Shown here: positions 1 through 64,000 of the stretch, piece after piece | Numbering within the stretch: position 1 is the first letter of the stretch | Layout of the letters: each line of letters opens with the position of its first letter | Origin: Eledone cirrhosa | Lineage: Eukaryota | Reading direction: 5' to 3' | Assembly (NCBI GenBank): GCA_964016885.1 | Contig: OZ024751.1 | Location: 7,006,001 to 7,070,000, forward strand | DNA: 64,000 bases | The notes under the pieces: generated by a model | Databases searched by the model: none | Told to the model about the DNA's origin: nothing | What the model saw: the letters and a program-made list of their open reading frames with translations, nothing else | Made by a program: the position numbers and the translations under genes

Positions 1-205
1 TAATACAGGAAAGTTTAGCGGATGTGACATATAGCAAAATATATATATATATAAATATGTCTGTGTATGTGTATGTGTGTGTATGTGTGTGTGTGTATAT
101 CTATATGTATATATATGTATATTCATATGTATATATATATATGTATATCCATATATATATATATATATATACATATATATATACATATGTATATGTATGT
201 ATATG

Positions 206-253
<48 letters not shown>

Positions 254-448
254 CATGTGTTTATATATGTATATGTAAATATATAAAAACAAAAAAATAT
301 TTTCGCTCTGCATGGCTGAGTAATATGAGGTTTTCTAATATTAATGATAATATTCGATTCGTTTGCAATTATCCAGACACGCCTCCTTTTTAAACCCATG
401 TCAGTAGAATGAGCCCCTCATTCTTGCTTTTGCATTGGCATGTAAACA

Positions 449-498
449 GAACTGCATACACTAATGTTTCTGGGTATCACCCTTCATCAGTACAGTTT
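449..498 (-). ncRNA. Type I hammerhead ribozyme
   Basis: Minus strand reads actgta-CTGATGA-a-ggg-tgata-ccc-a-GAAA-cattagtg-TA-tgcagt: stem I actgta/tgcagt, stem II ggg/ccc, short stem III, GUA cleavage triplet. Confidence 0.8.
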
Positions 499-574
499 TC
501 TGTTCACCTGCCAGCTGTCAGAGCTAGTGAAAATATATGATATTTTCTAAAATATACAGTGGATGACATGCCTG

Positions 575-661
575 ATTTGCATATTAGCAGACTGGCTGAT
601 CAGCCAGGTCTGCATATTTGCATATCCACTGATCAGCCACATTTGCATATCAGCAGATTGG
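575..661. promoter_or_regulatory. Cluster of three octamer motifs (ATTTGCAT) plus a CCAAT box, upstream of the minus-strand HHR
   Basis: ATTTGCAT at 575-582, 616-623 and 641-648; ATTGG at ~657-661. Confidence 0.45.
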
Positions 662-2594
662 TGGCCAGTCAGTTTCCAGTATACGAGCGATGAATGGCCG
701 GCTTTGCTATATTCAAATAAAAATATTTTATATATATGTATATATATAGGTATATGTCAGTATCTATGACTATATGTATATATGTCTATACATCTATACA
801 TCCGTATATCTCTCTGTCCTTGTGTGCGTGTGCGCGTGCGCGTGTGTGTGTGTGTATGCGCGTGTGTTTATATAAACACATATATACTGGTAGAAGTACG
901 ACTTCTAACCCAATCACCACTACCACTACCAAATTCTACTAACGTCAACACAACTAAATAATAATGTGTTAGACTCTATGCTGAAACATGACTTCGATGA
1001 CGGACTGAGAATCATTTGTATCTGATTTGAATTAAATGACTATCGTGTGTTATAGACCGGTGATTTTATTTGTTTCCTTATAATGTATCTAAGAAGGATT
1101 GGAGTCACAAAGACATTCAGAATTAAACATATTCATAGAAGGTTAAGCATCATACTACGTACGATGCTTATACTCTTAAAGGAAGTTGTTTCCTTGTTTA
1201 TTAGAATTTAGCGTGTTTTATTGGTATGAATACATTACAATATTTTCATATTAATAACCAAGACATCTCTCCGTATTAATGAATATTCGTGACAAAATGC
1301 AGAAACTTTAATCATATTTGAAAGAAGATATCAAGCACCGCTGGAAAACATATTTAGTATGCCAATATGCTGGAACTAGATATCACGTTTAACAGCTATT
1401 TTTTGCCGATAAGCCGAAGGAACAGTTAAGATCGTACCTACAAATAGATATAAATTCCTCTCAGTCATATCACATATGCATTTGATATAAAATACTACAT
1501 CGGGTTATCAGTCTGAATGTTGATATTTTAAATTGTTTAATTTACACTGCATAATTAGGTTCTCGGGTCTAGAAAATTTGCATTCTCTGATAAATTAAAA
1601 AAAGAATGATTGAATTTAAAATTTAAGCTGACATTTTGTTCTTGAACTTCTCATTTATATTATTTAATGCTAAAAATTACCATATCACATTAATTTGTGG
1701 TTTGCATTACAATCTGAGGGCCGTATGTTTGTTTAAATACACTGATTCGATGTTTCACGATTCGCATTATATATATGACACCCTACAAGATATAATATAT
1801 TAATGTTTGTTTGGTAGGTTTGAGGATAATGTGCATATGTCCTCTGACATGCTGCTGTATATATAGTAAATGTAATGCTGTGTACGTCACATAAACAGAA
1901 ATATTTCAGTTGGAAGTTTTAACATTAACCACAACACATAAATATATGAAACAAAAACGCACACACACACAACAAATACGTAGTGCTCCTGTCAGTATTA
2001 CCAGTGATAGAAAACACGTCGAATTATTCGGTCTTGGTAATATTGCAGGCTGTATATGGAAAGTAACTAATTATATATGGAATTGCAAATGTATTGATTG
2101 CAGTTAAAATGCGTATGAATTTTATTGATTCTAGGTAAACTATACAATTGTAATAAATATATATTTCTTTTTGAATCAAGTCAAGATGAATCGTAAGGCA
2201 AATATTATTTTCATTACATTAATGTGTTTCAAATTTATCGATGATTATTGCTAACATATTTAAAGTTAAGGCAATTAAAACGATGAAATGCTATGAGAAT
2301 ACATGTCGTCAATATTTTTACTGATATATATTTATAATATTTACATTAGTATTTGATGTGGAAGCGGTGAAATATTGATTGAATTTACTGGATGATATTC
2401 CAGAATTTAATACACCATATGTTATAACAATGTCTTTAGTCTACTACATAGCTCCGTGGTAACATACTCCTGATATATCATCATAATTGGAGAGGCACGT
2501 TATATTCAACATAGAGAACATGCAGCAGCTAACATTTTATTATCGCTCTAATTTCAATTTAAAAGAAATGAGATTTATTTTCATTATCTCTCGT

Positions 2595-3272
2595 TATCAG
2601 GGCGATGGATCAGCAGTATTAGTAGAGCGTCGGACAACATACGTTGTGGTATAGAGTTACTGCCCTTTTGCTCTAAGTTCAAATCCCACCGAGGTTAATT
2701 CGGGTTTCATTCTTAGGGGGTCGATAAAATAAACACCAGTAATGTAATCGGGTCTATTTAATCGATATTTCCTTCCCCTCAAATTGCTGGCCTTGTGCTT
2801 AAATTCGAAATCCTTCTGTCTCCATGTCAGGGACTTGGATCGACAGTATCACTAGAGCGTCGGACAAAATGTTTTTGTGACATAGAATTACGTTACCTCG
2901 CGTTCTGAACTCAACTCTGGTTTTGATCTTTATAGGGTCGATAAAATAAAACACCAGTAACACACTGACTTCGATTTAATCAACTTTTCCTTCCACTCAA
3001 AATTTGTTGGCCTCGGGCCAAAATCAGAAATCATTATTGCTCGTTATCAGGGCAGTAGATTGATAGTATCGACAGAGTGTCGGACAATATAATTTATGAC
3101 ATAGAGGTACTATTCTTCACGTTCTGAGCTCGAATCCCGCCGAGGTTAGCTTCGCCTTTATTCTTACGGGGTCGACAAAATAAAGAACCAATAACACCCT
3201 GGGTTCGAGTTAATAGACATTCACATCTCCCCAAAATGTTTGGTTATGTGCCTAAACCAGAAATCATTATTT
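2595..3272 (+). mobile_element. Three head-to-tail degenerate tRNA-derived SINEs (Meta-domain type)
   Basis: Three ~225 bp units, each with tcagggc..gga..cagtat..agagcgtcggacaa (A-box region), a gttcaaatccc B-box, the ggggtcgataaaataaa..ccag core and a ggccttgtgcc..aaa tail. Confidence 0.8.
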
Positions 3273-3879
3273 CTCCCTATTAATTCCAATTCGACTTATC
3301 TTGTTTTATCGCATATGATAGATGTTTATGAATTAAATAGTTTTTAACGAGAATTAAAATGAAGGCATATATGTACGCTACTTAATCTTGTAAGGCTACG
3401 ATATCATATAAAATACGAAAACAATAGTGATGCAAACGTCAATGTACAGACACGACAGAGAGACCCGGATATGTACCAAGAAATTCACTTGAAACTTTAG
3501 AAAAACATCATAATAAAAATAACATTGAAAACACCCCAAAATATAAAATCCATCCGATTTAATTGTGAGGTATCATTTATTTCTTGATACGTCTCATTTG
3601 TTAGTACATCCTGGAGTATAATTGACAACTAGCAGACGTTCCTAATGAGGCTCCAAATCTTAGGGGCAGCTACATATGATGATGATGCTTTAGCATCAGT
3701 GTCAGGATATGTGATTACAAGTTTAGCTTTATTATGAAAAACAACGGGACAAAGGAAAAAATAAATTCACTGATTATTTGTCTTTTGTCCTCGAAAAATT
3801 TAATGAGAAAATTACACCGTGGTTTGATGTCAATTGCCTTGTCTGTTCTGTATATAAGCTATGAATATACTTGATATTA

Positions 3880-4045
3880 AGGCAGCGATTTGGCAGAGTC
3901 GTTAAGACGTCATGTAGAATGATTTACGGTGTTCATCCCACCTCATTACGGGCTCAGAGTTTAAATCCCGCCGAGGTCACGTTCGCCTTTCATCCTTCCG
4001 AGGTCGATAAAAAAAGTACTAGTCCAGTACTAGAGTCGATTATTC
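3880..4045 (+). mobile_element. tRNA-derived Meta-type SINE
   Basis: gagtttaaatcccgccgaggtcacgttcgcctttcatccttccgaggtcgataaaaaaagtactagt matches the other SINE copies in the window. Confidence 0.75.
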
Positions 4046-5150
4046 CTCTATCGAAAAATCGGCTGTGTTCAGACCTGGAGAGGATTGGGCTCCACCAGGT
4101 TTAAATCTGCCCAAGATACGCCGTATGACGAGCCTCTACCATTCCACAAGGAGGTATGGGATTGTTATCCTTATATTTGATATTAATCAAAACATGAAAG
4201 AATGAAAACAGAAATTTAGAAACTGACTGATTTTTAGTTGGTATCTTTTAGACATACCAATACATAAAGGACACATTTAACAATGTATGTATTTATATTC
4301 TATTTATTGGTGCCTGTAACTACATTTAGGTGACAGAATAGTCAGTAGCACCATATCAAGCTAAAAAATATATGTAAAAATAGAAATAAAAGATTTACGA
4401 AAATATATTGCTGCATATATAAATATCACTTTGCGTACAACTCACCGAGGGAAAAATGTGGAATAGTTACTGAGAGTAGTTTATGGACGCTGCATACATT
4501 TTTATTGTTGTTTAGACCGAGAACAATACGCCGAAGTATATTTACTGTTAGTTAAGAGATAAACCAGATATCATAAGATAATTTTACGCATTCTTGCAGT
4601 ATACGATATTTTATTCGTTCTCCATCGAATTATAAATGAGTTGTATATTGCTGAATAATTGGTTGTGATGGGCAGTATCTTGATCTGTGTTGTGATCCTC
4701 GATAGCATCAACATTGTTTCTAAATTAGATTTTTTTGTTATAGACTTACAATCCGGTATTCCGTATATTTACTAAACATTGCCGTTATCCGCCTATAAAT
4801 GTAATGGTATGCTTGATTAAGTCCGGAATATCTTTAAACAACAAATACTGTCATAGCTTTATGAAACATTGCAGATATTTCTGGAAACCATCAACGAGCA
4901 ATATTGATAGACAGATCGAAGAAAGAATCTCTGCAGAAAACAGAATGTTGCGCAGGTTGGCATAAAATGGACCACATGGTTATGCATGTGTGGTATACAT
5001 ATATATATTAAAATAACAGATTAAAGTTTAAGCAAAGATTCGCTGCCTTCACTCTTAACGGAATCTTCTGAAACTATATATATATATATATATACACATA
5101 CCTCTTTCACGTGTGTGTGTATATGTATGTCTATACCATACTAATTCAAA

Positions 5151-5203
5151 CAGCCTGAAGAGGTCACATCCAAAGATGGCTGTCACTGAAATATATATAG
5201 CAG
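5151..5203 (+). ncRNA. Type I hammerhead ribozyme (5' pLTR)
   Basis: cagc-CTGAAGA-ggtcacatccaaagatggctgtcact-GAAA-tatata-TA-gcag. Palindromic stem III ATATATAT; two mismatches in stems relative to the 3' copy. Confidence 0.75.
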
Positions 5204-5406
5204 TAATAAACGAAGCTAAATTTTAATCATTTGACTTTTATTTAACTTTATTTTACACTACTCCGGAGTAACCAAACCAACCTGCGCACTTCGTCGAGTG
5301 CTCCAGCCTGCATACTGAGGTGTTGGTATACAACCAACATAAACTCAAAATCTATCTAGCTCCCACACGGGTTGAGCGCTCCAAACAGTAGCGGACCTAA
5401 GTCACT

Positions 5407-8074
5407 ATGGATAAACTGGCAACCTTAGCGTCACTGAAGGACATCCCCCTACCTGATAAACGAGAATACACCAGTGATCTCATCAAGAGTACGGACTCCC
5501 CCATCCGTAGGATGAGATGGAAGGCGTTCCACTTCGAAAGAGGAACGCAGAAAACTACCAACACAGAAAACATGGAGTACCTTTTTCAATCAAGGAGGAA
5601 TCCCCCCCCCCCCACAACAGACTAATGGAGGAGTTTGAAAACGAGATGATTAACATCATATCCAACCTCAAATTCTCCGGAAACCCAACCAGAAGTCAGG
5701 AGTACCTCAGACACCTGAGAAACCGGATTACAGTACTTAAAGGGACAACTGGAATACTTGTCCATGCTGACAAAACAAACAACCTCTACAACATGAACAC
5801 TGAACTGTACAATAAGCTAATCCTCAGGGAACTGAGGAAGTGCTACAAAAAAAACACCTGGATTTACCCTGGATGAGATCAATGCCACAGCTTACAGGAT
5901 TATATCCAGAATCGGCATAGAGGACAGGACGGCCCCATACCAACCAAGGGAGCCGCGGCTTACCCTTAAAGACCACAAGTCAAACTTTGAGTCAGACCTC
6001 CATGTGAGACTAATAGCCTCCTCCAGATCTGACCTAGGGATCGTCCGTAAAAGAATACTGGATAGGATTTTGCCCAAGCTTCGGAAGAAAACCAAATTAC
6101 AGCAATGGTCATGCAGAAGAGAAGTAATAGAATGGTTCAAAATACTGTATGAGAAAAGTAGGACCAGCTTTATACAACTGGACATCGCAAGCTCCTCAAT
6201 CTCACCCATAGTACTTAATAGCGATGTCCAATACGGACCTAACCCGAGAGGAGGTGAGCATCATCCACGCCGCAAGAAAGACCTTAATCCGCTTCGATGG
6301 AGACCTTTGGACCAGGAGTGATTGGCCAAATAACTTTGACATCACGATGGGCTCCAGCGACTCAGCGCAGGTAACGGACCTGGTTGGGCTCTACCTGCTG
6401 AAGCAGATAAAAGATGAAATTCTCTGCCTGGGCGGCGGATTATATCGTGACGATGCTCTATTCACAGTACATGACCACAGCACCAATATGTTGGAGGGTA
6501 TGAGGAGGCGTATTCGCCATTTCTTTAAGAACCAGGGGCTCAGCATAGAAATAGACCCAAATAGGAAGGTAGTTAACTTCCTAGACACCACCCTAAACCT
6601 GAACACCGAGCAATACTACCCCTACCACAAGCCCAACGAGAAACTCGTATATGTTAACGCCAAATCAAACCACCCTAGATCCATAACCAAGGCAGTGGTG
6701 AAGAGTGTCTCGGACAGGATCTCCAGCCTGTCCGCAAGTAAGGAAATATTCAACAACCACGCGGAATATTACAACGCAGCTCTAAAGAAGGCGGCACATG
6801 GACAAAATATAACATATAGTCCGAAAAGCCGGGAGGTGGATAGCCCAACAGACACCTACAACCGCGTTGCCAGAGGGGGGAGGGCGAACCCTAGCAATAC
6901 AGGCAGAGCAGAATCAAATAGGCACCATGTACCAGACACCACCACACGGGCGGTGGGGACTAGTGCGCTTGACCACGAGATGGAGCACAATATGAGTAGC
7001 AGTCTCAGGCGTGACGCTAACTACCCCAGGACGGACAACCCCAACCGCAGGACACGTAGGGGGGGGGGGGGAAACGGGCGAACACCCCACGATGGATCTC
7101 CGGGGGCGGACAACAACCATCCCACACATCCGGGCCGCGAAGATAACAAAAAGTATAGAGCTCAAAAGGGAAGCAACAGTGCGGAAACCACCAGCAACCC
7201 AACAAATCTCCAACAAATCACGAAGCCCCCAACCCACACATATCGGAGAAGACACCGACAAATCACGTGGTACAACCCACCCTACTCAGCGGCCCTAAAG
7301 AAAAGCTTGGCCCGATTATTCTTTGGAGCACTTGACAAATGCTTCCCGAGGGACCACAGATACCACAGGATCTTCAACAGACACACTGTGAATCTTTCGT
7401 ATTCCACCACGAGAAATTTGGCCCAACACATAGCTAGCATCAACAGAAGTAGGCTTAAAAACCACACACAACCAGAAGATGGCAATACAAACACTCAGCA
7501 GAACCATGTGAAAGGAGGGAAAGGGGGACCCATAGCCCACCCAAGAAACACAAACAGACCCAAGGACCCCCCACCGAGCATGGGGGAAGACCAACATGTA
7601 ACACATAATGAGAACCCTAATATAGGCACGCAGAGGCCGACCACCCTCTGCAACTGCAGAAACCCCGAATCATGCCCCCTTGGTAATGAATGTCTCAAGA
7701 AGAACCTAGTGTACGGTTGTAGGGTTAAAACCCCCAACTCCGAACACCTCTACATAGGAGACACATCAACGAGCTTTAAGGACCGCTGGTACAACCATCG
7801 CCATTCATTCCAGAAGGAGGCCAAAAGGAAAAGCACAGCTCTCTCCGACCTGATCTGGAAGCTTAAGCTGGACAGGACCCCATACTCTCTGGCCTGGTAC
7901 ATAATCAGGAAAGTACCACCCGATAAAGGGGGATCTTGCATATGCAAACTATGCCTGAACGAGACCCTCGAGATACTAAGAGGTGGAAGCGGCCTGATAA
8001 ACCTCAGAACCGACTTCTTCGGGACATGCAGACACCTTAGAGCCGGGACCTTTCTCAAGATATATGGACAGTAG
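5407..8074 (+). pseudogene. Frameshifted PLE polyprotein: reverse transcriptase + GIY-YIG endonuclease
   Basis: Overlapping ORFs 5407-5625, 5517-5876, 6004-6321 and 6224-8074. Motifs: ADKTNNLY, FDITMGSSDSAQVTDLVG, LYRDD, FLDTTL, YHKP, SNHP, WYNPPY, CNCRNPESC (CxCx5C), LVY..YIG..FKDRWYNH, CKLC, LRTDFFGTCRH. Confidence 0.93.
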
Positions 8075-9285
8075 CAACACAAGAAGATGTGAACTCCCCC
8101 CAAGCTATAGGGACTTCTACAGAACATGAAAACACCTCTCGGCCAGACCTCCCTCAAGCTATATGGGCAATAACAACACCCTAGGTTGTGAACTCCCCTC
8201 AAGCCACAGGGAACAACCCAGGCAGAGCAGACACCATGATAGCCTAGAGATAGAATCGGACACAGCCATAATAATTTGGCCAACATCTATAACACAAACA
8301 CTTTTAATTTACCAGATTTCTGACTTTCAAGTTCCAATCTTAAATCTTGATTTCTCTTTATTAATTTGTTTTTTGTTTTCTGCCCTCTTCACTGTATCAC
8401 CTTATATTTATTTTAAGTTGAGATAGATTATAACACAAACACATTGAATATCTCATCTTAACATCTTGTCTCATATCAATCTATCCAACATATTCTGACC
8501 TTGAGATTGGTTATAGCACACACACACACACTTTATCCTACATTATTTCTCACCTCTCCATATACATTATCATTACTTTTTCACCAATCTCTCATTTACT
8601 CTTTATTCTTCATTCTCTATTTATTTATTTATTTTCAAATTACACAAATTATATTAATTACTTTATTATATTATTTATTTATTTTCTGTTTTCTTCATTT
8701 ATTGCCATATATTTCTTCATATACATGAAATAACCCCCCCCCCCCCCACACACACACACCACTACGATGGTGGCGGGAGGGATGAAGAAAAAACACAAAC
8801 TGGATACTTCTAAATTGTTAGCAGCAGCAAGATATAAGCTGACCACTACAACAACAACAGTACCAAAATAATGGTGGATGTCAAATGTACTGAACAATAG
8901 CAGGCAAAAACACTACAGGGAGCCTCACCCCAGAAAGAATTCTATAGACTTCTGACTGAGGAATGCTCTCAGAACTGAACAATGGGAAGTTTGACACTTT
9001 TTTTGTTATTTTGTTATTTTGTTCCTTTAACACCTTGTCCCTTCTACCATTTTATCAATTTTTAAGCTAAATCCAACAATAACAACACTTAGAATGAGGA
9101 ATGTTCTAATAACTGACCAATGAGAGGAGAAGGGGACCTGTGACACTGAAATTTGTTTGTTTGAATTCATATGACTCCATTTCCCCAGTGAATTAACAAC
9201 CCAACAAGGAACTGGGCATATCAGAGTATTGACAATATCATACACCTAAACAACATATGTACTTGTCTATACCATACTAATTCAA

Positions 9286-9340
9286 ACTGCCTGAAGAGGT
9301 CACAGCCAAAGATGGCTGTCACTGAAATATATATAGCAGT
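9286..9340 (+). ncRNA. Type I hammerhead ribozyme (3' pLTR)
   Basis: actgc-CTGAAGA-ggtcacagcca-aaga-tggctgtcact-GAAA-tatata-TA-gcagt: stem I actgc/gcagt, ~10 bp stem II, palindromic stem III. Confidence 0.88.
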
Positions 9341-9389
9341 AATAAACGAAGCTAAACTTTAATCATTTGACTTTTATTTAACTTTATTT

Positions 9390-9513
<124 letters not shown>

Positions 9514-9879
9514 CCTCTTTCACGTGTGTGTATCTATCCATATATATATGTGTGTGTATGTGTATATATATATATACATAGAGAGAGAAAGGGAGAGAAA
9601 AGAAGGTCTGAGAATACATCTAAATATAATATATATATGTTATAGAGAAATGCCATCCATTCCCCATCCCCATCAGAAAAACATAATTAATTATATACAA
9701 TCTTGAAGTAAGTTTGGAAATATTATCTATTTCAACATTGCATTCGTATGTCTAAGTAGCGGTTCATATTGTTTATAGTAGTACAGGTTACATATGTTAA
9801 ATGGTTATTTATTTTCAATAAATATATATGGTGCCCCATATATGCTGAGGAAAAGTGTATGCTCCATTGATCATGTCCA

Positions 9880-10120
9880 TAATAATGTGATCTCGGGCAG
9901 ATCACATTAGTAATTTATCATAATGACTGCTACTGTCTCGGCCAGACCACATCATAATGATAGCTTAGATATCGGAAAGACGACATTATTATGTCCACAG
10001 AATGAGTGCTGCTGTCCTGGGTATACCACATCACTTCTACCGTCTCGGCCACACCACATCATTATGACCACATAATGAGTGCTAATGTCTCTGCCAGACC
10101 ATTAAATTATGTCGACATAA
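9880..10120 (+). repeat. Degenerate minisatellite (~40-60 bp unit, core tgtctcggccagaccacatca)
   Basis: Repeated tctcggccagaccacatcat / ctgtcctgggtataccacatca variants. Confidence 0.6.
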
Positions 10121-10511
10121 TACATAGAAAGTCCATATCTGTCATAGCCTATAATTGATATATTTCTCAATATTGCTGCAAATAAATACAAAGAAGAATC
10201 ATATAAAAAGCTATATAGAATAGTATATGATGTGATAAGATATCAGATTATTTACTGTATATGGCTTGCTTAACAATTTGAAGAATATAACAATAAGGAT
10301 ATATGTATATATTCCTGTGTGGATGGTCACATATATTTGTTTTTGTTTTACATTTGTATGCTTTATCAGGATTCTTGTGATGTTGATATCCAAAATTTAG
10401 ATGCATCTCGGATAATAGAAAGCAATACCAAAGGGTCAAAATTGTAAATCAAGATATATGATTAATTAATATATGTTTACACACACACACGCATATATAT
10501 ATATATATATA

Positions 10512-10608
10512 TTGTTATACTTGGGGATGGTCATATTTGTGTAATATTGCCATAATTAATAACAGAACACACTCACTGTTTGGTTGATTTTCGCTTTTCG
10601 CTTCTGTG
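10512..10608 (-). mobile_element. 3' terminus of the PLE family seen at 42780-44180
   Basis: ttgttatacttgggga.ggtcatatttgtgtaatattgcca.aattaataacagaacacactcactgtttgg is the reverse complement of ~44085-44180; it abuts (TA)n. Confidence 0.8.
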
Positions 10609-10626
10609 TATGTATATAATTATATT

Positions 10627-13600
10627 TAAGGAAAAGAGATGAAAACGAAAATGCAACTGGAATCATTTTTTTTTATAATATATATATTTATTTGGTTCCT
10701 CTAACGGTTTCGCAGTGCTTCTGCTTTTCACAAGTGGAGTTGAGATGGAGGGTCTGTGGTTTTTCTCCCATCTGGTTGGTCTTTGAATGTTACTTGTTTT
10801 ATATGGAAAAAAGTGGCTCCAAATGCCAGGTTTTTAGAGAAGTAGTTTGATTGGTTGGTGAATAAGTATAATAAATTTCGCGCCAGTTCGCATTACAAAG
10901 TTTTTCAAACAGAGAGGGCTCAGGTTGTTTTCTTCATATATGAGTGAAGTTTAGTTGGTTGATGCAGTCACGTGAATAAGCACATCAGCCTTCGCGCTAG
11001 TTTGTGTTTGAATTTCTTTTTACTTAAAGAAAAGTGGCCCACGAAGGCTTTTTTTTAAATGTAACTAGATTGGTTATAAATGAAATTTTGACTGACACGT
11101 GAACAAATTCATTAAATTTCGCGCCCATATTTGGGAATTTATTTTGTAGCCTTTTAGAGAATTATGTGCCAAACAAAAAATAATGGTGAAGAAAAAAGGG
11201 ATGGTGAGAGTCGTTCTGAGTAAGACTGATGTGCTGAAATGTAATGTGATTGGTTATGAATGAAATTATGGCTGTCAAGTGAAAAAGTTCATTAAATTTC
11301 GCGCCCGCATTTGGGAATTTATTTTGTAGCCTTTTAGAGAATTTTGTGCCAAACAAAAGATAATGTTCAAGACAAATAGGATGGCGAGAATTGTTCTGGT
11401 TCAGTGAATATGGCTGGTCTGCTGGGGTCTCAAAATTCAGACTTTCTATTGAAATAAAGGAAGTAGAGATATGTATGTTTGTTTGTCTGCTTGTGTGTGT
11501 GGTTGTGTGTGTAGGAAGATGATTCTATTAGTAGAAATGGGGAAGGGAGTTGTGTGTGTGTATGGGTGTTATGTGTGTGTGTGTGTGTATGTGTGTGCGG
11601 GAGTATGGTTGGCATGTTAAAATGGAGAGAACATATATATTTTGTGTGTGTGTGTGTATGTGTGTAGGAAAGTGATTCTATTAGTAGCAATGAGGAGGCA
11701 GTTGTGTGTGTAGTGGCGTGTTATGTGTGTGCGCATGGGTGGTATGTGTGTGTGTGTGTATGTGTGTGTGGGAGTATGGTCAGCATGTTAAGATGGAGGG
11801 AATATATATATTTGTTTGTGTATGTGTGTGTAGGGAATTGATTCCGTTAGTTGAAATGAGGGAGGGAGTTATGTGTGTGTTGGGTGTGCGGATAGGATGT
11901 TAAGGTGTTAGAGTTTTAACGTATGTTGAGGTTTATTTAGTTCTGCTTTTTATTTTCTAAAGTAGAAGGTGTTATGTGTGTGTGTATGTATGTGTCTGTT
12001 TGGATGGTTAGCATGTTATGGTGTTGATATAATGTATATTAAACTATATTTAATGCTGGTCTATATTTTTGAATAAACATATTTTCCTTATTTATTCGTA
12101 TTTGTTCTGTTGTATTGTCAGCGCAAAGATAAAATGGGAAGACTTGGAATGTGGGTGTCTTATTACCTGCGCATATGTCTAGATGTGCACTTAGTGGTAT
12201 CTGTCAAGTGGTTGGATCTCGTAATTGTTGGCGATGAACTGTCATTCTGTTTCTGAGTGTGAGTTTAGTTTGTCCTATATAATCTTCATTGCAACCTTTA
12301 CATGTAATGGCATAAAGCAGATTTTTTGATGAGCAAGTGAAGTGATTTTTACAGCAAAATGTTGTCCTGATTGAAATGTATACGTGTTGCCTTCAATGAG
12401 GTGAGTGCAGGTTCCACAATTAGAACGACCACATTTTTTGACAGTTGGTTGTGTGTTTGTGGTAGGTAATTTGGCATTGGTGAGTAATGTTTTTAGTGAT
12501 TTCGGTTGTCTTTTGCTTTTGATTATATTGTGTGTTTCAATGGTTTTTTTCATTCTTAGGTCTTGTTTCAATAGTGGAATGTTCTTGTGAATCGTGTTGT
12601 AACCTTCCGCATTTCTTCGGTTGTGTGTAGAGATATATGATAGAATATTGGACGTACCTTGAATTTGTTTCTGTTTTCGTAATTCATCAATGCCTATTGC
12701 TTTAGCTCTTTCTAGTCCATTATTTATTATTAATGGTGGGTACTGACTTTCGAGTAAAATTTCATTTAATTCTTGGAGTCTTTTATTTCTCGTTTCATAA
12801 TTGGAGACAATTGTGCAAATTCTTCTTGCTAGGTTAAAAGGGATGTTCGTCTTCGTGTGTTTTGGATGGTTGGAGGTGAATAGCAGGTATTGTTTGGAAT
12901 CTTTTGGTTTCTAGTGTATGTCAGTTTCAATATTGTGTCTTTTTATAAGATTAAGATGTCCAGAAATGGGAATTGATCTTGGCTGTATTCCATTGTGAAT
13001 TGGATGTGGTTATTGATGCCGTTAATTACATTTTTGAAATCATTTAGGTGGTCGAGTGTGTGAGACCAAAGAATGAGACAATCATCCAAGTAGCGTTTCC
13101 AATTCTCTGATAAATATTTGTGGAAGTTCAATCCGTATTCTCTCCATCTTAACATGCTAACCATATTCCCACACGCACACATAACACCCATACACACACA
13201 CATAACACCCAATCAAACACACAACTCCCTTCCCCATTTCTACTAATAGAATCACTTTCCTACACATATAAAAAAAACACAAAATATATATATTCTCTCC
13301 ATCTTAACATGCTGACCATACTCCCACACACACATAACACCCATACACACATACATAACACCCACAGACAAACACAACTCCCTCCCTCATTTCTAGTAAT
13401 AGAATCACTTTCCTACACACATACACACAAAATATATATATATTCTCTCCGTCTTAACGTGAATGCATCAACCTACCAAACTTCACTCAAATATGAAAAA
13501 ACAACCTGAGCCCCCCCCCCCCTTGTTTGTAGAACTGTGAAACACGAACTGGCGCGAAATTTATTATACTTATTCACCAACCAATCAAACTACTTCTCTA

Positions 13601-13872
13601 AAAACCTGGCATATCGAGCCACTTTTTTCCATATAAAACAAGTAACATTCAAAGACCAACCAGATATAAGAAAAACCAGAGACCCTCCATCTCAACTCTA
13701 CTTTTGAAAAGCAGAAGAACTGCGAAACCGTTAAAGGAATCAAATAAATATATAGATTAAAAAAAAAAAAAGATTACAGTTGCATTTCCGATTTCATCTT
13801 TTTTCATTATAATTTCACTCGTGTAGGACACCGGTTACGTTTCATTTTGTTAAAAAAAACCTAACTTTCTAA
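10627..13872 (-). mobile_element. Truncated PLE (Neptune-like) on the minus strand with an inverted plus-strand copy of its 3' region (13136-13872)
   Basis: RT fragment WKRYLDDCLILW..FTMEYSQDQFPFLDILI (12943-13140). Cys knuckle KCGRSNCGTC plus GIY-YIG remnant (12060-12570). Terminal region 10627-10950 is the reverse complement of ~13470-13808. TA runs on both flanks. Confidence 0.88.
13701..13736 (+). ncRNA. Minimal hammerhead ribozyme, U3-A8 core variant (more degenerate minus-strand copy at 10698-10734)
   Basis: ctt-TTGAAAA-gcag-aagaa-ctgc-GAAA-ccgt-TA-aag. Confidence 0.65.
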
Positions 13873-15024
13873 TATATATATATATATATATAATAAGGAA
13901 AAGCGAAGTAGTTTCAGATGTTCAAGTCCTTTAATAATGAGCGCTCTATGATGTTACCGATATGGTGGAGAAGAGAGGAACCAACCAAGAGCTACCCCGG
14001 AAATTCCTTCTACAATGGGGATGAAAACCCCTGACACTGGACGGGCATAATAGTAACTTTCAGCAGAATAAATAAGCGGAAACAAAAAATAAGATAAACC
14101 CCTATTTTCCTGCACCAAATCGCATTTGAACAGAAGCCCCCTCAATTCAATCTATACATGGACAGATGGACAATCATATGGATCATTTTGCATATATGTA
14201 CTCTGTGTTTTTGCATTTATTCACTATTGGTTCTGTTCTTTTCTTTTCTTTTGGGTACTTTATGTCTGTTTTTCTTTGATTTTGTTCCATGTGATTGAAA
14301 TTATGACTGTGTACCAGATTGACTAATGCCTTGAACCCTGTAGTTTGCCCTCCGTTATAATGTACGGCACTGTCGTTCAATGTGTGGATAGAGTAACTGT
14401 GACACTAGAATCCCTCTCAGAACTTATTACTTAAACATCTCTCTCCATATTATTTACTCACTTCAATCTATATTTTTACTCAATCCGAAATTATCACTTG
14501 AAAGATTTTTGAATTCCGAATTTTTTAATTTTTTAATTGTTTAATTTATAATCTCTGATATTTGATTCACGATCTTAATTTTTAATTTTTATTTCCAACT
14601 CTCACTCTTAACTTACAATGTAAATCCATGGTACCTAGAATTAAGTTTATTTTCCCTGATGAGTTGATGGTCAGTCTTGCTGTCAACGCTTAGTGAAAGG
14701 TAGTATTATGACCTATACAAACTAACACCCTCCCATCCTCTCTGGCTTTCGGCTGACTGCCACAGTCGTGATGGGTAGCAGTAAACTTTGGTAGGGCATA
14801 GGTGGGCCATTGGTTTGGCTGAGAGGGTGAACTGACAGCGAATTTCGTTGAAATCTGCGGTGGCTAATCGTCAACTTCCTTCGGACATGCGCTTGCGCAG
14901 ACCGGTGGGGGTGAATTTGTACTCACAAGGGAACGGATGAAAAATACAAAAGCACGAACTTCATCCGTTCCCATGTCGATTCAATTTGGAATGCCTCGCA
15001 AACATAACCTTATTATGTAACAAG

Positions 15025-15096
15025 CTGTTTGATGATGACACGACACTCGCACACAGAACAGTGTGGCCAGTGTCGTCATTGAAATATATATCACAG
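15025..15096 (+). ncRNA. Hammerhead ribozyme copy with C3->U substitution (likely impaired)
   Basis: ctgt-TTGATGA-tgacacgacact..agtgtcgtcatt-GAAA-tatata-TC-acag. Confidence 0.6.
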
Positions 15097-16332
15097 AATA
15101 TTATTAAAGGACTTGAACATCTGAAACTACTTCGCTTTTCTTTATTAGATATTTACTCCGTCACTCCTATGTGGAAAAAGTACGTTGAGTGCTTGAATTG
15201 AATTGCATCAATGTTTACCCTAATAATTTAGCTCCAATTAGTTGAGCGCTCTATGATGTAACCGATATGGTGGAGAAGAGAGGAACCAACCAAGAGCTAC
15301 CCCGGAAATTCCCTCTACCATGGGGATGAAAACCCCTGACATTGGACGGGTATAATAGTAACTTTCGGCAGAATAAATACGCGGAAACAAAAAATAAGAT
15401 AAACCCCTATTTTCCTGCACCAAATCGCATTTGAACAGAAGCCCCCTCAATTCAATCTATACATGGAGAGATGGACAATCATATGGATCATTTTGCATAT
15501 ATGTACTCTGTGTTTTTGCATTTATTCACTATTGGTTCTGTTCTTTTCTTTTCTTTTGTGTACTTTATGTCTGTTTTTCTTTGATTTTGTTCCATGTGAT
15601 TGAAATTATGACTGTGTACCAGATTGACTAATGCCTTGAACCCTGTAGTTTGCCCTCCGTTATAATGTACGGCACTGTCGTTCAATGTGTGGATAGAGTA
15701 ACTGTGACACTAGAATCCCTCTCATAACTTATTACTTAAACATCTCTCTCCATATTATTTACTCCCTTCAATCTATATTTTTACTCAATCCGAAATTATC
15801 ACTTGAAAAATTTTTGAATTTCGAATTTTTAAATTTTTTAATTGTTTAATTTATAATCTCTGATATTTGATTTAGGATTTTAATTTTTAATTTGTATTAC
15901 CAACTCTCACTCTTAACTTACAATGTAAAACCATGGTACCTAGAATTAAGTTTATTTTCCCTTATGAGTTGATGGTCAGTCTTGCTGTCAACGCTTAGTG
16001 AAAGGTAGTATTATGACCTATAAAAACTAACACCTTCCCATCCTCTCTGGCTTTCGGCTGACTGCCACAGTCGTGATGGGTAGCAGTAAACTTTGGTAGA
16101 GCATAGGTGGGCCGTTGTTTTGGCTGAGAGGGTGAACTGACAGCGAATTTCGTTGAAATCTGCGATGGCTAATGGTCATCCTCCTTCGGACATGCGCTTG
16201 CGCCGACCGGGGGGGGGGGGGAATTGGTACTCACAAGGGAACGGATGAAAAACCCAAAAGCACGAACTTCATCCGTTCCCATGTCGATTCAATTTGGAAT
16301 GTCTCGGAAACATAACCTTATTATGTAACAAG

Positions 16333-16404
16333 CTGTCTGATGATGACACGACACTCGCACACAGAACAGTGTGTCCAGTGTCGTCATTGAAATATATATC
16401 ACAG
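16333..16404 (+). ncRNA. Type I hammerhead ribozyme with long stem II
   Basis: ctgt-CTGATGA-tgacacgacactcgcacacagaacagtgtgtccagtgtcgtcatt-GAAA-tatata-TC-acag. Palindromic stem III, AUC triplet. Confidence 0.8.
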
Positions 16405-16528
16405 TATTATTATTAAAGGACTTGAACATCTGAAACTACTTCGCTTTTCCTTATTCGATATTTACTCCGTCATTCCTATGTGAAAAAAGTACATTGAGTG
16501 CTTGATGTGAATTGCATCAATGTTTACA

Positions 16529-16580
<52 letters not shown>

Positions 16581-16590
16581 ATTGTGTGTT

Positions 16591-16658
<68 letters not shown>

Positions 16659-16848
16659 TGTGTCGACAAATCTACAAAAATATACGTTAGTGTCCAATCC
16701 GTATGGAGAACTCAATATAATCCAAATATCATGGAAAGAGAAGATGCATTCAAAAATTTTCGATATAAATCATAGGAAAACAGAGTCAAGATAAAGTAAT
16801 AAAAACAATGAAATAAAAACAAACACAAGTTCCTTATATAAAAAAATT

Positions 16849-16982
16849 CATCATTTTACGATCGTTTCTAGGACTTATATGTGTGTTGGTATGTATATCA
16901 TATAGATCTATGTAAAAATATTACAAATTATCAGGGGAAATATACATAACTTCACATACACATGCTGTCTTCAGAAATGATG
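16849..16982 (-). ncRNA. Type I hammerhead ribozyme with very long stem II (minus copy)
   Basis: Reverse-complement counterpart of 20828-20945, with a slightly longer stem II insert. Confidence 0.75.
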
Positions 16983-19900
16983 AGATGTGTTTATTGAAAA
17001 AACAAACAAAGATTTAATATAAAAAGTCTGTTTGGGAACAGGTTTTGAATTGACCAATAGAAAAGTAGTTAGAGATCAAGTTGAAAGAATAGTGGTAGTA
17101 GAAATTTAATTTAGGGGTAGAGGAGTACAGACTTATGTTTTGAATGAAAACAATACTTTGAATGAAAAGATTACTTTGGGGATGAAAAGATGTCAAGCCA
17201 GTGAAGGGTACACGAAAATTTGATGTTATTAAAGAATAATGTTAAAAATGAAGGAAAATAAAATGTTAGGGTAAGGGTTTTAGTGAGAAATACCAATCTT
17301 TAAACCACAAGGAATCTAAATCTATAACAAAAAATTGAATTAATTGATAGGTATACTTATAGGGATACATTTATATTAATTCATATTAATGTGATAAATA
17401 AGAATTAGATGTTATTAAAGAGTGTTGTTAAAAATGAAGGGTAGTAGTGAGAAAGGCCAATCTTATATAAACTACAAGGTATCTAGATTCATAACTGGAA
17501 ATTGAATTAATTTATAGGTATACTTTTAGGTATTAAATTTAGGAAAAGAGAGCTCTAAGAGGGAAATAAAATTATGAAGTTCTCTGTAGTAAAGTACTAA
17601 ATTACTAGGTTAACTAAATTATAAAAGACTAATTATAATGATATGTAAAATATAAGAGTAACGTGTATATTAATTAGGTTTATAATATTTGAAGGTTCTT
17701 CTATTTCTATGATTGCAAGATATAATTAATTCCTGTCGCTTATTTAATAGGATATCCTTAGATTTCATGATTTCAAAATGTTCCTGGGAGCATAACCTAC
17801 ACTCGTATCTGTTATTTTGATAAGGGGTGGCCCTTTTGAGCACACTCCAGGTCAGGTTGTAATCAATATTCTGCTTTCTATAATTATTAATTGTTTCAGT
17901 TAAGTATAATGATTAGCTAATGCGGCATTTTTACAACTATGTTTGTGGGTATTAAATCTTACATTAAATTGGTTAGACGTAGCTCCTATATATGAATAAG
18001 TGGAGTCCTTAGTGTTAATTTTACATTTATAGACTATGTTATTAATAAGACAATTTCCCTTTAATGGGCAATTTCTTTTGATTCTACAGTTACAACCATT
18101 CGTGAATATTATATCAAGGGAGATAGTCAAATTTGGTGTGGAATTTACTCGACTTGTTATAGGTGAAGTACATGGTGGTTTGTTGCGGTTTATTTTAGTA
18201 TTATCGTTGGTTTGATGTGTTGTTGGTTTATTTGTGTTTTGTTAACATGTATATGCGTTATACGCACTTATATTTTGTTGTATATTTTTGGTAGTGTAGT
18301 AGGAAAATTTGACAGTTGATCTATTTAAAATTTGATGGTATTTATGGTTTGGTGGGAAGTTTTTCTCTAGGATAGTATGACATTTTTTAGGGATATTATC
18401 TTTAATTTGTAGATTAAATCGAGCATTATACCAAGTAACCCGTCTATTACGGTTTCGATATTGTTTTTTATATTTTATTATATATAGTTAGATTAAATGA
18501 TTTAGGTGTTTTAGTCTGATTACTAGGAATTTTGTTAGTAGTGTTGTTAACATGAATTGGAGCATTAGGATGAATGTTTTTTTGAAAGTCATTATATTTT
18601 ATGTGAGAAGAGTTAGAGAAATTAAGTTTTAGGTTGGTATTTTTAGGTGTAGTATGAGTGGCATTTAGGTGTGGGTTTTTCATTTGGTGTTTATTGCTAA
18701 TATTCGATTGTATGTTTGAAGTATTATTGGTGCAAGGTATATAGACTAATTTGTTTTTGTGGCCGCTTCTAGCTAAAGTTTCGTTATAAAAGGGCGCGTT
18801 TTTATTGAATACATCCTTGTTAGATGAAAGGTTAGAGATTCTGAGTGAGATATGATATGCTAGGTTTTTAAGGATAGATCTAGGGTGCTTGGATTGTGAG
18901 TGTATGTAATGTAAGTTTTGGTTAGGTTTATGGTAAGGTTGGTATATACCCGTAGATAGGTCTAAAGTTATATTTAGGAAATTGACTATTTTACTGGTGT
19001 TTTCAAATGTAATAGTGAGATTGTAATAGTCTTTGAGAAAAGTTCTAAGTTTTTTATTTTTTCAATTTCTGATAGGCTAAGGTTAGTGGAAAGAAGAAGA
19101 CAGTCATCACGATATAAACCACCTTTAAGGTGGAGAAAAGATGAATTAATGTTAAATATAAGAAAGAGGCCCACTAGAGCCCATAGTAATGTCGAAGAGA
19201 TTACTATATGTATTTCTGGTCCAGTATTCCTTCTGAAACTCCAGTAGTGTTTGTCTAGCGTGCGTGATAATATTAATGTCATCCATAGTTAAGTTTGATT
19301 TATTTTTGGCAAATATCAAGGCTTTGTTCAGGAGTATGGGTGATATAGAGGAATAATACGCATCTATATCAAATTGTAGAAATGAAGCAGATGATTTATT
19401 TCTAATATTAGTAAACCAGTTAATTACTTGGGATGTCTTTTCCCAGAGTGGTAAGTTAACGTGTTTTCTTAATTGTGGGATGATTCTATCTAAAACAAAT
19501 TACCAATGATGCCAATATCTGACTTGGAAGGGCATATAGAAGGATTAGAGTTAAAGTTAGTTTTGTGATCTTTCAGGTTAAAGTGTGGTTTTTTTCAGTG
19601 CCAAAGGTTCCGTTCTGTCTTCAATAGTGAGTTTATTTACTATGTTCCATGTTTTGTTGTTGATATTGGTAAGAGCCACATTATTTGTTTTTTTAAAATA
19701 ATTTTTCCTGAGTTCTTTATAAATGAACTCATTGTAATTATCACTATCCATGTGATATAGATTTCCAGTTTTGTCTGATTGGACGTGGACTTTGCTAGAT
19801 TGTTTTAGATCCAATAGGGAAATAGTCAAGATCCTTTTGAAAATTAAATTCATATTTCGTAAATCTGAGGTGTTTGATTAAGTTAAATAGGTCTTTCTCG

Positions 19901-20827
19901 AACTTTTCAAGCAATGAGTTGTGTAGTGGGTTCTTATATGTGGTGAAATCATATAAATATTTATTATCATTAGAGTGTGCTCAAAAGGGCCACTCATTAT
20001 CAAAATAACAGATATGAGTGTAGGTATGCTCCCAGGAACTTTTTGAAATAATGAAATCTAAGGATATCCTATTAAATAGCGACAGGAATTAATTATATCT
20101 TACAATCATAGAATTAGAAGAACCTTCAAATATTATAAATCTAATTAATATACACTTTACTCTTATATTTTACATATTATTATAAATATTTTTTTAATTT
20201 ACTTAACCTATAATTAGTACAGAGAACTTCATAATTTTATTTCCCTCTTACAGCTCTCTTTTCCTAAATTTAATACCTAAAAGTATACCTATAAATTAAT
20301 TCAATTTCCTGTTATAAATCTAGATACCTTGTAGTTTATATAAGATTGGCATTTCTCACTACTACCCTTCATTTTTAACAACACTCTTTAATAACATCTA
20401 ATTCTTATTTATCACATTAATATGAATTAATATAAATGTATCCCTATAAGTATACCTATCAATTAATTCAATTTGTTGTTATAGATCTAGATTCCTTGTG
20501 GTCTAAAGAAGATTGGTATTTCTCACTAAAACCCTTACCCTAACATTTTATTTTCCTTCATTTTTAACATTATTCTTTAATAACATCAAATTTTCGTGTA
20601 CCCCTCACTGGCATGACTTCTTTTCATCCCCAAAGTAATCTTTTCATTCAAAGTATTGTTTTCATTCAAAACATAAGTCTGCACTCCTCTACCCCTAAAT
20701 TAAATTTCTACTACCACTATTCTATCAACTTGACAGCTAACTACTTTTCTACTGGTCAATTCAAAACCTGTTCCCAAACAGACCTTTTATATTAAATCTT
20801 TGTTGTTTTTTTTCAATAAACACATCT

Positions 20828-20945
20828 CATCATTTCTGAAGACAGCATGTATATGTGAAGGTATGTATATTTCCTCTGATAATTTGTAATATTAGATATA
20901 CATACCAACACACATATACATCCTAGAAACGATCGTAAAATGATG
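20828..20945 (+). ncRNA. Type I hammerhead ribozyme with ~80 nt stem II
   Basis: catcattt-CTGAAGA-c-ag-c-atgtatatgtg..ggtatg...catacc..cacatatacat-c-ct-a-GAAA-cgatcg-TA-aaatgatg: 8 bp stem I, palindromic stem III ACGATCGT, GUA. Confidence 0.85.
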
Positions 20946-21000
20946 AATTTTTTAATGTAAGGAACATGTTCTTTGTTTTTATTTCATTGTTTTTATGAAG

Positions 21001-21051
<51 letters not shown>

Positions 21052-21094
21052 AGGATATTAAATAAATGGAAACTATATTTATAAAACCAATTTT

Positions 21095-21156
21095 ATTTTA
21101 TTATATATTTTTCAAGGGTACCAAGATAACATTGGTACGCTTTCATCAGATAAAAT
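21095..21156 (-). ncRNA. Type I hammerhead ribozyme
   Basis: ttttat-CTGATGA-aag-c-gtaccaa-tgttatc-ttggtac-c-ctt-GAAA-aatata-TA-ataaaa. Confidence 0.72.
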
Positions 21157-21534
21157 ACAAAGTTTGTTTTATAAATAGAAACATACCCATGAAAATCATA
21201 CCTTATCGGTTGGAAATTCACTGGATAGTGGAAGTATATTAGGGATTATTCAAACTTATGTGTGAAAATGCAAATGAATATATAAATAATTGAAAAATAA
21301 CCGTTTATTTAAATGACACTGGAGAAAGAGAGAGTGAAGATATAAGGGTAGAAAGATAAAACATAGTAAGAGAGAGAGAGAGAGGAGAAAATAACCCGAC
21401 ATGATGAATAAAACTCATATAACGTTAGTTTGGGGGAAATATATTCTAAGTATGTATCTTAATAGTACGTATATTAACGATTATTAGTTGTTTAAAATGT
21501 GTTTATATAATTGTGTTTAAAATGTGTTTATATA

Positions 21535-21630
21535 ATTGTTTCTACTTTTGGCACAAGGCCAGCAATTACTCAGTGTATTACTGGTACTTTATTTTATTGA
21601 CCCCGTAAGGATGAAACGCAAAGTTGAATT
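21535..21630 (-). mobile_element. Meta-type SINE 3' fragment
   Basis: ttgtttctacttttggcacaaggccagcaattac..tactggtactttattttattgaccccgtaaggatgaaa. Confidence 0.75.
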
Positions 21631-21664
21631 TGTTTATAATATAATATTTTCTGTTATAAGTAGA

Positions 21665-21703
<39 letters not shown>

Positions 21704-22279
21704 ATAGATAAATAAATAGATGGGTATATCATGTTATAGATAATTGTTTTAATGAGTTATGAGGGATATTGGTTTTGTATTTAATGTAGGTTAAATTTAA
21801 TGTAAATTAAGTGAAATTAAATTCAATTTACTGAGTTAATAAGAATATTTATATTTATATATTTTAAAATGGGAAGATACGGAAAAAACTCCAGTTTAAT
21901 TTATTTATTCGTTAGTATTAGACTATTTAGTCAAAATAAGTATAAATGTTGAAAGGTATATTTAGCCAGAATGAGTTAGTGGTTAGAAATCTAATAAAAA
22001 ATATTAAAAAAATATTAAAATTTTGACAACATTTAAAAAAAAAATACTTTATAGGAGATAAGTAATTTTTAAAAGAAATAAAAATTAAAGAAATACAAAT
22101 AAAGAATTGAAAATTATTAAGATTAAAATTAAAATTGAAATTAAAATTAAAATTAAAATTAAAATTAAAATTAAAATAAAAAAAAATTAGAATTATATAT
22201 GTATATATTTTATGAAACATTAAGAAGTGGAATTATAGCAAATGTTATAGATATTATTATTTAGAGATATCAATGGATT

Positions 22280-22466
22280 GGCGGTGGATTGGCAGTATCG
22301 ATAGAGGGTCGGACGCCATGCTTTCCAGCATAGTTACGTCCCTTTACGATCTGAGTTCAAATCCCGCCAAGGTTGACTTTGCCTTTCATCCTTACGGGGT
22401 CGATAATATAAAGTACCAGTAATGCACTGGGTAATTGCTGGCCTTGTGCCTAAAGTAGAAACAATT
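22280..22466 (+). mobile_element. Meta-type tRNA-derived SINE
   Basis: ggcggtggattggcagtatcgatagagggtcggacgcc..gagttcaaatcccgccaaggttgactttgcctttcatccttacggggtcgataatataaagtaccag..ggccttgtgcctaaagtagaaacaat. Confidence 0.85.
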
Positions 22467-22847
22467 ATTTAAAGATATCAATATATTAAAATCAAGTGGA
22501 TAAGATTGTCATGGAAATTAGTAGAAATATTATAAGTATAATTATAATTTATATATATGTGCTGTAAATCAGTTATAAACATTTATATTCGTCTGACTTC
22601 CAAACAAATTAAATACCTCTTATACTTATATATATATATATAAGGGCGGGTAAAATTCCCGAGATCCATGGACGCGTTCTCTCCAGCGGTCTCTGTCCCT
22701 CATCATCGCTGCCATGTACAACCTCACCATCTACAACCATTTGACACACATCCCTGCTAACCATTATCACAACATCGAACACCTTACTACTACTACTACA
22801 CACACACACACACACACACACATATTTGTTGTGAAAGAGTCATTTCT

Positions 22848-23351
22848 CAGTCTTGGCGCAAAATCAATTTTTTATTCACATGACCTCTACCGACCAATCA
22901 AAATTGTTTTGACCACAAGAATTTTTGCAAACACCAAGTAGCGCTGGAGCCACTTTTTTAACATAAAAACAGTCTTGGCGCAAAATCAATTTTTTACATT
23001 CACATGACCTCTACCGACCAATCAGAATTATTTTGACCACAAGAATTTTTGCAACACCAAAGTAGCGCTGGAGCCACTTTGTTAACATAAAAACAGGTAG
23101 AATTCCCAAAACTAATAAGATCAGAGCAAACATCACGGACACTCTATCTCAAAATTATTTTTGAAAAGTATTTAGAAATGCGCAACCGGTAAAAAACTTA
23201 AAAACTTAAAACCACAACTGAATACTAACCCATACAATTACTAATAGTCTTTTATTCCTAATGAAACCATTTTCAACTGTGAACAATTTGTCAGCATTTT
23301 CTATTCCGTTTACCAATATATAATAACTTGTGTGTTACACCTCTATTCTTT

Positions 23352-23355
<4 letters not shown>
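22848..23355 (+). mobile_element. PLE pLTR fragment with a ~121 bp tandem duplication of its promoter-like block and a degenerate U3-A8 HHR (23158-23194)
   Basis: Duplicated cagtcttggcgcaaaatc..ccaatc..ggagccacttt..cataaaaacag, then ttt-TTGAAAA-gtattt-ag-aaatgc-GCAA-ccgg-TA-aaa; ends at (TA)n. Confidence 0.65.
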
Positions 23356-23430
<75 letters not shown>

Positions 23431-23501
23431 TATATGTATACAAAATATATATATATATGTCTGTATATATATATAATATCTATATAAATTATATATATAT
23501 A

Positions 23502-23586
<85 letters not shown>

Positions 23587-23999
23587 GTGTGTGTGTGTGT
23601 GGATATATGTGTGTGTGTAACGTATTTATATGATAGAAGTGACATCTCTGTCTGCTATTTTACATTGACATATTAATTCGTATTATAATAGTCAATATAT
23701 TATCTATTTAAATCTGTTTGTGCCTGCAGAATGTTACGTTGTATACGATATTACTTTTCAACATAATATAACAGCACAAATATAATGTAAACAACCCTAG
23801 TTGTTTGGCATATGTTGATATAACCTTATTTACTGGCCTCATCAATCTATTTGATATTTCAGAAACAGCTTTCCGGAGCAATGCTATCCGTAGGTAATCA
23901 TTTAGCATGCTCTAAGGTGAATTCTTAATCTGTTCAAAGCACAAGCAAACGGTTCTTCGGATTAATCATCGTCAACGCAATCAGTTATTGTATGTATAT

Positions 24000-24074
<75 letters not shown>

Positions 24075-24262
24075 GGTTTGTTGGTTCACCTCTGGATAGA
24101 AATGGTCATTCCATATGGTCAACCTCGATGTAATATTATGGAGAGCACTCGACGTAATGCAACTCACCCGGCTTCGTTTGTGTTGTTGGTGGTGCGAGTA
24201 TGGAGTTAATTATTATAAAATAACAGGAGGCTGCACTGGTGTAATTCCTTAAAAGGTTTATT

Positions 24263-24320
24263 ATACTATGATCATTTCTGTGACCGAGTTCAGTATGAAT
24301 CCGGTGAAATCATCAGGTTT
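24263..24320 (-). ncRNA. Type I hammerhead ribozyme in a ~470 bp TA-flanked insert (24072-24538)
   Basis: aaac-CTGATGA-tttcaccggattcatactgaactcggtcaca-GAAA-tgatca-TA-gtat. Palindromic stem III ATGATCAT; weak stem I. Confidence 0.68.
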
Positions 24321-24792
24321 TCGAAATTTAACAAAGGAATATAATAGTCAAAATCCATGGGGTTGAAAACCAGAGACAGGAGGGAGGCCGAATATTTAGC
24401 AGCTACTAGCCCGGTCAGACACTCTCAAGTGATGATTATTAAGTTTTCTCATGGCATTCTGGTTATAGTGTACTAATACCACCCCGTCATAGACAGAGTC
24501 CAGTGGTGAGATCAGGTTACATTCAAGCTGGTCAGAAGTATATATATATATAAATGAAAACTTAGTCAAACCACACACACACACAAATATATATATACGC
24601 ACATACACGGTATGTGCAAACTTACAATGTGTTTGTGATACTAACTGTAAAATATACGAGAATATAATATACGCAGTATAAATATTGTCAGGTGGAGGCG
24701 TCAAACGACAGGTAAACGACGCAAAATCGATCACATATAATTAGGAACACACAACTACGTACACTATATATATACATGTACATACAATATAT

Positions 24793-24895
<103 letters not shown>

Positions 24896-24972
24896 CGTAT
24901 TTGCATATCTATATTTAATTATATATAAGCAAATTTGTTTCAATACATGGATATCATCACGCATGTACACAC

Positions 24973-25064
<92 letters not shown>

Positions 25065-25397
25065 ACACACACGGGCGCGTGTGTGTGTGTGTTTACAGTA
25101 TATAAATTGTAAATAAGAACATTTGAACAAGCTATTATCCATCTAATTTCAGCGTTCCCTCTTTGGGGCGTGTTCTTTATGAAATACAACACGCAATATC
25201 AATAGTTAGTGACACTACGATGGTTTATTAACATAGACGATGGCCCAGAGGATATCTGCCGTATTATTGTGATTTTCCTGATAATATATTACGGAAAAGT
25301 ATGTTAAAGTTTGATCTGCACCAGCAATTATCTATGCAGATGATAAGTCAATCGTGTAAAATTATCCCAAGCATATGTATCTCCCTCTTCTATCTCT

Positions 25398-25435
<38 letters not shown>

Positions 25436-25600
25436 TGCTACTCTAAAAACATAAATAAATAAAAATAAACTATAGCTTTGTAGAATTAGCTTTTAATGAA
25501 TTCCCTTTTCTATCAACCAATGACCTGCACCCATCCCACTCCCCACCCTCCCCTACCACTTGTAGAGACCTATAAATACCATATTTATTTTTTGATACCC

Positions 25601-25651
25601 AGATTCCTGATGATTTCTAATGAATGAAACAGTTCTAGTCCTGTAGAATCT
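25601..25651 (+). ncRNA. Type I hammerhead ribozyme in a ~300 bp TA-flanked pLTR fragment (25434-25735)
   Basis: agattc-CTGATGA-t-ttc-taat-gaa-t-GAAA-cag-ttctagtc-ctg-TA-gaatct. Preceded by CCAAT (~25517) and TATAAATA (25571-25578). Confidence 0.85.
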
Positions 25652-25733
25652 CATCTATATTAAAACTTTTATACTCTGCTATGTATTGAGTACCTTACTT
25701 ACTGTGGTTACCTCCGATTCAACCCGGAATAAC

Positions 25734-25819
<86 letters not shown>

Positions 25820-25987
25820 ATTTACATAAACATAAAGTCATAAATATATATGTTATGTGTCGGAAATTTCTTCATAGGAGCCATTATTCTTATAGCTTGG
25901 TCTAATTGATTTTTTATATAGTTAATTATGCTAATTGGGAGAGGAAATGGTATATATTTTATCTAATAATTCTAAAGACATGATTTA

Positions 25988-26079
<92 letters not shown>

Positions 26080-26090
26080 AATATATATAT

Positions 26091-27335
26091 ATCATCATCA
26101 TCATCATCAACGTTTAACGTCCGTGTTCCACGCTTGCATGGGTTTGGACGGGGGTAGTCCCACTTGAGGCAAGAGTGATTGTCTTGCTCGCATAGGACTG
26201 TCTGGCAGGTTTTCTACAGTTGGATGCCCTTCCTAACACCAACCACATTTACAGTGTGGGTCTGGGAGGTTTTTACCGTGTTGCCTACACGGCCACATTA
26301 CAGCGTGGACTGTGTGTTTTTTTGTCGTGACACCTACACGATCTCATTTGTTTCGGCCTCGATGGCGCGGCACCAACATAACTTTACATAGAACGGGGTG
26401 GTGTGGATCGGGTGGGGGTGGTGGGACGGGGTGTATTTGTTAGAGATGCCTACTGGCTGGAGTAGGTTTTACTATATATTTAGGTAAGGCGGGTCTTCTC
26501 TGTTACTGAGTACCGCCAAAGGTCTCGGTCCAGTGACATTGTCTTGGAGAGGTGTAAGTGTGTGATGTCGGAGTTTATCAGCTCGTCCCAGGTTTTTCTA
26601 GGTCTGCCTATTCCGTGACTACCGTCTATCTTTATTGCCCTGCACTTTGTTATACAGCTATCGACTTTCATGCGCATCACGTGTCCATACCAACGTAGCC
26701 TTCTCTCGAGTAAACAACATCTGATCCCTCTTATCTCTAATTTATTCCTTAGTTCGTTTATGCTTTGCCGTTCACGTATATTACTGTTACACATCCAGCG
26801 GAGCATGCAAGCTTCGTTCCTCTCTAGTCTGCGTATATCCTCTGCACACAATGCCCAGGTCTCACTGCCATGCAGCATTGCTGTTCGTATGCAGGCATCG
26901 TACAACCTGCCTTTCATTTTTAGTGAGAACCCTTTAGCAGCTAATAGTGGTATAAGCTCTCTGAACTTTTTCCAACCAGTTCTGACTCTAGCTACAGTAC
27001 TTTCAGAGCACCCTCCCCCACTGCTGATTTTATCGCCCAGGTAACGGAAGCTGTCCACTATTTCTATAGAACCCTCTGCGCAATTGAAAGAGCTAGTAGT
27101 TTTTGGGCACTTGCTGCTACTTATTGCACCAGAGCACCGGCCACATGTAAAATCTATGTTCTTAGTTAGCCTACCTGTGATCCCACTACATCTTTTATGC
27201 ACCCATACTTTGCATTTAGGACATAAAATGGAGTTTCTACCTACGCCTTTCCTACACACCGAGCACGACCATTTCCCAGAAGGGACCGCCGCCTTGTTTT
27301 CTTTCCTACAAACTAGTACTTTGGTCTTACGTTTA
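26091..27335 (-). mobile_element. 5'-truncated RTE-clade LINE: C-terminal part of the RT ORF with an embedded PHD-like Cys finger, 3' UTR and (GAT)n tail
   Basis: [81 protein letters not shown]; (atc)n tail at 26091-26108. Confidence 0.9.
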
Positions 27336-27345
27336 CATATATATA

Positions 27346-27509
<164 letters not shown>

Positions 27510-27528
27510 GCTTACATATATATATATT

Positions 27529-27577
<49 letters not shown>

Positions 27578-27880
27578 AAGAGTTAAACAATTTCAATGAG
27601 TATATCAAAAAATGAGTTTTACACTAATTTGGAAGCATTCTATGGAAAAATAAATGAGATGTTTTCCTAGATAATAATAAATTGTAGTGTCATACATATT
27701 AAAATCTCTAACTGTTACATTAAGCAACGTTTTTCTTACTCACACATTCTCTATTGAATTTATTATGTTTTCGCATTTTCTCATTTGTACAGTTTAAATG
27801 TTTAATTTTCTCTTAGGTTAATCACTACCTTGATTAAATCTTAACCATTTAACATCTCAGGGTATGTCATGTATCATTAT

Positions 27881-27933
27881 ATTTTGTCTGATGAGGACGT
27901 ACTGCTGTACATCAGAAATATGTATAATAAAAT
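27881..27933 (+). ncRNA. Type I hammerhead ribozyme in a TA-flanked insert (27575-27978)
   Basis: attttgt-CTGATGA-g-ga-c-gtac-tgct-gtac-a-tc-a-GAAA-tatgta-TA-ataaaat. Confidence 0.75.
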
Positions 27934-27973
27934 GTAATTGATGAAAAGAATATATATTTAATTAATATTTGTA

Positions 27974-28086
<113 letters not shown>

Positions 28087-28151
28087 GAAATGTATAGTAA
28101 TTGTTGTGGCGAGAAGCTAACAGTATTCCAGAACATATATATATATTCCAT

Positions 28152-28195
<44 letters not shown>

Positions 28196-28199
<4 letters not shown>

Positions 28200-28398
28200 T
28201 ACTTGTGGAGGGTCATATTTGTGTAATATTGCCAGAATTAATAACAGAACACACTCACTGTTTGGTTGGTTTTCGCTTTTCGCTTCTGTGTCTTTTATAT
28301 CGGTAATCTAATTTATTCGGTCCTCAATGTTGCAATTGACTGACCAACGGTCAAAAATAATACATATACAATATAGACACAAACACATATATATAGTG
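28196..28398 (-). mobile_element. 3' terminus of the 42780-44180 PLE family
   Basis: Reverse complement of ~43972-44176, starting at a (TA)n run. Confidence 0.85.
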
Positions 28399-28564
28399 TA
28401 TCTATATATATATGTGTTTAAACTTATATCTTAGTTCCTTGTTCTATTCTTTTAAAGTTTTATTTTAGTTTCTTGTCCTGTATTTTTAAAGGTTTATATT
28501 CCAACAATATTACTTTTTTTTTGCTGTACGCATTTTTCTATCTGGTATATATATATATATATAT

Positions 28565-29328
28565 AAAGAAAAAGAGATGAAATCGAAAATGCAACTGGAG
28601 TCTTATTTTTTTTAAAAATATATATATTTATTTGGTTCCTTTACCGGTTTCGCAGTTCTTCTGCTTTTCAAAAGGTGAGTTGAGATGGAGGGTCTGTGGT
28701 TTTTTTCACATCTGGTTGGTCTCTGAATGTTACTTGTTTTATATGGAAAAAGTGGCTCGAAATGCCAGGTTTTTCGAGAAGTAATTTGATTGGTTTGTCA
28801 ATAATTATAATAAATTTCGCGCCAGTTCGCGTTACAATAGTTCTTCAAATAAGAGAGGGGGGGGGGGGTTGTCACAGGTTGTTTTTTCATATATGAGTGT
28901 TTGAATTTCTTTTTATTTGAAAGTAAAAAGAAATTCAAACACTCATATATGAAAAAACAACCTGTGACAAACCCCCTCTCTTATTTGAAGAACGATTGTA
29001 ACGCGAACTGGCGCGAAATTTATTATAATTATTGACAAACCAATCAAATTACTTCTCGAAAAACCTGGCATTTCGAGCAACTTTTTCCATATAAAACAAG
29101 TAACATTCAGAGACCAACCAGATGTGAGAAAAACCACAGACCCTCCATCTCAACTCACCTTTTGAAAAGCAGAAGAACTGCGAAACCGGTAAAGGAACCA
29201 AATAAATGTATATATTTAAAAAAAAAATAAGACTCCAGTTGCATTTTCGATTTCATCTCTTTTTCTTTATACTTTCACCCGTGTAGGACACCTCGGTTAT
29301 TTTTCATTTTGTAAAAAAACCCTCACCC

Positions 29329-29333
<5 letters not shown>
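28565..29333. mobile_element. Fold-back (palindromic) pLTR of the Neptune-like family with two oppositely oriented U3-A8 HHRs
   Basis: 28565-~28912 is the reverse complement of ~28926-29270, followed by an extra 3' tail to 29333. (TA)n on both sides; homologous to 13490-13872. Confidence 0.88.
29158..29195 (+). ncRNA. Minimal type I hammerhead ribozyme, U3-A8 core (identical minus copy at 28638-28675)
   Basis: cctt-TTGAAAA-gcag-aagaa-ctgc-GAAA-ccgg-TA-aagg. Palindromic stem III ACCGGT, GUA triplet, AATAAA shortly downstream. Confidence 0.8.
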
Positions 29334-29384
<51 letters not shown>

Positions 29385-29535
29385 CTATATATATATATAT
29401 ATCGCTAGATATATATATATATATATATCGCTATATATATCGCTATATATATATATATATATATATATTGCTGTATATATATATATATATATATATCATA
29501 TATCTATATATATAGATATATAGATATATCAGAAA

Positions 29536-29576
<41 letters not shown>

Positions 29577-29579
<3 letters not shown>

Positions 29580-29763
29580 GTTTCTACTTTTGGCACAAGG
29601 CCATCAATCACCCAGTACATTACTGGTACTTTATTTTATCGACCCCGTAAGGATGAAAGGGAAAGTTAACCTCGGCGGGATTTGAACTCAGACCGTAAAG
29701 GGACTCAACTATGCTGGAAAGCATGGCGTCCGACCCTCTACCAATACTGTCAATCCACCGCCC
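29577..29763 (-). mobile_element. Meta-type tRNA-derived SINE
   Basis: Full-length reverse-complement copy of the 22280-22466 SINE. Confidence 0.85.
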
Positions 29764-29988
29764 TTATATATGTATATATATAATGGTACCTTGATTTACG
29801 AGTTTAATTCGTTCCGTGAAGAAGCTCGTAACACAAATTACTCGTATGTCAAATCAATTTCTCCATTTAAATCAATTGAAATGTCATTAATCCGTTCCGG
29901 GGCCCCAAAAAACACCGCAATTTTTTTTGTCACGTGTTTTTAAATAAGAAAACAGAACTCATAAATAACGAATATTGTATAAAAAATA

Positions 29989-30175
29989 TTTATTTCTACT
30001 TTAGGCACAAGGCCAGAAATTCCCCAGTGCATTACTGGTACTTTATTTTATCGACCCCGTAGGGATGAAAGGCAAAGTCAACCTCGGCGGGATTTGAACT
30101 CAGATCGTAAAGGGAAGTAACTATGCTGGTTAGGATGGCGTCCGACCCTCTACCGATACTGCCAATCCACCGCCC
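29989..30175 (-). mobile_element. Meta-type SINE inserted in the Tigger element with an 11 bp TSD
   Basis: tataaaaaata at 29978-29988 and 30176-30186 flanks the SINE. Confidence 0.85.
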
Positions 30176-30316
30176 TATAAAAAATAATAATACCATAGAA
30201 TGTGCTGCAGTAAACTGATTTTATTAAGTACAATGTACACCATTTATCTTGGAGATCAGATGATTTGAGGATGTTGATGGAGGTGGAGGACGAAGGCTGA
30301 ACTGAATAACTGAATC

Positions 30317-32025
30317 TTATTCGCTGACTTTTGTCCTTTTCGCCACGCTTTCCTCACTTTTATCTGCAGGAGTTTTCGATAAAAACCTGTCTACTGAGGT
30401 TTGTTTTATTCTCCCTCTCAGAATGTTTCTGAAATGAGTTAGGCAATATTCATTAATAGCGCTGTCGTAAGCCCAGTTGCAACTTTTTCCGGGTATTTGT
30501 TTTGAATAAATTCTGAAAGTTTCTCGCACATTTTTTCCCCAATATTTCCTATATCTCACATGTAGAGAGAACCTCCTCCGTGTCACCTATTTCCTGCAAC
30601 ACCTCCGTGTGCTGCTGCATCTGTAGCACCTTTAGCTCCTTCGTTGTCAGTTCCTCGGAGTGCTCCTGGATGAGCTCATTGATTTCACCTTCATCCATGT
30701 CCAGGTCTATGGACTTGCCAATGTATACAATCTCTTCCACTAATGCCGCTTCGGGTTCTAGTCTTTCGAAGTCCGTTTCAGACACAACCTCAGGCCACTG
30801 CTTCTTCCACGCAGAAGTCGATGTTCTGTTTGTAACACCTTGCCAGGACATATCGATAATTGTGAGGCATATCACGATGTTATAGTGGTCCTTCCAGAAC
30901 TCCCTAAGGGTGAGGTTTGTGCTCTCGGTCACCTGAAGGCAGCGGCAGAACAGGTGCTTGGTGAAGAGCTGCTTGAAATCATTTGAAATCACCTGTTGGT
31001 CCGTGGGCTGCAGGATAGGGGTAGTGTTGGGTGGAAGTTATAAACATTTATAAACTTGATCTCTTCGAGGATGTCGTCTTCGAGTTTAGGTGGGTGAGCA
31101 GGTTCATTGCGCATGACAAGAAGGGCTTGCAGAGGTAGGTTATTTTCCTGGAGATATTTCTTAACATCAAGACCAAAGACCAAATTCACCCACTCCACAA
31201 AGGATTTCCTGGTGACCCACGCCCTCGGGTTTGCCCCCCACACAACCTGCAGTTTTTTTCTTTCAGAATATTATGTGGCTCTGGGGTTTTCCGCATGATA
31301 AACGAGCAGCGGCTTAATCTTGCAGTCGCGGCTCGCATTGGCACAGTGTGAGGGTTAACCTATCCTTCATGGTGTGTGGCCTGGCATCCTCTTCTTCTCT
31401 GCCATTATATAAGTCGACCTTGGCATCTTCTTCCAAAATAGTTGTGTGTTGTCACATATGAAGAATTGCTGAGGGATGTATCCTTCGGTTGCTATAATTC
31501 CGGCAAACGTTTTGAGGTAATCCTCAGCTGCATTCATATCCGCACTCGTTGCCACACCATGTCTGACAAAGGAGTGAATGCTGGACCACTTTTTAAAATT
31601 CTCGCACCAGCCCGACTGGCTTTAAACGGTTTGCCCTATGCCTCGTCCGTCGAAGTACCTGGGGTCTGCTGCAGCAAACAGCGTAAAAAGCTCGTGCCTT
31701 CATGCAGATTATAGTCTCCGTCAAGGTATCTATTGCGAGCTGCTTCTCCGTCAAACACACTATCATCAGCTTTTCCATATTTTCATGGATAGATGTCCGC
31801 TGTTTAGATATTATTTTAAATCCCTTGGCTGGCGTTATAGATTTTATCGACTCTGTCTTCTTCAGTATGGTGCAGATCGTAAAAGTGCTACGCTCGTACT
31901 GCTTCGCCAAGTCGACTACACGCATACCATGATCGTTTATCGTTAATTTCTTTCTTTAATTCAATACACATCATCCGCTTCTTCTTCTCAGAACTGCCCT
32001 TCGTGCTCACTTTCTGCCGATCCAT
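30317..32025 (-). pseudogene. Frameshifted Tigger-type (CENP-B-like HTH + DDE_1) transposase
   Basis: KKKRMMCIELKKEI, DLAKQYERSTFTICTILK, QQFFICDNTQLFWKKMPRSTYI, WGANPRAWVT, LLVMRNEPAHP, TLREFWKDHYNI across several frames. Confidence 0.88.
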
Positions 32026-32694
32026 GGGATGCTGGGCAGATTTACGGTGTTCACTGTGGCGGTCGCTACGCCAACTAGCGGTGGTGTATCTGAAGTTGTC
32101 TCGTAAACCTAAATTTAGCTCGCAACTCAAAACAAAAAATCGGCCGAGAGGCGGCTCGTATCTCGAAAGAAAACCGTTAGTTGGGACACTCGTAAGTCAA
32201 GATACCACTGTATATATACATACATACGTAGCTATACATACATGCATACATATGCACGTACATATATGAATGTGGTCAATAACAACGTATGTATTTTTAA
32301 CGCGGAATCGCATACATATAATTTATATTGCTTTAAGGTTAATACTGTTTATTGTAGACCAGCAAATTATTTGGATTTAGAACGTTCAAATATTTGTATG
32401 GCATTTATTGATATTTAGCTCCATGCAAATCAAGTATGCATGCCCACACATCTATATATGTATATATGTACATATATATATATATGTATATTCATTAAAC
32501 TTTAATCTGTTATTTTAATAAATATTTACTCTAGGGTTCCTATATATTTGATATATATTTATCCTTATCGAGACCTCTTTGGATTTTAGTCTTCACATTT
32601 ATTATTATTACTATATATATACACACACACACATATATATATATATTATATATATATATATATATATATGTATATTTATATATTTGTGTATATG

Positions 32695-32725
<31 letters not shown>

Positions 32726-32785
32726 ATGTATATATATGTGTGTGTATATGTATATATATATATCTATATATATATATTTATATAT

Positions 32786-32818
<33 letters not shown>

Positions 32819-32886
32819 CATGTATATACATATATATTTACACGTATATATATATATGTATATATATGTACATGTATAAGTATGTA

Positions 32887-33756
32887 CTAGCTGCAGTACC
32901 CGGTATTACCTATGGAAGTTGGGGTTATTCACAGTTCCCAGAGTACGCCTGAAAGTGCTAGCGACCCTGGATTCCCATACTGGATTTTTAATAGCATCCT
33001 TTGCTATGTGTGTTTATGGCAGATCAATTTGTTCTGTGGAACTATCAATAGTTGTTTAAGTCATAAGTCCTTCTTCCATGCAGCTTTCTTTATTCAGAAT
33101 GAATAAGCCGGGCAAGTTTTATCTCGAAGAGTATTGAACTTTTTCAACAAACTTATGTATAAGAATAGCAAAGTTACTGCCTGAACGCTCAAGAACCTAC
33201 ACAAAACAATTGAGGATGTCAATACAATTATTGAAGAAATTATAGCTGAGTGAACATAATCAGGTACTGTTGAAGCACGCTGTATATCACGATTTTTAAG
33301 GCCCTTCGAATGACTGAAAAAATTCAATAAAACCATTCCGTTTTACCCCTTTAGTAGACATAACCCGAGAAAACACAACATAATAAGTCGGATAAATAAT
33401 CAGAAGTGTTGTCCTTATAGAGGGCCTTGAAACCTTCACTGTTGTAAAGTGTCAATAATGGGGGAGAATTTACATTTACTTAATTTGTGTTAAACTTCCA
33501 ACGATCCGACATCTCGAAATATCGACAAAATAAATTCTACTTTCAAAGACGGCATATTACAAGTTACAATTAACATGGTGGGAGTACGAATATTCGTCAA
33601 CATAGGATTTTGGTTTTACTCTTCGGACTAATCTCATGGTCAGCAAACTTCCAGGACATTGATCATCACACTTTTTTGTAACTTATCTCCGATACCTACA
33701 GTTGACCTTAATGTGACCTAATCATGTGCACGTGTTTAGAATCCATATCAGTGGAT

Positions 33757-33809
<53 letters not shown>

Positions 33810-34175
33810 ACATCTGTTCAGTCGTCAACCAAAATTAGATTGTCGTCTGCTTTGTTTGTGATTAATTTATATACACTTCTAATAAGTTGTTGCCTCGTTT
33901 TGGAGGACTGGGTTGTAGGAGGATGAAGGGGAGTAGTGGGAGCGAGAGTTTAACATATAGTAGTAGTATATCATATTCCTCCTCTCTCACTGAAATGTCT
34001 TCTCATTCCAGCTCCATTGTAAAGATGTCCCCCGGTGTTCCATTAATGATTTTTATTGAAATCCAATTAGCCAGATCTGTTTCTGAATATTAACTTAAGA
34101 TTCATCAGGATCAGATCCCCGGTGTAGTCAACAACTGGTTACACACAGATACACAGAAATTGCCATATACATATA
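32887..34175 (-). mobile_element. Possible degenerate non-autonomous Helitron
   Basis: a|ctagctgcagtacccgg at 32887 resembles the 3' CTAG end of the 35000 Helitron; acacacagatacacagaaattgcc near 34140-34165 resembles a 5' end. The terminal hairpin is imperfect. Confidence 0.35.
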
Positions 34176-34187
34176 TATATGTGTGTG

Positions 34188-34252
<65 letters not shown>

Positions 34253-34258
<6 letters not shown>

Positions 34259-34865
34259 CGTAAAATAAGAAAATTATAAAATTAACTTACTTACTAAAAT
34301 TTCACTCCCAACTAATTTGTTTCTGAAAGGGAATAAACATACTTTCCGAAGAAGTGTACAGAGAAGCCTTTCGTCATCAGGGAAGTCTATTCTCAGCTAA
34401 GTTTCCAGGCAATACGTGGACACTGGGAACTTATACAAAAATAATTCAGTGGATAGAAAAAAGCAAAGCGTGGACTAAATTCCTAGCCATTGAGAAAATC
34501 ACTGCCTACTGCGTCGGTGGCAAATTCAAAAGAATCAATCACGTAACATCGAGGTCAATCAGTGGAAAGTGGTTTGTTAAGAAGACAGCAGCCTGACTGT
34601 TACCATAGCAGCAGTCTTGGCCAATTTTTCTCGACAAATAATTTGGAGATAATTATAAAGAATTAGTATATCTAGTAACATATATATACACACAGATGCA
34701 TACCTATGCTAGCAAATATATATGTTTTGTCTTAGTAACTTTGTGGTTCAATGCATGGGGTTGCAGAACAATAATATGAGAGACGTAAAATAAGAAAATT
34801 ATAAAATTAACTTACTTACTAAAATTTCACTCCCATTTTAGTAAGTAAGTTAATTTTATAATTTA
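34253..34865 (-). mobile_element. Non-coding HHR element, 525 bp monomer plus partial repeat and small inversion; diverged relative of the 563 bp array
   Basis: gagacgtaaaataagaaaa repeated at 34255 and 34780; inversion at 34836-34865. Shares gaatagacttcc-CTGATGA-cg, cagtgtcc.cg.attgcctgga.actta.ctgagaatag and ttgttctgca with the 60404 array; abuts (TA)n. Confidence 0.85.
34304..34386 (-). ncRNA. Type I hammerhead ribozyme
   Basis: acttcc-CTGATGA-c-gaaagg...cctttc-a-GAAA-caaattag-TT-gggagt. Confidence 0.8.
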
Positions 34866-34999
34866 TGCCTTCTAATTATAATTGTAATTGTAAATAATTG
34901 CGCCCAGTGCCGTGACATCAACAGACAGCTCCTTACATAATAAGGTTATGTTTTCGAGGCAATCCGTCGTACGAAGATATTGTTTACATTTATCGTGTA

Positions 35000-36025
35000 C
35001 TAGCAGTAAAGCCCGGCGTTGCTCGGGGTCGCTCAGTAGCTGTGTTAAAGTTACAATGTTAAGTTTCTTTCTTGGCTTAAAAACTGTAGTGTCTACTGTG
35101 CAGACTTGCATGTGGTGTTTTTGATTAATATTCCCTCAACCAACAATATGCCTTATGAAGTTAAGAAAACATAACGATAACCCGAATGTTATAACAAAAG
35201 AGGATGCTGGGGATAGAAACTGCACTGGTTATTTATTAACAAAGATCGAAAATGTAAACACTGCAACGCAGAGAAAAACATTAGCGTAACCAAATTATCA
35301 GTTATGTCTGTCTGCACGCCTATATCACCTCTCTGCACGACTGTCTGTCTGCACGCCTATATCACCTCTCTGCACGACTGTCTGTCTGCACGCCTATATC
35401 ACCTCTCTGCACGACTGTCTGTCTGCTCGCCTATATCACCTCTCTGCACGACTGTCTGTCTGCACGCCTATATCACCTCTCTGCACGACTATCAGTCTGC
35501 ACGCGTATATCACCTCTCTGCACGACTGTCTGTCTGCACGACTGTCTGTCTGCACGCCTAACGACGAAATATTTGCTTGTTTTACGTAGTCTTTAAATAG
35601 ACTTGTTTTCAAGTAAAAATATTGTTTTAAAATGCTTTTAAATGGAAATGAAGCAAAACGGAAGCTTAGTGTTCGAACTGATGAATTTTGCAGGTCAATA
35701 TTTTGCTGGCTCGACAACTGTTTGTTCGTGTATTGTGTTAATGTCATTTTAAACGCTGAGAAAGCCAGCGTAATTTTTTACGTAAGACGCTCAATGTAAA
35801 CAGAACAAAGGGAAATAACTGATAACTTACGCTCAAAAATCGATACATTATATTCGATTTCGTCACATAGGGTGGGTCAATTTGAAATATTATTTTTCCG
35901 ATGTCTTCGCTAGGGCTCAATGTACAAGTATAGCAATTTCGGTACAATTCCGTGAGAGATTCTAAGAGGAGATGTGTGCCAAAAATCGATAGACAGACAG
36001 ACAACCACAGTTTTATATATAGAGA
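35000..36025 (-). mobile_element. Non-autonomous Helitron
   Basis: Minus strand starts A|TCTCTATATATAAAAC..(CTGT)n and ends with the hairpin cccg-agcaacgc-cggg, a short spacer, then CTAG|T. Inserted between A and T with no TSD. Confidence 0.85.
35305..35560 (+). repeat. 37 bp minisatellite (~7 copies) inside the Helitron
   Basis: Unit tgtctgtctgcacgcctatatcacctctctgcacgac at 35305, 35342, 35379 and onward. Confidence 0.95.
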
Positions 36026-36885
36026 TAAGTTTCGTTTTATCTAAATTGAGTAATAATCTGTATTTAACTTGATTGCAGTAAAATTTGGTTGAATCGAAAT
36101 ATTAATACTCTCAAGTATAAATATAACGAATAATTAATCATATATGTAATTGACAAATATCGATCTAAATAGTATTGTTTATATAAAATGTTTATACAAA
36201 TGCTAATATATAAGTAAGATAAGTTTAATATCATATTTACTATATTTGTAAGGACCATTGTTAGTTAATAATATTTAGAATTTTGAATTTTATAACTTAA
36301 TTAATGAATGTATTTACTAATTTAAATTTGCTCCAGATTATCTTTGAAAATATGTTATATTATCTTATATCACTTTATATTGTTTTAATTTTGATATAAT
36401 ATAATAGTATAATTTCTTTTAAATATTATAGAGTAAAAATTTCACGGTATTTAATTGATCGTTTCTACCTAACTTAATATTTGAAAAAAAACGGTCACGC
36501 ATCATATTCCTCTATTCTCCTTATGCAATTATGTTATACCATCTATATCTCCCTTTCTTCGTTTTTATCTTCACCTCTCTATCTTTTCCTTTTCTCCTCT
36601 ATTTAGCAATCTCTCCGATTTGTTTTTTTTTCTCTAATACGGATATTTACATATTTAATTATTTAAATATTTAACAGTTATGTACTGACGTGTTTATATA
36701 TTTTACTTATATATATATGTATTTATTTTATTTTTTTCTACACATATTCCTACGTACCCTATGAATTATATGTAGTTTGTCATGTTACTGCTTATGGTAT
36801 ATAAATATTGAGTTTTGTCATAACTAATCACTGCCAAGACTGGAATTGAACCATCAGCACAGTTGAGGTATGTCAGACATCAATT

Positions 36886-36951
36886 TATTTTATCTGATGA
36901 GGACGTACTGAGCAAACAGCACAGAACCTTTGAAATATATATAATAAAATA
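36886..36951 (+). ncRNA. Type I hammerhead ribozyme near the end of an AT-rich PLE-like 3' region
   Basis: tattttat-CTGATGA-ggacgtactgagcaaacagcacagaaccttt-GAAA-tatata-TA-ataaaata: 8 bp stem I, palindromic stem III, irregular stem II. Confidence 0.72.
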
Positions 36952-37090
36952 TAGTGATCACTTGAATGTCTATATTTATTAATATTTTGAATTAATATTA
37001 ATAACTCCAGAAAACTTCATTGTTGAGTGCTTCTCATCTATTGTAAAACTATATTAATTGATTAATCAATGAACGTTGTTTAACTTTTGG

Positions 37091-37817
<727 letters not shown>

Positions 37818-37911
37818 ATATATGTAGAAGTTATATTTAATTTGTTCGGATACAACAACCAAATATCTTTATAACTGATATAAAGCACTCAACACATTTT
37901 TGGCGTAAGAA

Positions 37912-38463
37912 TACAATATATTAACAAATGGAAACTATATTTATAAAACCATATTTATTTCATTATACATATTTCAAATTTAAACATTAGATAACATTCT
38001 CCGGTTATTACTATTTATTTATTTATTCATCGACGCTTTATTTATTTATTTACTCCAATATATATTTATCTTTTTGCGTCATCATCTCATAAAATTACGT
38101 TAATACAACACTCTCTCGCTTAGGGTTTTCTCTCTTTCTCTCTTTCTCTCTTTCTTTTGTTTTTCTTTCGTTCTTTCTTTTTCTTTTTTCCCTATTCCAA
38201 AAGCTTAATTTAAATGTATGGGATTTAAACCTCTCCGACACTAATTTGAATAATAGACCAATAATAAAATAAGTAACCCCACTATCCGGGAGCTTCCAAC
38301 CGATATGGTCGCATTCTTTAAGGCTATGTCAATATTTGTTTATAAAACTAATCTATATTATATTTTATGTGATGAAAGCACACCATAATTTGCTTTGGTG
38401 TCCTTGAAATATGTATAATGTAATAAATATGGTTTTATAAATATAGTTTCCATTTGTTAATAT

Positions 38464-38467
<4 letters not shown>
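37912..38467 (+). mobile_element. PLE 3' fragment with an inverted terminal copy and an HHR with C3->G (38361-38425)
   Basis: 37912-37977 is the reverse complement of ~38404-38468. tattttat-GTGATGA-aagcacacca..tggtgtcctt-GAAA-tatgta-TA-atgtaata. Same family as the 21095 HHR. Confidence 0.7.
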
Positions 38468-38535
<68 letters not shown>

Positions 38536-38879
38536 CACATACATACATAACCATACATATATACATGCATATACACATATCAATATGTGCGAACCACTGG
38601 GAAGTAGTTCAGCAGCAGAAATAACAAATAAATGAATAAGATCAAAAAATTCAAAAAGTATATACATATAAGAACATCCAAATCAAAATCAAAATAAAGT
38701 CAAAAAGGTACGTGTTGACTACGAAAGTTGTGTGTGTGTCTCTCTAAAATACAAACAACTTAAAAACAAACAAATACACACGATATGCATATATATATAT
38801 AGGCGAGAGAGAGCAACTTTACGGACACGATTTTTGACAGCGGTAAGAAATTATTTTCTTATATCAAAGTTTAACGGGC

Positions 38880-39005
38880 TTCCACTGATGATTTATAAGT
38901 GCCCACCTAAATATATACTTACATGAATATATATTAGGCTTCTACATAAACTGGAAACATTCTCCCAAACTTGTAGAAAACTTATAATGAAACAATTGTT
39001 TGGAA
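38880..39005 (+). ncRNA. Type I hammerhead ribozyme with a branched ~95 nt stem II domain
   Basis: ttcca-CTGATGA-t-ttataag-[cctaaatata..tatattagg; ttctaca..tgtagaa]-cttataa-t-GAAA-caattg-TT-tggaa. Palindromic stem III ACAATTGT. Confidence 0.82.
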
Positions 39006-39883
39006 AGGGAGATATACTTTAACTTTAATTATATCTCATAAAATAATACAACTGGTTTTTCCACATTATACATATTGTTAGCACCCAAACACTTAAATTG
39101 GCTTTATATTTTAATATAACCTAATGTTTGTTGAGTGAGATGGTTACCAGTCAGAGTTTAGCTTTAAACTATCTCTGTTATTGTATTAAATATTTACTCT
39201 TGATTGGCCAGAGGTATTTATTTCCAGGTACCTTATGAATTTGACTTTCCGTATTTATTACTGTTGTGAAATATTGTGGCTTTTTTTTGGTTGTAACTTC
39301 TCTGTTTTTTAGCCTAAGAAAATATATATATATGCCTACGTATATAATTACATGCATATATTTATTTTCTTTTATTAATTGAGTTCTTTACACGAGGCAT
39401 AAATATTGGTTTTGAAATAACTAATTAACCCGCGTGTGTTTTATATTTTACTCTTAATTCGACCGGAGAATTATATTCCCATTTGCCCTTTATGGCATAA
39501 CTTTCTGCATTTACTGCGGTTATGAGAAGCGGTTCTTATTCGGGTACAACTTCTGATTTAGCCTAAGAAAATATCTATATGCGTGTGTAATTTATACAAG
39601 CATATATTTATTTTTTTTATTTTCAATTTAGTTCTTAAACACGTTGGATTGATAATGTTTTCAAAAAAACAAATTAACCCGCGTGTATATTATTATTTTT
39701 TTCCTCATTTCGTGGATCGTGGGTTGTCTCCCCTTCCCGCTTCGTGTCGCTATGATACTTCCTCAGTCAAAAACTGCTGGAATTATAAATTTGACGGTCA
39801 TTCGAGGCGAGAGAGAGCAACTTTACGGACACGATTTTTGACAGCGGTAAGAAATTATTTTCTTATATCAAAGTTTAACGGGC

Positions 39884-40007
39884 TTCCACTGATGATTTAT
39901 AAGTGCCCAACTAAATATATTCTTACATGGATATATATTAGGCTTCTACATAAATGGAAACATTCTCCCAACTTGTAGAAAACTTATAATGAAACAATTG
40001 TTTGGAA
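39884..40007 (+). ncRNA. Type I hammerhead ribozyme, second copy
   Basis: Same as 38880-39005 with core and stems intact. Confidence 0.82.
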
Positions 40008-40300
40008 AGAGAGATATACTTTAACTTTAATTATATCTCATAAAATAATTCACTGGTTTTTCCACATTATACATATTGTTAGCACCCCAAACACTTAAAT
40101 TGGGTTTATATTTAAATATAACCTAATGTTTGTTGAGTGAGATGGTTACTAGTCAGAGTTTAGCTTTAAACTATCTCTGTTATTGTATTAAATTATATAT
40201 ATATATATATATATAGTAATAATAATAAATTTGAAGACTAAAATCCAAAGAGGGCTCGATAAGGATAAATATATAGTATATATGTGTTTTAATATAGAAA

Positions 40301-40349
40301 GCTTCTACAGGACTAGAACTGCTTCATTCGTGAAAAATCATCAGGGAGC
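40301..40349 (-). ncRNA. Degenerate HHR (GAAG for GAAA), same family as 25601
   Basis: gctcc-CTGATGA-tttttcacgaat-GAAG-cagttctagtcctg-TA-gaagc. Confidence 0.55.
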
Positions 40350-40499
40350 AGGGTGTGCAAGTAACTAGTATATTTATATATTTACTTTTCTGGCAGTAGG
40401 AGAGGGTTGGGATTCGGGTAGGTGGAGGTCATTGGTTGAAGGATTTAAAGAAAAGGAAGTTCATTAAAAGCTAATTCTTTAATTCTTTGTATTAACAAA

Positions 40500-41106
40500 G
40501 GCAGAAAAAATACTGTAAATACATTAACTTGGGAAATAATTTCGTAAGCACCCGCGTACCGAAACACAGCTTTATCTATTTTCTGCAAATTGTATTGAGG
40601 AATTTGTTTTCATACTTAAATGTAAGAACAATATTAATCTAAGAACGAATTTATTTAATTCTTGTAGACATCGCCTGAATTCAACATTTAGAACTATATA
40701 TAAATTATAATTACACTTATAATATTTTTACTTTTTTCCATAACAATCTTATCCACTATGTTTTAATATATTGATTTCTCTAAATCATATCTATAACATT
40801 TGCTATAATTTCACTTCTTAAAGTTTCATTAAATATATACATATATAATTCTAAATTTTTTTAAATTTAAATTTTAATTTTAATTTTAATTGTTATTTCT
40901 CATATATCTCCTATCTCACTTTACATATATATCTCCTATCTCATTTTGCATCTATGCATTTTTGTATTTTTTGTATTTTTGTGTATTTTGTATTTTTGTG
41001 TTGATTCATGTGATAGAGATATTAACTATGTATTTACATAACTACTACGTTCCATACTGCAATTTACCCTCCGTTCTACTGTACGGTACTATCGTACAGT
41101 AGAACG
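40500..41106 (+). mobile_element. 3' end of a Hydra-like PLE (EN C-terminus + 3' UTR)
   Basis: Remnant WEIIS*APAYRN..C..CIEE..INLRTNLFNSCRH matches the C-terminus of the 6224-8074 protein. Confidence 0.75.
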
Positions 41107-41378
<272 letters not shown>

Positions 41379-41479
41379 ATAAGGGCTGACGGAATCGGTA
41401 TATTTATTAATGCCAGTACCGGTTGTATCTCGCTGCACTCATATATATATATATATATATATACATATATGTATGTATG

Positions 41480-41604
<125 letters not shown>

Positions 41605-41626
41605 GTATATATAAATATATATATAT

Positions 41627-42310
41627 ATAACAAAGCAAATGTGGTAAGGAACCACATTGACCATAACGCACCAGAGTACTCAATACTTAGAGTAGTAGAG
41701 TGGGAAATAGGAAAAAGTATTACCCTGACGGCAGAGCTCAACGTCGAAACGGCTTGAGCTCTGCCGTCTGGGTCATACTTTTTCCTATATATATATATAT
41801 ATATATAACGAAGGAAATGTGGTTTAGGAACCAGGTGGACCATAAAGCACCAAAGTACTCAATACTTAGGGTAGTAGATGGGTAATAGGAACGAGTAGGA
41901 TCCCGACGGCTGAGCTCAAGCCGTTTCGACGGCTAATTCTGGACTAAATGAAAATTTGTATCCTGGTATATGAATAGCCGAGCTTCTCAGGGGGTAATCC
42001 TATATATGGTAAAAGTGATTGTCACAAGGATTGGTCAAAGGTTTGTTGTTGAGACACATAACTCTATCATGGCAATTTGTGGAAGGAAGGGGTAGCTGAA
42101 CCTGCTAGTAGAAGAAAGAGGGAGAGGGGGTGGAGGAAACCCAGCTGTGCGTTGATAGTGCCAACTAGAGCAGGGCAGGAGGTCAAGGAAGTTGTACTAG
42201 GGAGGGGGAGGGGGAGGATGTCGAAACAATAAGTAAAACAATATGGGGTAAATATAAATAAAAATACCGAGAATGTTAAAAAAACAATTAAATATAAAAA
42301 AAACAATTTC
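41627..42310 (-). mobile_element. Two adjacent copies of a PLE-like terminus (41627-41788 folded back; 41806-~42310) with an HHR-like motif at 41899-41996
   Basis: Minus strand: ccc-CTGAGAA-gctcggcta...tagccgtc-GAAA-cggc-ttgagctca-gccg-TC-ggga. Core deviates (CUGAGAA). Both copies abut (TA)n. Confidence 0.55.
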
Positions 42311-42780
42311 TGGTTACTATAACCTCAGGACAGCTATCAAGTCTCTCACTGGTACTGCTAGACAGGTTTACTAGGTGGGACGGAATTATAATGAGACCCT
42401 TTTAAGAGGTTGTAGTAATCAACCGAGTATATCTTACAGTGACGTGTCAACAAGTGGGGGGCCAAAATACTAAAGAAACTACCACGAAATAATAATTCAG
42501 AGTCCCGAGACTAATAAGAAATAATGGTTTCTACCCTAGGCACAAGACCAGCAACCACCCAGTGCAAAAAATAAACTAATACGAAATAATAATTCAGAAT
42601 CCCGAAAAAGAATACTAATACTATCTCTAAGGGTGCCGCTACGATACAAAAAATCTAGTGCAAACTACATAAATGCTCGTACGAAGTATATGAAAAATTT
42701 GATACGGAAAATTAATTCAGAATCATTCCCCCCCCCCCCCCCCCCCAAAAAAAAAATACCTGATACTCAAAACCTCACCA

Positions 42781-44174
42781 ATGTCCAGTAGTGCTACGTT
42801 TAATATTCTGATCGCAGATTTGGTACGAGCGATGAAGAATGTGTCCCGCATGTGCGACCCAACAGAAATGGAAAGACACATCCAACACTTCATCAACCGC
42901 ATGCAGTTCTCTGGCTACAACCAACGAGACAGAGTCAGAGTATACGAAGGAGCCATGGAGAAGTATAAGACCCTCATAGAACTCGACATGAAAGCAATTT
43001 GCCCATTATACAGGAGCAAATCCTGGAATAGCATAGATAGGGCTAGACATAAGATAGGGAAAGCCACCTCATGGTACGACAACCAGAGATACCAGAGTGT
43101 CATGTTTGTGGATGCTACCTCTGGAGGGAAATTAGCTAACCAGTGTAGAAAGGCCCTGAGAAAGACCCACTTAATGATTAAGGTGGTAGAAAAGCCAGGA
43201 ACCACCATAAAATCCCTGATCAGCAAAACCTACCCTTTTAAGAAAACCCACTGTACTAATAGGAAATGTATCATATGTAAGGTAACCCCCACCCCCGATA
43301 AACTGTAAAACTAGAAACGTAGTCTATAGCATAATATGTACAGAGGGTACTTGCAGAAACATGACAACAACATACATAGGCGAAACAGCTCGTAGCATAG
43401 GTGAAAGGATAGACCAACACTGGGGGGAACTAAAAGGACGAAAAAACGGGTCAGTACTATACGAACATATCAGACAACAACACGACGGTAACATAGACAA
43501 CAGAGAAATTAGAATAATATCTAAGCATAGAAATGACCCAGCAGATAGGCAAATCAGAGAGGCCAGGGAAATAGAACTTAGAAGGCCAAGACTAAACAGA
43601 AAGAATGAATGGAATAACAACAACACCCAAACAAACAACACTGACCTAAGAGAAGTATAAATAAATAAAAAATAGATAAATAAATACATACACAAGCACA
43701 ATAACAACAAACAGATATAAACACACACTAGTAAACATAGAATACATTAACCAATACACAGTCACCCAATCACGAACACACATCAAACAAAACACTATAC
43801 ACACACGCAAACGCATGCGCAAAGAAGACACAATAAAATAAACAAACAAACAAATAAATAAATAAATATATAAACAGACTAAATAAAGATGGCGTAGAAA
43901 TACAATGCAACGTGAGGAATCTATAGCACCACTGACGATGTTGCAGATGTGCAACGAAAGAACTTTGATAAACTATATATATCTGTTTGTGTCTATATTG
44001 TATCTGTATTATTTTTGACCGTTGGTCAGTCAATGGCAACATTGAGGACCGAATAAATTAGATTACCGATATAAAAGACACAGAAGAGAAAAGGGAAAAC
44101 CAACCAAACAGTGAGTGTGTTCTGTTATTAATTAATTCTGGCAATATTACACAAATATGACCCTCCCCAAGTAT

Positions 44175-44180
<6 letters not shown>
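42781..44180 (+). mobile_element. 5'-truncated PLE: RT thumb, Cys linker, GIY-YIG, 3' pLTR with HHR-like motif (43928-43969)
   Basis: RMQFSGY, SVMFVDATSGGKL, IKVVEKPG, CTNRKCIIC, then NVVY..C..C..YIGETARSIGERIDQH..VLYEH..H..REAREI..P.LN. acca-CTGACGA-t-gttgca-gatg-tgcaac-GAAA-gaac-TT-tgat. Ends at (TA)n. Confidence 0.88.
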
Positions 44181-44258
<78 letters not shown>

Positions 44259-44266
44259 TTGTTATA

Positions 44267-44353
<87 letters not shown>

Positions 44354-44439
44354 AGGAGGTGAGTTTTATTGTAGTACAATAAAGCAATGCAGATATCGGA
44401 TAAGAAGCACTCTACAGTTTGTATGACTGGAGTATACAT

Positions 44440-44747
44440 AATATATAAGAACAAAAGATGGTTAAAAGAGTTCCATGTATTTTATTATGCGCATTTCAAA
44501 AACAAATATCATCATGCAATAATATTTGTGTTTTCATCAGATAAAACAGGAGGACAAGATATGAAGGTTAAAAAACACTTGTGGATAGTTCAGTTTTAAA
44601 ACTGAACTATCCACAAGTGTGTTTTAACCTTCATATCATGTCCTCCTGTTTTATCTGATGAAATCATAAATATTATTGCATGATGATATTTGTTTTTGAA
44701 ATGCGCATAATAAAATACATGGAACTCTTTTAACTATCTTTTGTTCT

Positions 44748-44755
<8 letters not shown>
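44440..44755. mobile_element. Spacerless ~316 bp palindrome of a pLTR end with two opposite HHRs (44479-44547 minus, 44648-44716 plus)
   Basis: Centre gtggatagttcagtttt|aaaactgaactatccac. Plus HHR: gttttat-CTGATGA-[aaatattat/atgatattt stem]-GAAA-tgcgca-TA-ataaaat. Same family as 54371-54525. Confidence 0.88.
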
Positions 44756-44826
<71 letters not shown>

Positions 44827-44828
44827 TA

Positions 44829-44862
<34 letters not shown>

Positions 44863-45281
44863 AAATTCCAATGGTATATATAAATTAGACAGTCATAGAT
44901 ACCTATATGTGTTTGGCAACCATTCACGATGTGTCTCAATGATGAATTAATTAAATAATTATTAATCAGAGCATTATATAAAAATGTATGTCCAAAGAAT
45001 CATTAGATAAAATATATACAGTATTTCCTCTCCCAATCAGTATAAATTAACCACACAAAAAATCATTTAAACGAGGCTATAAGCTTAAAATGTACTTATG
45101 AAGAAATAATAGACAATTGATATAGATTCGTTTCTGCGATGTACATCCCTATGACATTTACCTAATATTCCTTCTAGCCTGTAGAAATTGACTAGACAAA
45201 TACTTAATACACCGAATTGGGTACAAAATCGAAGTTAGAAGAAAAAATGCACATAAATTTTACCAGAATTCTCATAGTCTC

Positions 45282-45393
45282 TACCAACCGGCGGTTTCGT
45301 CCCATTATTTGGATATATCCGGTCTTGGATAAATCATTATTTGGATATATCCGGTCTTGGATAAATCCACGAGGCGCGGATCTCATCAGGATA
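45282..45393 (-). ncRNA. Type I hammerhead ribozyme with a tandem duplication inside stem II
   Basis: tatc-CTGATGA-gatcc...(2 x gatttatccaagaccggatatatccaaataat)..gggac-GAAA-ccgccgg-TT-ggta; directly abuts a TA run. Confidence 0.6.
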
Positions 45394-45394
45394 T

Positions 45395-45431
<37 letters not shown>

Positions 45432-45432
<1 letters not shown>

Positions 45433-46290
45433 TAATAAAATAATTCCAACTTCGTCTGATTCACTCGTTTTATTTACAATCCTTTAAAATTTATAATGGT
45501 ATTAGAATGAAATAGTATGGTAGAATATTAAATGTTAAGTGTTAATTGAACATGTACTTTCATGCTTTAGCAATCTTCAGGTTCATAATGTGTGGTGACA
45601 GTCAAGTTTGCAATTTTCAACTGTAATTTGATGGTTAAATTTTGTGCCTTATATACAGTGAAAAGTGGCTCCAGAATGTTAAATCTTGCAAACTGTATTT
45701 CGACCAATCGGTGTGTAGTTTCACTGGATTACTAAAGCTGATAGGTTTAGGCGTCACCGTTGGTTGAGCATGTCTAACGACTACTAATTGACCCTATCCA
45801 AAGCATCAATTGTTTTGCTATTTTTAGAAATGATGAAAATAGCATTTTCTAGTAATCATCACCATCAACATCAGTTTTATTATTATTATTATTGTTGTTG
45901 TTGTTGTTAGTGGTCGTATTCATAGTTATAGTAGGATTAATATCCCATTATTATTGTTCATTTAACTTGGGTTTGAATTTATCAATAACATTCTTTTCTT
46001 TGATTTTTCTCTTGATTTCACTTAGGCTGTGTAATTTGTAGAATGGGAATATTATAAATATTCCCTGACCACATGTTGCTAGATGGTTACCGAGGGGTAT
46101 CTGACGGACATTTGGGTCTCTGATTTGCTGTCGGTGTACCCGTGCACGTTCCGATAGTGCATTTCCAGTTTGACCGACATACAGTTCTTCAAAATTCGGG
46201 CATTTAATGCAGTAAATTAGATTTCTGCTTTTGCAATTGATATTTGCATTTGGCATTGGGGTCAATTTAATTGACTTTCCTTTTAAAGAA
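45432..46290 (-). mobile_element. Neptune-like PLE 3' fragment: GIY-YIG + pLTR with a degenerate HHR (45548-45594)
   Basis: NCKSRNLIYCIKC..LYVGQTGNALSERARVHRQQI..HLATC..KFKPKLN. gaac-CTGAAGA-t-tgc-taaa-gca-t-GAAA-gtacat-gttc (U16.1 lost). Confidence 0.85.
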
Positions 46291-46347
46291 TGGAAAAATA
46301 TTCCCATATGTGTGTATATATATGTATATATATGTGTGTGTGCATGT

Positions 46348-46402
<55 letters not shown>

Positions 46403-48932
46403 TTTACTACTAAGCAATACAATACAATTGCGAATACAAGCGGTAGAGGGCATAGGTTTGACACTAGGGTGTTGCTCTGGGTTGATAGACGACATCTGCG
46501 AATTAAAATTAAGAGATCATTGTTCTGATACTGCTGCAGATAGTCGGAATGTTTATGGAAAGAATCGTTCGGTATATCCTAATGACAAATCCACCCGGCT
46601 GTAGACCCTGCTGTTGACCACGAGTACTATTGTGCAGCATGATTCATCCAGTGTAGTGTATGTGTTGTTGAGCACGGTCACGTGTTCTTAATTCCTAATG
46701 GTTGAGTGAAGAGATTTTATTATATAGCGAGGAAAGAGCTTGCCCGATCTATCTGATGAGAAGCGCCTACAACGTGTGAATCAATTTGAAGCACTGAATA
46801 CATGGCAACACCAAGCACGTGTGTTGGACGGAAGTAATACTTGAAGTGAGAAATGGGTACTTTTCTCAACACCGAGTTCCGTCGCCTGTCTCTTAAACAC
46901 CCAGATATATCTTATTGAGCGGACATCTCTATTAAAAATATGTTCATAATGTGATTACCTGCATAACCAAATCTGCCCGTTTGGCAAAATAGTTCATTCA
47001 TTTCCTTGTCGTATATCAGGGCTGAGACAGGGGATTCAGATTATTCTTCATCTAGGGCAGGAGACGGTGAAGTTGTATTGCATTATATGTTTATATATTT
47101 GCTTTCTGTAAGCAAAACTGCAATCGTATGTATTTTTATGGCGTGAAAATTACAGAAACCTCAACCTTATTGATTTTACTATCGGAAACCGAAGAATGTT
47201 TAAATATCATATCTGACAGATAATCTATGAAATATGTAAGACATTTTTTTGTGTCTGGTGAATACATTGCCAATATCGACTAACGTCACAACGTATTACG
47301 ACTGCTCATGTCAGAGTATAAATACAATAACATTTTGCTATTTCCTTAAAATACATCTTCCATTCTTACGGGAATTCAACAGTAAGGAGATAAATATTAT
47401 AGACAATTTCAATTGAAGATATCGAGTACAAATAGATGTATACGTCACTGTGTGCATATGGTGCCATATGTAACGTGCATTGAATTCAGACTATTTTTAA
47501 ATGCAGCTACTTAAAACTTTATACAAGTAGTATAGTTTCAATCCATGTGATTTCAACATGCAATTACGTTATTATATAAGGTTTATCCCTGTACTGATAT
47601 AGTAAAATCAGCCATTAGGGTGATTGGGATGCCCCCAAAATGGTGCGTCCCATCAAATCTTTTGTCGTATAACGGCTGACCAGATGGTAAACAATATCAA
47701 CAAGATCAACACACTTTACGAACATGTTATATGAAAATTGAATTTGAAATTGTTTGAATTTAAAAACGAAATGTCCAATATAGTTGTTCGGTGCGTAGTA
47801 AGGATGCAATGTATACAGTGACATTAATGACAAGTAAATACCTATGAATATTCAAACAAATCTTCACGATTCCTCAAAATGATTTCACATATTGATGTGA
47901 CAAACAGGTGCAGCACAGCATGGTTTTCAATCCCACTACCTGCAAAGTCGGATCTTCAATATTGTTACTGACTCTCAAATAATGTCTAGGAATTAGATGT
48001 GTTTGCAACCGCTATTAAAAAATCATGGAAGAAGAATGGCTCACTTATGAACAAATCATGCAAATGAAGCATCGGTACGAAATATTGTTATCATTATTAC
48101 TTTCCAATAACACATACAATCTATATATTGGACTAAAATGCGCCGTTAAAGACATTCCGTGCTCTTCGTTAGCTATTTTCATATATTTCATATGAAGCCA
48201 ATTGTGTGCGTGTGTACGTGTGCGTATGTGTGTGTGTATACACGAAGATTCACTCTCCCCGTCTCCTCCTCCTATGTTTTCCTTGCTGGCCCCTTACGTC
48301 CTGAAAACTCAACAATTATAAAAGGTCAGATATATATTCTGTGAAAAATTCTACTATAAAAAGCTCTAAAATTATACGATAATTAGGATTAAAAAAATAT
48401 CCGTCTAACAAACAATGTTGAATCCGATATATCAACGCCTTTAGTAAAAGAGCAACAAGGAAAAAAAAATTGATATTGACTTTCGCATGATGTACCGTAC
48501 GAGTGCATGTTGCCAGTAGAAAAGATTGAAATCAGCAGAAACAAACTGAAAGAAAAATAGACACGAAAATAAACAAAATCGTGGTTTAGCAGATTTACTA
48601 TATTGGAGAGTTGGGGAATAGAAAAAATTGAAAACAACCAAAAGTACATGGTCTTATATCATATAATTATATTGTACACATTTGCTTGCGATAAAAATAT
48701 TGAGTGTGCAATAAATATGCCAACCACTTTCATTTTATTGCTAACAATATTTATCATAAATAAAATAAAATGAAGATAGAAGAAACAACTATTGAAAGAA
48801 AATATACATGGAAAGTGACTTGTAGAGGGAAAAGCAAGACATAATTAGATCAAATAACATTCTTTGATGCTGCCACGAAAATAAAATGAAATAATAGTAG
48901 AGATTATTTAAGAAACATATACGTGCACATAC

Positions 48933-49024
<92 letters not shown>

Positions 49025-49376
49025 CATACATACATACATATACATACATAGATATATATAAATACGTATATATATATATATATAATATATATATATACAC
49101 AGGCATTCATATATATATATACATATATATATATGCATAAATATACATACACTTATATGCACATGCCCATATATACATACACACATATATATATAGACAT
49201 GTATATATACATACATATATATATATACACACATATGTACATATACACATACATATATATACACACATATATACACACACACATACATACACATATATTG
49301 GGTTGTAACATAAATTCCCACCGTTGTTATATAAATCTTCTTATAGAACAACGGCGGGAATTTAGGTTACAATTCA

Positions 49377-49484
<108 letters not shown>

Positions 49485-49839
49485 CATATATATATTCACA
49501 TATATATATACATATATATACATACATATACACATACATATATATACACATACATATATATATATACATATACACATACTTATATATACACATACATATA
49601 TACATACACATATAAACATACATACATATACATACATTTACATATACATACATACATGCACATATATACATATATATACATACACACATATACATACATA
49701 CATATACATAAATATCTATATATATATATTAGGAAAATAAGAAAAAAGTTCCCTTAGCATTTCTACCTTTTTTCTTATTTTCCTAATATATATCAACTGG
49801 TGTGTCACTTCTCTAAATTCTATGTATGTATATACATGC

Positions 49840-50378
49840 ATCATGATGGCTGCCCCCTCGTTATCGAGTATGGCCATTGCACGATATACCATTATTAATA
49901 ATTATTAATTAATTCTATCGTACAAAGCCTGTGCGTGAAGATAATTTTTAAAGTGAGGAAAGACTGTGCACTGAGCCAATCCCACTCTCTGAGCGACAGT
50001 AGCTATAACCCGAAAAGAAGAAAAGATCAACATCATCGGTAACTACTGAGCCGCAGGTTTTATATCGGAGATATCCCAGTTTCCCGAGTTACCTTCTCCT
50101 AGAAGAATGCCCTGACAAAGTCTAGGGGTCCTTCAATCCCAGTGGTTTAACCGCTGTACATATGTATATACACATTTACACACTTTCGGATGGCCGTTGA
50201 CTGTTATGAGTTCTTCCGCCTTTTGTCCGGTTTTGTTTGTTGTCCTGCAGGTGACCCAGTCACCCCCCTCACCAAGTAAACTTGGCGGGGTTTCCAGTTT
50301 TGTCGCGGACGACCCGACCATGCGACAGGTTGTACTGGGTTACATGTTATCAGTAGCAGTCAACAGTGACCCGACATA
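49840..50378. mobile_element. Probable RTE-related non-coding repeat fragment
   Basis: GC-richer island (catcatgatggctgccccctcgttatcgag.., gttaccttctcctagaagaatgccctgacaaagtctagggg) reminiscent of RTE UTR-derived repeats; no ORF support. Confidence 0.35.
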
Positions 50379-50416
50379 GTACATACATATTTATATATAT
50401 ATATATATATATATTT

Positions 50417-50582
50417 TTATACTTGGGGAGGGTCATATTTGTGTAATATTGCCAGAATTAATAACAGAACACACTCACTGTTTGGTTGGTTTTCGCTTTT
50501 CGCTTCTGTGTCTTTTATATGTGTTCTGTTATTAATTATGGCAATATTACACAAATATGACCCTCCCCAAGCATAACAATAT
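50417..50582. mobile_element. Fold-back copy of the 42780-44180 PLE family terminus
   Basis: ttatacttggggagggtcatatttgtgtaatattgccagaattaataacagaacac followed by its own reverse complement ending gaccctccccaagcataacaa. Confidence 0.85.
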
Positions 50583-52789
50583 TTGTTTCGACACACGATT
50601 TCATATAAAAAACCTCGCAAAACTAATTCATTGCCGTTAGATATATATATTTGTATATATATATATGCCATATTTGTTCAGATATAGAGCTTCCCTGACG
50701 GTCGGCTGCGACGAAACTAAAGTTTGTGATTATATATATTGTTTTCCAAGTCACCCAATCAACAATAGACAAATTATAACGTATAGTTTCAAGCCGTCGA
50801 CCCACATTCACAGACAAACTGTTTTAAGATTTGTCATCATATCTTTTAGAGGCCTCTCCATAGACCCTATCTAAATTGAAGTCAATTAACACCTAGAATA
50901 TACTCATGAACTCAGACGCATTAATATTTCAGATTTTCGTTCAGCCATCATATCAATCATGAATGAAATATTTACCAGTTTTCATTTACAAGTAATGTTT
51001 CGGAATTATTTGATCAACAAGGGTACTGAGAAACTTTTTCACAGACGTCTTTTTTTAAATATTTACTTAAAGCCATATAATAGATATTTTAAGCATTTAT
51101 GACATCTAGAGGAATAGATATCTAGATCCAGTAAATAAAAAAGTATTCTTCATGAGAAAAATCCCATAACATGAGTTCCCGACACGAATCCTGAGACACA
51201 GCTAGCCTTCAACTGCGAATGGTCATGACACCATTTTCAATCATTTCATAGCGCATTGGTAGTTTACAGCGTATAAATAAACGCAAAAGGTTAATGCAGA
51301 AAAATTAGATAAAGCAATACTAGAAGAATAAATATGTCTTCATTTGACATCAGAAAAAATGTAATAAATATATTCTAAACTGAAGAATATATTAATAATA
51401 TGGAACATTATGAACGAGTATGAAAATTATTTTTTTCGTTATACATAGCAATGATAATATGAAAGTAATGAAAATTCCTTGTAAATTACATTTTGATACA
51501 AAACGCACTTAATGTTGTCTACACAATAGACATTTCTTAAAGTAAGTGCGTTTATGCAATCAAATATATATTAAATTTAAAATGATATTTATTTGATTTT
51601 TAGATATTAGAATTTGGATCTTTTGAATATCATTTTAAACATCAGCATAATTACTTACAAATATGTATGTAAACCAACTGCACAGACGCCAAACTGCGGC
51701 TACTAGACTTCCTATATAAAACAGCTGCATACCCATTATTCTCGTCTTAACACCTGAAAGATATGTATGTGTTATGAAGATATATATGTGTTATGGTCAT
51801 AGCTAGAATGTTTTGAACGCATATCTATTTGTTTTAGGGACGAAGGTGGGTTAGAAATCCAACAATGAAAATAAACTACTAATGTAGATGTGGTTCATAT
51901 ATATTGCAAAATCCCGATACACTGTATATTTCTGAACACATTTAATCTTAATATAATGTATCTTGTTGCTATACGGTCTATAATTCTTCGCTCGTTGGCA
52001 TTTGCTGAATGAGGAGGTTCGATAATTGGTATGGTCTACGCTCATTGCAGACCTGAGATAGTAAATTGTTTGTGTCTTTCGACACGAAAGACGTTCATTA
52101 ATCATTATATTTGTCGCTTATTGTTGTAGTCAAATCATTGCATCAAATGGACAGTCATTAGTACGTCGAGTAGAATATTGTACGGTATTCGTTCCGGCAC
52201 TCTTGTCTCTGAGTTCAAATCTCGCCGTGTTCAACCTTCCATTTAATGCTTTCGAGGTAGATACAAATGCACCAGTCCAGTACCAGTGTTCATTTCTATT
52301 CTCTATTTCCTTCTCGCCATCGCTCGCTCACTCTCATTCCTTCACTGGGAGAAATCTGCTGTATTCAGGAATGAGAAGGAATGTACGCCGAGAGGCTTAA
52401 ACTTCTCAAGTAATTCCGTATGCCACTACGCTGCCCATACGATTGCAACAGGAATTACGAAACTAAAAAAGAAAGACAGATTGCCGAGAAAATTAGTTAT
52501 TTATACATGAATATTTTCAATATAAACTGACGCACTTTGGAGTTGTGCAAGAAGATTAGATATTGATGAAACTCTCAGGTGGTGAGAGGTGTAAAATGTT
52601 TTGCTTTAAATTATATGTTTGGTTTTTGAGAATGATGTGTTTCATTCATTGACAGTTAAAGGAAAATATAGGCGTACAGATTCTTCTCATCTTTTAATTG
52701 AATATAAATGAAATATGGCTCTTAGGGGAGAAATAACAAAGATCCTATTCTCCAAAATTCAGAATAATTAATATTTAACACTATTATGC

Positions 52790-52933
52790 TTTCTAGCATA
52801 GTTACGTCCCTTTACATTCTGAGTTCAAATCCCGCCGAGGTTGACTTTGCCTTTCATCCTTACGGGGTCGATAAAATCAAGTACCAGTAATGCACTGGTT
52901 AATTGCTGGCCTTGTGCCTCAAGTAGAAACAAT

Positions 52934-52934
<1 letters not shown>
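52790..52934 (+). mobile_element. Meta-type SINE (5' truncated); an older copy lies at ~52150-52290
   Basis: gagttcaaatcccgccgaggttgactttgcctttcatccttacggggtcgataaaatcaagtaccag..ggccttgtgcctcaagtagaaacaat. Confidence 0.85.
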
Positions 52935-53026
<92 letters not shown>

Positions 53027-53151
53027 ATATGTATATATATATATATATGTATATGTATATATATATATGTATATGTATATATGTATATATGTATATATAT
53101 ATTTATAAATATATATATATGTATATTTGTATATGTATATATAGATATATG

Positions 53152-53207
<56 letters not shown>

Positions 53208-53222
53208 CATATACATATACAA

Positions 53223-53281
<59 letters not shown>

Positions 53282-53323
53282 TACATATATAGATATACAT
53301 ATGTATATATATGTATATATGTA

Positions 53324-53360
<37 letters not shown>

Positions 53361-53381
53361 TTGTATATGTATATGTATACG

Positions 53382-53981
53382 TGTAAGTATGCATGCGTAC
53401 ATACATATATGTATACAGACGTACAGTAGTATGTATATATATACATACATGCACACATATATAAATATATGTACGTATGTATTTACCGAACATGTATCGT
53501 AATTTTCGGTTTGTTTGTAAACAAACAGCCCGAATTAAGCCATACAGTGTTCGGCAATCATCGTTGCCCTTTTGTTCAACACTGACAAAGGAACGATGAA
53601 CTAATTTCAAGTGTATTAGCTATCGCCAGCATCGTATACTTTCCTGTCAGATGATTTAACGTTTGAAAATATGCATAAGGAATGTATATACTTTCATCCG
53701 TTCAATCATCTGACAGGAAGATATACGATGCTGTCGATAGCTAATAAGCTTGACACTAGTTCATCGTTCCTTTGTCAGTGTTGAACAAAAGGGCAACGAT
53801 GGTTGCCGAACAATGTATGGCTTAATTCGGGCTGTTTGTTTACAAACAAACCGAACATTACAATAAATGTTCGGTAAATCCATGCGTACATATATATATA
53901 TATATGTGTGCATGTATGTATATATATATAAATACTGCTGTACGTCTGTATACATATATGTATGTACGTATACATACTTAC
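53382..53981. repeat. ~600 bp imperfect inverted repeat (MITE-like / fold-back)
   Basis: Arms of ~280 bp (e.g. ttcggtttgtttgtaaacaaacagcccgaattaagccatac / gtatggcttaattcgggctgtttgtttacaaacaaaccgaa) around a ~37 bp spacer. Confidence 0.85.
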
Positions 53982-54370
53982 ATTTAGGTATCAGCCGTAC
54001 TAAGATTGAGAAATGATATTTCATTTCATTCTTTTCCATATATGTATATGAATATGTGTATATATACAAGAATATATGTATATATATACAAGAAAATTCG
54101 TCCATAGAATCATTTTATCAAATGATTCTATGGACGTACTTTCTTGTATATTGCTCTGATTGTTGATTATTTAATTAATTAATTCCTCATTGAACCACAT
54201 CGTATATACACATATATATATATACCTATGGCTCAAAAACACATATATATATATATACCTATGGCTCTATCTAGTTTATGTATATGTAAATCTATATATT
54301 TTATATATATATATATGTATATATATGTATATATATATATTTATATATGTATATATATATATATATATAT

Positions 54371-57209
54371 AAGATCAAAAGATGGTTAAAAGATTTCCAA
54401 GTATTTTATTAGGCGTATTTCAAAAACATATATCATCATGGGATGATATCTGCGTTTTCATCAGATAAAATAGGGCTACATGATATGAAGCTTAAAAATC
54501 ACTTGTGAATAGTGAAGTTTTAAATCAACATATGAAAAATAATATAAGATTGATGTATGAGATTGGGAAAAAGTGAGGAGAGGGTTGGAAAAGGTAAGGA
54601 AGAGGAGGAGTTGAGAGTAAAGAATGGTGGGGGAGGAGTATAAGAAGGAAGGGTGAGTGAGGAGGAGAGATGGGTGTTAGAGAGAGTGAGATAGCCTTTA
54701 CAACTGAGAAAAAAAATATATTGTCTCACAGAGAAAAGTTAAAAAACCGTTGGAAGATAATAGATAATTTAAAGCAAATTGAAATTAAAAGGTAATGAAG
54801 TTTATGCATGAAGAGAAAAGGGATTAAGAATAATATTAAATTAAGGTTTGTATATTGAAGGGTTTAATAATATGTGCGAGGAAAAGAAATTATTAATATG
54901 TATTATTAAAATAAAAATATTAATGTTATTAAGGATATAATGTAAAAAGAAATAGAAGAATGAATGAGTTATGAATTTAGAGGAATTAGTTAGTGTTTAA
55001 GTTTGTTTTTATGTAATGTAATATGTGTGCGTAATATATGTACGTAAATAGTTTGTTTAAAAATGAGCGCAGAAAGCAAAGAAGAATAGAATGTTTAAGG
55101 AAGAAAATATCTAACATCAAAAAATATATATGTTTACAAAATATTTTCTAATGGTAATAATATAATACATTAAAAGAAATTAGTTAGGGTTTAAGTTTGT
55201 TTTTATGTATTGTAATATGTAAAAGTCAAACGAGCATGAAAAGAAGAGATAAGTAATTTACGGAAGAAAAATCTAACGTAAAAAAAAATATTTATGTTTA
55301 CGAAGGACTATTAAAGGTAATACTATAATGTATTAAAACAAAAATTATAATTTTTATGGCCAATGATATGAAGAAAGATGGAAGAATGGATAATGTTGTG
55401 GTGAATAATAATAAGAATTGAGAAGTAGTTAGGAAGAAGAAGTACAGATTAGAGGTTAGAAATTAAAAAGAAAAGAGGAAAAAAGGAGAGTGATAAAGAG
55501 GAATGATATAGAATGAGTAACTTGTATTATATAATAAATAATACATAATATTGAAATAAGGTAGAAAGATGGGATTTTAAACTAGTAAGATATTAGATAT
55601 TAGCTGTATACTTTATGGAATTTTCCGTGGAATTTATGCAAGCAGAGAGAAAATAAATCAGTGCGTCTATTTATTATAGAATTGAAATTAGATATAATGA
55701 TACATTTCTCAGATAGACAAAGATTACATGTTCTGAATAGGGAGGCATTCGAGTAGGGAGAGGCAGAACAAACTTTTCTCCAAGAGATGTTATAGTTAAT
55801 ATTTTTGTTTTCAAGAACCATATGAGTTCTGAGAGTGCCGTGTTAATTCTTTAAGTTGGTATTTAAAAGACGAATTGTGATTATAAAATCTAGCTTTGAA
55901 GGAGGTGGAAGTGGAACCGAAATAGGTAAAGGAATTGGTATCAGTTATAACCTTACTTTCATAGACTAAGTTTTTATCAAGACAATGGTTATTGAGAGGA
56001 CATTTAGTTCTAACAGGGCAATTAAAATTGCGATTAGAGAAATTAACAGAGTTATTACCAAGTGACCTAGTGCTATTTATAGCAGGAATTGGATTTGAGA
56101 AATTATTTAGGATAGGAATAATAGTTTCCTGATTTAGATTGGTATTATGAACATTAAAGAAGTTACGTTTGACGTCATATTTGGGTTTGCAGAATCTAGC
56201 CTAGAGTTAACAATGACGTCGGGAGTACTATTACTATTATTATGTTGGAAGGAAGAGATTTAGTATTTAGTATTTTATTGTTGTGTTTAGAGATAATGTT
56301 GGAGATGTTGGAGGAGGTCGAATAGGAAAATGTTATAGTGTGGTTGTTAAATATTTTACTATAGATATGTGAGGGAGGGAAGCATTTATCTAAGGCCCTA
56401 AAGAATAGTTTAGGAATATTATTATTAATAGAAATAGCGAAAGGAGCATTATACGAAATTATGTTTTTGTATCTAGGTCTTTTATTTAAGTTATTGGAAT
56501 GATCATAATTAATTATTTTACTGTAAGACCTTCTAGGATTGGTTTCTTTACTGTATTTAATTTTATCAGGATAACCGGCTTTAGAAAGCGCGTTATTATA
56601 GTAATTGGCGTTAGCATCAAATATATTTTATTAGAGGATAGGTTTGATATTCTTTTTCCAATATTACTGACTATAGCATTTTTAATGTTAGTGGGGTGGT
56701 TAGATTTAAAATTAACATAATTTAGATTCTCATTGTGTTTATGGTAAGGGTAATATAGGTCAGTGTCAAGATTAAGGGATATATATCCAAGAAATTAGCT
56801 AGTTTAACGTTGTTATCAAATTCGATTTTAAGATTATGTTGCTTAAATAGATCACGTATATTGTTCTTAATAATATTAAGGTTAACTAAATTCCAATTTA
56901 AGATAGTAAAAAGTCAATCGTCACGATAAATTCCACCGCGAACTGAGGAATTTTCCGATTTAAAGAATTAAAAATAAAAATACCAATCAAATCAGTCAAT
57001 TGCGATGAATCGGAAGCACCCACTGTGATATCAAAGTTGTTGGAAGTATCGGCTCTAGTCCAGTATTCTTTCACATTATATCCTTAATAACATTAATATT
57101 TTTATTTTAATAATACATATTAATAATTTCATTTCCTCGCACATATTATTAAACCCTTCAATATACAAACCTTAATTTAATATTATTCTTAAACCCTTTT
57201 TCTCTTCAT
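54371..57209 (-). mobile_element. Degraded Hydra-like PLE (minus) with an HHR-bearing 3' end and a small inverted duplicate (57073-57209)
   Basis: Remnants NFDITVGASDSSQLTDLIG, GGIYRDD, CNLCLSEKCII..INRRTDLFSLCLH. 57073-57209 is the reverse complement of 54807-54943. Terminus at (TA)n. Confidence 0.88.
54402..54472 (-). ncRNA. Type I hammerhead ribozyme
   Basis: tattttat-CTGATGA-aaacgcagatatcat-cccatg-atgatatatgttttt-GAAA-tacgcc-TA-ataaaata. Stem III palindrome eroded relative to the 44648 copy. Confidence 0.68.
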
Positions 57210-57229
57210 TTATGGGTTAAATAACTACT

Positions 57230-60200
57230 CTATTCGAGTGGCGCCGGTAAGGTATTGTCAGCCATTGAAAGGAAATATGGAAAGAATATGTAACAGCACC
57301 AGGGTTAGAACCCCTAGTTAAACTGTCAAGGAGCAGTCTGGTCGTTAGGACTCTGTTGGTTTAGAGTCACAGCGAGTGCCTGTCGATGATGGATCAGCTA
57401 TCTCTGAGACAAATATAAAGAATGCAGTTTTGTCATGCAGAAGAGCCATCAAAATGGGCACTTTGAATGTGAGGACTATTCGGACCCTGGAGAAGAGAGA
57501 GGAGTTAGGACATCTGTTCGAGGAGAGTGGTATACAGATACTTGCGATCCAAGAAGACATGATCCTACACAATGAGCCCGTGAGGAGTGTGATGTTTGGG
57601 AAGATTAATCAGCTCATCACCACATCGGAAGTGAGGAACATTACCAATGCTGCTGTGGAAGGAGTGGGTTTTGTTTTCAGCACAAAAACCAGTCTATTTG
57701 TGAGGGAAATAATACCTGTCTCCCTGCGAATGTTGAGGGTTACTTTCAATGAAAACCCAAGACTGACACTCATCTGAGCCTATAGTCCAACTGAGGGAGA
57801 CAGTGATTTGAGTGCGGAAGATTTCCATGAGGGTGTGTGTAGAGCTGTCAACACCACACAAGCACACAACATCCTGCTTGTTTTGGGGGACTTCAATGCA
57901 CATCAGCGTAAGGAGGGCATTGAAGATCGTTGCTGGTACGTCCATAACAACACCAACCGAAATGGAAGACTACTGAGAGACACCCTGCTGGAGGCGAACT
58001 TGATAGCGACCAACCTAAGGTTTAGGGAGAATCTGGGGAAGATATGGACCTACATCTCAGATATGTACCTGTCCAAGTCCCAGATTGATTTCATTCTGGT
58101 GAGGAAAAAGTGGCGGAATAGGGTTCTGAACACAGAACCATACAACTATTTCAGTACACTGGGTAGTAACCACCGGCTTGTTATGATTGAGGTCCGCGTG
58201 AGCTTAACAAAGAGCAAGGCTCAGCCGCGGAGAGCAATCTATGACTGGGGAGCTTTCAAGGAAGATGATAAGCTACAGGAGAGGTTCACAGTGGAAGTGA
58301 GGAACAGGTTCAGTGCTCTGTGTGGAGAGACAGATGAGAGACAGATTGGATGGACTGAGGAGAGTGTGACGAGGAGGTACGGGCACTTCAACAATGCAGT
58401 GGCGGAAGCAGGTGAGATCCTGGTGCCGAGGAGAAAGAACAAAAGGAAGCACGTCAGCTCTGCAGACCCAAAAGTGTGTGCAGCCAGAGAACACCTGAAA
58501 GCTGCCAAGGACCAATTCTGTGCTGATCCTACGGAAGAGAGGATAGAGATTGTGGAGGTGATGAAGGGAAAACTCTGTACCGCTTACACTGAGGCCAAAG
58601 AGGAAGCACTGATAAAGAAGATCAGAAGTGTGGAGAGAGCGGTTGACAGGTCTGGATGTAAGGAGAGCTAGATTATCATCAACGAGATCATAGGGAGGAA
58701 GAGAAGGTGATCGAGTCAGATCCAGGGAACAGGGACTGAGGATAGGAAGAGGAAATGACTAGACCATTTTAGGACCCTACTAGGAGAATCGCCCTCCACA
58801 GCCTAGAGCACTGGGGAGATCAGGCGGCTGTTTGAAGAACATGATATTGAGACAAAGCCCTTCACCAGAGAGGAGCTTCAGAGAGCCAAGAAGAAGATAA
58901 AGGAGGGCAAGTCTCATGGAGAAGATTGAGAGGCATCAGAGGTGATGAAGAGGTGTGATTTTGATGATATCATCCTGGGGTTCTGTAACCAAGCACTGGA
59001 GAGAGGAGTTTCCCGAATCAGTGGAGGATCAGTAACATCGTCCCAGTGCTACAGAAGGGAGATCTCTCTAACACCAACAGCTACAGGGGGATCTCACTGA
59101 CGTCACTTGTGGCAAATACTCTCAACAGGATGATTCTTAACAGGATCCAGCCTGAAATCGAGAAGAAGCTCAGAGAGGGAAGATCTACCACCAGTCACAT
59201 CCTGATGATGAGGAGGATATTAGAGGGACCTAGAGCAAAGTGCCTTCTTGCGGTCATGGTTTTCATTGACTTTAGGAAATCCTTTGATTCTGTGGACCGT
59301 CACTGCCTAATCAAGATCTTACACGTTTATGGAATCCCCAAAAAGATAGTGGACCTGATATCACTGCTCTACACCAACACCAAAGCCCAAGTAATTACAC
59401 CTGATTGGGTGACAGAGTTCTTTGAAATACTGGCTGGAGATACTTTAGCTCCCTACCTTTTTATCATCGTAGTGGACTATTGTATGCACCTTGCGCTGGA
59501 GAAACACCAGGACTCTGGCTTTACTGTAGCACCGGCCCAGAGCAGGAGAGTAGGCGAAAAAAATATCGGATGCTGAATTTGCCGACGACATAGTTTTGGT
59601 GACAAATACAGTGAAGGAGGCAGAGTATTTGATGCAGGAGGTTGAAACTGTGTCGATGAGTGTGGGGCTCAGAATGAATGAGACTAAAACAAAATAGTTG
59701 GTAGAGAATGTTGAGAAGCCAGAGGGGTTCACTAATGTAGGCGGGAAGCCGCTAGAATTGGTTGAGGACTTCCTGTATTTGGTAGCAAAGATTGGAAATA
59801 CGGAAGATGATGTGGTTAAGTGGAAGAGCAAAGCCTGGGCGGCGTGCCGCAGCTTGAGATCGGTGTGGAAATCAGACCTTCGTAAAGACCTGGATGGGTG
59901 CTACACGAGAATGCTGAGGATGGCTCTGAACATTAATCAGTATACACTGAGGATGAAAATCTCAGAGCTGTATGGGAGCCTCCCAAAAGTTAGCTCAAAA
60001 GTGACTCAGAGGAGACTGTGGTTAGCTGGAGATGCTCACCGAAATCCAGAGTTGACATTGCGCACAGTGCTCCTGTGGGAGCCCCTACATGGAAACACTG
60101 GAATAGTAAGATCAAGGTTAACGTATGTTGATGCCCTAAGGACAGAAACTGGTCTGTTGTAGACGCAGGACATAGCAGCCATAATGAGGGACAGAGACCG

Positions 60201-60247
60201 CTGGAGAGAACTCGTCCATGGATCACGGGAATTTTACCCGCCCTAGA

Positions 60248-60248
<1 letters not shown>
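57230..60248 (+). mobile_element. Near full-length degenerate RTE-type LINE (APE endonuclease + RT pseudogene)
   Basis: GTLNVRT..ILAIQE, LVLGDFNA, SQIDFILV..SNHRLV (APE); KGDLSNTNSYRGISL, FIDFRKSFDSV, GDTLAPYLF, EFADD, EDFLYL (RT). Multiple stops and frameshifts; 3' end at (TA)n. Confidence 0.92.
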
Positions 60249-60287
<39 letters not shown>

Positions 60288-60294
<7 letters not shown>

Positions 60295-63217
60295 TAATTT
60301 AATATATCAACTAACATAAGCGCACAGATGCACGCCCATGCCAGCAAATACACAGGTTATGTCATAGTACCTAGGTGGTTCAATGCAGGAGAATGCAGAA
60401 CAATTGTTCTGCATTCTCCTGCATTGAACCACCTAGGTACTATGACATAACCTGTGTATTTGCTGGCATGGGCGTGCATCTGTGCGCTTATGTTAGTTGA
60501 TATATTAAATTATCTATATTTATCTCCAAATCACTGATTTGTCGAGCAAACTTGTCAAAACCACTTCTAAAAAAATTTTTTTTGGGGTGTTAGTAGGCGT
60601 CAGTCATCTTACCATCCCATTCCTTCTAACTAGCCTCTGTGTCACGTGATTGATTCTTTAGAATCGGCCATTTGACTTGAAGCAGTGAGAATTTCGGTAC
60701 ATTGAATTCAGTCCTCGCAAGCTGTTCGATCTACCGAATTATTATTATTTTTATATGAGCCGCCAGTGTCCGCGCATTGCCTGGAGACTTAACTGAGAAT
60801 AGACTTCCTGATGACGCAATGAATTCTCGACAGTTGGATTACATAACTGTCTTTATCCCATTGCAGAAACTAATTAGTTGGAGTGAAAATTTAAGTAAGA
60901 AAAAAATTTTTTTTTTTTTAAATTTTTTTTAAAGAAATATTTTCTTATTTTACGTCCTTTATATTATTGTTCTGCATTCTCCTGCATTGAACCACCTAGG
61001 TACTATGACATAACCTGTGTATTTGCTGGCATGGGCGTGCATCTGTGCGCTTATGTTAGTTGATATATTAAATTATCTATATTTATCTCCAAATCACTGA
61101 TTTGTCGAGCAAACTTGTCAAAACCACTTCTAAAAAAATTTTTTTTGGGGTGTTAGTAGGCGTCAGTCATCTTACCATCCCATTCCTTCTAACTAGCCTC
61201 TGTGTCACGTGATTGATTCTTTAGAATCGGCCATTTGACTTGAAGCAGTGAGAATTTCGGTACATTGAATTCAGTCCTCGCAAGCTGTTCGATCTACCGA
61301 ATTATTATTATTTTTATATGAGCCGCCAGTGTCCGCGCATTGCCTGGAGACTTAACTGAGAATAGACTTCCTGATGACGCAATGAATTCTCGACAGTTGG
61401 ATTACATAACTGTCTTTATCCCATTGCAGAAACTAATTAGTTGGAGTGAAAATTTAAGTAAGAAAAAAATTTTTTTTTTTTTTTTTTAAATTTTTTTTAA
61501 AGAAATATTTTCTTATTTTACGTCCTTTATATTATTGTTCTGCATTCTCCTGCATTGAACCACCTAGGTACTATGACATAACCTGTGTATTTGCTGGCAT
61601 GGGCGTGCATCTGTGCGCTTATGTTAGTTGATATATTAAATTATCTATATTTATCTCCAAATCACTGATTTGTCGAGCAAACTTGTCAAAACCACTTCTA
61701 AAAAAATTTTTTTTGGGGTGTTAGTAGGCGTCAGTCATCTTACCATCCCATTCCTTCTAACTAGCCTCTGTGTCACGTGATTGATTCTTTAGAATCGGCC
61801 ATTTGACTTGAAGCAGTGAGAATTTCGGTACATTGAATTCAGTCCTCGCAAGCTGTTCGATCTACCGAATTATTATTATTTTTATATGAGCCGCCAGTGT
61901 CCGCGCATTGCCTGGAGACTTAACTGAGAATAGACTTCCTGATGACGCAATGAATTCTCGACAGTTGGATTACATAACTGTCTTTATCCCATTGCAGAAA
62001 CTAATTAGTTGGAGTGAAAATTTAAGTAAGAAAAAAATTTTTTTTTTTAAATTTTTTTTAAAGAAATATTTTCTTATTTTACGTCCTTTATATTATTGTT
62101 CTGCATTCTCCTGCATTGAACCACCTAGGTACTATGACATAACCTGTGTATTTGCTGGCATGGGCGTGCATCTGTGCGCTTATGTTAGTTGATATATTAA
62201 ATTATCTATATTTATCTCCAAATCACTGATTTGTCGAGCAAACTTGTCAAAACCACTTCTAAAAAAATTTTTTTTGGGGTGTTAGTAGGCGTCAGTCATC
62301 TTACCATCCCATTCCTTCTAACTAGCCTCTGTGTCACGTGATTGATTCTTTAGAATCGGCCATTTGACTTGAAGCAGTGAGAATTTCGGTACATTGAATT
62401 CAGTCCTCGCAAGCTGTTCGATCTACCGAATTATTATTATTTTTATATGAGCCGCCAGTGTCCGCGCATTGCCTGGAGACTTAACTGAGAATAGACTTCC
62501 TGATGACGCAATGAATTCTCGACAGTTGGATTACATAACTGTCTTTATCCCATTGCAGAAACTAATTAGTTGGAGTGAAAATTTAAGTAAGAAAAAAATT
62601 TTTTTTTTTTAAATTTTTTTTAAAGAAATATTTTCTTATTTTACGTCCTTTATATTATTGTTCTGCATTCTCCTGCATTGAACCACCTAGGTACTATGAC
62701 ATAACCTGTGTATTTGCTGGCATGGGCGTGCATCTGTGCGCTTATGTTAGTTGATATATTAAATTATCTATATTTATCTCCAAATCACTGATTTGTCGAG
62801 CAAACTTGTCAAAACCACTTCTAAAAAAATTTTTTTTGGGGTGTTAGTAGGCGTCAGTCATCTTACCATCCCATTCCTTCTAACTAGCCTCTGTGTCACG
62901 TGATTGATTCTTTAGAATCGGCCATTTGACTTGAAGCAGTGAGAATTTCGGTACATTGAATTCAGTCCTCGCAAGCTGTTCGATCTACCGAATTATTATT
63001 ATTTTTATATGAGCCGCCAGTGTCCGCGCATTGCCTGGAGACTTAACTGAGAATAGACTTCCTGATGACGCAATGAATTCTCGACAGTTGGATTACATAA
63101 CTGTCTTTATCCCATTGCAGAAACTAATTAGTTGGAGTGAAAATTTAAGTAAGAAAAAAATTTTTTTTTTTTTTTTTTTTAAATTTTTTTTAAAGAAATA
63201 TTTTCTTATTTTACGTC

Positions 63218-63224
<7 letters not shown>
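60288..63224 (+). mobile_element. Five near-identical ~563 bp non-coding HHR monomers in tandem, preceded by a 116 bp spacerless inverted copy: retrozyme-like array
   Basis: Units start at 60404, 60967, 61535, 62096 and 62658 and appear to differ only in poly-T length. Palindrome centre gcagaacaa|ttgttctgc; (TA)n on both flanks. Confidence 0.93.
60803..60884 (+). ncRNA. Type I hammerhead ribozyme (identical copies at 61366-61447, 61934-62015, 62495-62576, 63057-63138)
   Basis: acttc-CTGATGA-c-gcaatg-aattctc-gacagtt-ggattacat-aactgtc-tttatcc-cattgc-a-GAAA-ctaattag-TT-ggagt. Palindromic stem III ACTAATTAGT, GUU triplet. Confidence 0.87.
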
Positions 63225-63263
<39 letters not shown>

Positions 63264-63319
63264 GTAGAACACTGGAAGGTAATATCCGTAGTGGTAGAGC
63301 ACTCAGTCCATGGGACGAG

Positions 63320-63468
63320 TTATGTAGAAGTGGTTACACAACAGTTAGTTCACCTTACCGAGAACAATTGCTTCACCTTAGCCGATCCATTACGAGCTGA
63401 GGCTCCGCTAAGGTGAAACAATTGTTCTCGGTATGGTGAACTACCTGTTGTGTAACAACTTCTATATA
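63320..63468. mobile_element. Small fold-back with a minimal HHR (63393-63430, plus)
   Basis: cgag-CTGAGGC-t-cc-gctaa-gg-t-GAAA-caattg-TT-ctcg. The inverted arm reads ggatc at the same position, implying an ancestral CTGAGGA core. Confidence 0.62.
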
Positions 63469-63481
63469 TGTATATATGTAT

Positions 63482-63876
63482 ATACAATATGTTGAAAAGG
63501 TAACACACTAGAGAGAGATACAGTGCGCAATAAATAAAACAGGGAAAAACCACCACTGTATAGAATATATAACCTATGGAAGGCAGAATATAGACACGAT
63601 AATCAAAAATATAAATTAAAGCGTAAATAAATACATCTATAACTATATAACACACGTACAAATCCAAAGTGATCTGTTTCGCCAGTAAGTTGTTGACGGA
63701 AATAATATAACCCAGATTATAGAGGTATTTATTTACGCTTTAATTTATATTTTTAATTATCATGTCTATATTCTGCCTTCCATAGGTTATGGATTCCATA
63801 CACCGGTGGTTTTACCCTGTTTTATTGATGGCACACTGTATCTCTCTCTAGTGTGTTACATTTTCAACATATTGTA
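63482..63876. repeat. ~155 bp inverted repeat around an ~85 bp spacer, probably a folded PLE terminus
   Basis: 63482-63632 versus 63718-63876. The spacer on the minus strand contains the 3' half of an HHR (GAAA-cagatc-actttg-gatttg-TA). Confidence 0.65.
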
Positions 63877-64000
63877 TTTTAAAGTGCCCAGGATTTCTTC
63901 TCCTGTGAGCACATTATTTACAGGGAACGGCGTCAATGTATCGTGTTATTTCTCTCCTTATAACAGTCTTTCTCCTCTCTCTCTGTTTGGTTGAGCACCC

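Follow-up and report, generated by a model that had tools for sequence, protein, structure and literature searches.

The hammerhead at 20827 to 20946 of the window (the whole 64-kb stretch of DNA that was analysed) leaves the first base pair of stem II open. Judged by sequence comparison, this open 10.1/11.1 position is a clade-wide, family-fixed state of the hammerheads in Hydra-clade Penelope-like elements (PLEs), and not a result of decay. Four lines agreed on this, namely Hydra-type loci from outside the window, the U/U pairing among them, a reverse transcriptase (RT) tree and published consensus sequences. The motifs are dimer-type type I hammerheads, probably of low activity, that sit in PLE pLTRs, chiefly those of the Hydra clade and its non-coding derivatives, and would work by the mechanism proposed below. 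The long stem II of the same motif is a local trait separate from the open pair.

Hammerheads and their elements in the window

The window is AT-rich (33% GC), microsatellite-rich animal DNA, with remnants of several PLEs, two non-LTR retrotransposon pieces and one DDE transposase piece. The hammerhead-bearing loci were as follows.

20827 to 20946, forward: type I hammerhead, read from the sequence and the predicted fold
19973 to 20996, forward: inverted 5'-truncated copy of the 3' end of H2, with the endonuclease end, the 3' UTR and the hammerhead
16799 to 19973, reverse: H2, a broken Hydra-clade element with DKT, an RT with GLYRDD, a CxCX5C linker plus a C-terminal GIY-YIG
5131 to 9389, forward: H1, a Hydra-clade element between direct-repeat hammerheads (cores 5155 and 9291)
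54372 to 57209, reverse: H3, a Hydra-clade element with hammerhead 54464 (A-U; C.U at pair 4)
13892 to 16530, forward: tandem 1.3-kb element with hammerheads 15029 and 16337 (U.U, 45-nt domain II, C.C at pair 4)
34253 to 34834, reverse: non-coding unit with a C.A hammerhead (core 34380; predicted cut after 34310)
60292 to 63220, forward: tandem array of five C.A hammerheads (cores 60808, 61371, 61939, 62500 and 63062; spacing 561-568 bp)
38801 to 40193, forward: tandem pair of U.U hammerheads, 38885 and 39889, with a branched domain II of 95-97 nt
21055 to 21231, reverse: hammerhead 21149 (A-U, C.C at pair 4), with a relative at 38369 on the forward strand
25482 to 25666, forward: hammerhead 25607 (U.U, 12-nt domain II), with a relative at 40344 on the reverse strand, 75% identical and also U.U
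27861 to 27970, forward: hammerhead 27888 (G.A, C.A at pair 4), with a relative at 36894 (G.U, C.C), 72% identical
43925 to 43975, forward: canonical PLE-type hammerhead 43932 with a bulged U and then G10.1-C11.1, the internal control
449 to 497, reverse: hammerhead 490 (A.A, 13-nt domain II), single copy
45545 to 45590, reverse: damaged hammerhead 45580 (U.U, 12 nt), 374 nt downstream of the non-Hydra GIY-YIG remnant 45954-46403
63390 to 63433, forward: damaged hammerhead 63397 (U.U, 11 nt), within a palindrome whose left arm holds a Hydra-type hairpin
24260 to 24325, reverse: damaged hammerhead 24316 (U-A, C.C at pair 4)

The anatomy of the first of these motifs could be read directly. The core CUGAAGA (20836-20842) and GAAA (20926-20929) were present, as were the UH core, three helices and the open-ended stem I of type I hammerheads, and cleavage was predicted after A17 (20937). 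Stem I contained 9 bp (20827-20835/20938-20946). At the base of stem II, where type I hammerheads have a pair at 10.1-11.1, preferably G-C, C10.1 (20843) faced A11.1 (20925) and the pair was open. A second mismatch, C10.4.C11.4, lay at 20846/20922, and domain II measured 83 nt. Stem III (20929-20936) was a perfect 8-nt palindrome with a predicted duplex energy of -10.0 kcal/mol and no predicted monomer hairpin. The 119-nt fold had a z value of -5.35, with none of 200 shuffles equally stable. The palindromic, unstable stem III is that of minimal PLE hammerheads (Cervera 2014), but a symmetric 1x1 C.A replaced their bulged 9.1 nucleotide and following G10.1-C11.1. Reading a bulge at 9.1 into the motif yielded A.A and no G-C, and across the window this reading rescued 43932 alone.

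The 19973-20996 copy was 92.6% identical to 16799-17847 over 1054 nt (self-BLAST) and stopped at (TA)n about 60 nt past the cut. The 3' hammerhead of H2 itself (core 16974) also had C.A, with a 99-nt domain II. Both H1 hammerheads carried G.U at 10.1/11.1 and C.C at pair 4, and that of H3 formed one family with a palindromic pair at 44540(-)/44655(+). Translations and profile matches of H1-H3 contained the DKT motif, the CxCX5C linker and the C-terminal GIY-YIG of the Hydra clade (PMC8557442), and the structural marks of that clade were found in the window as well: a pLTR with a hammerhead, an inverted 5'-truncated copy and a (TA)n target. In an RT tree with unnamed homologs only, the window rows made up a long-branch group. 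Families 490, 38885 and 45580 could not be linked to the Hydra clade, and hammerhead 43932 followed, on the downstream side, a GIY-YIG remnant of non-Hydra type (43286-43657). PLE remnants outside the Hydra clade that retain a Cys-rich linker or endonuclease were seen at 42703-43657 (+), 12048-13110 (-) and 45954-46403 (-); no hammerhead was found downstream of the 12048-13110 remnant.

Naiad elements have 'half-core' hammerhead motifs with long gaps, as far as the accessible descriptions go. A link to them was rejected, the window ORFs being of the Hydra type or of the non-Hydra type with C-terminal GIY-YIG; the cephalopod Naiad 3' ends in the available part of the PMC8557442 supplement were also unlike the window motifs by eye. 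Several Naiad consensus ends in the same partial source, described there without canonical hammerheads, resembled hammerhead cores by eye, in which stem II would be long and branched or GAAAC would precede CUGAUGA.

The remaining repeats of the window were varied. Near-perfect palindromes occupied 44441-44754, 60292-60515, 63326-63463, 53481-53879, 63486-63873 and 28566-29267. Three of them were fold-back junctions of hammerhead-bearing ends, and the palindromes attracted spurious sub-threshold microRNA matches. Two non-LTR retrotransposon remnants (AP endonuclease and RT, with a PHD finger in one) and a DDE_1 transposase remnant accounted for 57349-60159 (+), 26483-27511 (-) and 30552-31955 (-). 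Two short interspersed repeat families, SINE- or MITE-like and of 87-94% identity, were present at 21527-21624, 22280-22470, 29576-29764, 29986-30176 and 52786-52936 (family 1) and at 10627-10976, 13454-13871 and 28566-29332 (family 2), and a 37-bp minisatellite at 35268-35563. On viral contigs, a pattern scan for the TATATA-type motif gave 120 matches, none with stems, and a protein-profile scan found no relative.

A structure-aware scan of the window returned 18 motifs scoring at least 32, against none in each of 12 local dinucleotide shuffles. The 28 window loci were sorted into 14 families by self-BLAST and by eye. Position 10.1/11.1 was U.U in five families, C.A in two, A-U in two, and A.A, G.U, mixed G.A/G.U, U-A and the canonical bulge with G-C in one each. 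A weak candidate at 45290-45389 (-), with G-C and an 84-nt domain II that contains an internal tandem duplication, was truncated by (TA)n; it scored 23 and was left out, and counting it would raise G-C from 1 of 14 families to 2 of 15. Domain II was 45-99 nt long in four families and 11-36 nt in ten.

An earlier note on this DNA had named the 10.1/11.1 nucleotides at 14 positions, all of which were confirmed. It described them as mismatched in many families; 12 were indeed open, but two were G.U wobble pairs, and its list omitted the A-U families (21149/38369 and 44540/44655/54464) and the canonical 43932. The stem II domains of 50-100 nt that it reported were present at seven of these positions (45-99 nt; 4 of the 14 families), the others having 11-31 nt. 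Because domain II was short at half of the named positions, the open pair and the long stem II are not one package, and the proposal of a single variant combining them was not supported.

Several motifs were damaged or inconsistent. The core read CUGAGGC in 63397, U16.1 was missing from 45580, GAAA was GAAG in 40344, and C3 was altered in 15029 and 38369. The relatives 27888 and 36894 disagreed (G.A versus G.U). In the predicted monomer ensembles of 16974, 16337, 60808 and 34380 the core was mostly mispaired.

The first pair of stem II across the Hydra clade

The comparison set consisted of 95 loci with Hydra-type RTs, taken from metagenome and genome contigs. Scanning gave 107 motifs in 71 of them, versus 0-2 in five shuffles. 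A cognate motif was present in 67 loci, with G-C in 29, U.U in 27, G.U in 5, A-U in 3, A.A in 2 and C.A in 1; C-G or U-A occurred in none of the 67. Locus L128 had C.A in both of its pLTRs. The other 28 loci were without an assigned motif, and 19 of their tails, inspected by eye, showed short flanks, contig ends or damaged cores and no clear long stem II. At the loci L121-L215 the upstream hammerhead preceded the start of the ORF by a nearly constant 185-217 nt. Hydra-type elements were also seen on contigs filed as bacterial genomes (L198-L215), which are probably host DNA.

The outside motifs fell into 42 mutually related clusters, in which 10.1/11.1 was paired in 22, versus 21.7 when shuffled. 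Positions 10.2 and 10.3 were paired in 41 and 42 clusters, rates partly inflated because the scan required pairing in stems I and III and part of stem II. Domain II spanned 10-31 nt, and none of the 42 clusters had a long stem II. Wherever 10.1 was U, U11.1 stood opposite (18 of 18 clusters). On an RT tree of 70 rows, where the window rows have long branches and a biased composition and L212 probably has a wrong assignment, the position changed between open and paired at least 10 times; coupling between the open pair and an odd stem III spacer was unsupported on this tree (median p 0.5). The observed states might be joined by single changes, running from G-C over G.U to U.U and from G.U over A-U and A.A to C.A.

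Decay of dead genomic copies would be an alternative, and the broken ORFs and damaged cores of the window favour it, as does the 20836 copy, which, at many further places, disagrees with almost every related read. However, U.U outnumbered the one-step mismatches in the outside loci. U.U is two changes away from G-C, so decay would not favour it. It also stood in published consensus sequences: in a by-eye count of 25 Hydra consensus motifs in the part of PMC8557442 File S2 at hand, 14 had U.U, 7 G-C, 2 G.U, 1 U.C and 1 a bulge with A-U. The C.A state, for its part, was common to the 60808 array and the 34380 unit, which are about 70% identical and differ by two compensatory changes in stem II. 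For U.U and C.A the decay reading is, on these comparisons, largely refuted, and as a general explanation we regard it as very unlikely. The recurrent variant that the earlier note suspected is supported as family-fixed. The single-copy states A.A (490), G.A (27888) and U-A (24316) may nevertheless be decay, given the age of the window copies and the damage to several cores.

Public DNA runs showed the 20836 family to be high-copy. Summed depth was highest at the hammerhead end, as expected from the 5' truncation of the copies, and the longer apical form seen at 16974 was common among the reads. The 20836 copy differed from the reads at 483 places, and neither 20843 nor 20925 was among the 40 best supported of these. 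For a fixed C.A in this family the read data are weak support.

Covariance models had been expected to under-detect these motifs, and Rfam did miss them. Its hammerhead families, with clan members such as Hammerhead_1, HH9 and HH10, gave no match at the gathering threshold in the whole window; between 20780 and 21200, 19 matches at E<=10 included no hammerhead, and neither did the best 150 of 239 weak matches in the window. The mismatch is not the cause, because Rfam found no hammerhead in 20 outside loci, 10 with G-C and 10 with an open pair, so that under-detection concerns the whole class.

Element ends, twin hairpins and a junction at a predicted cut site

The tails of Hydra-clade elements contained two hairpins 3' of the hammerhead cut, about 60-70 nt apart, each with covarying 4-bp arms followed by RCU. 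The arms were GCUC/GAGC (51), UCUC/GAGA (4) and GCAC/GUGC (2), with ACUC/GAGU in the window. At least one hairpin was found in 35 of 45 distinct tails and two in 22, versus 0.6% and 0.02% in shuffles, with the pattern taken from the same data. The sites were as follows.

5260-5299, 5359-5377, 15156-15247, 16464-16499 and 37004-37028, forward: hairpin sites
44409-44433, reverse: hairpin site
Outside loci, e.g. L122-L134: hairpin loci

Element ends at (TA)n lay at bimodal distances after the cut. Genomic copies stopped 30-150 nt 3' of it, just ahead of either hairpin. The 3' end of H1 was 6 nt ahead of its hairpin 1 (hairpins 5260-5299 and 5359-5377), while the main copy of the 13892-16530 element stopped 9 nt ahead of hairpin 2 and its inverted copy 9 nt ahead of hairpin 1. 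The ends of 19 of 37 terminated copies could be placed on a longer relative, and 16 of the 19 lay 3-9 nt ahead of a hairpin. Eighteen were within -6 to +12 of a hairpin versus 5 expected, a comparison that involves related families, an interval set after a first look and two poor mappings. We infer that the twin hairpins are candidate signals for starting or positioning the RT. The inverted piece 13892-13938 starts 8 nt past the cut position of the 16337 family.

The hammerheads were seen to lie at element ends, and one 5' junction coincided with a predicted cut. The 34253-34834 unit began at the first base past the predicted cut of its own C.A hammerhead, was preceded by a fold-back copy (34835-34864), and continued through an intact downstream copy to 57 nt beyond the cut. 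The unit looks like a copy of an RNA that was cut upstream and left uncut downstream. This was one of about ten 5' junctions in the window, and none at a cut site was found in the outside loci.

By eye, 34744-34769 (-) and the matching part of the array units seemed to hold a variant of hairpin 1 with GUUC/GAAC arms, 8 nt after the element end; if so, the array would be a non-coding derivative of the Hydra clade. Like non-LTR retrozymes, it consists of non-coding units in tandem, five in number, that all hold a type I hammerhead, and by its sequence the array is retrozyme-like.

Proposed slow cleavage and the long stem II

Cleavage, its rate and the part played by the hairpins are proposed here from sequence. 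In a tandem transcript, two hammerhead copies would pair through stem III, a palindrome of 8-10 bp, and their cleavage would be slow or incomplete, perhaps with help from the protein of the element. The Hydra-clade motifs do without the bulged 9.1 nucleotide of other PLE hammerheads; instead 10.1/11.1 shifts among G-C, G.U, U.U, A-U, A.A, C.A and G.A, and pairs 10.2 and 10.3 would hold the stem II helix. We take the geometry at 10.1/11.1 to be, most likely, a stacked non-canonical pair adjoining the sheared G12.A9. Full-speed cleavage would not be needed and may harm. The RT would start ahead of a hairpin 3' of the uncut copy; since the ends lie 3' of the cut and ahead of the hairpins, the downstream hammerhead would have to be uncut at that moment, and the upstream one, once cut, could set the 5' end of the RNA. 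Long stem II would most simply reflect growth of loop 2, tolerated in ribozymes without a contact between loops 1 and 2. Of the properties that had been suggested for these motifs, deliberately slow cleavage is plausible, dependence on dimerisation fits the perfect stem III palindromes without a monomer hairpin, and dependence on protein fits the assistance published for another PLE hammerhead (PMC11167929).

The open pair might itself be a selected brake, because with a G-C pair the ribozyme would cut too early, ahead of RT engagement with the downstream hairpins, and the template would be lost. Three observations would suit a brake: the cut has the ORF on one side and the inferred RT start sites on the other, a single one of the 14 window families has G10.1-C11.1, and the 34380 unit has the look of a copy made from RNA that was cut upstream but not downstream. 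However, G-C stands in 29 of the 67 outside elements, whose hairpins and end spacing are the same, and a brake would then be dispensable or be supplied by dimer dependence alone; the state also flips repeatedly on the RT tree. Given so many relatives with G-C in the same layout, we consider selection of the open pair doubtful. Still less probable, and hardly to be expected, is that the motifs have lost cleavage and persist as structures for dimerisation or RT binding. Insertion in vitro did not need cleavage in another PLE (PMC11167929), and minimal PLE hammerheads were barely active in vitro (PMC4209133). Against this, the core and a non-G cleavage triplet were kept in 42 of 42 clusters (partly by scan design), comparable U.U motifs cleave (PMC7229834), and one junction lies at the predicted cut site.

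The long stem II raised a similar question. C10.4 was mismatched in 7 of 14 window families versus 0 of 30 outside clusters, and in these seven, two pairs were followed by the mismatch (C.C in most) and then by a long helix. They also had a 6-nt palindromic spacer in common and may be one lineage. The C10.4 mismatch, or the pyrimidine-rich internal loop of the 60808/34380 family, could compensate for the weak junction through a tertiary contact or a contact with protein. Such a function is suggested by the frequency of the mismatch in the window while neighbouring pairs covary, and by the open pair in all four families with a domain II of at least 45 nt. In the 60808 and 34380 motifs, moreover, 5-6 nt of the internal loop are, by eye, complementary to the conserved flank on the 5' side of stem I, much as in the stem I-II pseudoknots of PMC3088659. 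The candidate pseudoknot sites are 60795-60828 and 34360-34393 (-). But the four shortest families (11-13 nt) are open too, lengths differ within families (83/99, 20/31), the apical parts of 34380 and 60808 cannot be aligned, the seven C10.4 families may have one ancestor (the H1-H3 group on the RT tree), and the pseudoknot, with two copies, has no covariation support. The very long domains II consisted of low-complexity fold-back sequence of varying length within families, which fits tolerated growth; we judge a functional stem II with a contact role rather unlikely.

Open first pairs of stem II have precedents. A natural U10.1-U11.1 hammerhead is active, and U.U is the best-tolerated mispair (Perreault et al. 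2011, PMC3088659). It shares the open first pair with the window motifs but is presented there as rare, and the filter of that study dropped core-adjacent mispairs, mostly in repeats. HHR_Amex2, with about 60,000 axolotl copies, has U.U at the base of helix II; its monomer cleaves 22% in 1 h and its dimer much more (Cervera and de la Pena 2020, PMC7229834). It resembles the 563-bp array in its tandem non-coding repeats, and window families in its U.U, but differs in a short canonical stem II with loop-loop contact and a 350-bp unit. That U.U can be natural and active at this position is already known from these two papers.

Among PLEs, the Hydra-clade hammerheads of Craig et al. 2021 (PMC8557442) are closest to those of the window, with the same clade, 3'-end place and (TA)n insertion, and with U.U in 14 of 25 families; the U.U motifs are labelled 'canonical', with no remark on the pair, in the portion available. 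In that portion stem II has 3-7 bp, domains of 45-99 nt and the C10.4 mismatch do not appear, C.A occurs only in a plant PLE-X family, and no description of the downstream hairpins was found. The minimal hammerheads of PLEs (PMC4209133; Cervera and de la Pena 2014) share type I, palindromic stem III, the dimer model, low activity and a longer-than-usual helix II, but have a bulged 9.1 and a highly conserved G10.1-C11.1, to which only 43932 conforms in the window. Their larger helix II of 7-8 bp and minimal helix III contradict the statement of the earlier note that PLE hammerheads are usually minimal in stem II. Non-LTR retrozymes (Li et al., bioRxiv 10.64898/2026.07.22.740005) resemble the 60808 array in tandem non-coding units and pLTR-derived type I hammerheads; by the accessible part of that report they are mainly vertebrate, whereas the array is known here from DNA alone.

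The green anole element Poseidon offers the closest parallel for the ends (Frangieh et al. 2024, PMC11167929). Its RT begins synthesis at two internal sites, located 3' of the hammerhead cut, with which the genomic ends agree; its hammerhead is protein-assisted, uncleaved RNA is the dominant insertion substrate, and no RNA-seq reads of the green anole PLE start or stop at the cut. The Poseidon start sites lie in an AC-rich stem-loop inside the ORF, whereas the ends described here stop 3-9 nt short of two conserved hairpins in the UTR. In the open-licence literature we found no description of family-level C.A, the C10.4 mismatch, the twin hairpins, the clade-wide frequency of U.U or an element with its 5' end at a C.A cleavage site.

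Should the open pair be no more than tolerated, it is a useful annotation point and little beyond. As the first stem II pair, supposedly near-invariant, is free across the clade, these ribozymes are undercounted whenever a descriptor search rejects mispairs next to the core, and the window supplies natural C.A, A.A and G.A junctions for kinetic tests. The spacing between hairpin and element end is a concrete candidate RNA signal for initiation by the RT of a telomerase-related enzyme. We also consider, as a speculative and on balance unlikely possibility, that the Hydra-clade pLTR is a three-part RNA device, made of an attenuated dimer hammerhead and two RT-binding hairpins, in which slow cleavage is selected. 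Cleavage would be tuned by the non-canonical 10.1/11.1 and, here, also by a contact of the C10.4 mismatch on the long stem II. Hairpins of the GCUC/GAGC type would bind the telomerase-like RT and set its start 6-9 nt upstream; the upstream hammerhead copy would be cut to give the RNA 5' end, and the downstream copy would keep the hairpins on the template. The role of PLE hammerheads is given as unknown in the literature accessible to us. Such a device, if true, would provide a testable reason for the weakness of PLE hammerheads and a sequence-defined origin of the PLE 'tail'.

What the first reader, a model, noticed from the sequence alone, without database searches (positions are those of the whole stretch)
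28638..29195. Natural U3-A8 core hammerhead fixed in a Neptune-like PLE lineage
Seen: the core reads UUGAAAA instead of CUGANGA at 28638, 29158 and 13701, and in a divergent relative at 23158 whose stem II differs (gtattt/aaatgc versus gcag/ctgc) but keeps the ACCGGT stem III palindrome. Established: positions 3 and 8 form a tertiary Watson-Crick pair, and U3-A8 is a tolerated, rarer compensatory variant. Inference: the double change plus stem II turnover indicates selection for activity, and CUGANGA-based searches would miss this family entirely.
Basis: partly seen in the sequence, partly recalled or inferred. Interest (0 to 1): 0.7.

Follow-up and report, generated by a model that had tools for sequence, protein, structure and literature searches.

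The report
Penelope hammerheads with altered catalytic cores
The motif is the end piece of an abundant Penelope-type jumping gene and carries a predicted self-cutting RNA whose U-A core pair is already published; the new part is a sister family of over 6,000 copies with a further change at a normally fixed core base, whose RNA likely is still cut at the predicted site now and then.

Summary
Mostly real, mostly known. The motifs at 29158-29195 and 28638-28675 are the two arms of one head-to-head end-fragment (pLTR) of a Neptune-type Penelope-like retrotransposon. The hammerhead-shaped motif with UUGAAAA core has 11,539 exact copies in the genome. U3-A8 is in print, with the same UUGAAAA in Schistosoma PLEs, and this scan has reported it on other DNA. 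Corrections: 13701 has a broken palindrome; the four sites are three insertions; stem II differs by one pair. Against flanks of 33-68% identity, 16 of 17 core bases and two compensatory pairs are kept between families whose proteins are 57.5% identical, which supports selection. Nearly all copies come from uncut RNA. A few chimeric copies join ORF or rRNA fragments at the predicted cut, in both families, a weak genomic record of cleavage. No cleavage or RNA data exist here.

The parts
28916..29335 (+). Right arm: 3' pLTR fragment of family A, ending in the tail and (TA)n
28562..28922 (-). Left arm: inverted pLTR fragment of the same insertion, ending at the short end and (TA)n
29158..29195 (+). 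Family A minimal type I hammerhead motif; U3 29162, A8 29167, ACCGGT 29185-29190, predicted cut after 29191
28638..28675 (-). Identical hammerhead motif in the inverted arm; U3 28671
29119..29123 (+). CAGAT: hot spot of 5' ends of copies, inferred transcription start, 43 nt upstream of U3
29272..29335 (+). Tail present on one arm only; 29271 and 29335 are the inferred two reverse-transcription start sites
   Evidence: model from PMC11167929
10627..13870 (-). Second family A insertion: truncated RT/endonuclease body with sense 3' pLTR and inverted 5' pLTR
12275..12910 (-). PLE ORF fragment (thumb, linker, CX4CXXC) in sense with the 3' hammerhead
13701..13736 (+). Family A motif with U3/A8 but broken helix III palindrome (ACCGTT)
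10698..10735 (-). Unreported fifth motif, degenerate (G3, ACCGTT)
22737..23350 (+). Solo pLTR of family B between microsatellites
23158..23194 (+). Family B motif: U3 23161, A8 23166, C13 23183, predicted cut after 23191; private C-to-T in stem II at 23169

Best explanation
The motif is a minimal hammerhead-shaped RNA with the published U3-A8 core in the end repeat of a Neptune-type Penelope-like retrotransposon, predicted to fold for cutting only when two copies pair through ACCGGU, and likely cutting only a small share of transcripts. Shown: position in the pLTR, copy numbers, fixation of U3-A8, and C13 in sister family B. Inferred: transcription starts about 43 nt upstream of U3; reverse transcription starts 80 and 144 nt downstream of the cut (family A); two primings on mostly uncut RNA give the head-to-head pairs in (TA)n; occasional cleavage after GUA leaves a free 5' end that is joined to other RNA fragments and copied into the genome. 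In the tandem, full-length arrangement the cut would remove the capped leader or an upstream co-transcript about 200 nt before ORF1. Family B (U3-A8-C13) is likely a weaker version of the same ribozyme. The copy at 28562-29335 is a truncated by-product with no ORF.
For: Copy numbers. ORFs upstream of the motif in sense, RVT_1 plus C-terminal GIY-YIG. Families A and B: 57.5% protein identity over 433 aa; 16 of 17 core and helix III bases identical against 30/44 and 30/49 upstream and 28/84 downstream, binomial p 0.008-0.02 at 66-70% background. Compensatory pairs: helix I pair 3 C-G vs U-A, helix II pair 4 G-C vs U-A with a U.C state in subfamily C. The A1 cofold minimum-energy structure has the intermolecular ACCGGU helix, both stems II and stem I. 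No variant at >=3% in the core in two deep contig sets for A or in four sets for B. ORF-fragment junctions: 8 of 10 events in B and 2 of 2 in A have a junction interval containing the predicted cut; 4 of the 8 came from a search that fixed the position, 4 of 6 from one that did not (p 0.008-0.02). 28S and 18S rRNA fragments lie at the cut in both arms of two insertions. Published in vitro data for another PLE: uncut RNA is the dominant template and cleavage needs the element's protein (passages).
Against: No cleavage assay and no RNA reads. Monomer folding is not better than shuffles (z -0.3 to -1.1). Copies starting at the cut are rare (65 for A, 23 for B under a filter that passes under half) and the position profile is a broad 2.5-fold rise, not a spike; in A the position two bases downstream is as high (13 vs 14 among the first 100 of 366, read by eye). 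None of those 100 is a perfect palindrome centred on the cut, whereas start-site palindromes are common. A-rich microhomology blurs junctions. In A2, C, B and B2 a hairpin burying U3-A6 is favoured over stem I, which is only 3 pairs. U3-A8 was not rescued in one deep mutational scan. A13 changes are recalled as strongly inactivating in minimal hammerheads (Ruffner 1990, recalled, not read).
Confidence: 0.7

Rival explanations
1. Family A is an active U3-A8 hammerhead, but family B lost catalysis with A13C and spread anyway, because cleavage is not needed for insertion.
For: All GAAA in the published PLE table. B has only three A-U pairs in helix I and a stronger competing hairpin. Hammerhead mutants insert normally in vitro; Naiads lack hammerheads and thrive.
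Against: B and B2 (90-94% endonuclease identity) keep every other core base and stem II while flanks drift. Junction intervals in B converge on the cut. Cut-start copies per exact copy do not differ between A and B (65/11,539 vs 23/6,168, p 0.09).
Confidence: 0.3
2. Family B RNA is cut in trans by the A-lineage ribozyme: both share ACCGGU, so a heterodimer could pair A's catalytic strand (A13) with B's cleavage strand.
For: Identical helix III palindrome and A17 in all subfamilies; would explain cut marks in B despite C13.
Against: Helix I in such a heterodimer has only two A-U pairs (sequence). It does not explain why B keeps its own U3-A9, G12, A14 and stem II.
Confidence: 0.1
3. Neither family cuts: the motif is a relic kept for another job (downstream promoter element, RNA pairing or protein binding), and the boundary excess reflects A/T microhomology.
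For: The whole 44 nt after the start site is fairly conserved (30/44); the boundary profile is broad; no RNA evidence.
Against: Conservation peaks on the catalytic bases; compensatory pairs sit in helices I and II; two clean junctions without microhomology lie exactly at the cut (L135, L140), though these were found by a search fixed on that position.
Confidence: 0.15

Closest known systems
U3-A8 minimal hammerheads of Schistosoma mansoni Cercyon PLEs (Cervera and De la Pena 2014, PMC4209133; parts 1-2 of 4 and supplement part 2 of 3 read)
   Same: Same UUGAAAA core, place in the pLTR, type I layout, palindromic helix III, predicted dimer; about 1,300 hits there.
   Different: No extra base between A9 and G10.1; 6-nt ACCGGU helix III; short stem II; Neptune-type host element; at least 11,539 copies; sister family has C13.
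Natural U3-A8 core covariants (Perreault et al. 2011, PMC3088659; passages and part 3 of 8 read)
   Same: C3-G8 to U3-A8 seen in nature and cited there as active in vitro.
   Different: The A13 change is not among the variants named in the text I read (they name A6C, A6a, U13a, U15.1-A16.1); Figs 5, S6 and S7 were not visible to me.
Poseidon element PAc of Anolis (PMC11167929; passages)
   Same: Two reverse-transcription starts define the tail; uncut RNA is the template; hammerhead lies upstream of the starts.
   Different: Canonical C3-G8 core; ORF starts inside the hammerhead there, about 200 nt downstream here; no RNA ends found at the cut there.
Neptune clade PLEs (Craig et al. 2021, PMC8557442; passages and supplement passages)
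   Same: C-terminal GIY-YIG, CX2-5CxxC linker with long spacer, CCHH, (TA)n targets, inverted 5' copy, tail; the ac-cg-gt helix III is also listed for a Chlamys hammerhead.
   Different: Core variants are not reported in their hammerhead table (all ctgaNga / gaa).

Membership tests
Hammerhead ribozyme (type I, minimal) | Core C3 U4 G5 A6 N7 G8 A9 or the 3-8 covariant | tested here: met
   U3-A8 covariant in A, C, B, B2; variant in print
Hammerhead ribozyme (type I, minimal) | G12 A13 A14 A15.1 | tested here: met
   Family A and C: GAAA
Hammerhead ribozyme (type I, minimal), family B only | A13 | tested here: not met
   C13 in 6,168 exact copies; 10 A, 11 G, 23 T; 30 of 30 B2 copies
Hammerhead ribozyme (type I, minimal) | Helices I and II, G10.1-C11.1, U16.1-H17 | tested here: met
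   A1: 4+4 pairs; B: 3+5 pairs; GUA triplet. Helix I is weak outside A1.
Hammerhead ribozyme (type I, minimal) | Palindromic helix III allowing a dimer | tested here: met
   ACCGGU duplex in cofold of all five subfamilies; broken in window copies 13701 and 10698
Hammerhead ribozyme (type I, minimal) | Site-specific self-cleavage | not testable with these tools
   Needs a bench assay; genomic junctions are suggestive only
Hammerhead ribozyme (Rfam families) | Hit to an Rfam hammerhead model | tested here: not met
   No hammerhead family at E<=10 on 131-nt stretches of either family
Penelope-like element, EN+ | RT with DKG motif and C-terminal GIY-YIG; pLTRs, tail, inverted 5' copy | tested here: met
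   L161, L064, L068 ORFs; L157 has a direct 5' pLTR before ORF1
Neptune clade | CX2-5CxxC linker with long spacer before the endonuclease, CCHH present, (TA)n target | tested here: met
   24-residue spacer like the Neptune rows and unlike the 6-residue Nematis rows, compared by eye
Neptune clade | Placement in an RT tree with reference elements | not tested
   No named reference sequences were available as tool inputs; homologues carried no clade names

The most novel reading that the evidence does not exclude
Family B is a natural, active hammerhead with a triple-changed core (U3, A8, C13): once position 8 is A, the invariant A13 becomes dispensable, and the genome records its cleavage as ORF and rRNA fragments ligated onto the 5'-OH product and then retrotransposed.
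Probability: 0.4. Interest if true: 0.62.

Novelty: new variant of a known kind. Interest (0 to 1): 0.38.

Why it matters
The U3-A8 claim adds one more host to a published variant. The sister family matters more. If U3-A8-C13 cuts, the hammerhead core consensus is looser than assumed, an 8-13 coupling becomes testable, and descriptors that require GAAA miss thousands of motifs. If it does not cut, it is a natural knockout: a PLE that reached over 6,000 young copies without a working ribozyme, which bears on the open question of what PLE hammerheads are for. Either outcome is decided by one simple assay on two sister sequences.

Tried and rejected
Rfam on the whole window gave microsatellite-driven miRNA hits only among the 150 of 239 rows shown; a MALAT1 hit at E 2.3 is taken as chance. 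No RNA holder listed, so expression was not tested. A canonical-core ancestor inside the lineage was sought: 106 CTGAHGA..GMAACCGGTH sites genome-wide (control 9). One A-related hit (L152) has C3-G8, but the 25 motifs parsed from the 30 loci of its nearest relatives all have U3 and 24 have A8, so it is a private change. L153 and L154 sit at junctions. An alternative register restoring GAAA in B was considered and rejected by sequence. Single-strand folding z-scores were uninformative. Rfam did not identify the GC-rich donor in L316 and missed the rRNA fragments when whole loci were given. Sequence look-ups in earlier findings returned nothing. Lunse 2017, Przybilski 2007, Nelson and Uhlenbeck 2008, Martick and Scott 2006 and Scott 2013 were not held; they may report A13 or U3-A8 data. 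The supplement of PMC9901934 was listed but not read; one supplement file of PMC4209133 could not be searched. Searches for A13C in hammerheads found nothing relevant, which covers only the open library.

Full report
Observation. The window lies at G000:C11:7006001-7070000 in a 3.0-Gb genome; the taxon was not determined. At 29158-29195 (+) the sequence reads as a minimal type I hammerhead with U3 and A8, a 4-pair stem II, GAAA, the palindrome ACCGGT and a predicted cut after GUA at 29191; 28638-28675 (-) is identical. The two are arms of one inverted insertion, 28562-29335, between (TA)n runs. The 13701 copy has ACCGTT and belongs to a second insertion, 10627-13870, whose other arm holds an unreported degenerate copy at 10698-10735. 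The 23158 copy is a third insertion and reads GCAA where GAAA is expected.

Family sizes. The 30-mer of family A occurs 11,539 times exactly, its reversed control 0 times. The family B 31-mer with C13 occurs 6,168 times; with any other base at 13, 44 times (10 A, 11 G, 23 T). An older subfamily B2, 90-94% identical to B in most endonuclease matches, has C13 in 30 of 30 central copies. Subfamilies A1, A2 and C have A13. Of 112 motifs parsed from the loci held at that point, all but four have U3 and all but three have A8. Canonical cores with the same helix III number 106 in the genome, mostly one unrelated family. Contigs of runs X1 and X4 show no core variant at 3% or more for A (one X6 contig differs at 29180-29182), and four runs of three coded organisms show none at C13 for B.

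Host element. [quoted passage not shown] The CX4CXXC linker is followed by a 24-residue spacer, as in the Neptune rows and unlike the Nematis rows of the published alignment (compared by eye). With (TA)n targeting this makes 'Neptune-type' well founded, though no tree was built. L157 is a near full-length B element with a direct 5' pLTR; ORF1 starts about 200 nt after the predicted cut.

How copies are made (inferred). Head-to-head pairs cluster at one spacing: 10 pairs at exactly 81 nt among the first 100 B matches and 7 pairs at 79-84 nt among the first 100 A matches. In 20 such pairs that I picked, the arms begin at or just inside CAGAT, 43-44 nt upstream of U3, the likely transcription start. 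Copies end 80 or 144 nt after the cut in A (29271, 29335), matching the two reverse-transcription starts shown for another PLE. Copies that contain the intact motif must come from RNA uncut at that motif, so cleavage is not a step in making them.

Selection. A and B proteins are 57.5% identical over 433 residues. Between them 16 of 17 core and helix III bases are the same, against 30/44 and 30/49 upstream and 28/84 downstream (p 0.008-0.02 at 66-70% background). Helix I pair 3 and helix II pair 4 change on both sides. Cofolding gives the dimer hammerhead for A1; in A2, C, B and B2 helix III forms but a hairpin over U3-A6 replaces helix I.

Is it cut in the animal? Prompted partly by earlier notes on other genomes, I counted copies that begin at the predicted cut: 65 for A and 23 for B under a three-base filter. 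A position-blind filter gave 366 matches for A (first 100 read by eye) and 100 for B (all fetched). Apparent starts from +4 back to -10 were 12,13,6,14,13,8,6,11,2,1,4,2,4,4 for A and 3,2,6,19,12,16,8,6,4,2,8,8,2,4 for B, the fourth value being the cut. After removing internal indels and paired arms by eye, the three positions at and just upstream of the cut hold 27 against 11 expected (A) and 32 against 12 (B); this is not corrected for A/T microhomology, and no perfect cut-centred palindrome was seen in A. Sharper is the class where a sense fragment of the element's own ORF is joined upstream, because the donor is known. In B the junction intervals (0 = first base after the cut) are [0,0], [0,0], [0,3], [0,1] from the fixed-position search and [-1,2], [-1,0], [-1,0], [-3,1], [3,7] and one at -1 with an extra base from the blind search: 4 of 6 blind events hold the cut (p 0.008-0.02). 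In A, L126 is [0,2] and L337 [-2,0] (30 of 65 loci and 20 hand-picked of 100 examined). A 28S fragment (E 9.5e-25, with a 3-base overlap) and an 18S fragment (E 0.0015) sit at the cut in both arms of one A and one B insertion. Ligation of RNA fragments to a 5'-OH end, or template jumping from it, would give this (inference). The signal is small and similar in both families.

Prior art. U3-A8 was reported in nature in 2011 and in PLE hammerheads in 2014, where a descriptor with this core gave about 1,300 hits; the supplement lists the same UUGAAAA and a U3-G8 state, and GAAA in every row. A deep scan of one hammerhead found only G3-C8 to rescue (passages). I found no report of a natural C13 core in three searches of the open library; five relevant papers were not held. 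This scan has reported U3-A8 PLE hammerheads in other genomes and in other families of this genome; none of the 16 notes shown mentions A13C.

Verdict. The headline is a real but published variant, worth about 0.2 alone. The fixed U3-A8-C13 sister family, with weak genomic signs of cutting, is an apparently undescribed variant and a ready natural experiment. Interest 0.38; novel case probability 0.4, interest 0.62 if true.

Noticed in passing
L157:4707-4773 (-), L158:2552-2618 (+): Family B has a 455-codon ORF1 overlapping the RT frame by 66 nt in the -1 frame, with a T TTT TTA slippery-type site; ORF1 with a frameshift is mentioned for PLEs in PMC8557442 Fig. 1 legend.
   Followed up: partly
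L107/L108 and L146, at the predicted cut: The same unidentified donor ending in CGTCTCAACCT is joined to the cut site in one family A and one family B insertion.
   Followed up: no
L142/L143:1400-1503; L316:1-232; L343: Other foreign pieces at or beside the cut: an unidentified fragment of about 60 nt in both arms, a GC-rich stretch, and a poly(A)-ended stretch.
   Followed up: partly
window 29150-29165, 23149-23164: A conserved UCAA upstream can pair with U3-U4-G5-A6; this hairpin needs U3 and would bury the core, a possible off switch.
   Followed up: partly
window 29010-29050, 22850-23050: TTTCGCGCC-type and CCAAT boxes upstream of the inferred start, repeated in family B; likeness to E2F and NF-Y sites is recalled, not tested.
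   Followed up: no
window 9291 (+), 36894 (+), 44540 (-): Canonical-core hammerhead candidates of other families from my scan; 44433-44762 is another fold-back.
   Followed up: no
window 5511-8074 (+), 17900-19499 (-), 42703-43660 (+), 45951-46403 (-), 55811-56627 (-): Further Penelope-like RT or GIY-YIG ORF fragments (recognised by eye).
   Followed up: no
window 60284-63225: Five tandem units of about 563 bp, 99% identical, starting from a palindrome at 60284-60523, with a 70% relative at 34188-34799.
   Followed up: no
G000, one search list (L069-L096): A low-copy canonical hammerhead family (CTGATGAT ... GAAACCGGTC) shares the ACCGGT helix III with families A and B.
   Followed up: no
L152 (G000:C4:334381319-334381348): A single subfamily C copy with both C3 and G8, a private double change among U3-A8 relatives.
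   Followed up: yes

Follow-up and report, generated by a model that had tools for sequence, protein, structure and literature searches.

Metazoan non-LTR retrozymes are described as non-coding elements that carry type I hammerhead ribozymes in tandem repeats, and they have been proposed to be derived from, and mobilised by, Penelope-like elements (Cervera and de la Pena 2020, PMC7229834). A 2026 preprint (Li, Clavereau and Pollet, bioRxiv 10.64898/2026.07.22.740005) derives retrozymes from pseudo-LTRs and reports cleavage for one of nine dimers tested. Partial tandems are the normal insertion form of Penelope-like elements, and one such non-coding partial tandem, MRC1 of Chlamydomonas, was once called an LTR element for its pseudo-LTR (both PMC8557442). 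For plant LTR retrozymes, Cervera et al. (2016, PMC4918200) describe mostly type III hammerheads together with a PBS, a PPT, 4-bp duplications and ends like those of Gypsy elements.

Here, we describe the locus 38801-40193 in a 64,000-nt stretch of Eledone cirrhosa DNA (contig OZ024751.1; hereafter the window). We consider it likely that this locus is a non-LTR retrozyme, that is, a multi-copy, non-coding and non-autonomous Penelope-like element, inserted as a partial tandem and probably moved by elements of the Hydra clade. The reading rests on the layout, the type I hammerheads, the TA target, the many relatives, the sharp 3' end and the graded 5' side; the Hydra clade is suggested as the mobiliser by the hammerhead variant (U.U and U17) together with the TA target. 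The locus is a large addition to the published Penelope-mobilised kind and does not represent a new architecture.

Layout, hammerheads and predicted RNA of the element

The element has an A-B-A layout on the plus strand, in which the direct repeats A1 (38801-39191, 391 bp) and A2 (39805-40193, 389 bp) enclose a 613-bp non-coding core, B (39192-39804). A1 and A2 share 380 matches and differ by eight substitutions and four one-base indels (96.9% identity). The whole amounts to 1.39 copies of a 1004-bp unit (39192-40193), the second copy being 5'-truncated and placed upstream, which agrees well with the original prediction of 390 bp hammerhead-bearing repeats around a core in 1.4 copies of a 1004 bp unit. 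A1 is a pseudo-LTR, a 5' partial copy of the unit's 3' end that starts with AG after a TA run. B is the 5' body of the unit and is also present in other copies in three contig sets. A2 is the 3' end of the full unit, with its terminus fixed at 40193, 191 nt past the cut, as indicated by a drop in depth and by an independent contig that enters (AT)n there.

Both flanks are TA runs, as had been noted, and the element ends are AG..AT. From the boundaries, we read the unstranded runs at 38789-38800 (5') and 40194-40216 (3') as the target; any target-site duplication falls within the TA run. At 38788-38802 and 40194-40217, (TA)n is followed by G on both sides, and the AG with which the element opens could belong to the flank just as well as to the element. 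The junction at 38801 is compatible with a target duplication inside the TA run plus a 2-nt microhomology. Inspection of the boundaries by eye revealed no tRNA-Met PBS following the 5' repeat and no PPT preceding the 3' one, and neither TG..CA ends nor a 4-bp target duplication is present there. No tRNA was detected, and a bacterial promoter scan, which is not apt here, stayed at chance level.

Two hammerheads are located at 38880-39005 and 39884-40007 (both plus strand). Each consists of a 5-bp stem I, CUGAUGA, a U.U pair, an 8-bp stem II, GAAA, the palindrome ACAAUUGU and U17. In the first copy, stem I is formed by 38880-84 and 39001-05, the core occupies 38885-91, the U.U pair is 38892/38988 and the palindrome 38992-99. 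CTGATGA is found at 38885 and 39889 and GAAACAATTGTT at 38989 and 39991, so that both cores are intact; the stem III palindrome of the hammerheads is ACAATTGT. Stem II encloses two hairpins, and the core halves lie 97 nt (copy 1) and 95 nt (copy 2) apart. The intact cores, the branched stem II of about 95 nt and the palindrome of the original prediction are thereby confirmed, and like it we predict cuts after 39000 and 40002, 1002 nt apart. As the open helix is stem I, the hammerheads are of type I and not type III. Their cores are non-canonical at two places that the original prediction does not mention: stem II has U.U for G-C at its base, and the cleavage position is a U. A strict hammerhead descriptor yielded 12 motifs in the window, more than expected by chance, as none of 100 block-wise dinucleotide shuffles contained any; Rfam gave no hammerhead match for the whole window or for the element region.

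The predicted cut-to-cut monomer RNA (39001-40002, plus strand; 1002 nt, 31% GC) folds better than shuffled sequences (z -5.6 linear and -3.9 circular, 25 shuffles each), with 56-59% of it paired. A competing GGGC/GCCC hairpin over the 5' half of the core (38876-38904, also 39880-39908, plus strand) has a pair probability of 0.73-0.92, compared with 0.00-0.14 for stems I and II, and a further hairpin directly 3' of the cut (39010-39038, plus strand) appears in free and constrained folds. By these folds, the ribozyme is predicted to be blocked for the most part. A single transcript can form the double hammerhead, which is nested, but at 15.0 kcal/mol above the free fold, compared with 13.9 when both hammerheads fold as monomers. 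A 1.0-kb RNA could geometrically be excised, but the fold needed is predicted to be disfavoured. Judged from these models, the hammerheads would most likely cut slowly, as a dimer via the palindrome and/or with the help of a protein.

The core contains two degenerate head-to-tail subunits with a period of about 255 bp (39182-39709, plus strand; subunits 39182-39459 and 39437-39709). This internal duplication had been noticed as one of about 140 bp, which is its best part; its real extent is about 255-275 bp at about 71% identity (z 29 versus 200 shuffles). Within 39277-39638, some reads and contigs skip 265-279 nt or step back by about 245-260 nt, which suggests that the number or type of internal subunits differs among family members.

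The core had also been described as free of ORFs. There is in fact a stop-free frame of 138 codons at 39562-39978 (107 aa from ATG), longer than in 99.9% of 2000 shuffles (P 0.001), but it is without a homologue: it has no Pfam match, no atlas match above 0.76 and none among 1.84 billion representatives. We rejected this frame as a gene, given the lack of a homologue and, in the family majority, a stop at 39629 and frame-shifting indels at 39611 and 39710 (codons by hand). A tblastn search with the 15 retroelement frames of the window found no RT similarity in the element (best E 1.4), and the RT and GIY-YIG ORF that marks an autonomous Penelope-like element between its pseudo-LTRs is absent by the same search. 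We also rejected the alternative, raised in the original prediction, that the middle region is a decayed RT ORF, as neither an RT match nor a homologue of the longest frame was found.

Relatives in public runs and neighbours in the window

Eight of 12 public runs listed contain part of the stretch, none contains half of it and none is recorded as RNA. Relatives were sought on 38590-39804 at 80% likeness in X1 and X4 (organism A), X5 (organism B) and the RAD run X10, leaving out X2, X3, X6-X9, X11 and X12 (X6-X9 for their small shares). The element is a dispersed multi-copy family, with matches in all four runs tried: 1780 contigs in X1, 95 in X4, 58 in X5 and 3599 RAD reads in X10. Because the unique flank is not closely matched, these contigs and reads are relatives of the element and not the 38801-40193 locus itself.

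Depth, here the sum of contig depths and not a copy number, falls across the 3' edge of A by 9.6-fold in X1, by 29.8-fold in X4 and from 12.1 to 0 in X5. At the 5' edge, the ratio between the first bin of A and the last bin of B is 0.43, 0.58 and 1.35 in the same order, while the median depth of A over that of B is 5.4, 6.8 and 1.8; the first 80 bp of the core have zero depth in X5. The family thus ends sharply on its 3' side, where the repeat stops, but is graded on its 5' side, the pattern of partial tandems with 5' truncation (pseudo-LTRs). An X5 contig, from the second organism, stops matching at 39193, beyond which it consists of (AT)n. One X4 contig spans the A-to-B junction (39138-39431) with 9 differences and 9 gaps, and since this diverged contig crosses from repeat to core, the junction is not private to the 38801-40193 locus. 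One contig each in X4 and X5 begins matching exactly at 38801, preceded by 15 and 29 letters, respectively. Position 38801 could be a recurrent 5' boundary, and the preceding letters may be the end of B. The expectation that other copies vary at their 5' start and share a fixed 3' end agrees with the summed depth, whereas these two contigs speak against a freely variable 5' start. X10 has more depth at the 5' edge than where the core ends, but in this RAD run the ends of reads, like the loose ends, coincide with AATT sites, and they were therefore excluded from the mapping of element ends.

Among the 40 differences listed, of 215 in all, none falls in the hammerhead core, the U.U pair or U17, and near-fixed differences occur elsewhere. 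These features are probably family traits. In two X1 loose ends the first hairpin of stem II has diverged but, judged by eye, can still pair, and one A-U has become C-G; this is thin evidence, from the 24 loose ends listed of 405. At four of the positions where A1 and A2 differ (38917, 39008, 39102 and 39112), the family-majority letter is carried by the 3' copy; some copy-1 letters and both homopolymer indels (38967, 39083) segregate in the family. A1 and A2 may have been non-identical already at insertion. Beyond these runs, pattern scans returned 76 viral and 3 metagenome loci, all chance matches (best blastn E 0.001, longest 30 bp), and a 25-mer search gave no match.

Within the window, a frameshifted Hydra-clade Penelope-like element at 5121-9391 (plus strand) encodes DKT, CxCX5C and, at the C terminus, GIY-YIG (compared by eye with PMC8557442). 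It carries two hammerheads, one of them 54 nt before the TA flank, and its 3' end is repeated upstream as a pseudo-LTR of 135 bp, which is the layout of 38801-40193 with an RT ORF inside. An apparent target duplication of about 35 bp lies beside its TA runs. Two further Hydra remnants are found at about 16.7-19.8 kb and 54.4-57.1 kb; the Hydra 3' UTRs in the window are 1.0-1.3 kb long and AT-rich, with internal duplications. In the remnant at 16660-21004 (minus strand), 1 kb of the 3' end is present a second time in inverted orientation. The stem II regions of its hammerheads measure 99 and 83 nt, with C.A at the base, and long stem II inserts are therefore not unique to 38801-40193.

Other non-coding hammerhead units are arranged in tandem. 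At 60403-63225, five head-to-tail copies of a 563-bp non-coding hammerhead unit are 98.8-99.7% identical. The array (60284-63225 in all) has one type I hammerhead per copy, with C.A at the base of stem II, a 10-nt palindrome and U17; It is flanked by TA at either side, and its 5' end bears an inverted copy of 121 bp. It is a young, textbook retrozyme array and a better circular RNA candidate than 38801-40193. A single relative of this unit (about 70%) with its own hammerhead (core 34380) and a TA end is located at 34188-34799 (minus strand). At 13938-16534, two copies of a unit of about 1305 bp are 95.8% identical, contain no frame of 100 aa and have a TA end. A hammerhead-like motif lies at 16337, and the first copy (15029) has C3 changed to T; the unit exceeds any animal retrozyme unit in the published text consulted. 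The copy numbers in the window form a series of 1.03, 1.39 (38801-40193), 2 and 5.

An inverted hammerhead pair (44540, minus; 44655, plus) surrounds a near-perfect hairpin (44553-44642) at 44346-44750, and the Hydra remnant at 54.4 kb has a 3' end similar to its plus-strand member. Nine listed hammerheads (9291, 16974, 20836, 25607, 27888, 34380, 36894, 44540 and 63062) lie 53-204 nt upstream of a TA/CA run; their stem III palindromes are varied and most are without the canonical G-C pair that closes stem II at its base. Remnants that probably belong to other Penelope-like clades are located at 12275-12910 (minus), 42703-43660 (plus) and 45951-46403 (minus; GIY-YIG Pfam match). The features at 26480-27511 (minus), 57349-60162 (plus), 30549-31955 (minus) and 37476-37790 (plus) are presumably LINE remnants, a pogo/Tigger-like transposase remnant and a SINE. 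The SINE has a tRNA-like head that scores 25.3 bits with the Rfam tRNA model, below threshold.

None of 11 other hammerhead or 3' UTR regions aligns to the 1004-bp unit above z 2.7, which places the autonomous partner outside the window. A relation of the unit to the 563-bp array or to the Hydra 3' UTRs was not detected (z at most 2.7; one alignment covers the core motif only). Two short motifs are absent from the supplement text of Craig et al. (PMC8557442), as far as that text was available.

Mobilisation and alternative explanations

By our own count in File S2 of PMC8557442, 14 of the 25 families of the Hydra clade have a stem II with U.U at its base, ten have U17 and eight have both, whereas the six Chlamys/PLE-X families there have neither. 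The combination of U.U and U17 with a cut 191 nt from the end is suggestive of a Hydra-type hammerhead, a type that is not exclusive to the clade. In the process that we propose, the RT/GIY-YIG protein of a Hydra-clade element would nick (TA)n. Reverse transcription would start at a fixed site 191 nt past the hammerhead cut, copy more than one unit and stop at 38801.

The insert extends 200 nt to the 5' side of cut 1 and 191 nt beyond cut 2, and hence cannot have arisen by one pass over a linear, doubly cut RNA. Reverse transcription may have begun internally on a circular monomer and gone round it 1.39 times, a route proposed in PMC4209133, or the template may have been a tandem transcript that was left uncut; we give each of these somewhat less than an even chance and a template jump a small one. 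For the anole Poseidon element, in vitro work reports an internal RT start, AT-rich targets, uncut RNA as the main substrate and a hammerhead that needs protein (PMC11167929). The junction of a circle has the same sequence as the genomic hammerhead, so the junction reads suggested in the original prediction are uninformative by themselves. Because A1 and A2 differ by eight substitutions, this locus can be used to distinguish linear read-through from a template or product that is circular. Two parts of the original prediction, mobilisation of the Penelope type and pairing as a dimer via the stem III palindrome, are well supported, but had already been published (PMC4209133, PMC7229834, bioRxiv 10.64898/2026.07.22.740005). 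Against our reading stand that no autonomous partner was found in the window or in that supplement text, that the unit is above published sizes and that 56-59% of the monomer is paired, versus more than 70% reported for retrozymes. The X5 values at the 5' edge and in the first 80 bp of the core, the two contigs that begin matching at 38801 and the X10 depth, with its AATT limitation, count against it as well.

The repeat is deeper than the core in all three contig sets (medians above), as would be expected if truncated 3' ends or a partner shared it. This raises the question whether the locus is no family of its own but simply 3' UTR sequence from an autonomous Penelope-like element that inserted in two pieces, first 391 bp and then 1004 bp, each truncated at its 5' side. 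The size, AT-richness and internal duplications of the Hydra 3' UTRs in the window would fit such an origin. We nevertheless hold it to be improbable: a diverged contig from a different sample also contains the repeat-to-core junction, and in X1 the first bin of the core has a depth (10.6k) similar in order to that of the remaining core (median 16.9k). We see even less room for the alternative along the lines of the original prediction, a true LTR-like element convergent with plant LTR retrozymes, whose 391-bp terminal repeats would be fixed and regenerated in each round. The sizes reported for plant retrozymes (repeats of 300-400 bp, core of 300-600 bp) do fit, and two contigs begin matching at 38801. 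However, the repeats behave as those of a partial tandem, the hammerheads are type I instead of type III, and PBS, PPT, TG..CA ends and 4-bp duplication are all lacking. Moreover, two of the three contig sets have no twofold depth step at 38801 and none of the three has one like the 3' step, and the neighbouring elements have 1.03, 2 and 5 unit copies.

The 391-bp copy could also postdate the insertion. Here, a monomer would have inserted first and the copy would have been added by local DNA duplication or unequal exchange, without reverse transcription of more than one unit. Li et al. (bioRxiv 10.64898/2026.07.22.740005) favour local amplification for retrozyme arrays, and at 38853, 38875 and 39017 both copies share family-minor alleles. 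The duplicated piece, however, ends exactly at the family 3' terminus, its junction recurs elsewhere, and partial tandems are described as the usual insertion form of Penelope-like elements, so that we regard this as the least likely of the explanations considered.

Comparison with known retrozymes and Penelope-like elements

Insertion as a partial tandem, probably moved by Penelope-like elements, places 38801-40193 beside systems already described. What is new compared with the published text consulted is the 1004-bp unit, the branched 95-nt insert in stem II and the pointer to the Hydra clade as mobiliser; published links name Penelope-like elements in general, whereas the U.U variant and the TA target point to this clade. 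Animal retrozymes are thereby extended to about 1 kb and to a lineage for which we found no prior report. A literature search, mostly of open papers and with Repbase and Dfam outside its scope, found no published cephalopod or octopus retrozyme or hammerhead Penelope-like family, and the main text of an octopus repeat annotation (PMC13282606) does not mention ribozymes or retrozymes.

A more far-reaching reading, which we put forward as a rather unlikely one, is that the genome hosts an overlooked size class of animal retrozymes (0.56, 1.0 and 1.3 kb) mobilised by Hydra-clade elements. The 38801-40193 family would then yield a 1-kb circular RNA, the largest in an animal. Its hammerhead would be held off by the blocking hairpin and switched on via the conserved three-way junction of stem II, possibly a binding site of the Penelope protein. 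If true, the partner clade would have a name, and one could test directly whether a circle or an uncut RNA serves as the template.

Like the metazoan non-LTR retrozymes described to date, the element is non-coding, AT-rich (31% GC) and head-to-tail, with a type I hammerhead, a weak palindromic stem III and no PBS or PPT. The axolotl HHR_Amex2 shares the U.U at the base of helix II; it cleaves to 22% as a monomer and better as a dimer (PMC7229834). The unit differs in size, 1004 bp compared with 150-450 bp in PMC7229834 and with 51-972 bp across 35 genomes in bioRxiv 10.64898/2026.07.22.740005 (periods up to 1000 searched, no mollusc among the genomes); the upper value of 972 bp, 32 bp below our unit, is a descriptive range and not a definition. 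It also differs in the branched stem II insert of 95-97 nt and in that its RNA is only predicted here. Li et al.'s 'active' class has two complete units, whereas 38801-40193 has 1.39 copies with two intact cores.

With the plant LTR retrozymes, as described in PMC4918200, the element shares two hammerhead repeats of 300-400 bp, a non-coding core, a hammerhead predicted to be blocked and a cut-to-cut RNA near 1 kb. Unlike these, it is without a type III hammerhead, PBS, PPT, Gypsy-like ends and 4-bp duplications. The non-autonomous Chlamys elements of a green alga are reported to share 3'-end similarity with autonomous partners, a similarity not found for our unit among the 11 regions compared. 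There is likeness in target and ribozyme detail with the Hydra-clade Penelope-like elements (Craig et al. 2021, PMC8557442). No sequence match of the 1004-bp unit to a Hydra element was found, it is without the RT-EN ORF, and its stem II region is about 95 nt compared with about 25 nt or less as published; yet it has in common with them a (TA)n target, a hammerhead near the 3' end, the U.U pair, U17 and a pseudo-LTR.

Follow-up and report, generated by a model that had tools for sequence, protein, structure and literature searches.

Among the described systems closest to the repeat analyzed here are the metazoan non-LTR retrozymes and the EN+ Penelope-like elements (PLEs). A circular template has been proposed (PMC4209133; PMC7229834, accessible text), and copying of retrozymes round such a circle by a Penelope enzyme has been proposed, not demonstrated, in PMC4209133 and in the accessible text of PMC7229834 and PMC7761336. 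On the PLE side, inverted copies with a tail at just one end are already on record (PMC3846280; PMC8557442, accessible part). According to the accessible part of PMC11167929, the Poseidon protein cuts and extends both target strands in vitro, and two internal start sites define the tail; by subtraction from the positions given there, we place these sites about 85-92 nt past the hammerhead cut. In the same in vitro system the hammerhead was dispensable, unprocessed RNA was used, and the start site was the same for both strands. The accessible portions of PMC8557442 and PMC11167929 declare open both the origin of tandem, inverted and tailed PLE insertions and the role of the hammerhead. Our literature search, which lay mostly outside subscription papers and supplements, found no cephalopod retrozyme, no Penelope twin priming and no analysis of two-armed insertions with the A and B ends defined below.

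The repeat lies in a stretch of 64,000 nucleotides of Eledone cirrhosa DNA, here called the window, and its features are collected in Table 1. Five repeat units start at positions 60403, 60966, 61534, 62095 and 62657, with spacings of 563, 568, 561 and 562. The preliminary description of this DNA had called the units near-identical, and there are indeed no substitutions among the five; one T run (11-20 T) is the sole length difference in a range of 561-570 bp. The spacerless 116-bp fold-back that it reported is a perfect palindrome at 60288-60519, and the (TA)n that it saw on both ends was found at 60250-60307 on the left and 63221-63260 on the right. Its statement that the unit is larger than typical animal retrozymes holds in part: going by the accessible text of the two sources, 563 nt exceeds the sizes in PMC7229834 (170-400 nt) but falls within the range given by Li et al. 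2026 (51-972 bp). The unit has no LTR-type layout, and its G+C content of 35% lies within the limit for non-LTR retrozymes (<45%). It is non-coding. The longest ATG ORF inside it has only 37 aa, a tRNA gene was sought in it and none was found, and it has no ORF with the reverse transcriptase and GIY-YIG endonuclease of an autonomous PLE. As a 563-nt circle it folds better than 40 shuffles (circular fold z = -4.1). TRF did not report the array in a tandem-repeat scan of the window because the period is >500.

The left flank is a decayed LINE at 57778-60250 (+) with Pfam RVT_1 and a weak Exo_endo_phos_2. The (TA)n tail of this LINE is the target of the window insertion, and another copy of the same LINE (L188) likewise runs into (TA)n at this point. 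We also observed a splice-donor-like GTAAG at 60896-60900, 17 nt past the predicted cut. At 63320-63465 there is a short element that folds back on itself and has a core resembling that of a hammerhead, with an altered 5′ box and GAAAC-AATT-GTT; a similar piece adjoins locus L060.

Table 1. Features of the insertion and of related elements, in window coordinates
Feature	Position	Strand	Remark
Left (TA)n target	60250..60287	.	At 3′ end of decayed LINE
Short arm (116 bp), made up of the tail segment alone and ending outwards at fixed site B	60288..60403	-	
Central junction of the two arms, head to head with a 2-nt overlap; symmetric, each arm ending at unit position 4	60402..60405	.	
Long arm, 5.0 units in 2,822 bp, ending outwards at fixed site A	60403..63224	+	
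Unit 1, non-coding	60403..60965	+	
Locus-private T, unit position 304	60703..60703	+	All five units
Predicted type I hammerhead of the first unit, with stem I, core, a long stem II that is interrupted, and a 3-bp stem III whose loop is palindromic	60803..60884	+	
Self-complementary A/T-run segment; T-run length varies from unit to unit	60884..60930	+	
Site A, internal copy, 84 nt past predicted cut; terminal copy ends at 63224	60950..60963	+	
Small hairpin directly after A	60969..60992	+	8/8 pairs invariant, 6 variants
Long G-U-rich hairpin directly before B	61017..61068	+	2 pairs changed on both sides
Site B, internal copy, 117 nt past A	61068..61080	+	
Right (TA)n target	63221..63260	.	
Coding Penelope-like element with Hydra-clade motifs; possible mobiliser type	5121..9391	+	
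Sister-family copy, ~525-bp unit, 70% identical, same A and B sites	34250..34865	-	

The window repeat is no local satellite but a single, young insertion of a non-coding element that is abundant in the genome. The unit gave 223 matches at the best 40 scored of 592 candidate loci, with identity up to 99%. The dispersed family that had been postulated is confirmed by the genome-wide count of exact matches to the 3′ half of the hammerhead, 4,189 against 0 in reversed controls. Copies stop in (TA)n at one of two sites, read in the hammerhead sense: A, 84 nt past the predicted cut, or B, 117 nt further. Exact patterns detected 302 A ends and 548 B ends in the genome, and 6,413 internal A junctions when sister families are included; reversed controls gave 0 in each case. 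We examined 99 loci, namely the 40 best-scoring, which are biased to long, young arrays, and 59 from contig C1, where all clusters formed by the first 100 hammerhead matches were taken. In this survey the family spans monomers to multimers, and the unit number varies by locus as had been predicted. Variants shared between neighbours and free array ends, as in a satellite, were not found; the array ends are fixed.

Several individual loci deserve mention. The largest, L033 (G000:C19:16483980-16493010), has about 11 turns in its B arm and 5 turns in its A arm; its T run varies from 14 to 62 across units while the remaining sequence is one haplotype. Older or sister copies directly adjoin the young insertions at L034, L049, L069, L076, L086, L123 and L124, as expected if (TA)n ends get re-used as targets. 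One unit at L104:1938-2184 has an internal deletion (positions ~213-517) by which the hammerhead is lost and A and B are kept.

In most long loci two arms stand head to head. Where a strict pattern called both outer ends, the pair was A+B in all 59 loci (24/24 of the top loci and 35/35 from the unselected C1 stretch). Two-armed loci overall were A+B in 60 of 62, with A+A or B+B in none; the sixtieth (L111) was scored by eye, and the other two (L091 and L121), each with one end at neither A nor B, count against the reading that we prefer. Outward-facing exact end pairs over all of C1 were A+B in 30/30, at loci partly shared with the strict set. Three 'A+A' calls of a loose pattern proved to be internal junctions, not outer ends. 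One-armed copies also exist, with A or B as the sole end. The family thus shows the features that characterize a Penelope-mobilised element, namely an AT-rich or (TA)n target, an inverted 5′ copy and a tail at one end. The fixed 3′ end at TA that had been expected is therefore real in that the ends are fixed and abut TA, but there are two such ends, not one. The start sites of Poseidon show no strand difference in vitro, and thus exclusivity of the A and B kind is not displayed there.

The two arms meet at 57 junctions, a set that includes six from T-run breaks, neighbouring elements or arms cut at the first base of the query. The overlap is 0-4 nt in 31/57; overlap lengths from the loose end pattern, which the A/T palindrome inflates, were excluded. 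Fifty of the 57 junctions are asymmetric. The seven symmetric ones, with that of the window among them, are an enrichment (p = 3e-4), and all seven have one arm under unit length. The fold-back that the preliminary description placed at the 5′ end is present, but it proves to be another arm, a short one whose outer end is fixed in its turn, and its symmetric form is that of the 7/57 only.

Every locus carries one haplotype across all its units and both arms. In 47 loci with sites covered at least three times, 59 substitutions were confined to a single unit, none was partly shared, and 5 were fixed and private relative to 99 of some thousands of loci. The T at unit position 304 of the window, which is absent from the other 98 loci compared, is counted among these five. 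The counts of 59 and 0 agree with the earlier suggestion that one monomer was copied repeatedly. Compared with the 6 nearest loci there are 27 locus-fixed differences, 17 of them seen in both arms. Divergence is 0.13% within arms and 0.16% across arms, and its mean between loci is 5.9%. The singleton substitutions (C>T 14, G>A 10) look post-insertional; therefore the mirror test, in which 0/17 testable singletons recurred in the other arm, has little power. An A>G strand bias, the mark of RNA editing, was not found among fixed (7 vs 4 T>C) or single (4 vs 6) changes. The length of the T run changes at every pass, and the runs of L033 are not mirrored between arms; slippage of long T runs after insertion or during sequencing may contribute as well. 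The predicted cut site is crossed in 297 passes, none of which has an indel at the cut; one substitution and one gap 8 nt away were seen. A pile-up of arm 5′ ends at the hammerhead cut was not found (1/114 within 5 nt).

Each unit likely carries a self-cutting ribozyme, as judged from the following features of its sequence. CTGATGA is present in every window unit, at 60808, 61371, 61939, 62500 and 63062, as is GAAAC, and the palindrome ACTAATTAGT, then GTT, precedes the predicted cut, which is placed after 60879, 61442, 62010, 62571 and 63133 in units 1 to 5. The core does not vary across nine diverse variants taken from this genome, and the extra C after A9 of the core and the A before GAAA are kept in 9/9. 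The alignment of these variants pairs in 91% of cells and has a covariation score of 0.395 against 0.19 when shuffled. One stem II pair shows four pair types, which is the stronger point because related sequences can exceed shuffles. Compensatory changes are contributed by the hammerhead of the sister family (window copy 34250-34865). In the small hairpin after A all 8 pairs are invariant, and therefore it gives no covariation signal. The intact type I hammerhead claimed for each unit thus agrees with motif, GUU site and covariation, 'intact' being meant in the sense of motif and covariation, but Rfam finds no hammerhead family, either at gathering score in the whole window or at E<=10 in 60200-61600, where none of 29 matches is one. 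That Rfam is blind to the motif, and that an extra C and A stand beside the core, count against our reading, as does the failure of 8/9 predicted Xenopus retrozyme dimers to cleave in vitro (Li et al. 2026, accessible text). The microRNA matches given by Rfam reflect the perfect palindrome.

The coding PLE at 5121-9391 belongs to a young family (L161-L180), many copies of which are 98-99% identical. Its intact 892-aa ORF, found in L169, bears RWK, DKT and CxCX5C, the defining motifs of the Hydra clade in the accessible part of PMC8557442, and by these the element would be placed in that clade. A Pfam search of the 892-aa protein gave no match; an Atlas search led to HTH_animal/RVT_1 clusters (reverse transcriptase). 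Site A of the coding element lies 56 nt past its own cut and B 100 nt further, giving a 100-nt tail, and its two-armed copies with both ends seen are A+B in 7/7, which upholds the view that the array has the same insertion signatures as the coding PLEs. A small hairpin after A and a longer one before B are common to the unit and the coding element. The two have no alignable sequence in common; therefore the coding element shows the kind of enzyme, not the partner. Homology to an autonomous partner (pLTR) was found neither in the one coding family compared nor in the flanks of 129 loci, and no ORF continues out of a unit. The sister family (L193-L222; 3,127 candidates) is also A+B in 7/7. Six hammerhead-like motifs with (TA)n within ~50-70 nt, at window positions 16337, 21149 (-), 27888, 36894, 44655 and 54464 (-), are probably ends of other Penelope-type families.

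We consider it probable that the element is a non-LTR retrozyme copied by a Penelope enzyme that primes both target strands on one monomer circle. We lean slightly towards a fuller version, in which tail, head-to-head inversion and tandem repeat would be one event: a dimeric enzyme would prime both strands at two fixed sites of one closed RNA circle, with both active sites rolling up to ~11 turns. The steps that we infer, from transcription, cleavage and ligation to the circle and its protein partner, would run as follows. Existing tandem copies would be transcribed, and their hammerheads would cut out 563-nt monomers, probably acting as dimers because stem III is short and palindromic. A host ligase would close the monomers into a circle. 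A Penelope protein, a predicted dimer in the literature, would nick both strands of (TA)n, and one target 3′ end would prime at A and the other at B. Each reverse transcriptase would roll round the circle with strand displacement for 0.2 to ~11 turns, slipping on the U run, and the two cDNA ends would join via microhomology; a single successful priming would leave a one-armed copy ending at A or B. The window insertion would represent 5.0 turns begun at A and 0.2 turn begun at B. The A+B exclusivity would follow naturally from the presence of a single A and a single B in each monomer. A cut linear monomer would limit the arms to 84 or 201 nt; a circle of one monomer, with one A, one B, many turns and variants fixed in every unit, would account for all patterns.

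Priming at two sites might instead have used an uncleaved linear multimer transcript, with the hammerhead as a passenger and the A+B pairing set by the way in which a dimeric protein sits on neighbouring sites. Poseidon accepts such unprocessed RNA in vitro, the absence of a scar at the cut site fits too, a small set of haplotypes is common to many loci, and for one generation the transcript of a young, homogeneous multimer can pass for a circle. We nevertheless hold this template to be unlikely. Its arms could not outgrow their parent, yet homogeneous arms of 5-11 units occur in several different haplotypes; partly shared (0) and mirrored (0/17) variants are absent, locus-fixed variants are present in both arms, compensatory change conserves the hammerhead pairing, and the 5′ ends do not pile up at the cut. 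Still less probable is that a single priming was followed by fold-back of the cDNA, an idea close to the self-priming of PMC3846280, so that the second arm copied the first and the endonuclease resolved the product at the other fixed site. The enriched symmetric junctions, including that of the window, with one arm shorter than a unit in each, speak for fold-back, but symmetry is also expected if one enzyme meets the other on a circle, and the great number of asymmetric junctions (50/57) and the unmirrored T runs do not fit. Moreover, L033, L050, L055 and L060 are multi-unit in both arms, which pass many A and B sites before ending, and A and B each serve as the sole end of one-armed copies.

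Amplification at the DNA level, by unequal exchange and conversion after insertion of monomers or by copying from a DNA circle, appears very unlikely. Local amplification has been proposed by Li et al. 2026 (10.64898/2026.07.22.740005, accessible text), a DNA circle would likewise yield one haplotype per locus, and the A>G bias that would mark RNA is absent. Against this, stepwise expansion predicts partly shared variants and we saw 0 against 59 single ones; in-register fixed ends, inverted arms and A+B pairing match the coding PLEs, and no terminal repeats of a DNA transposon were seen. That the array is an assembly expansion or a fold-back read artefact is highly improbable. The window units are identical except for their T runs, and the count of five copies is that of the assembly; however, the 99 loci differ in unit number, haplotype and flanks, their arms end at different fixed sites, and units bear their own substitutions. 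Contigs from public runs of one sample, possibly the source, contain the unit, and one loose end shows an inverted junction. Runs X1-X3, which are one sample of unrecorded kind, cover the unit and the neighbouring LINE and are therefore uninformative on expression; X4-X6 gave low-depth pieces.

The value of rolling-circle copying of a retrozyme by a Penelope enzyme as a model lies in the record that this genome keeps. Thousands of young copies record two start sites, strict pairing and a single-monomer template, and an intact 892-aa ORF of the Hydra type with the same end rule occurs in the same genome; therefore the template, the start sites and the candidate enzyme class are specified. If the model is true, rolling-circle reverse transcription would be proved for an animal genome, with the 563-nt element as its minimal substrate in nature, and the Penelope hammerhead would gain a job.

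In L1 twin priming both target strands prime, and inverted arms are joined at short microhomology. The insertions described here are alike in their arms and, in the reading that we prefer, in their priming. They differ in that the second site is fixed, not opportunistic, and in that the arms overlap the same template several times, which is impossible from a linear monomer. The satellite 2 hammerhead repeats of newt and axolotl, as described in the accessible text of PMC7229834, are also tandem, with a weak palindromic helix III and a ribozyme of the dimer type; the window unit is longer than theirs, and its arrays are short, dispersed and two-armed.

The metazoan non-LTR retrozymes (PMC7229834; Li et al. 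2026, accessible text of both) resemble the element more fully. They are non-coding tandem units with one type I hammerhead each, a short palindromic stem III, low G+C (35% here) and a self-paired circular fold, dispersed as monomers to multimers and co-occurring with Penelope-like elements. The two-armed layout, the two fixed ends and the one haplotype per locus are undescribed in the accessible text of these papers, and the words 'inverted' and 'target site' have 0 occurrences in that of PMC7229834. The element also differs from retrozymes by its stem II, which is long, interrupted and accompanied by an extra C and A, and no homologous pLTR was found for it in the one coding family and the flanks compared, whereas 24/57 Xenopus families have one (Li et al. 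2026, accessible text). With the EN+ PLEs (Poseidon of Anolis, PMC11167929; Hydra clade, PMC8557442; accessible parts) it shares (TA)n targets, copies both in tandem and head to head, a tail confined to one end, a start ~84 nt past the hammerhead cut and hairpins at the start sites. In contrast to those elements, going by the same accessible parts, it has no ORF, its tail is 117 nt instead of 30-40 bp, and both arms may hold many full turns. The element class, the non-LTR retrozyme, is thus already known; what this genome adds is a two-armed A+B variant with an unusually clear mechanistic record.
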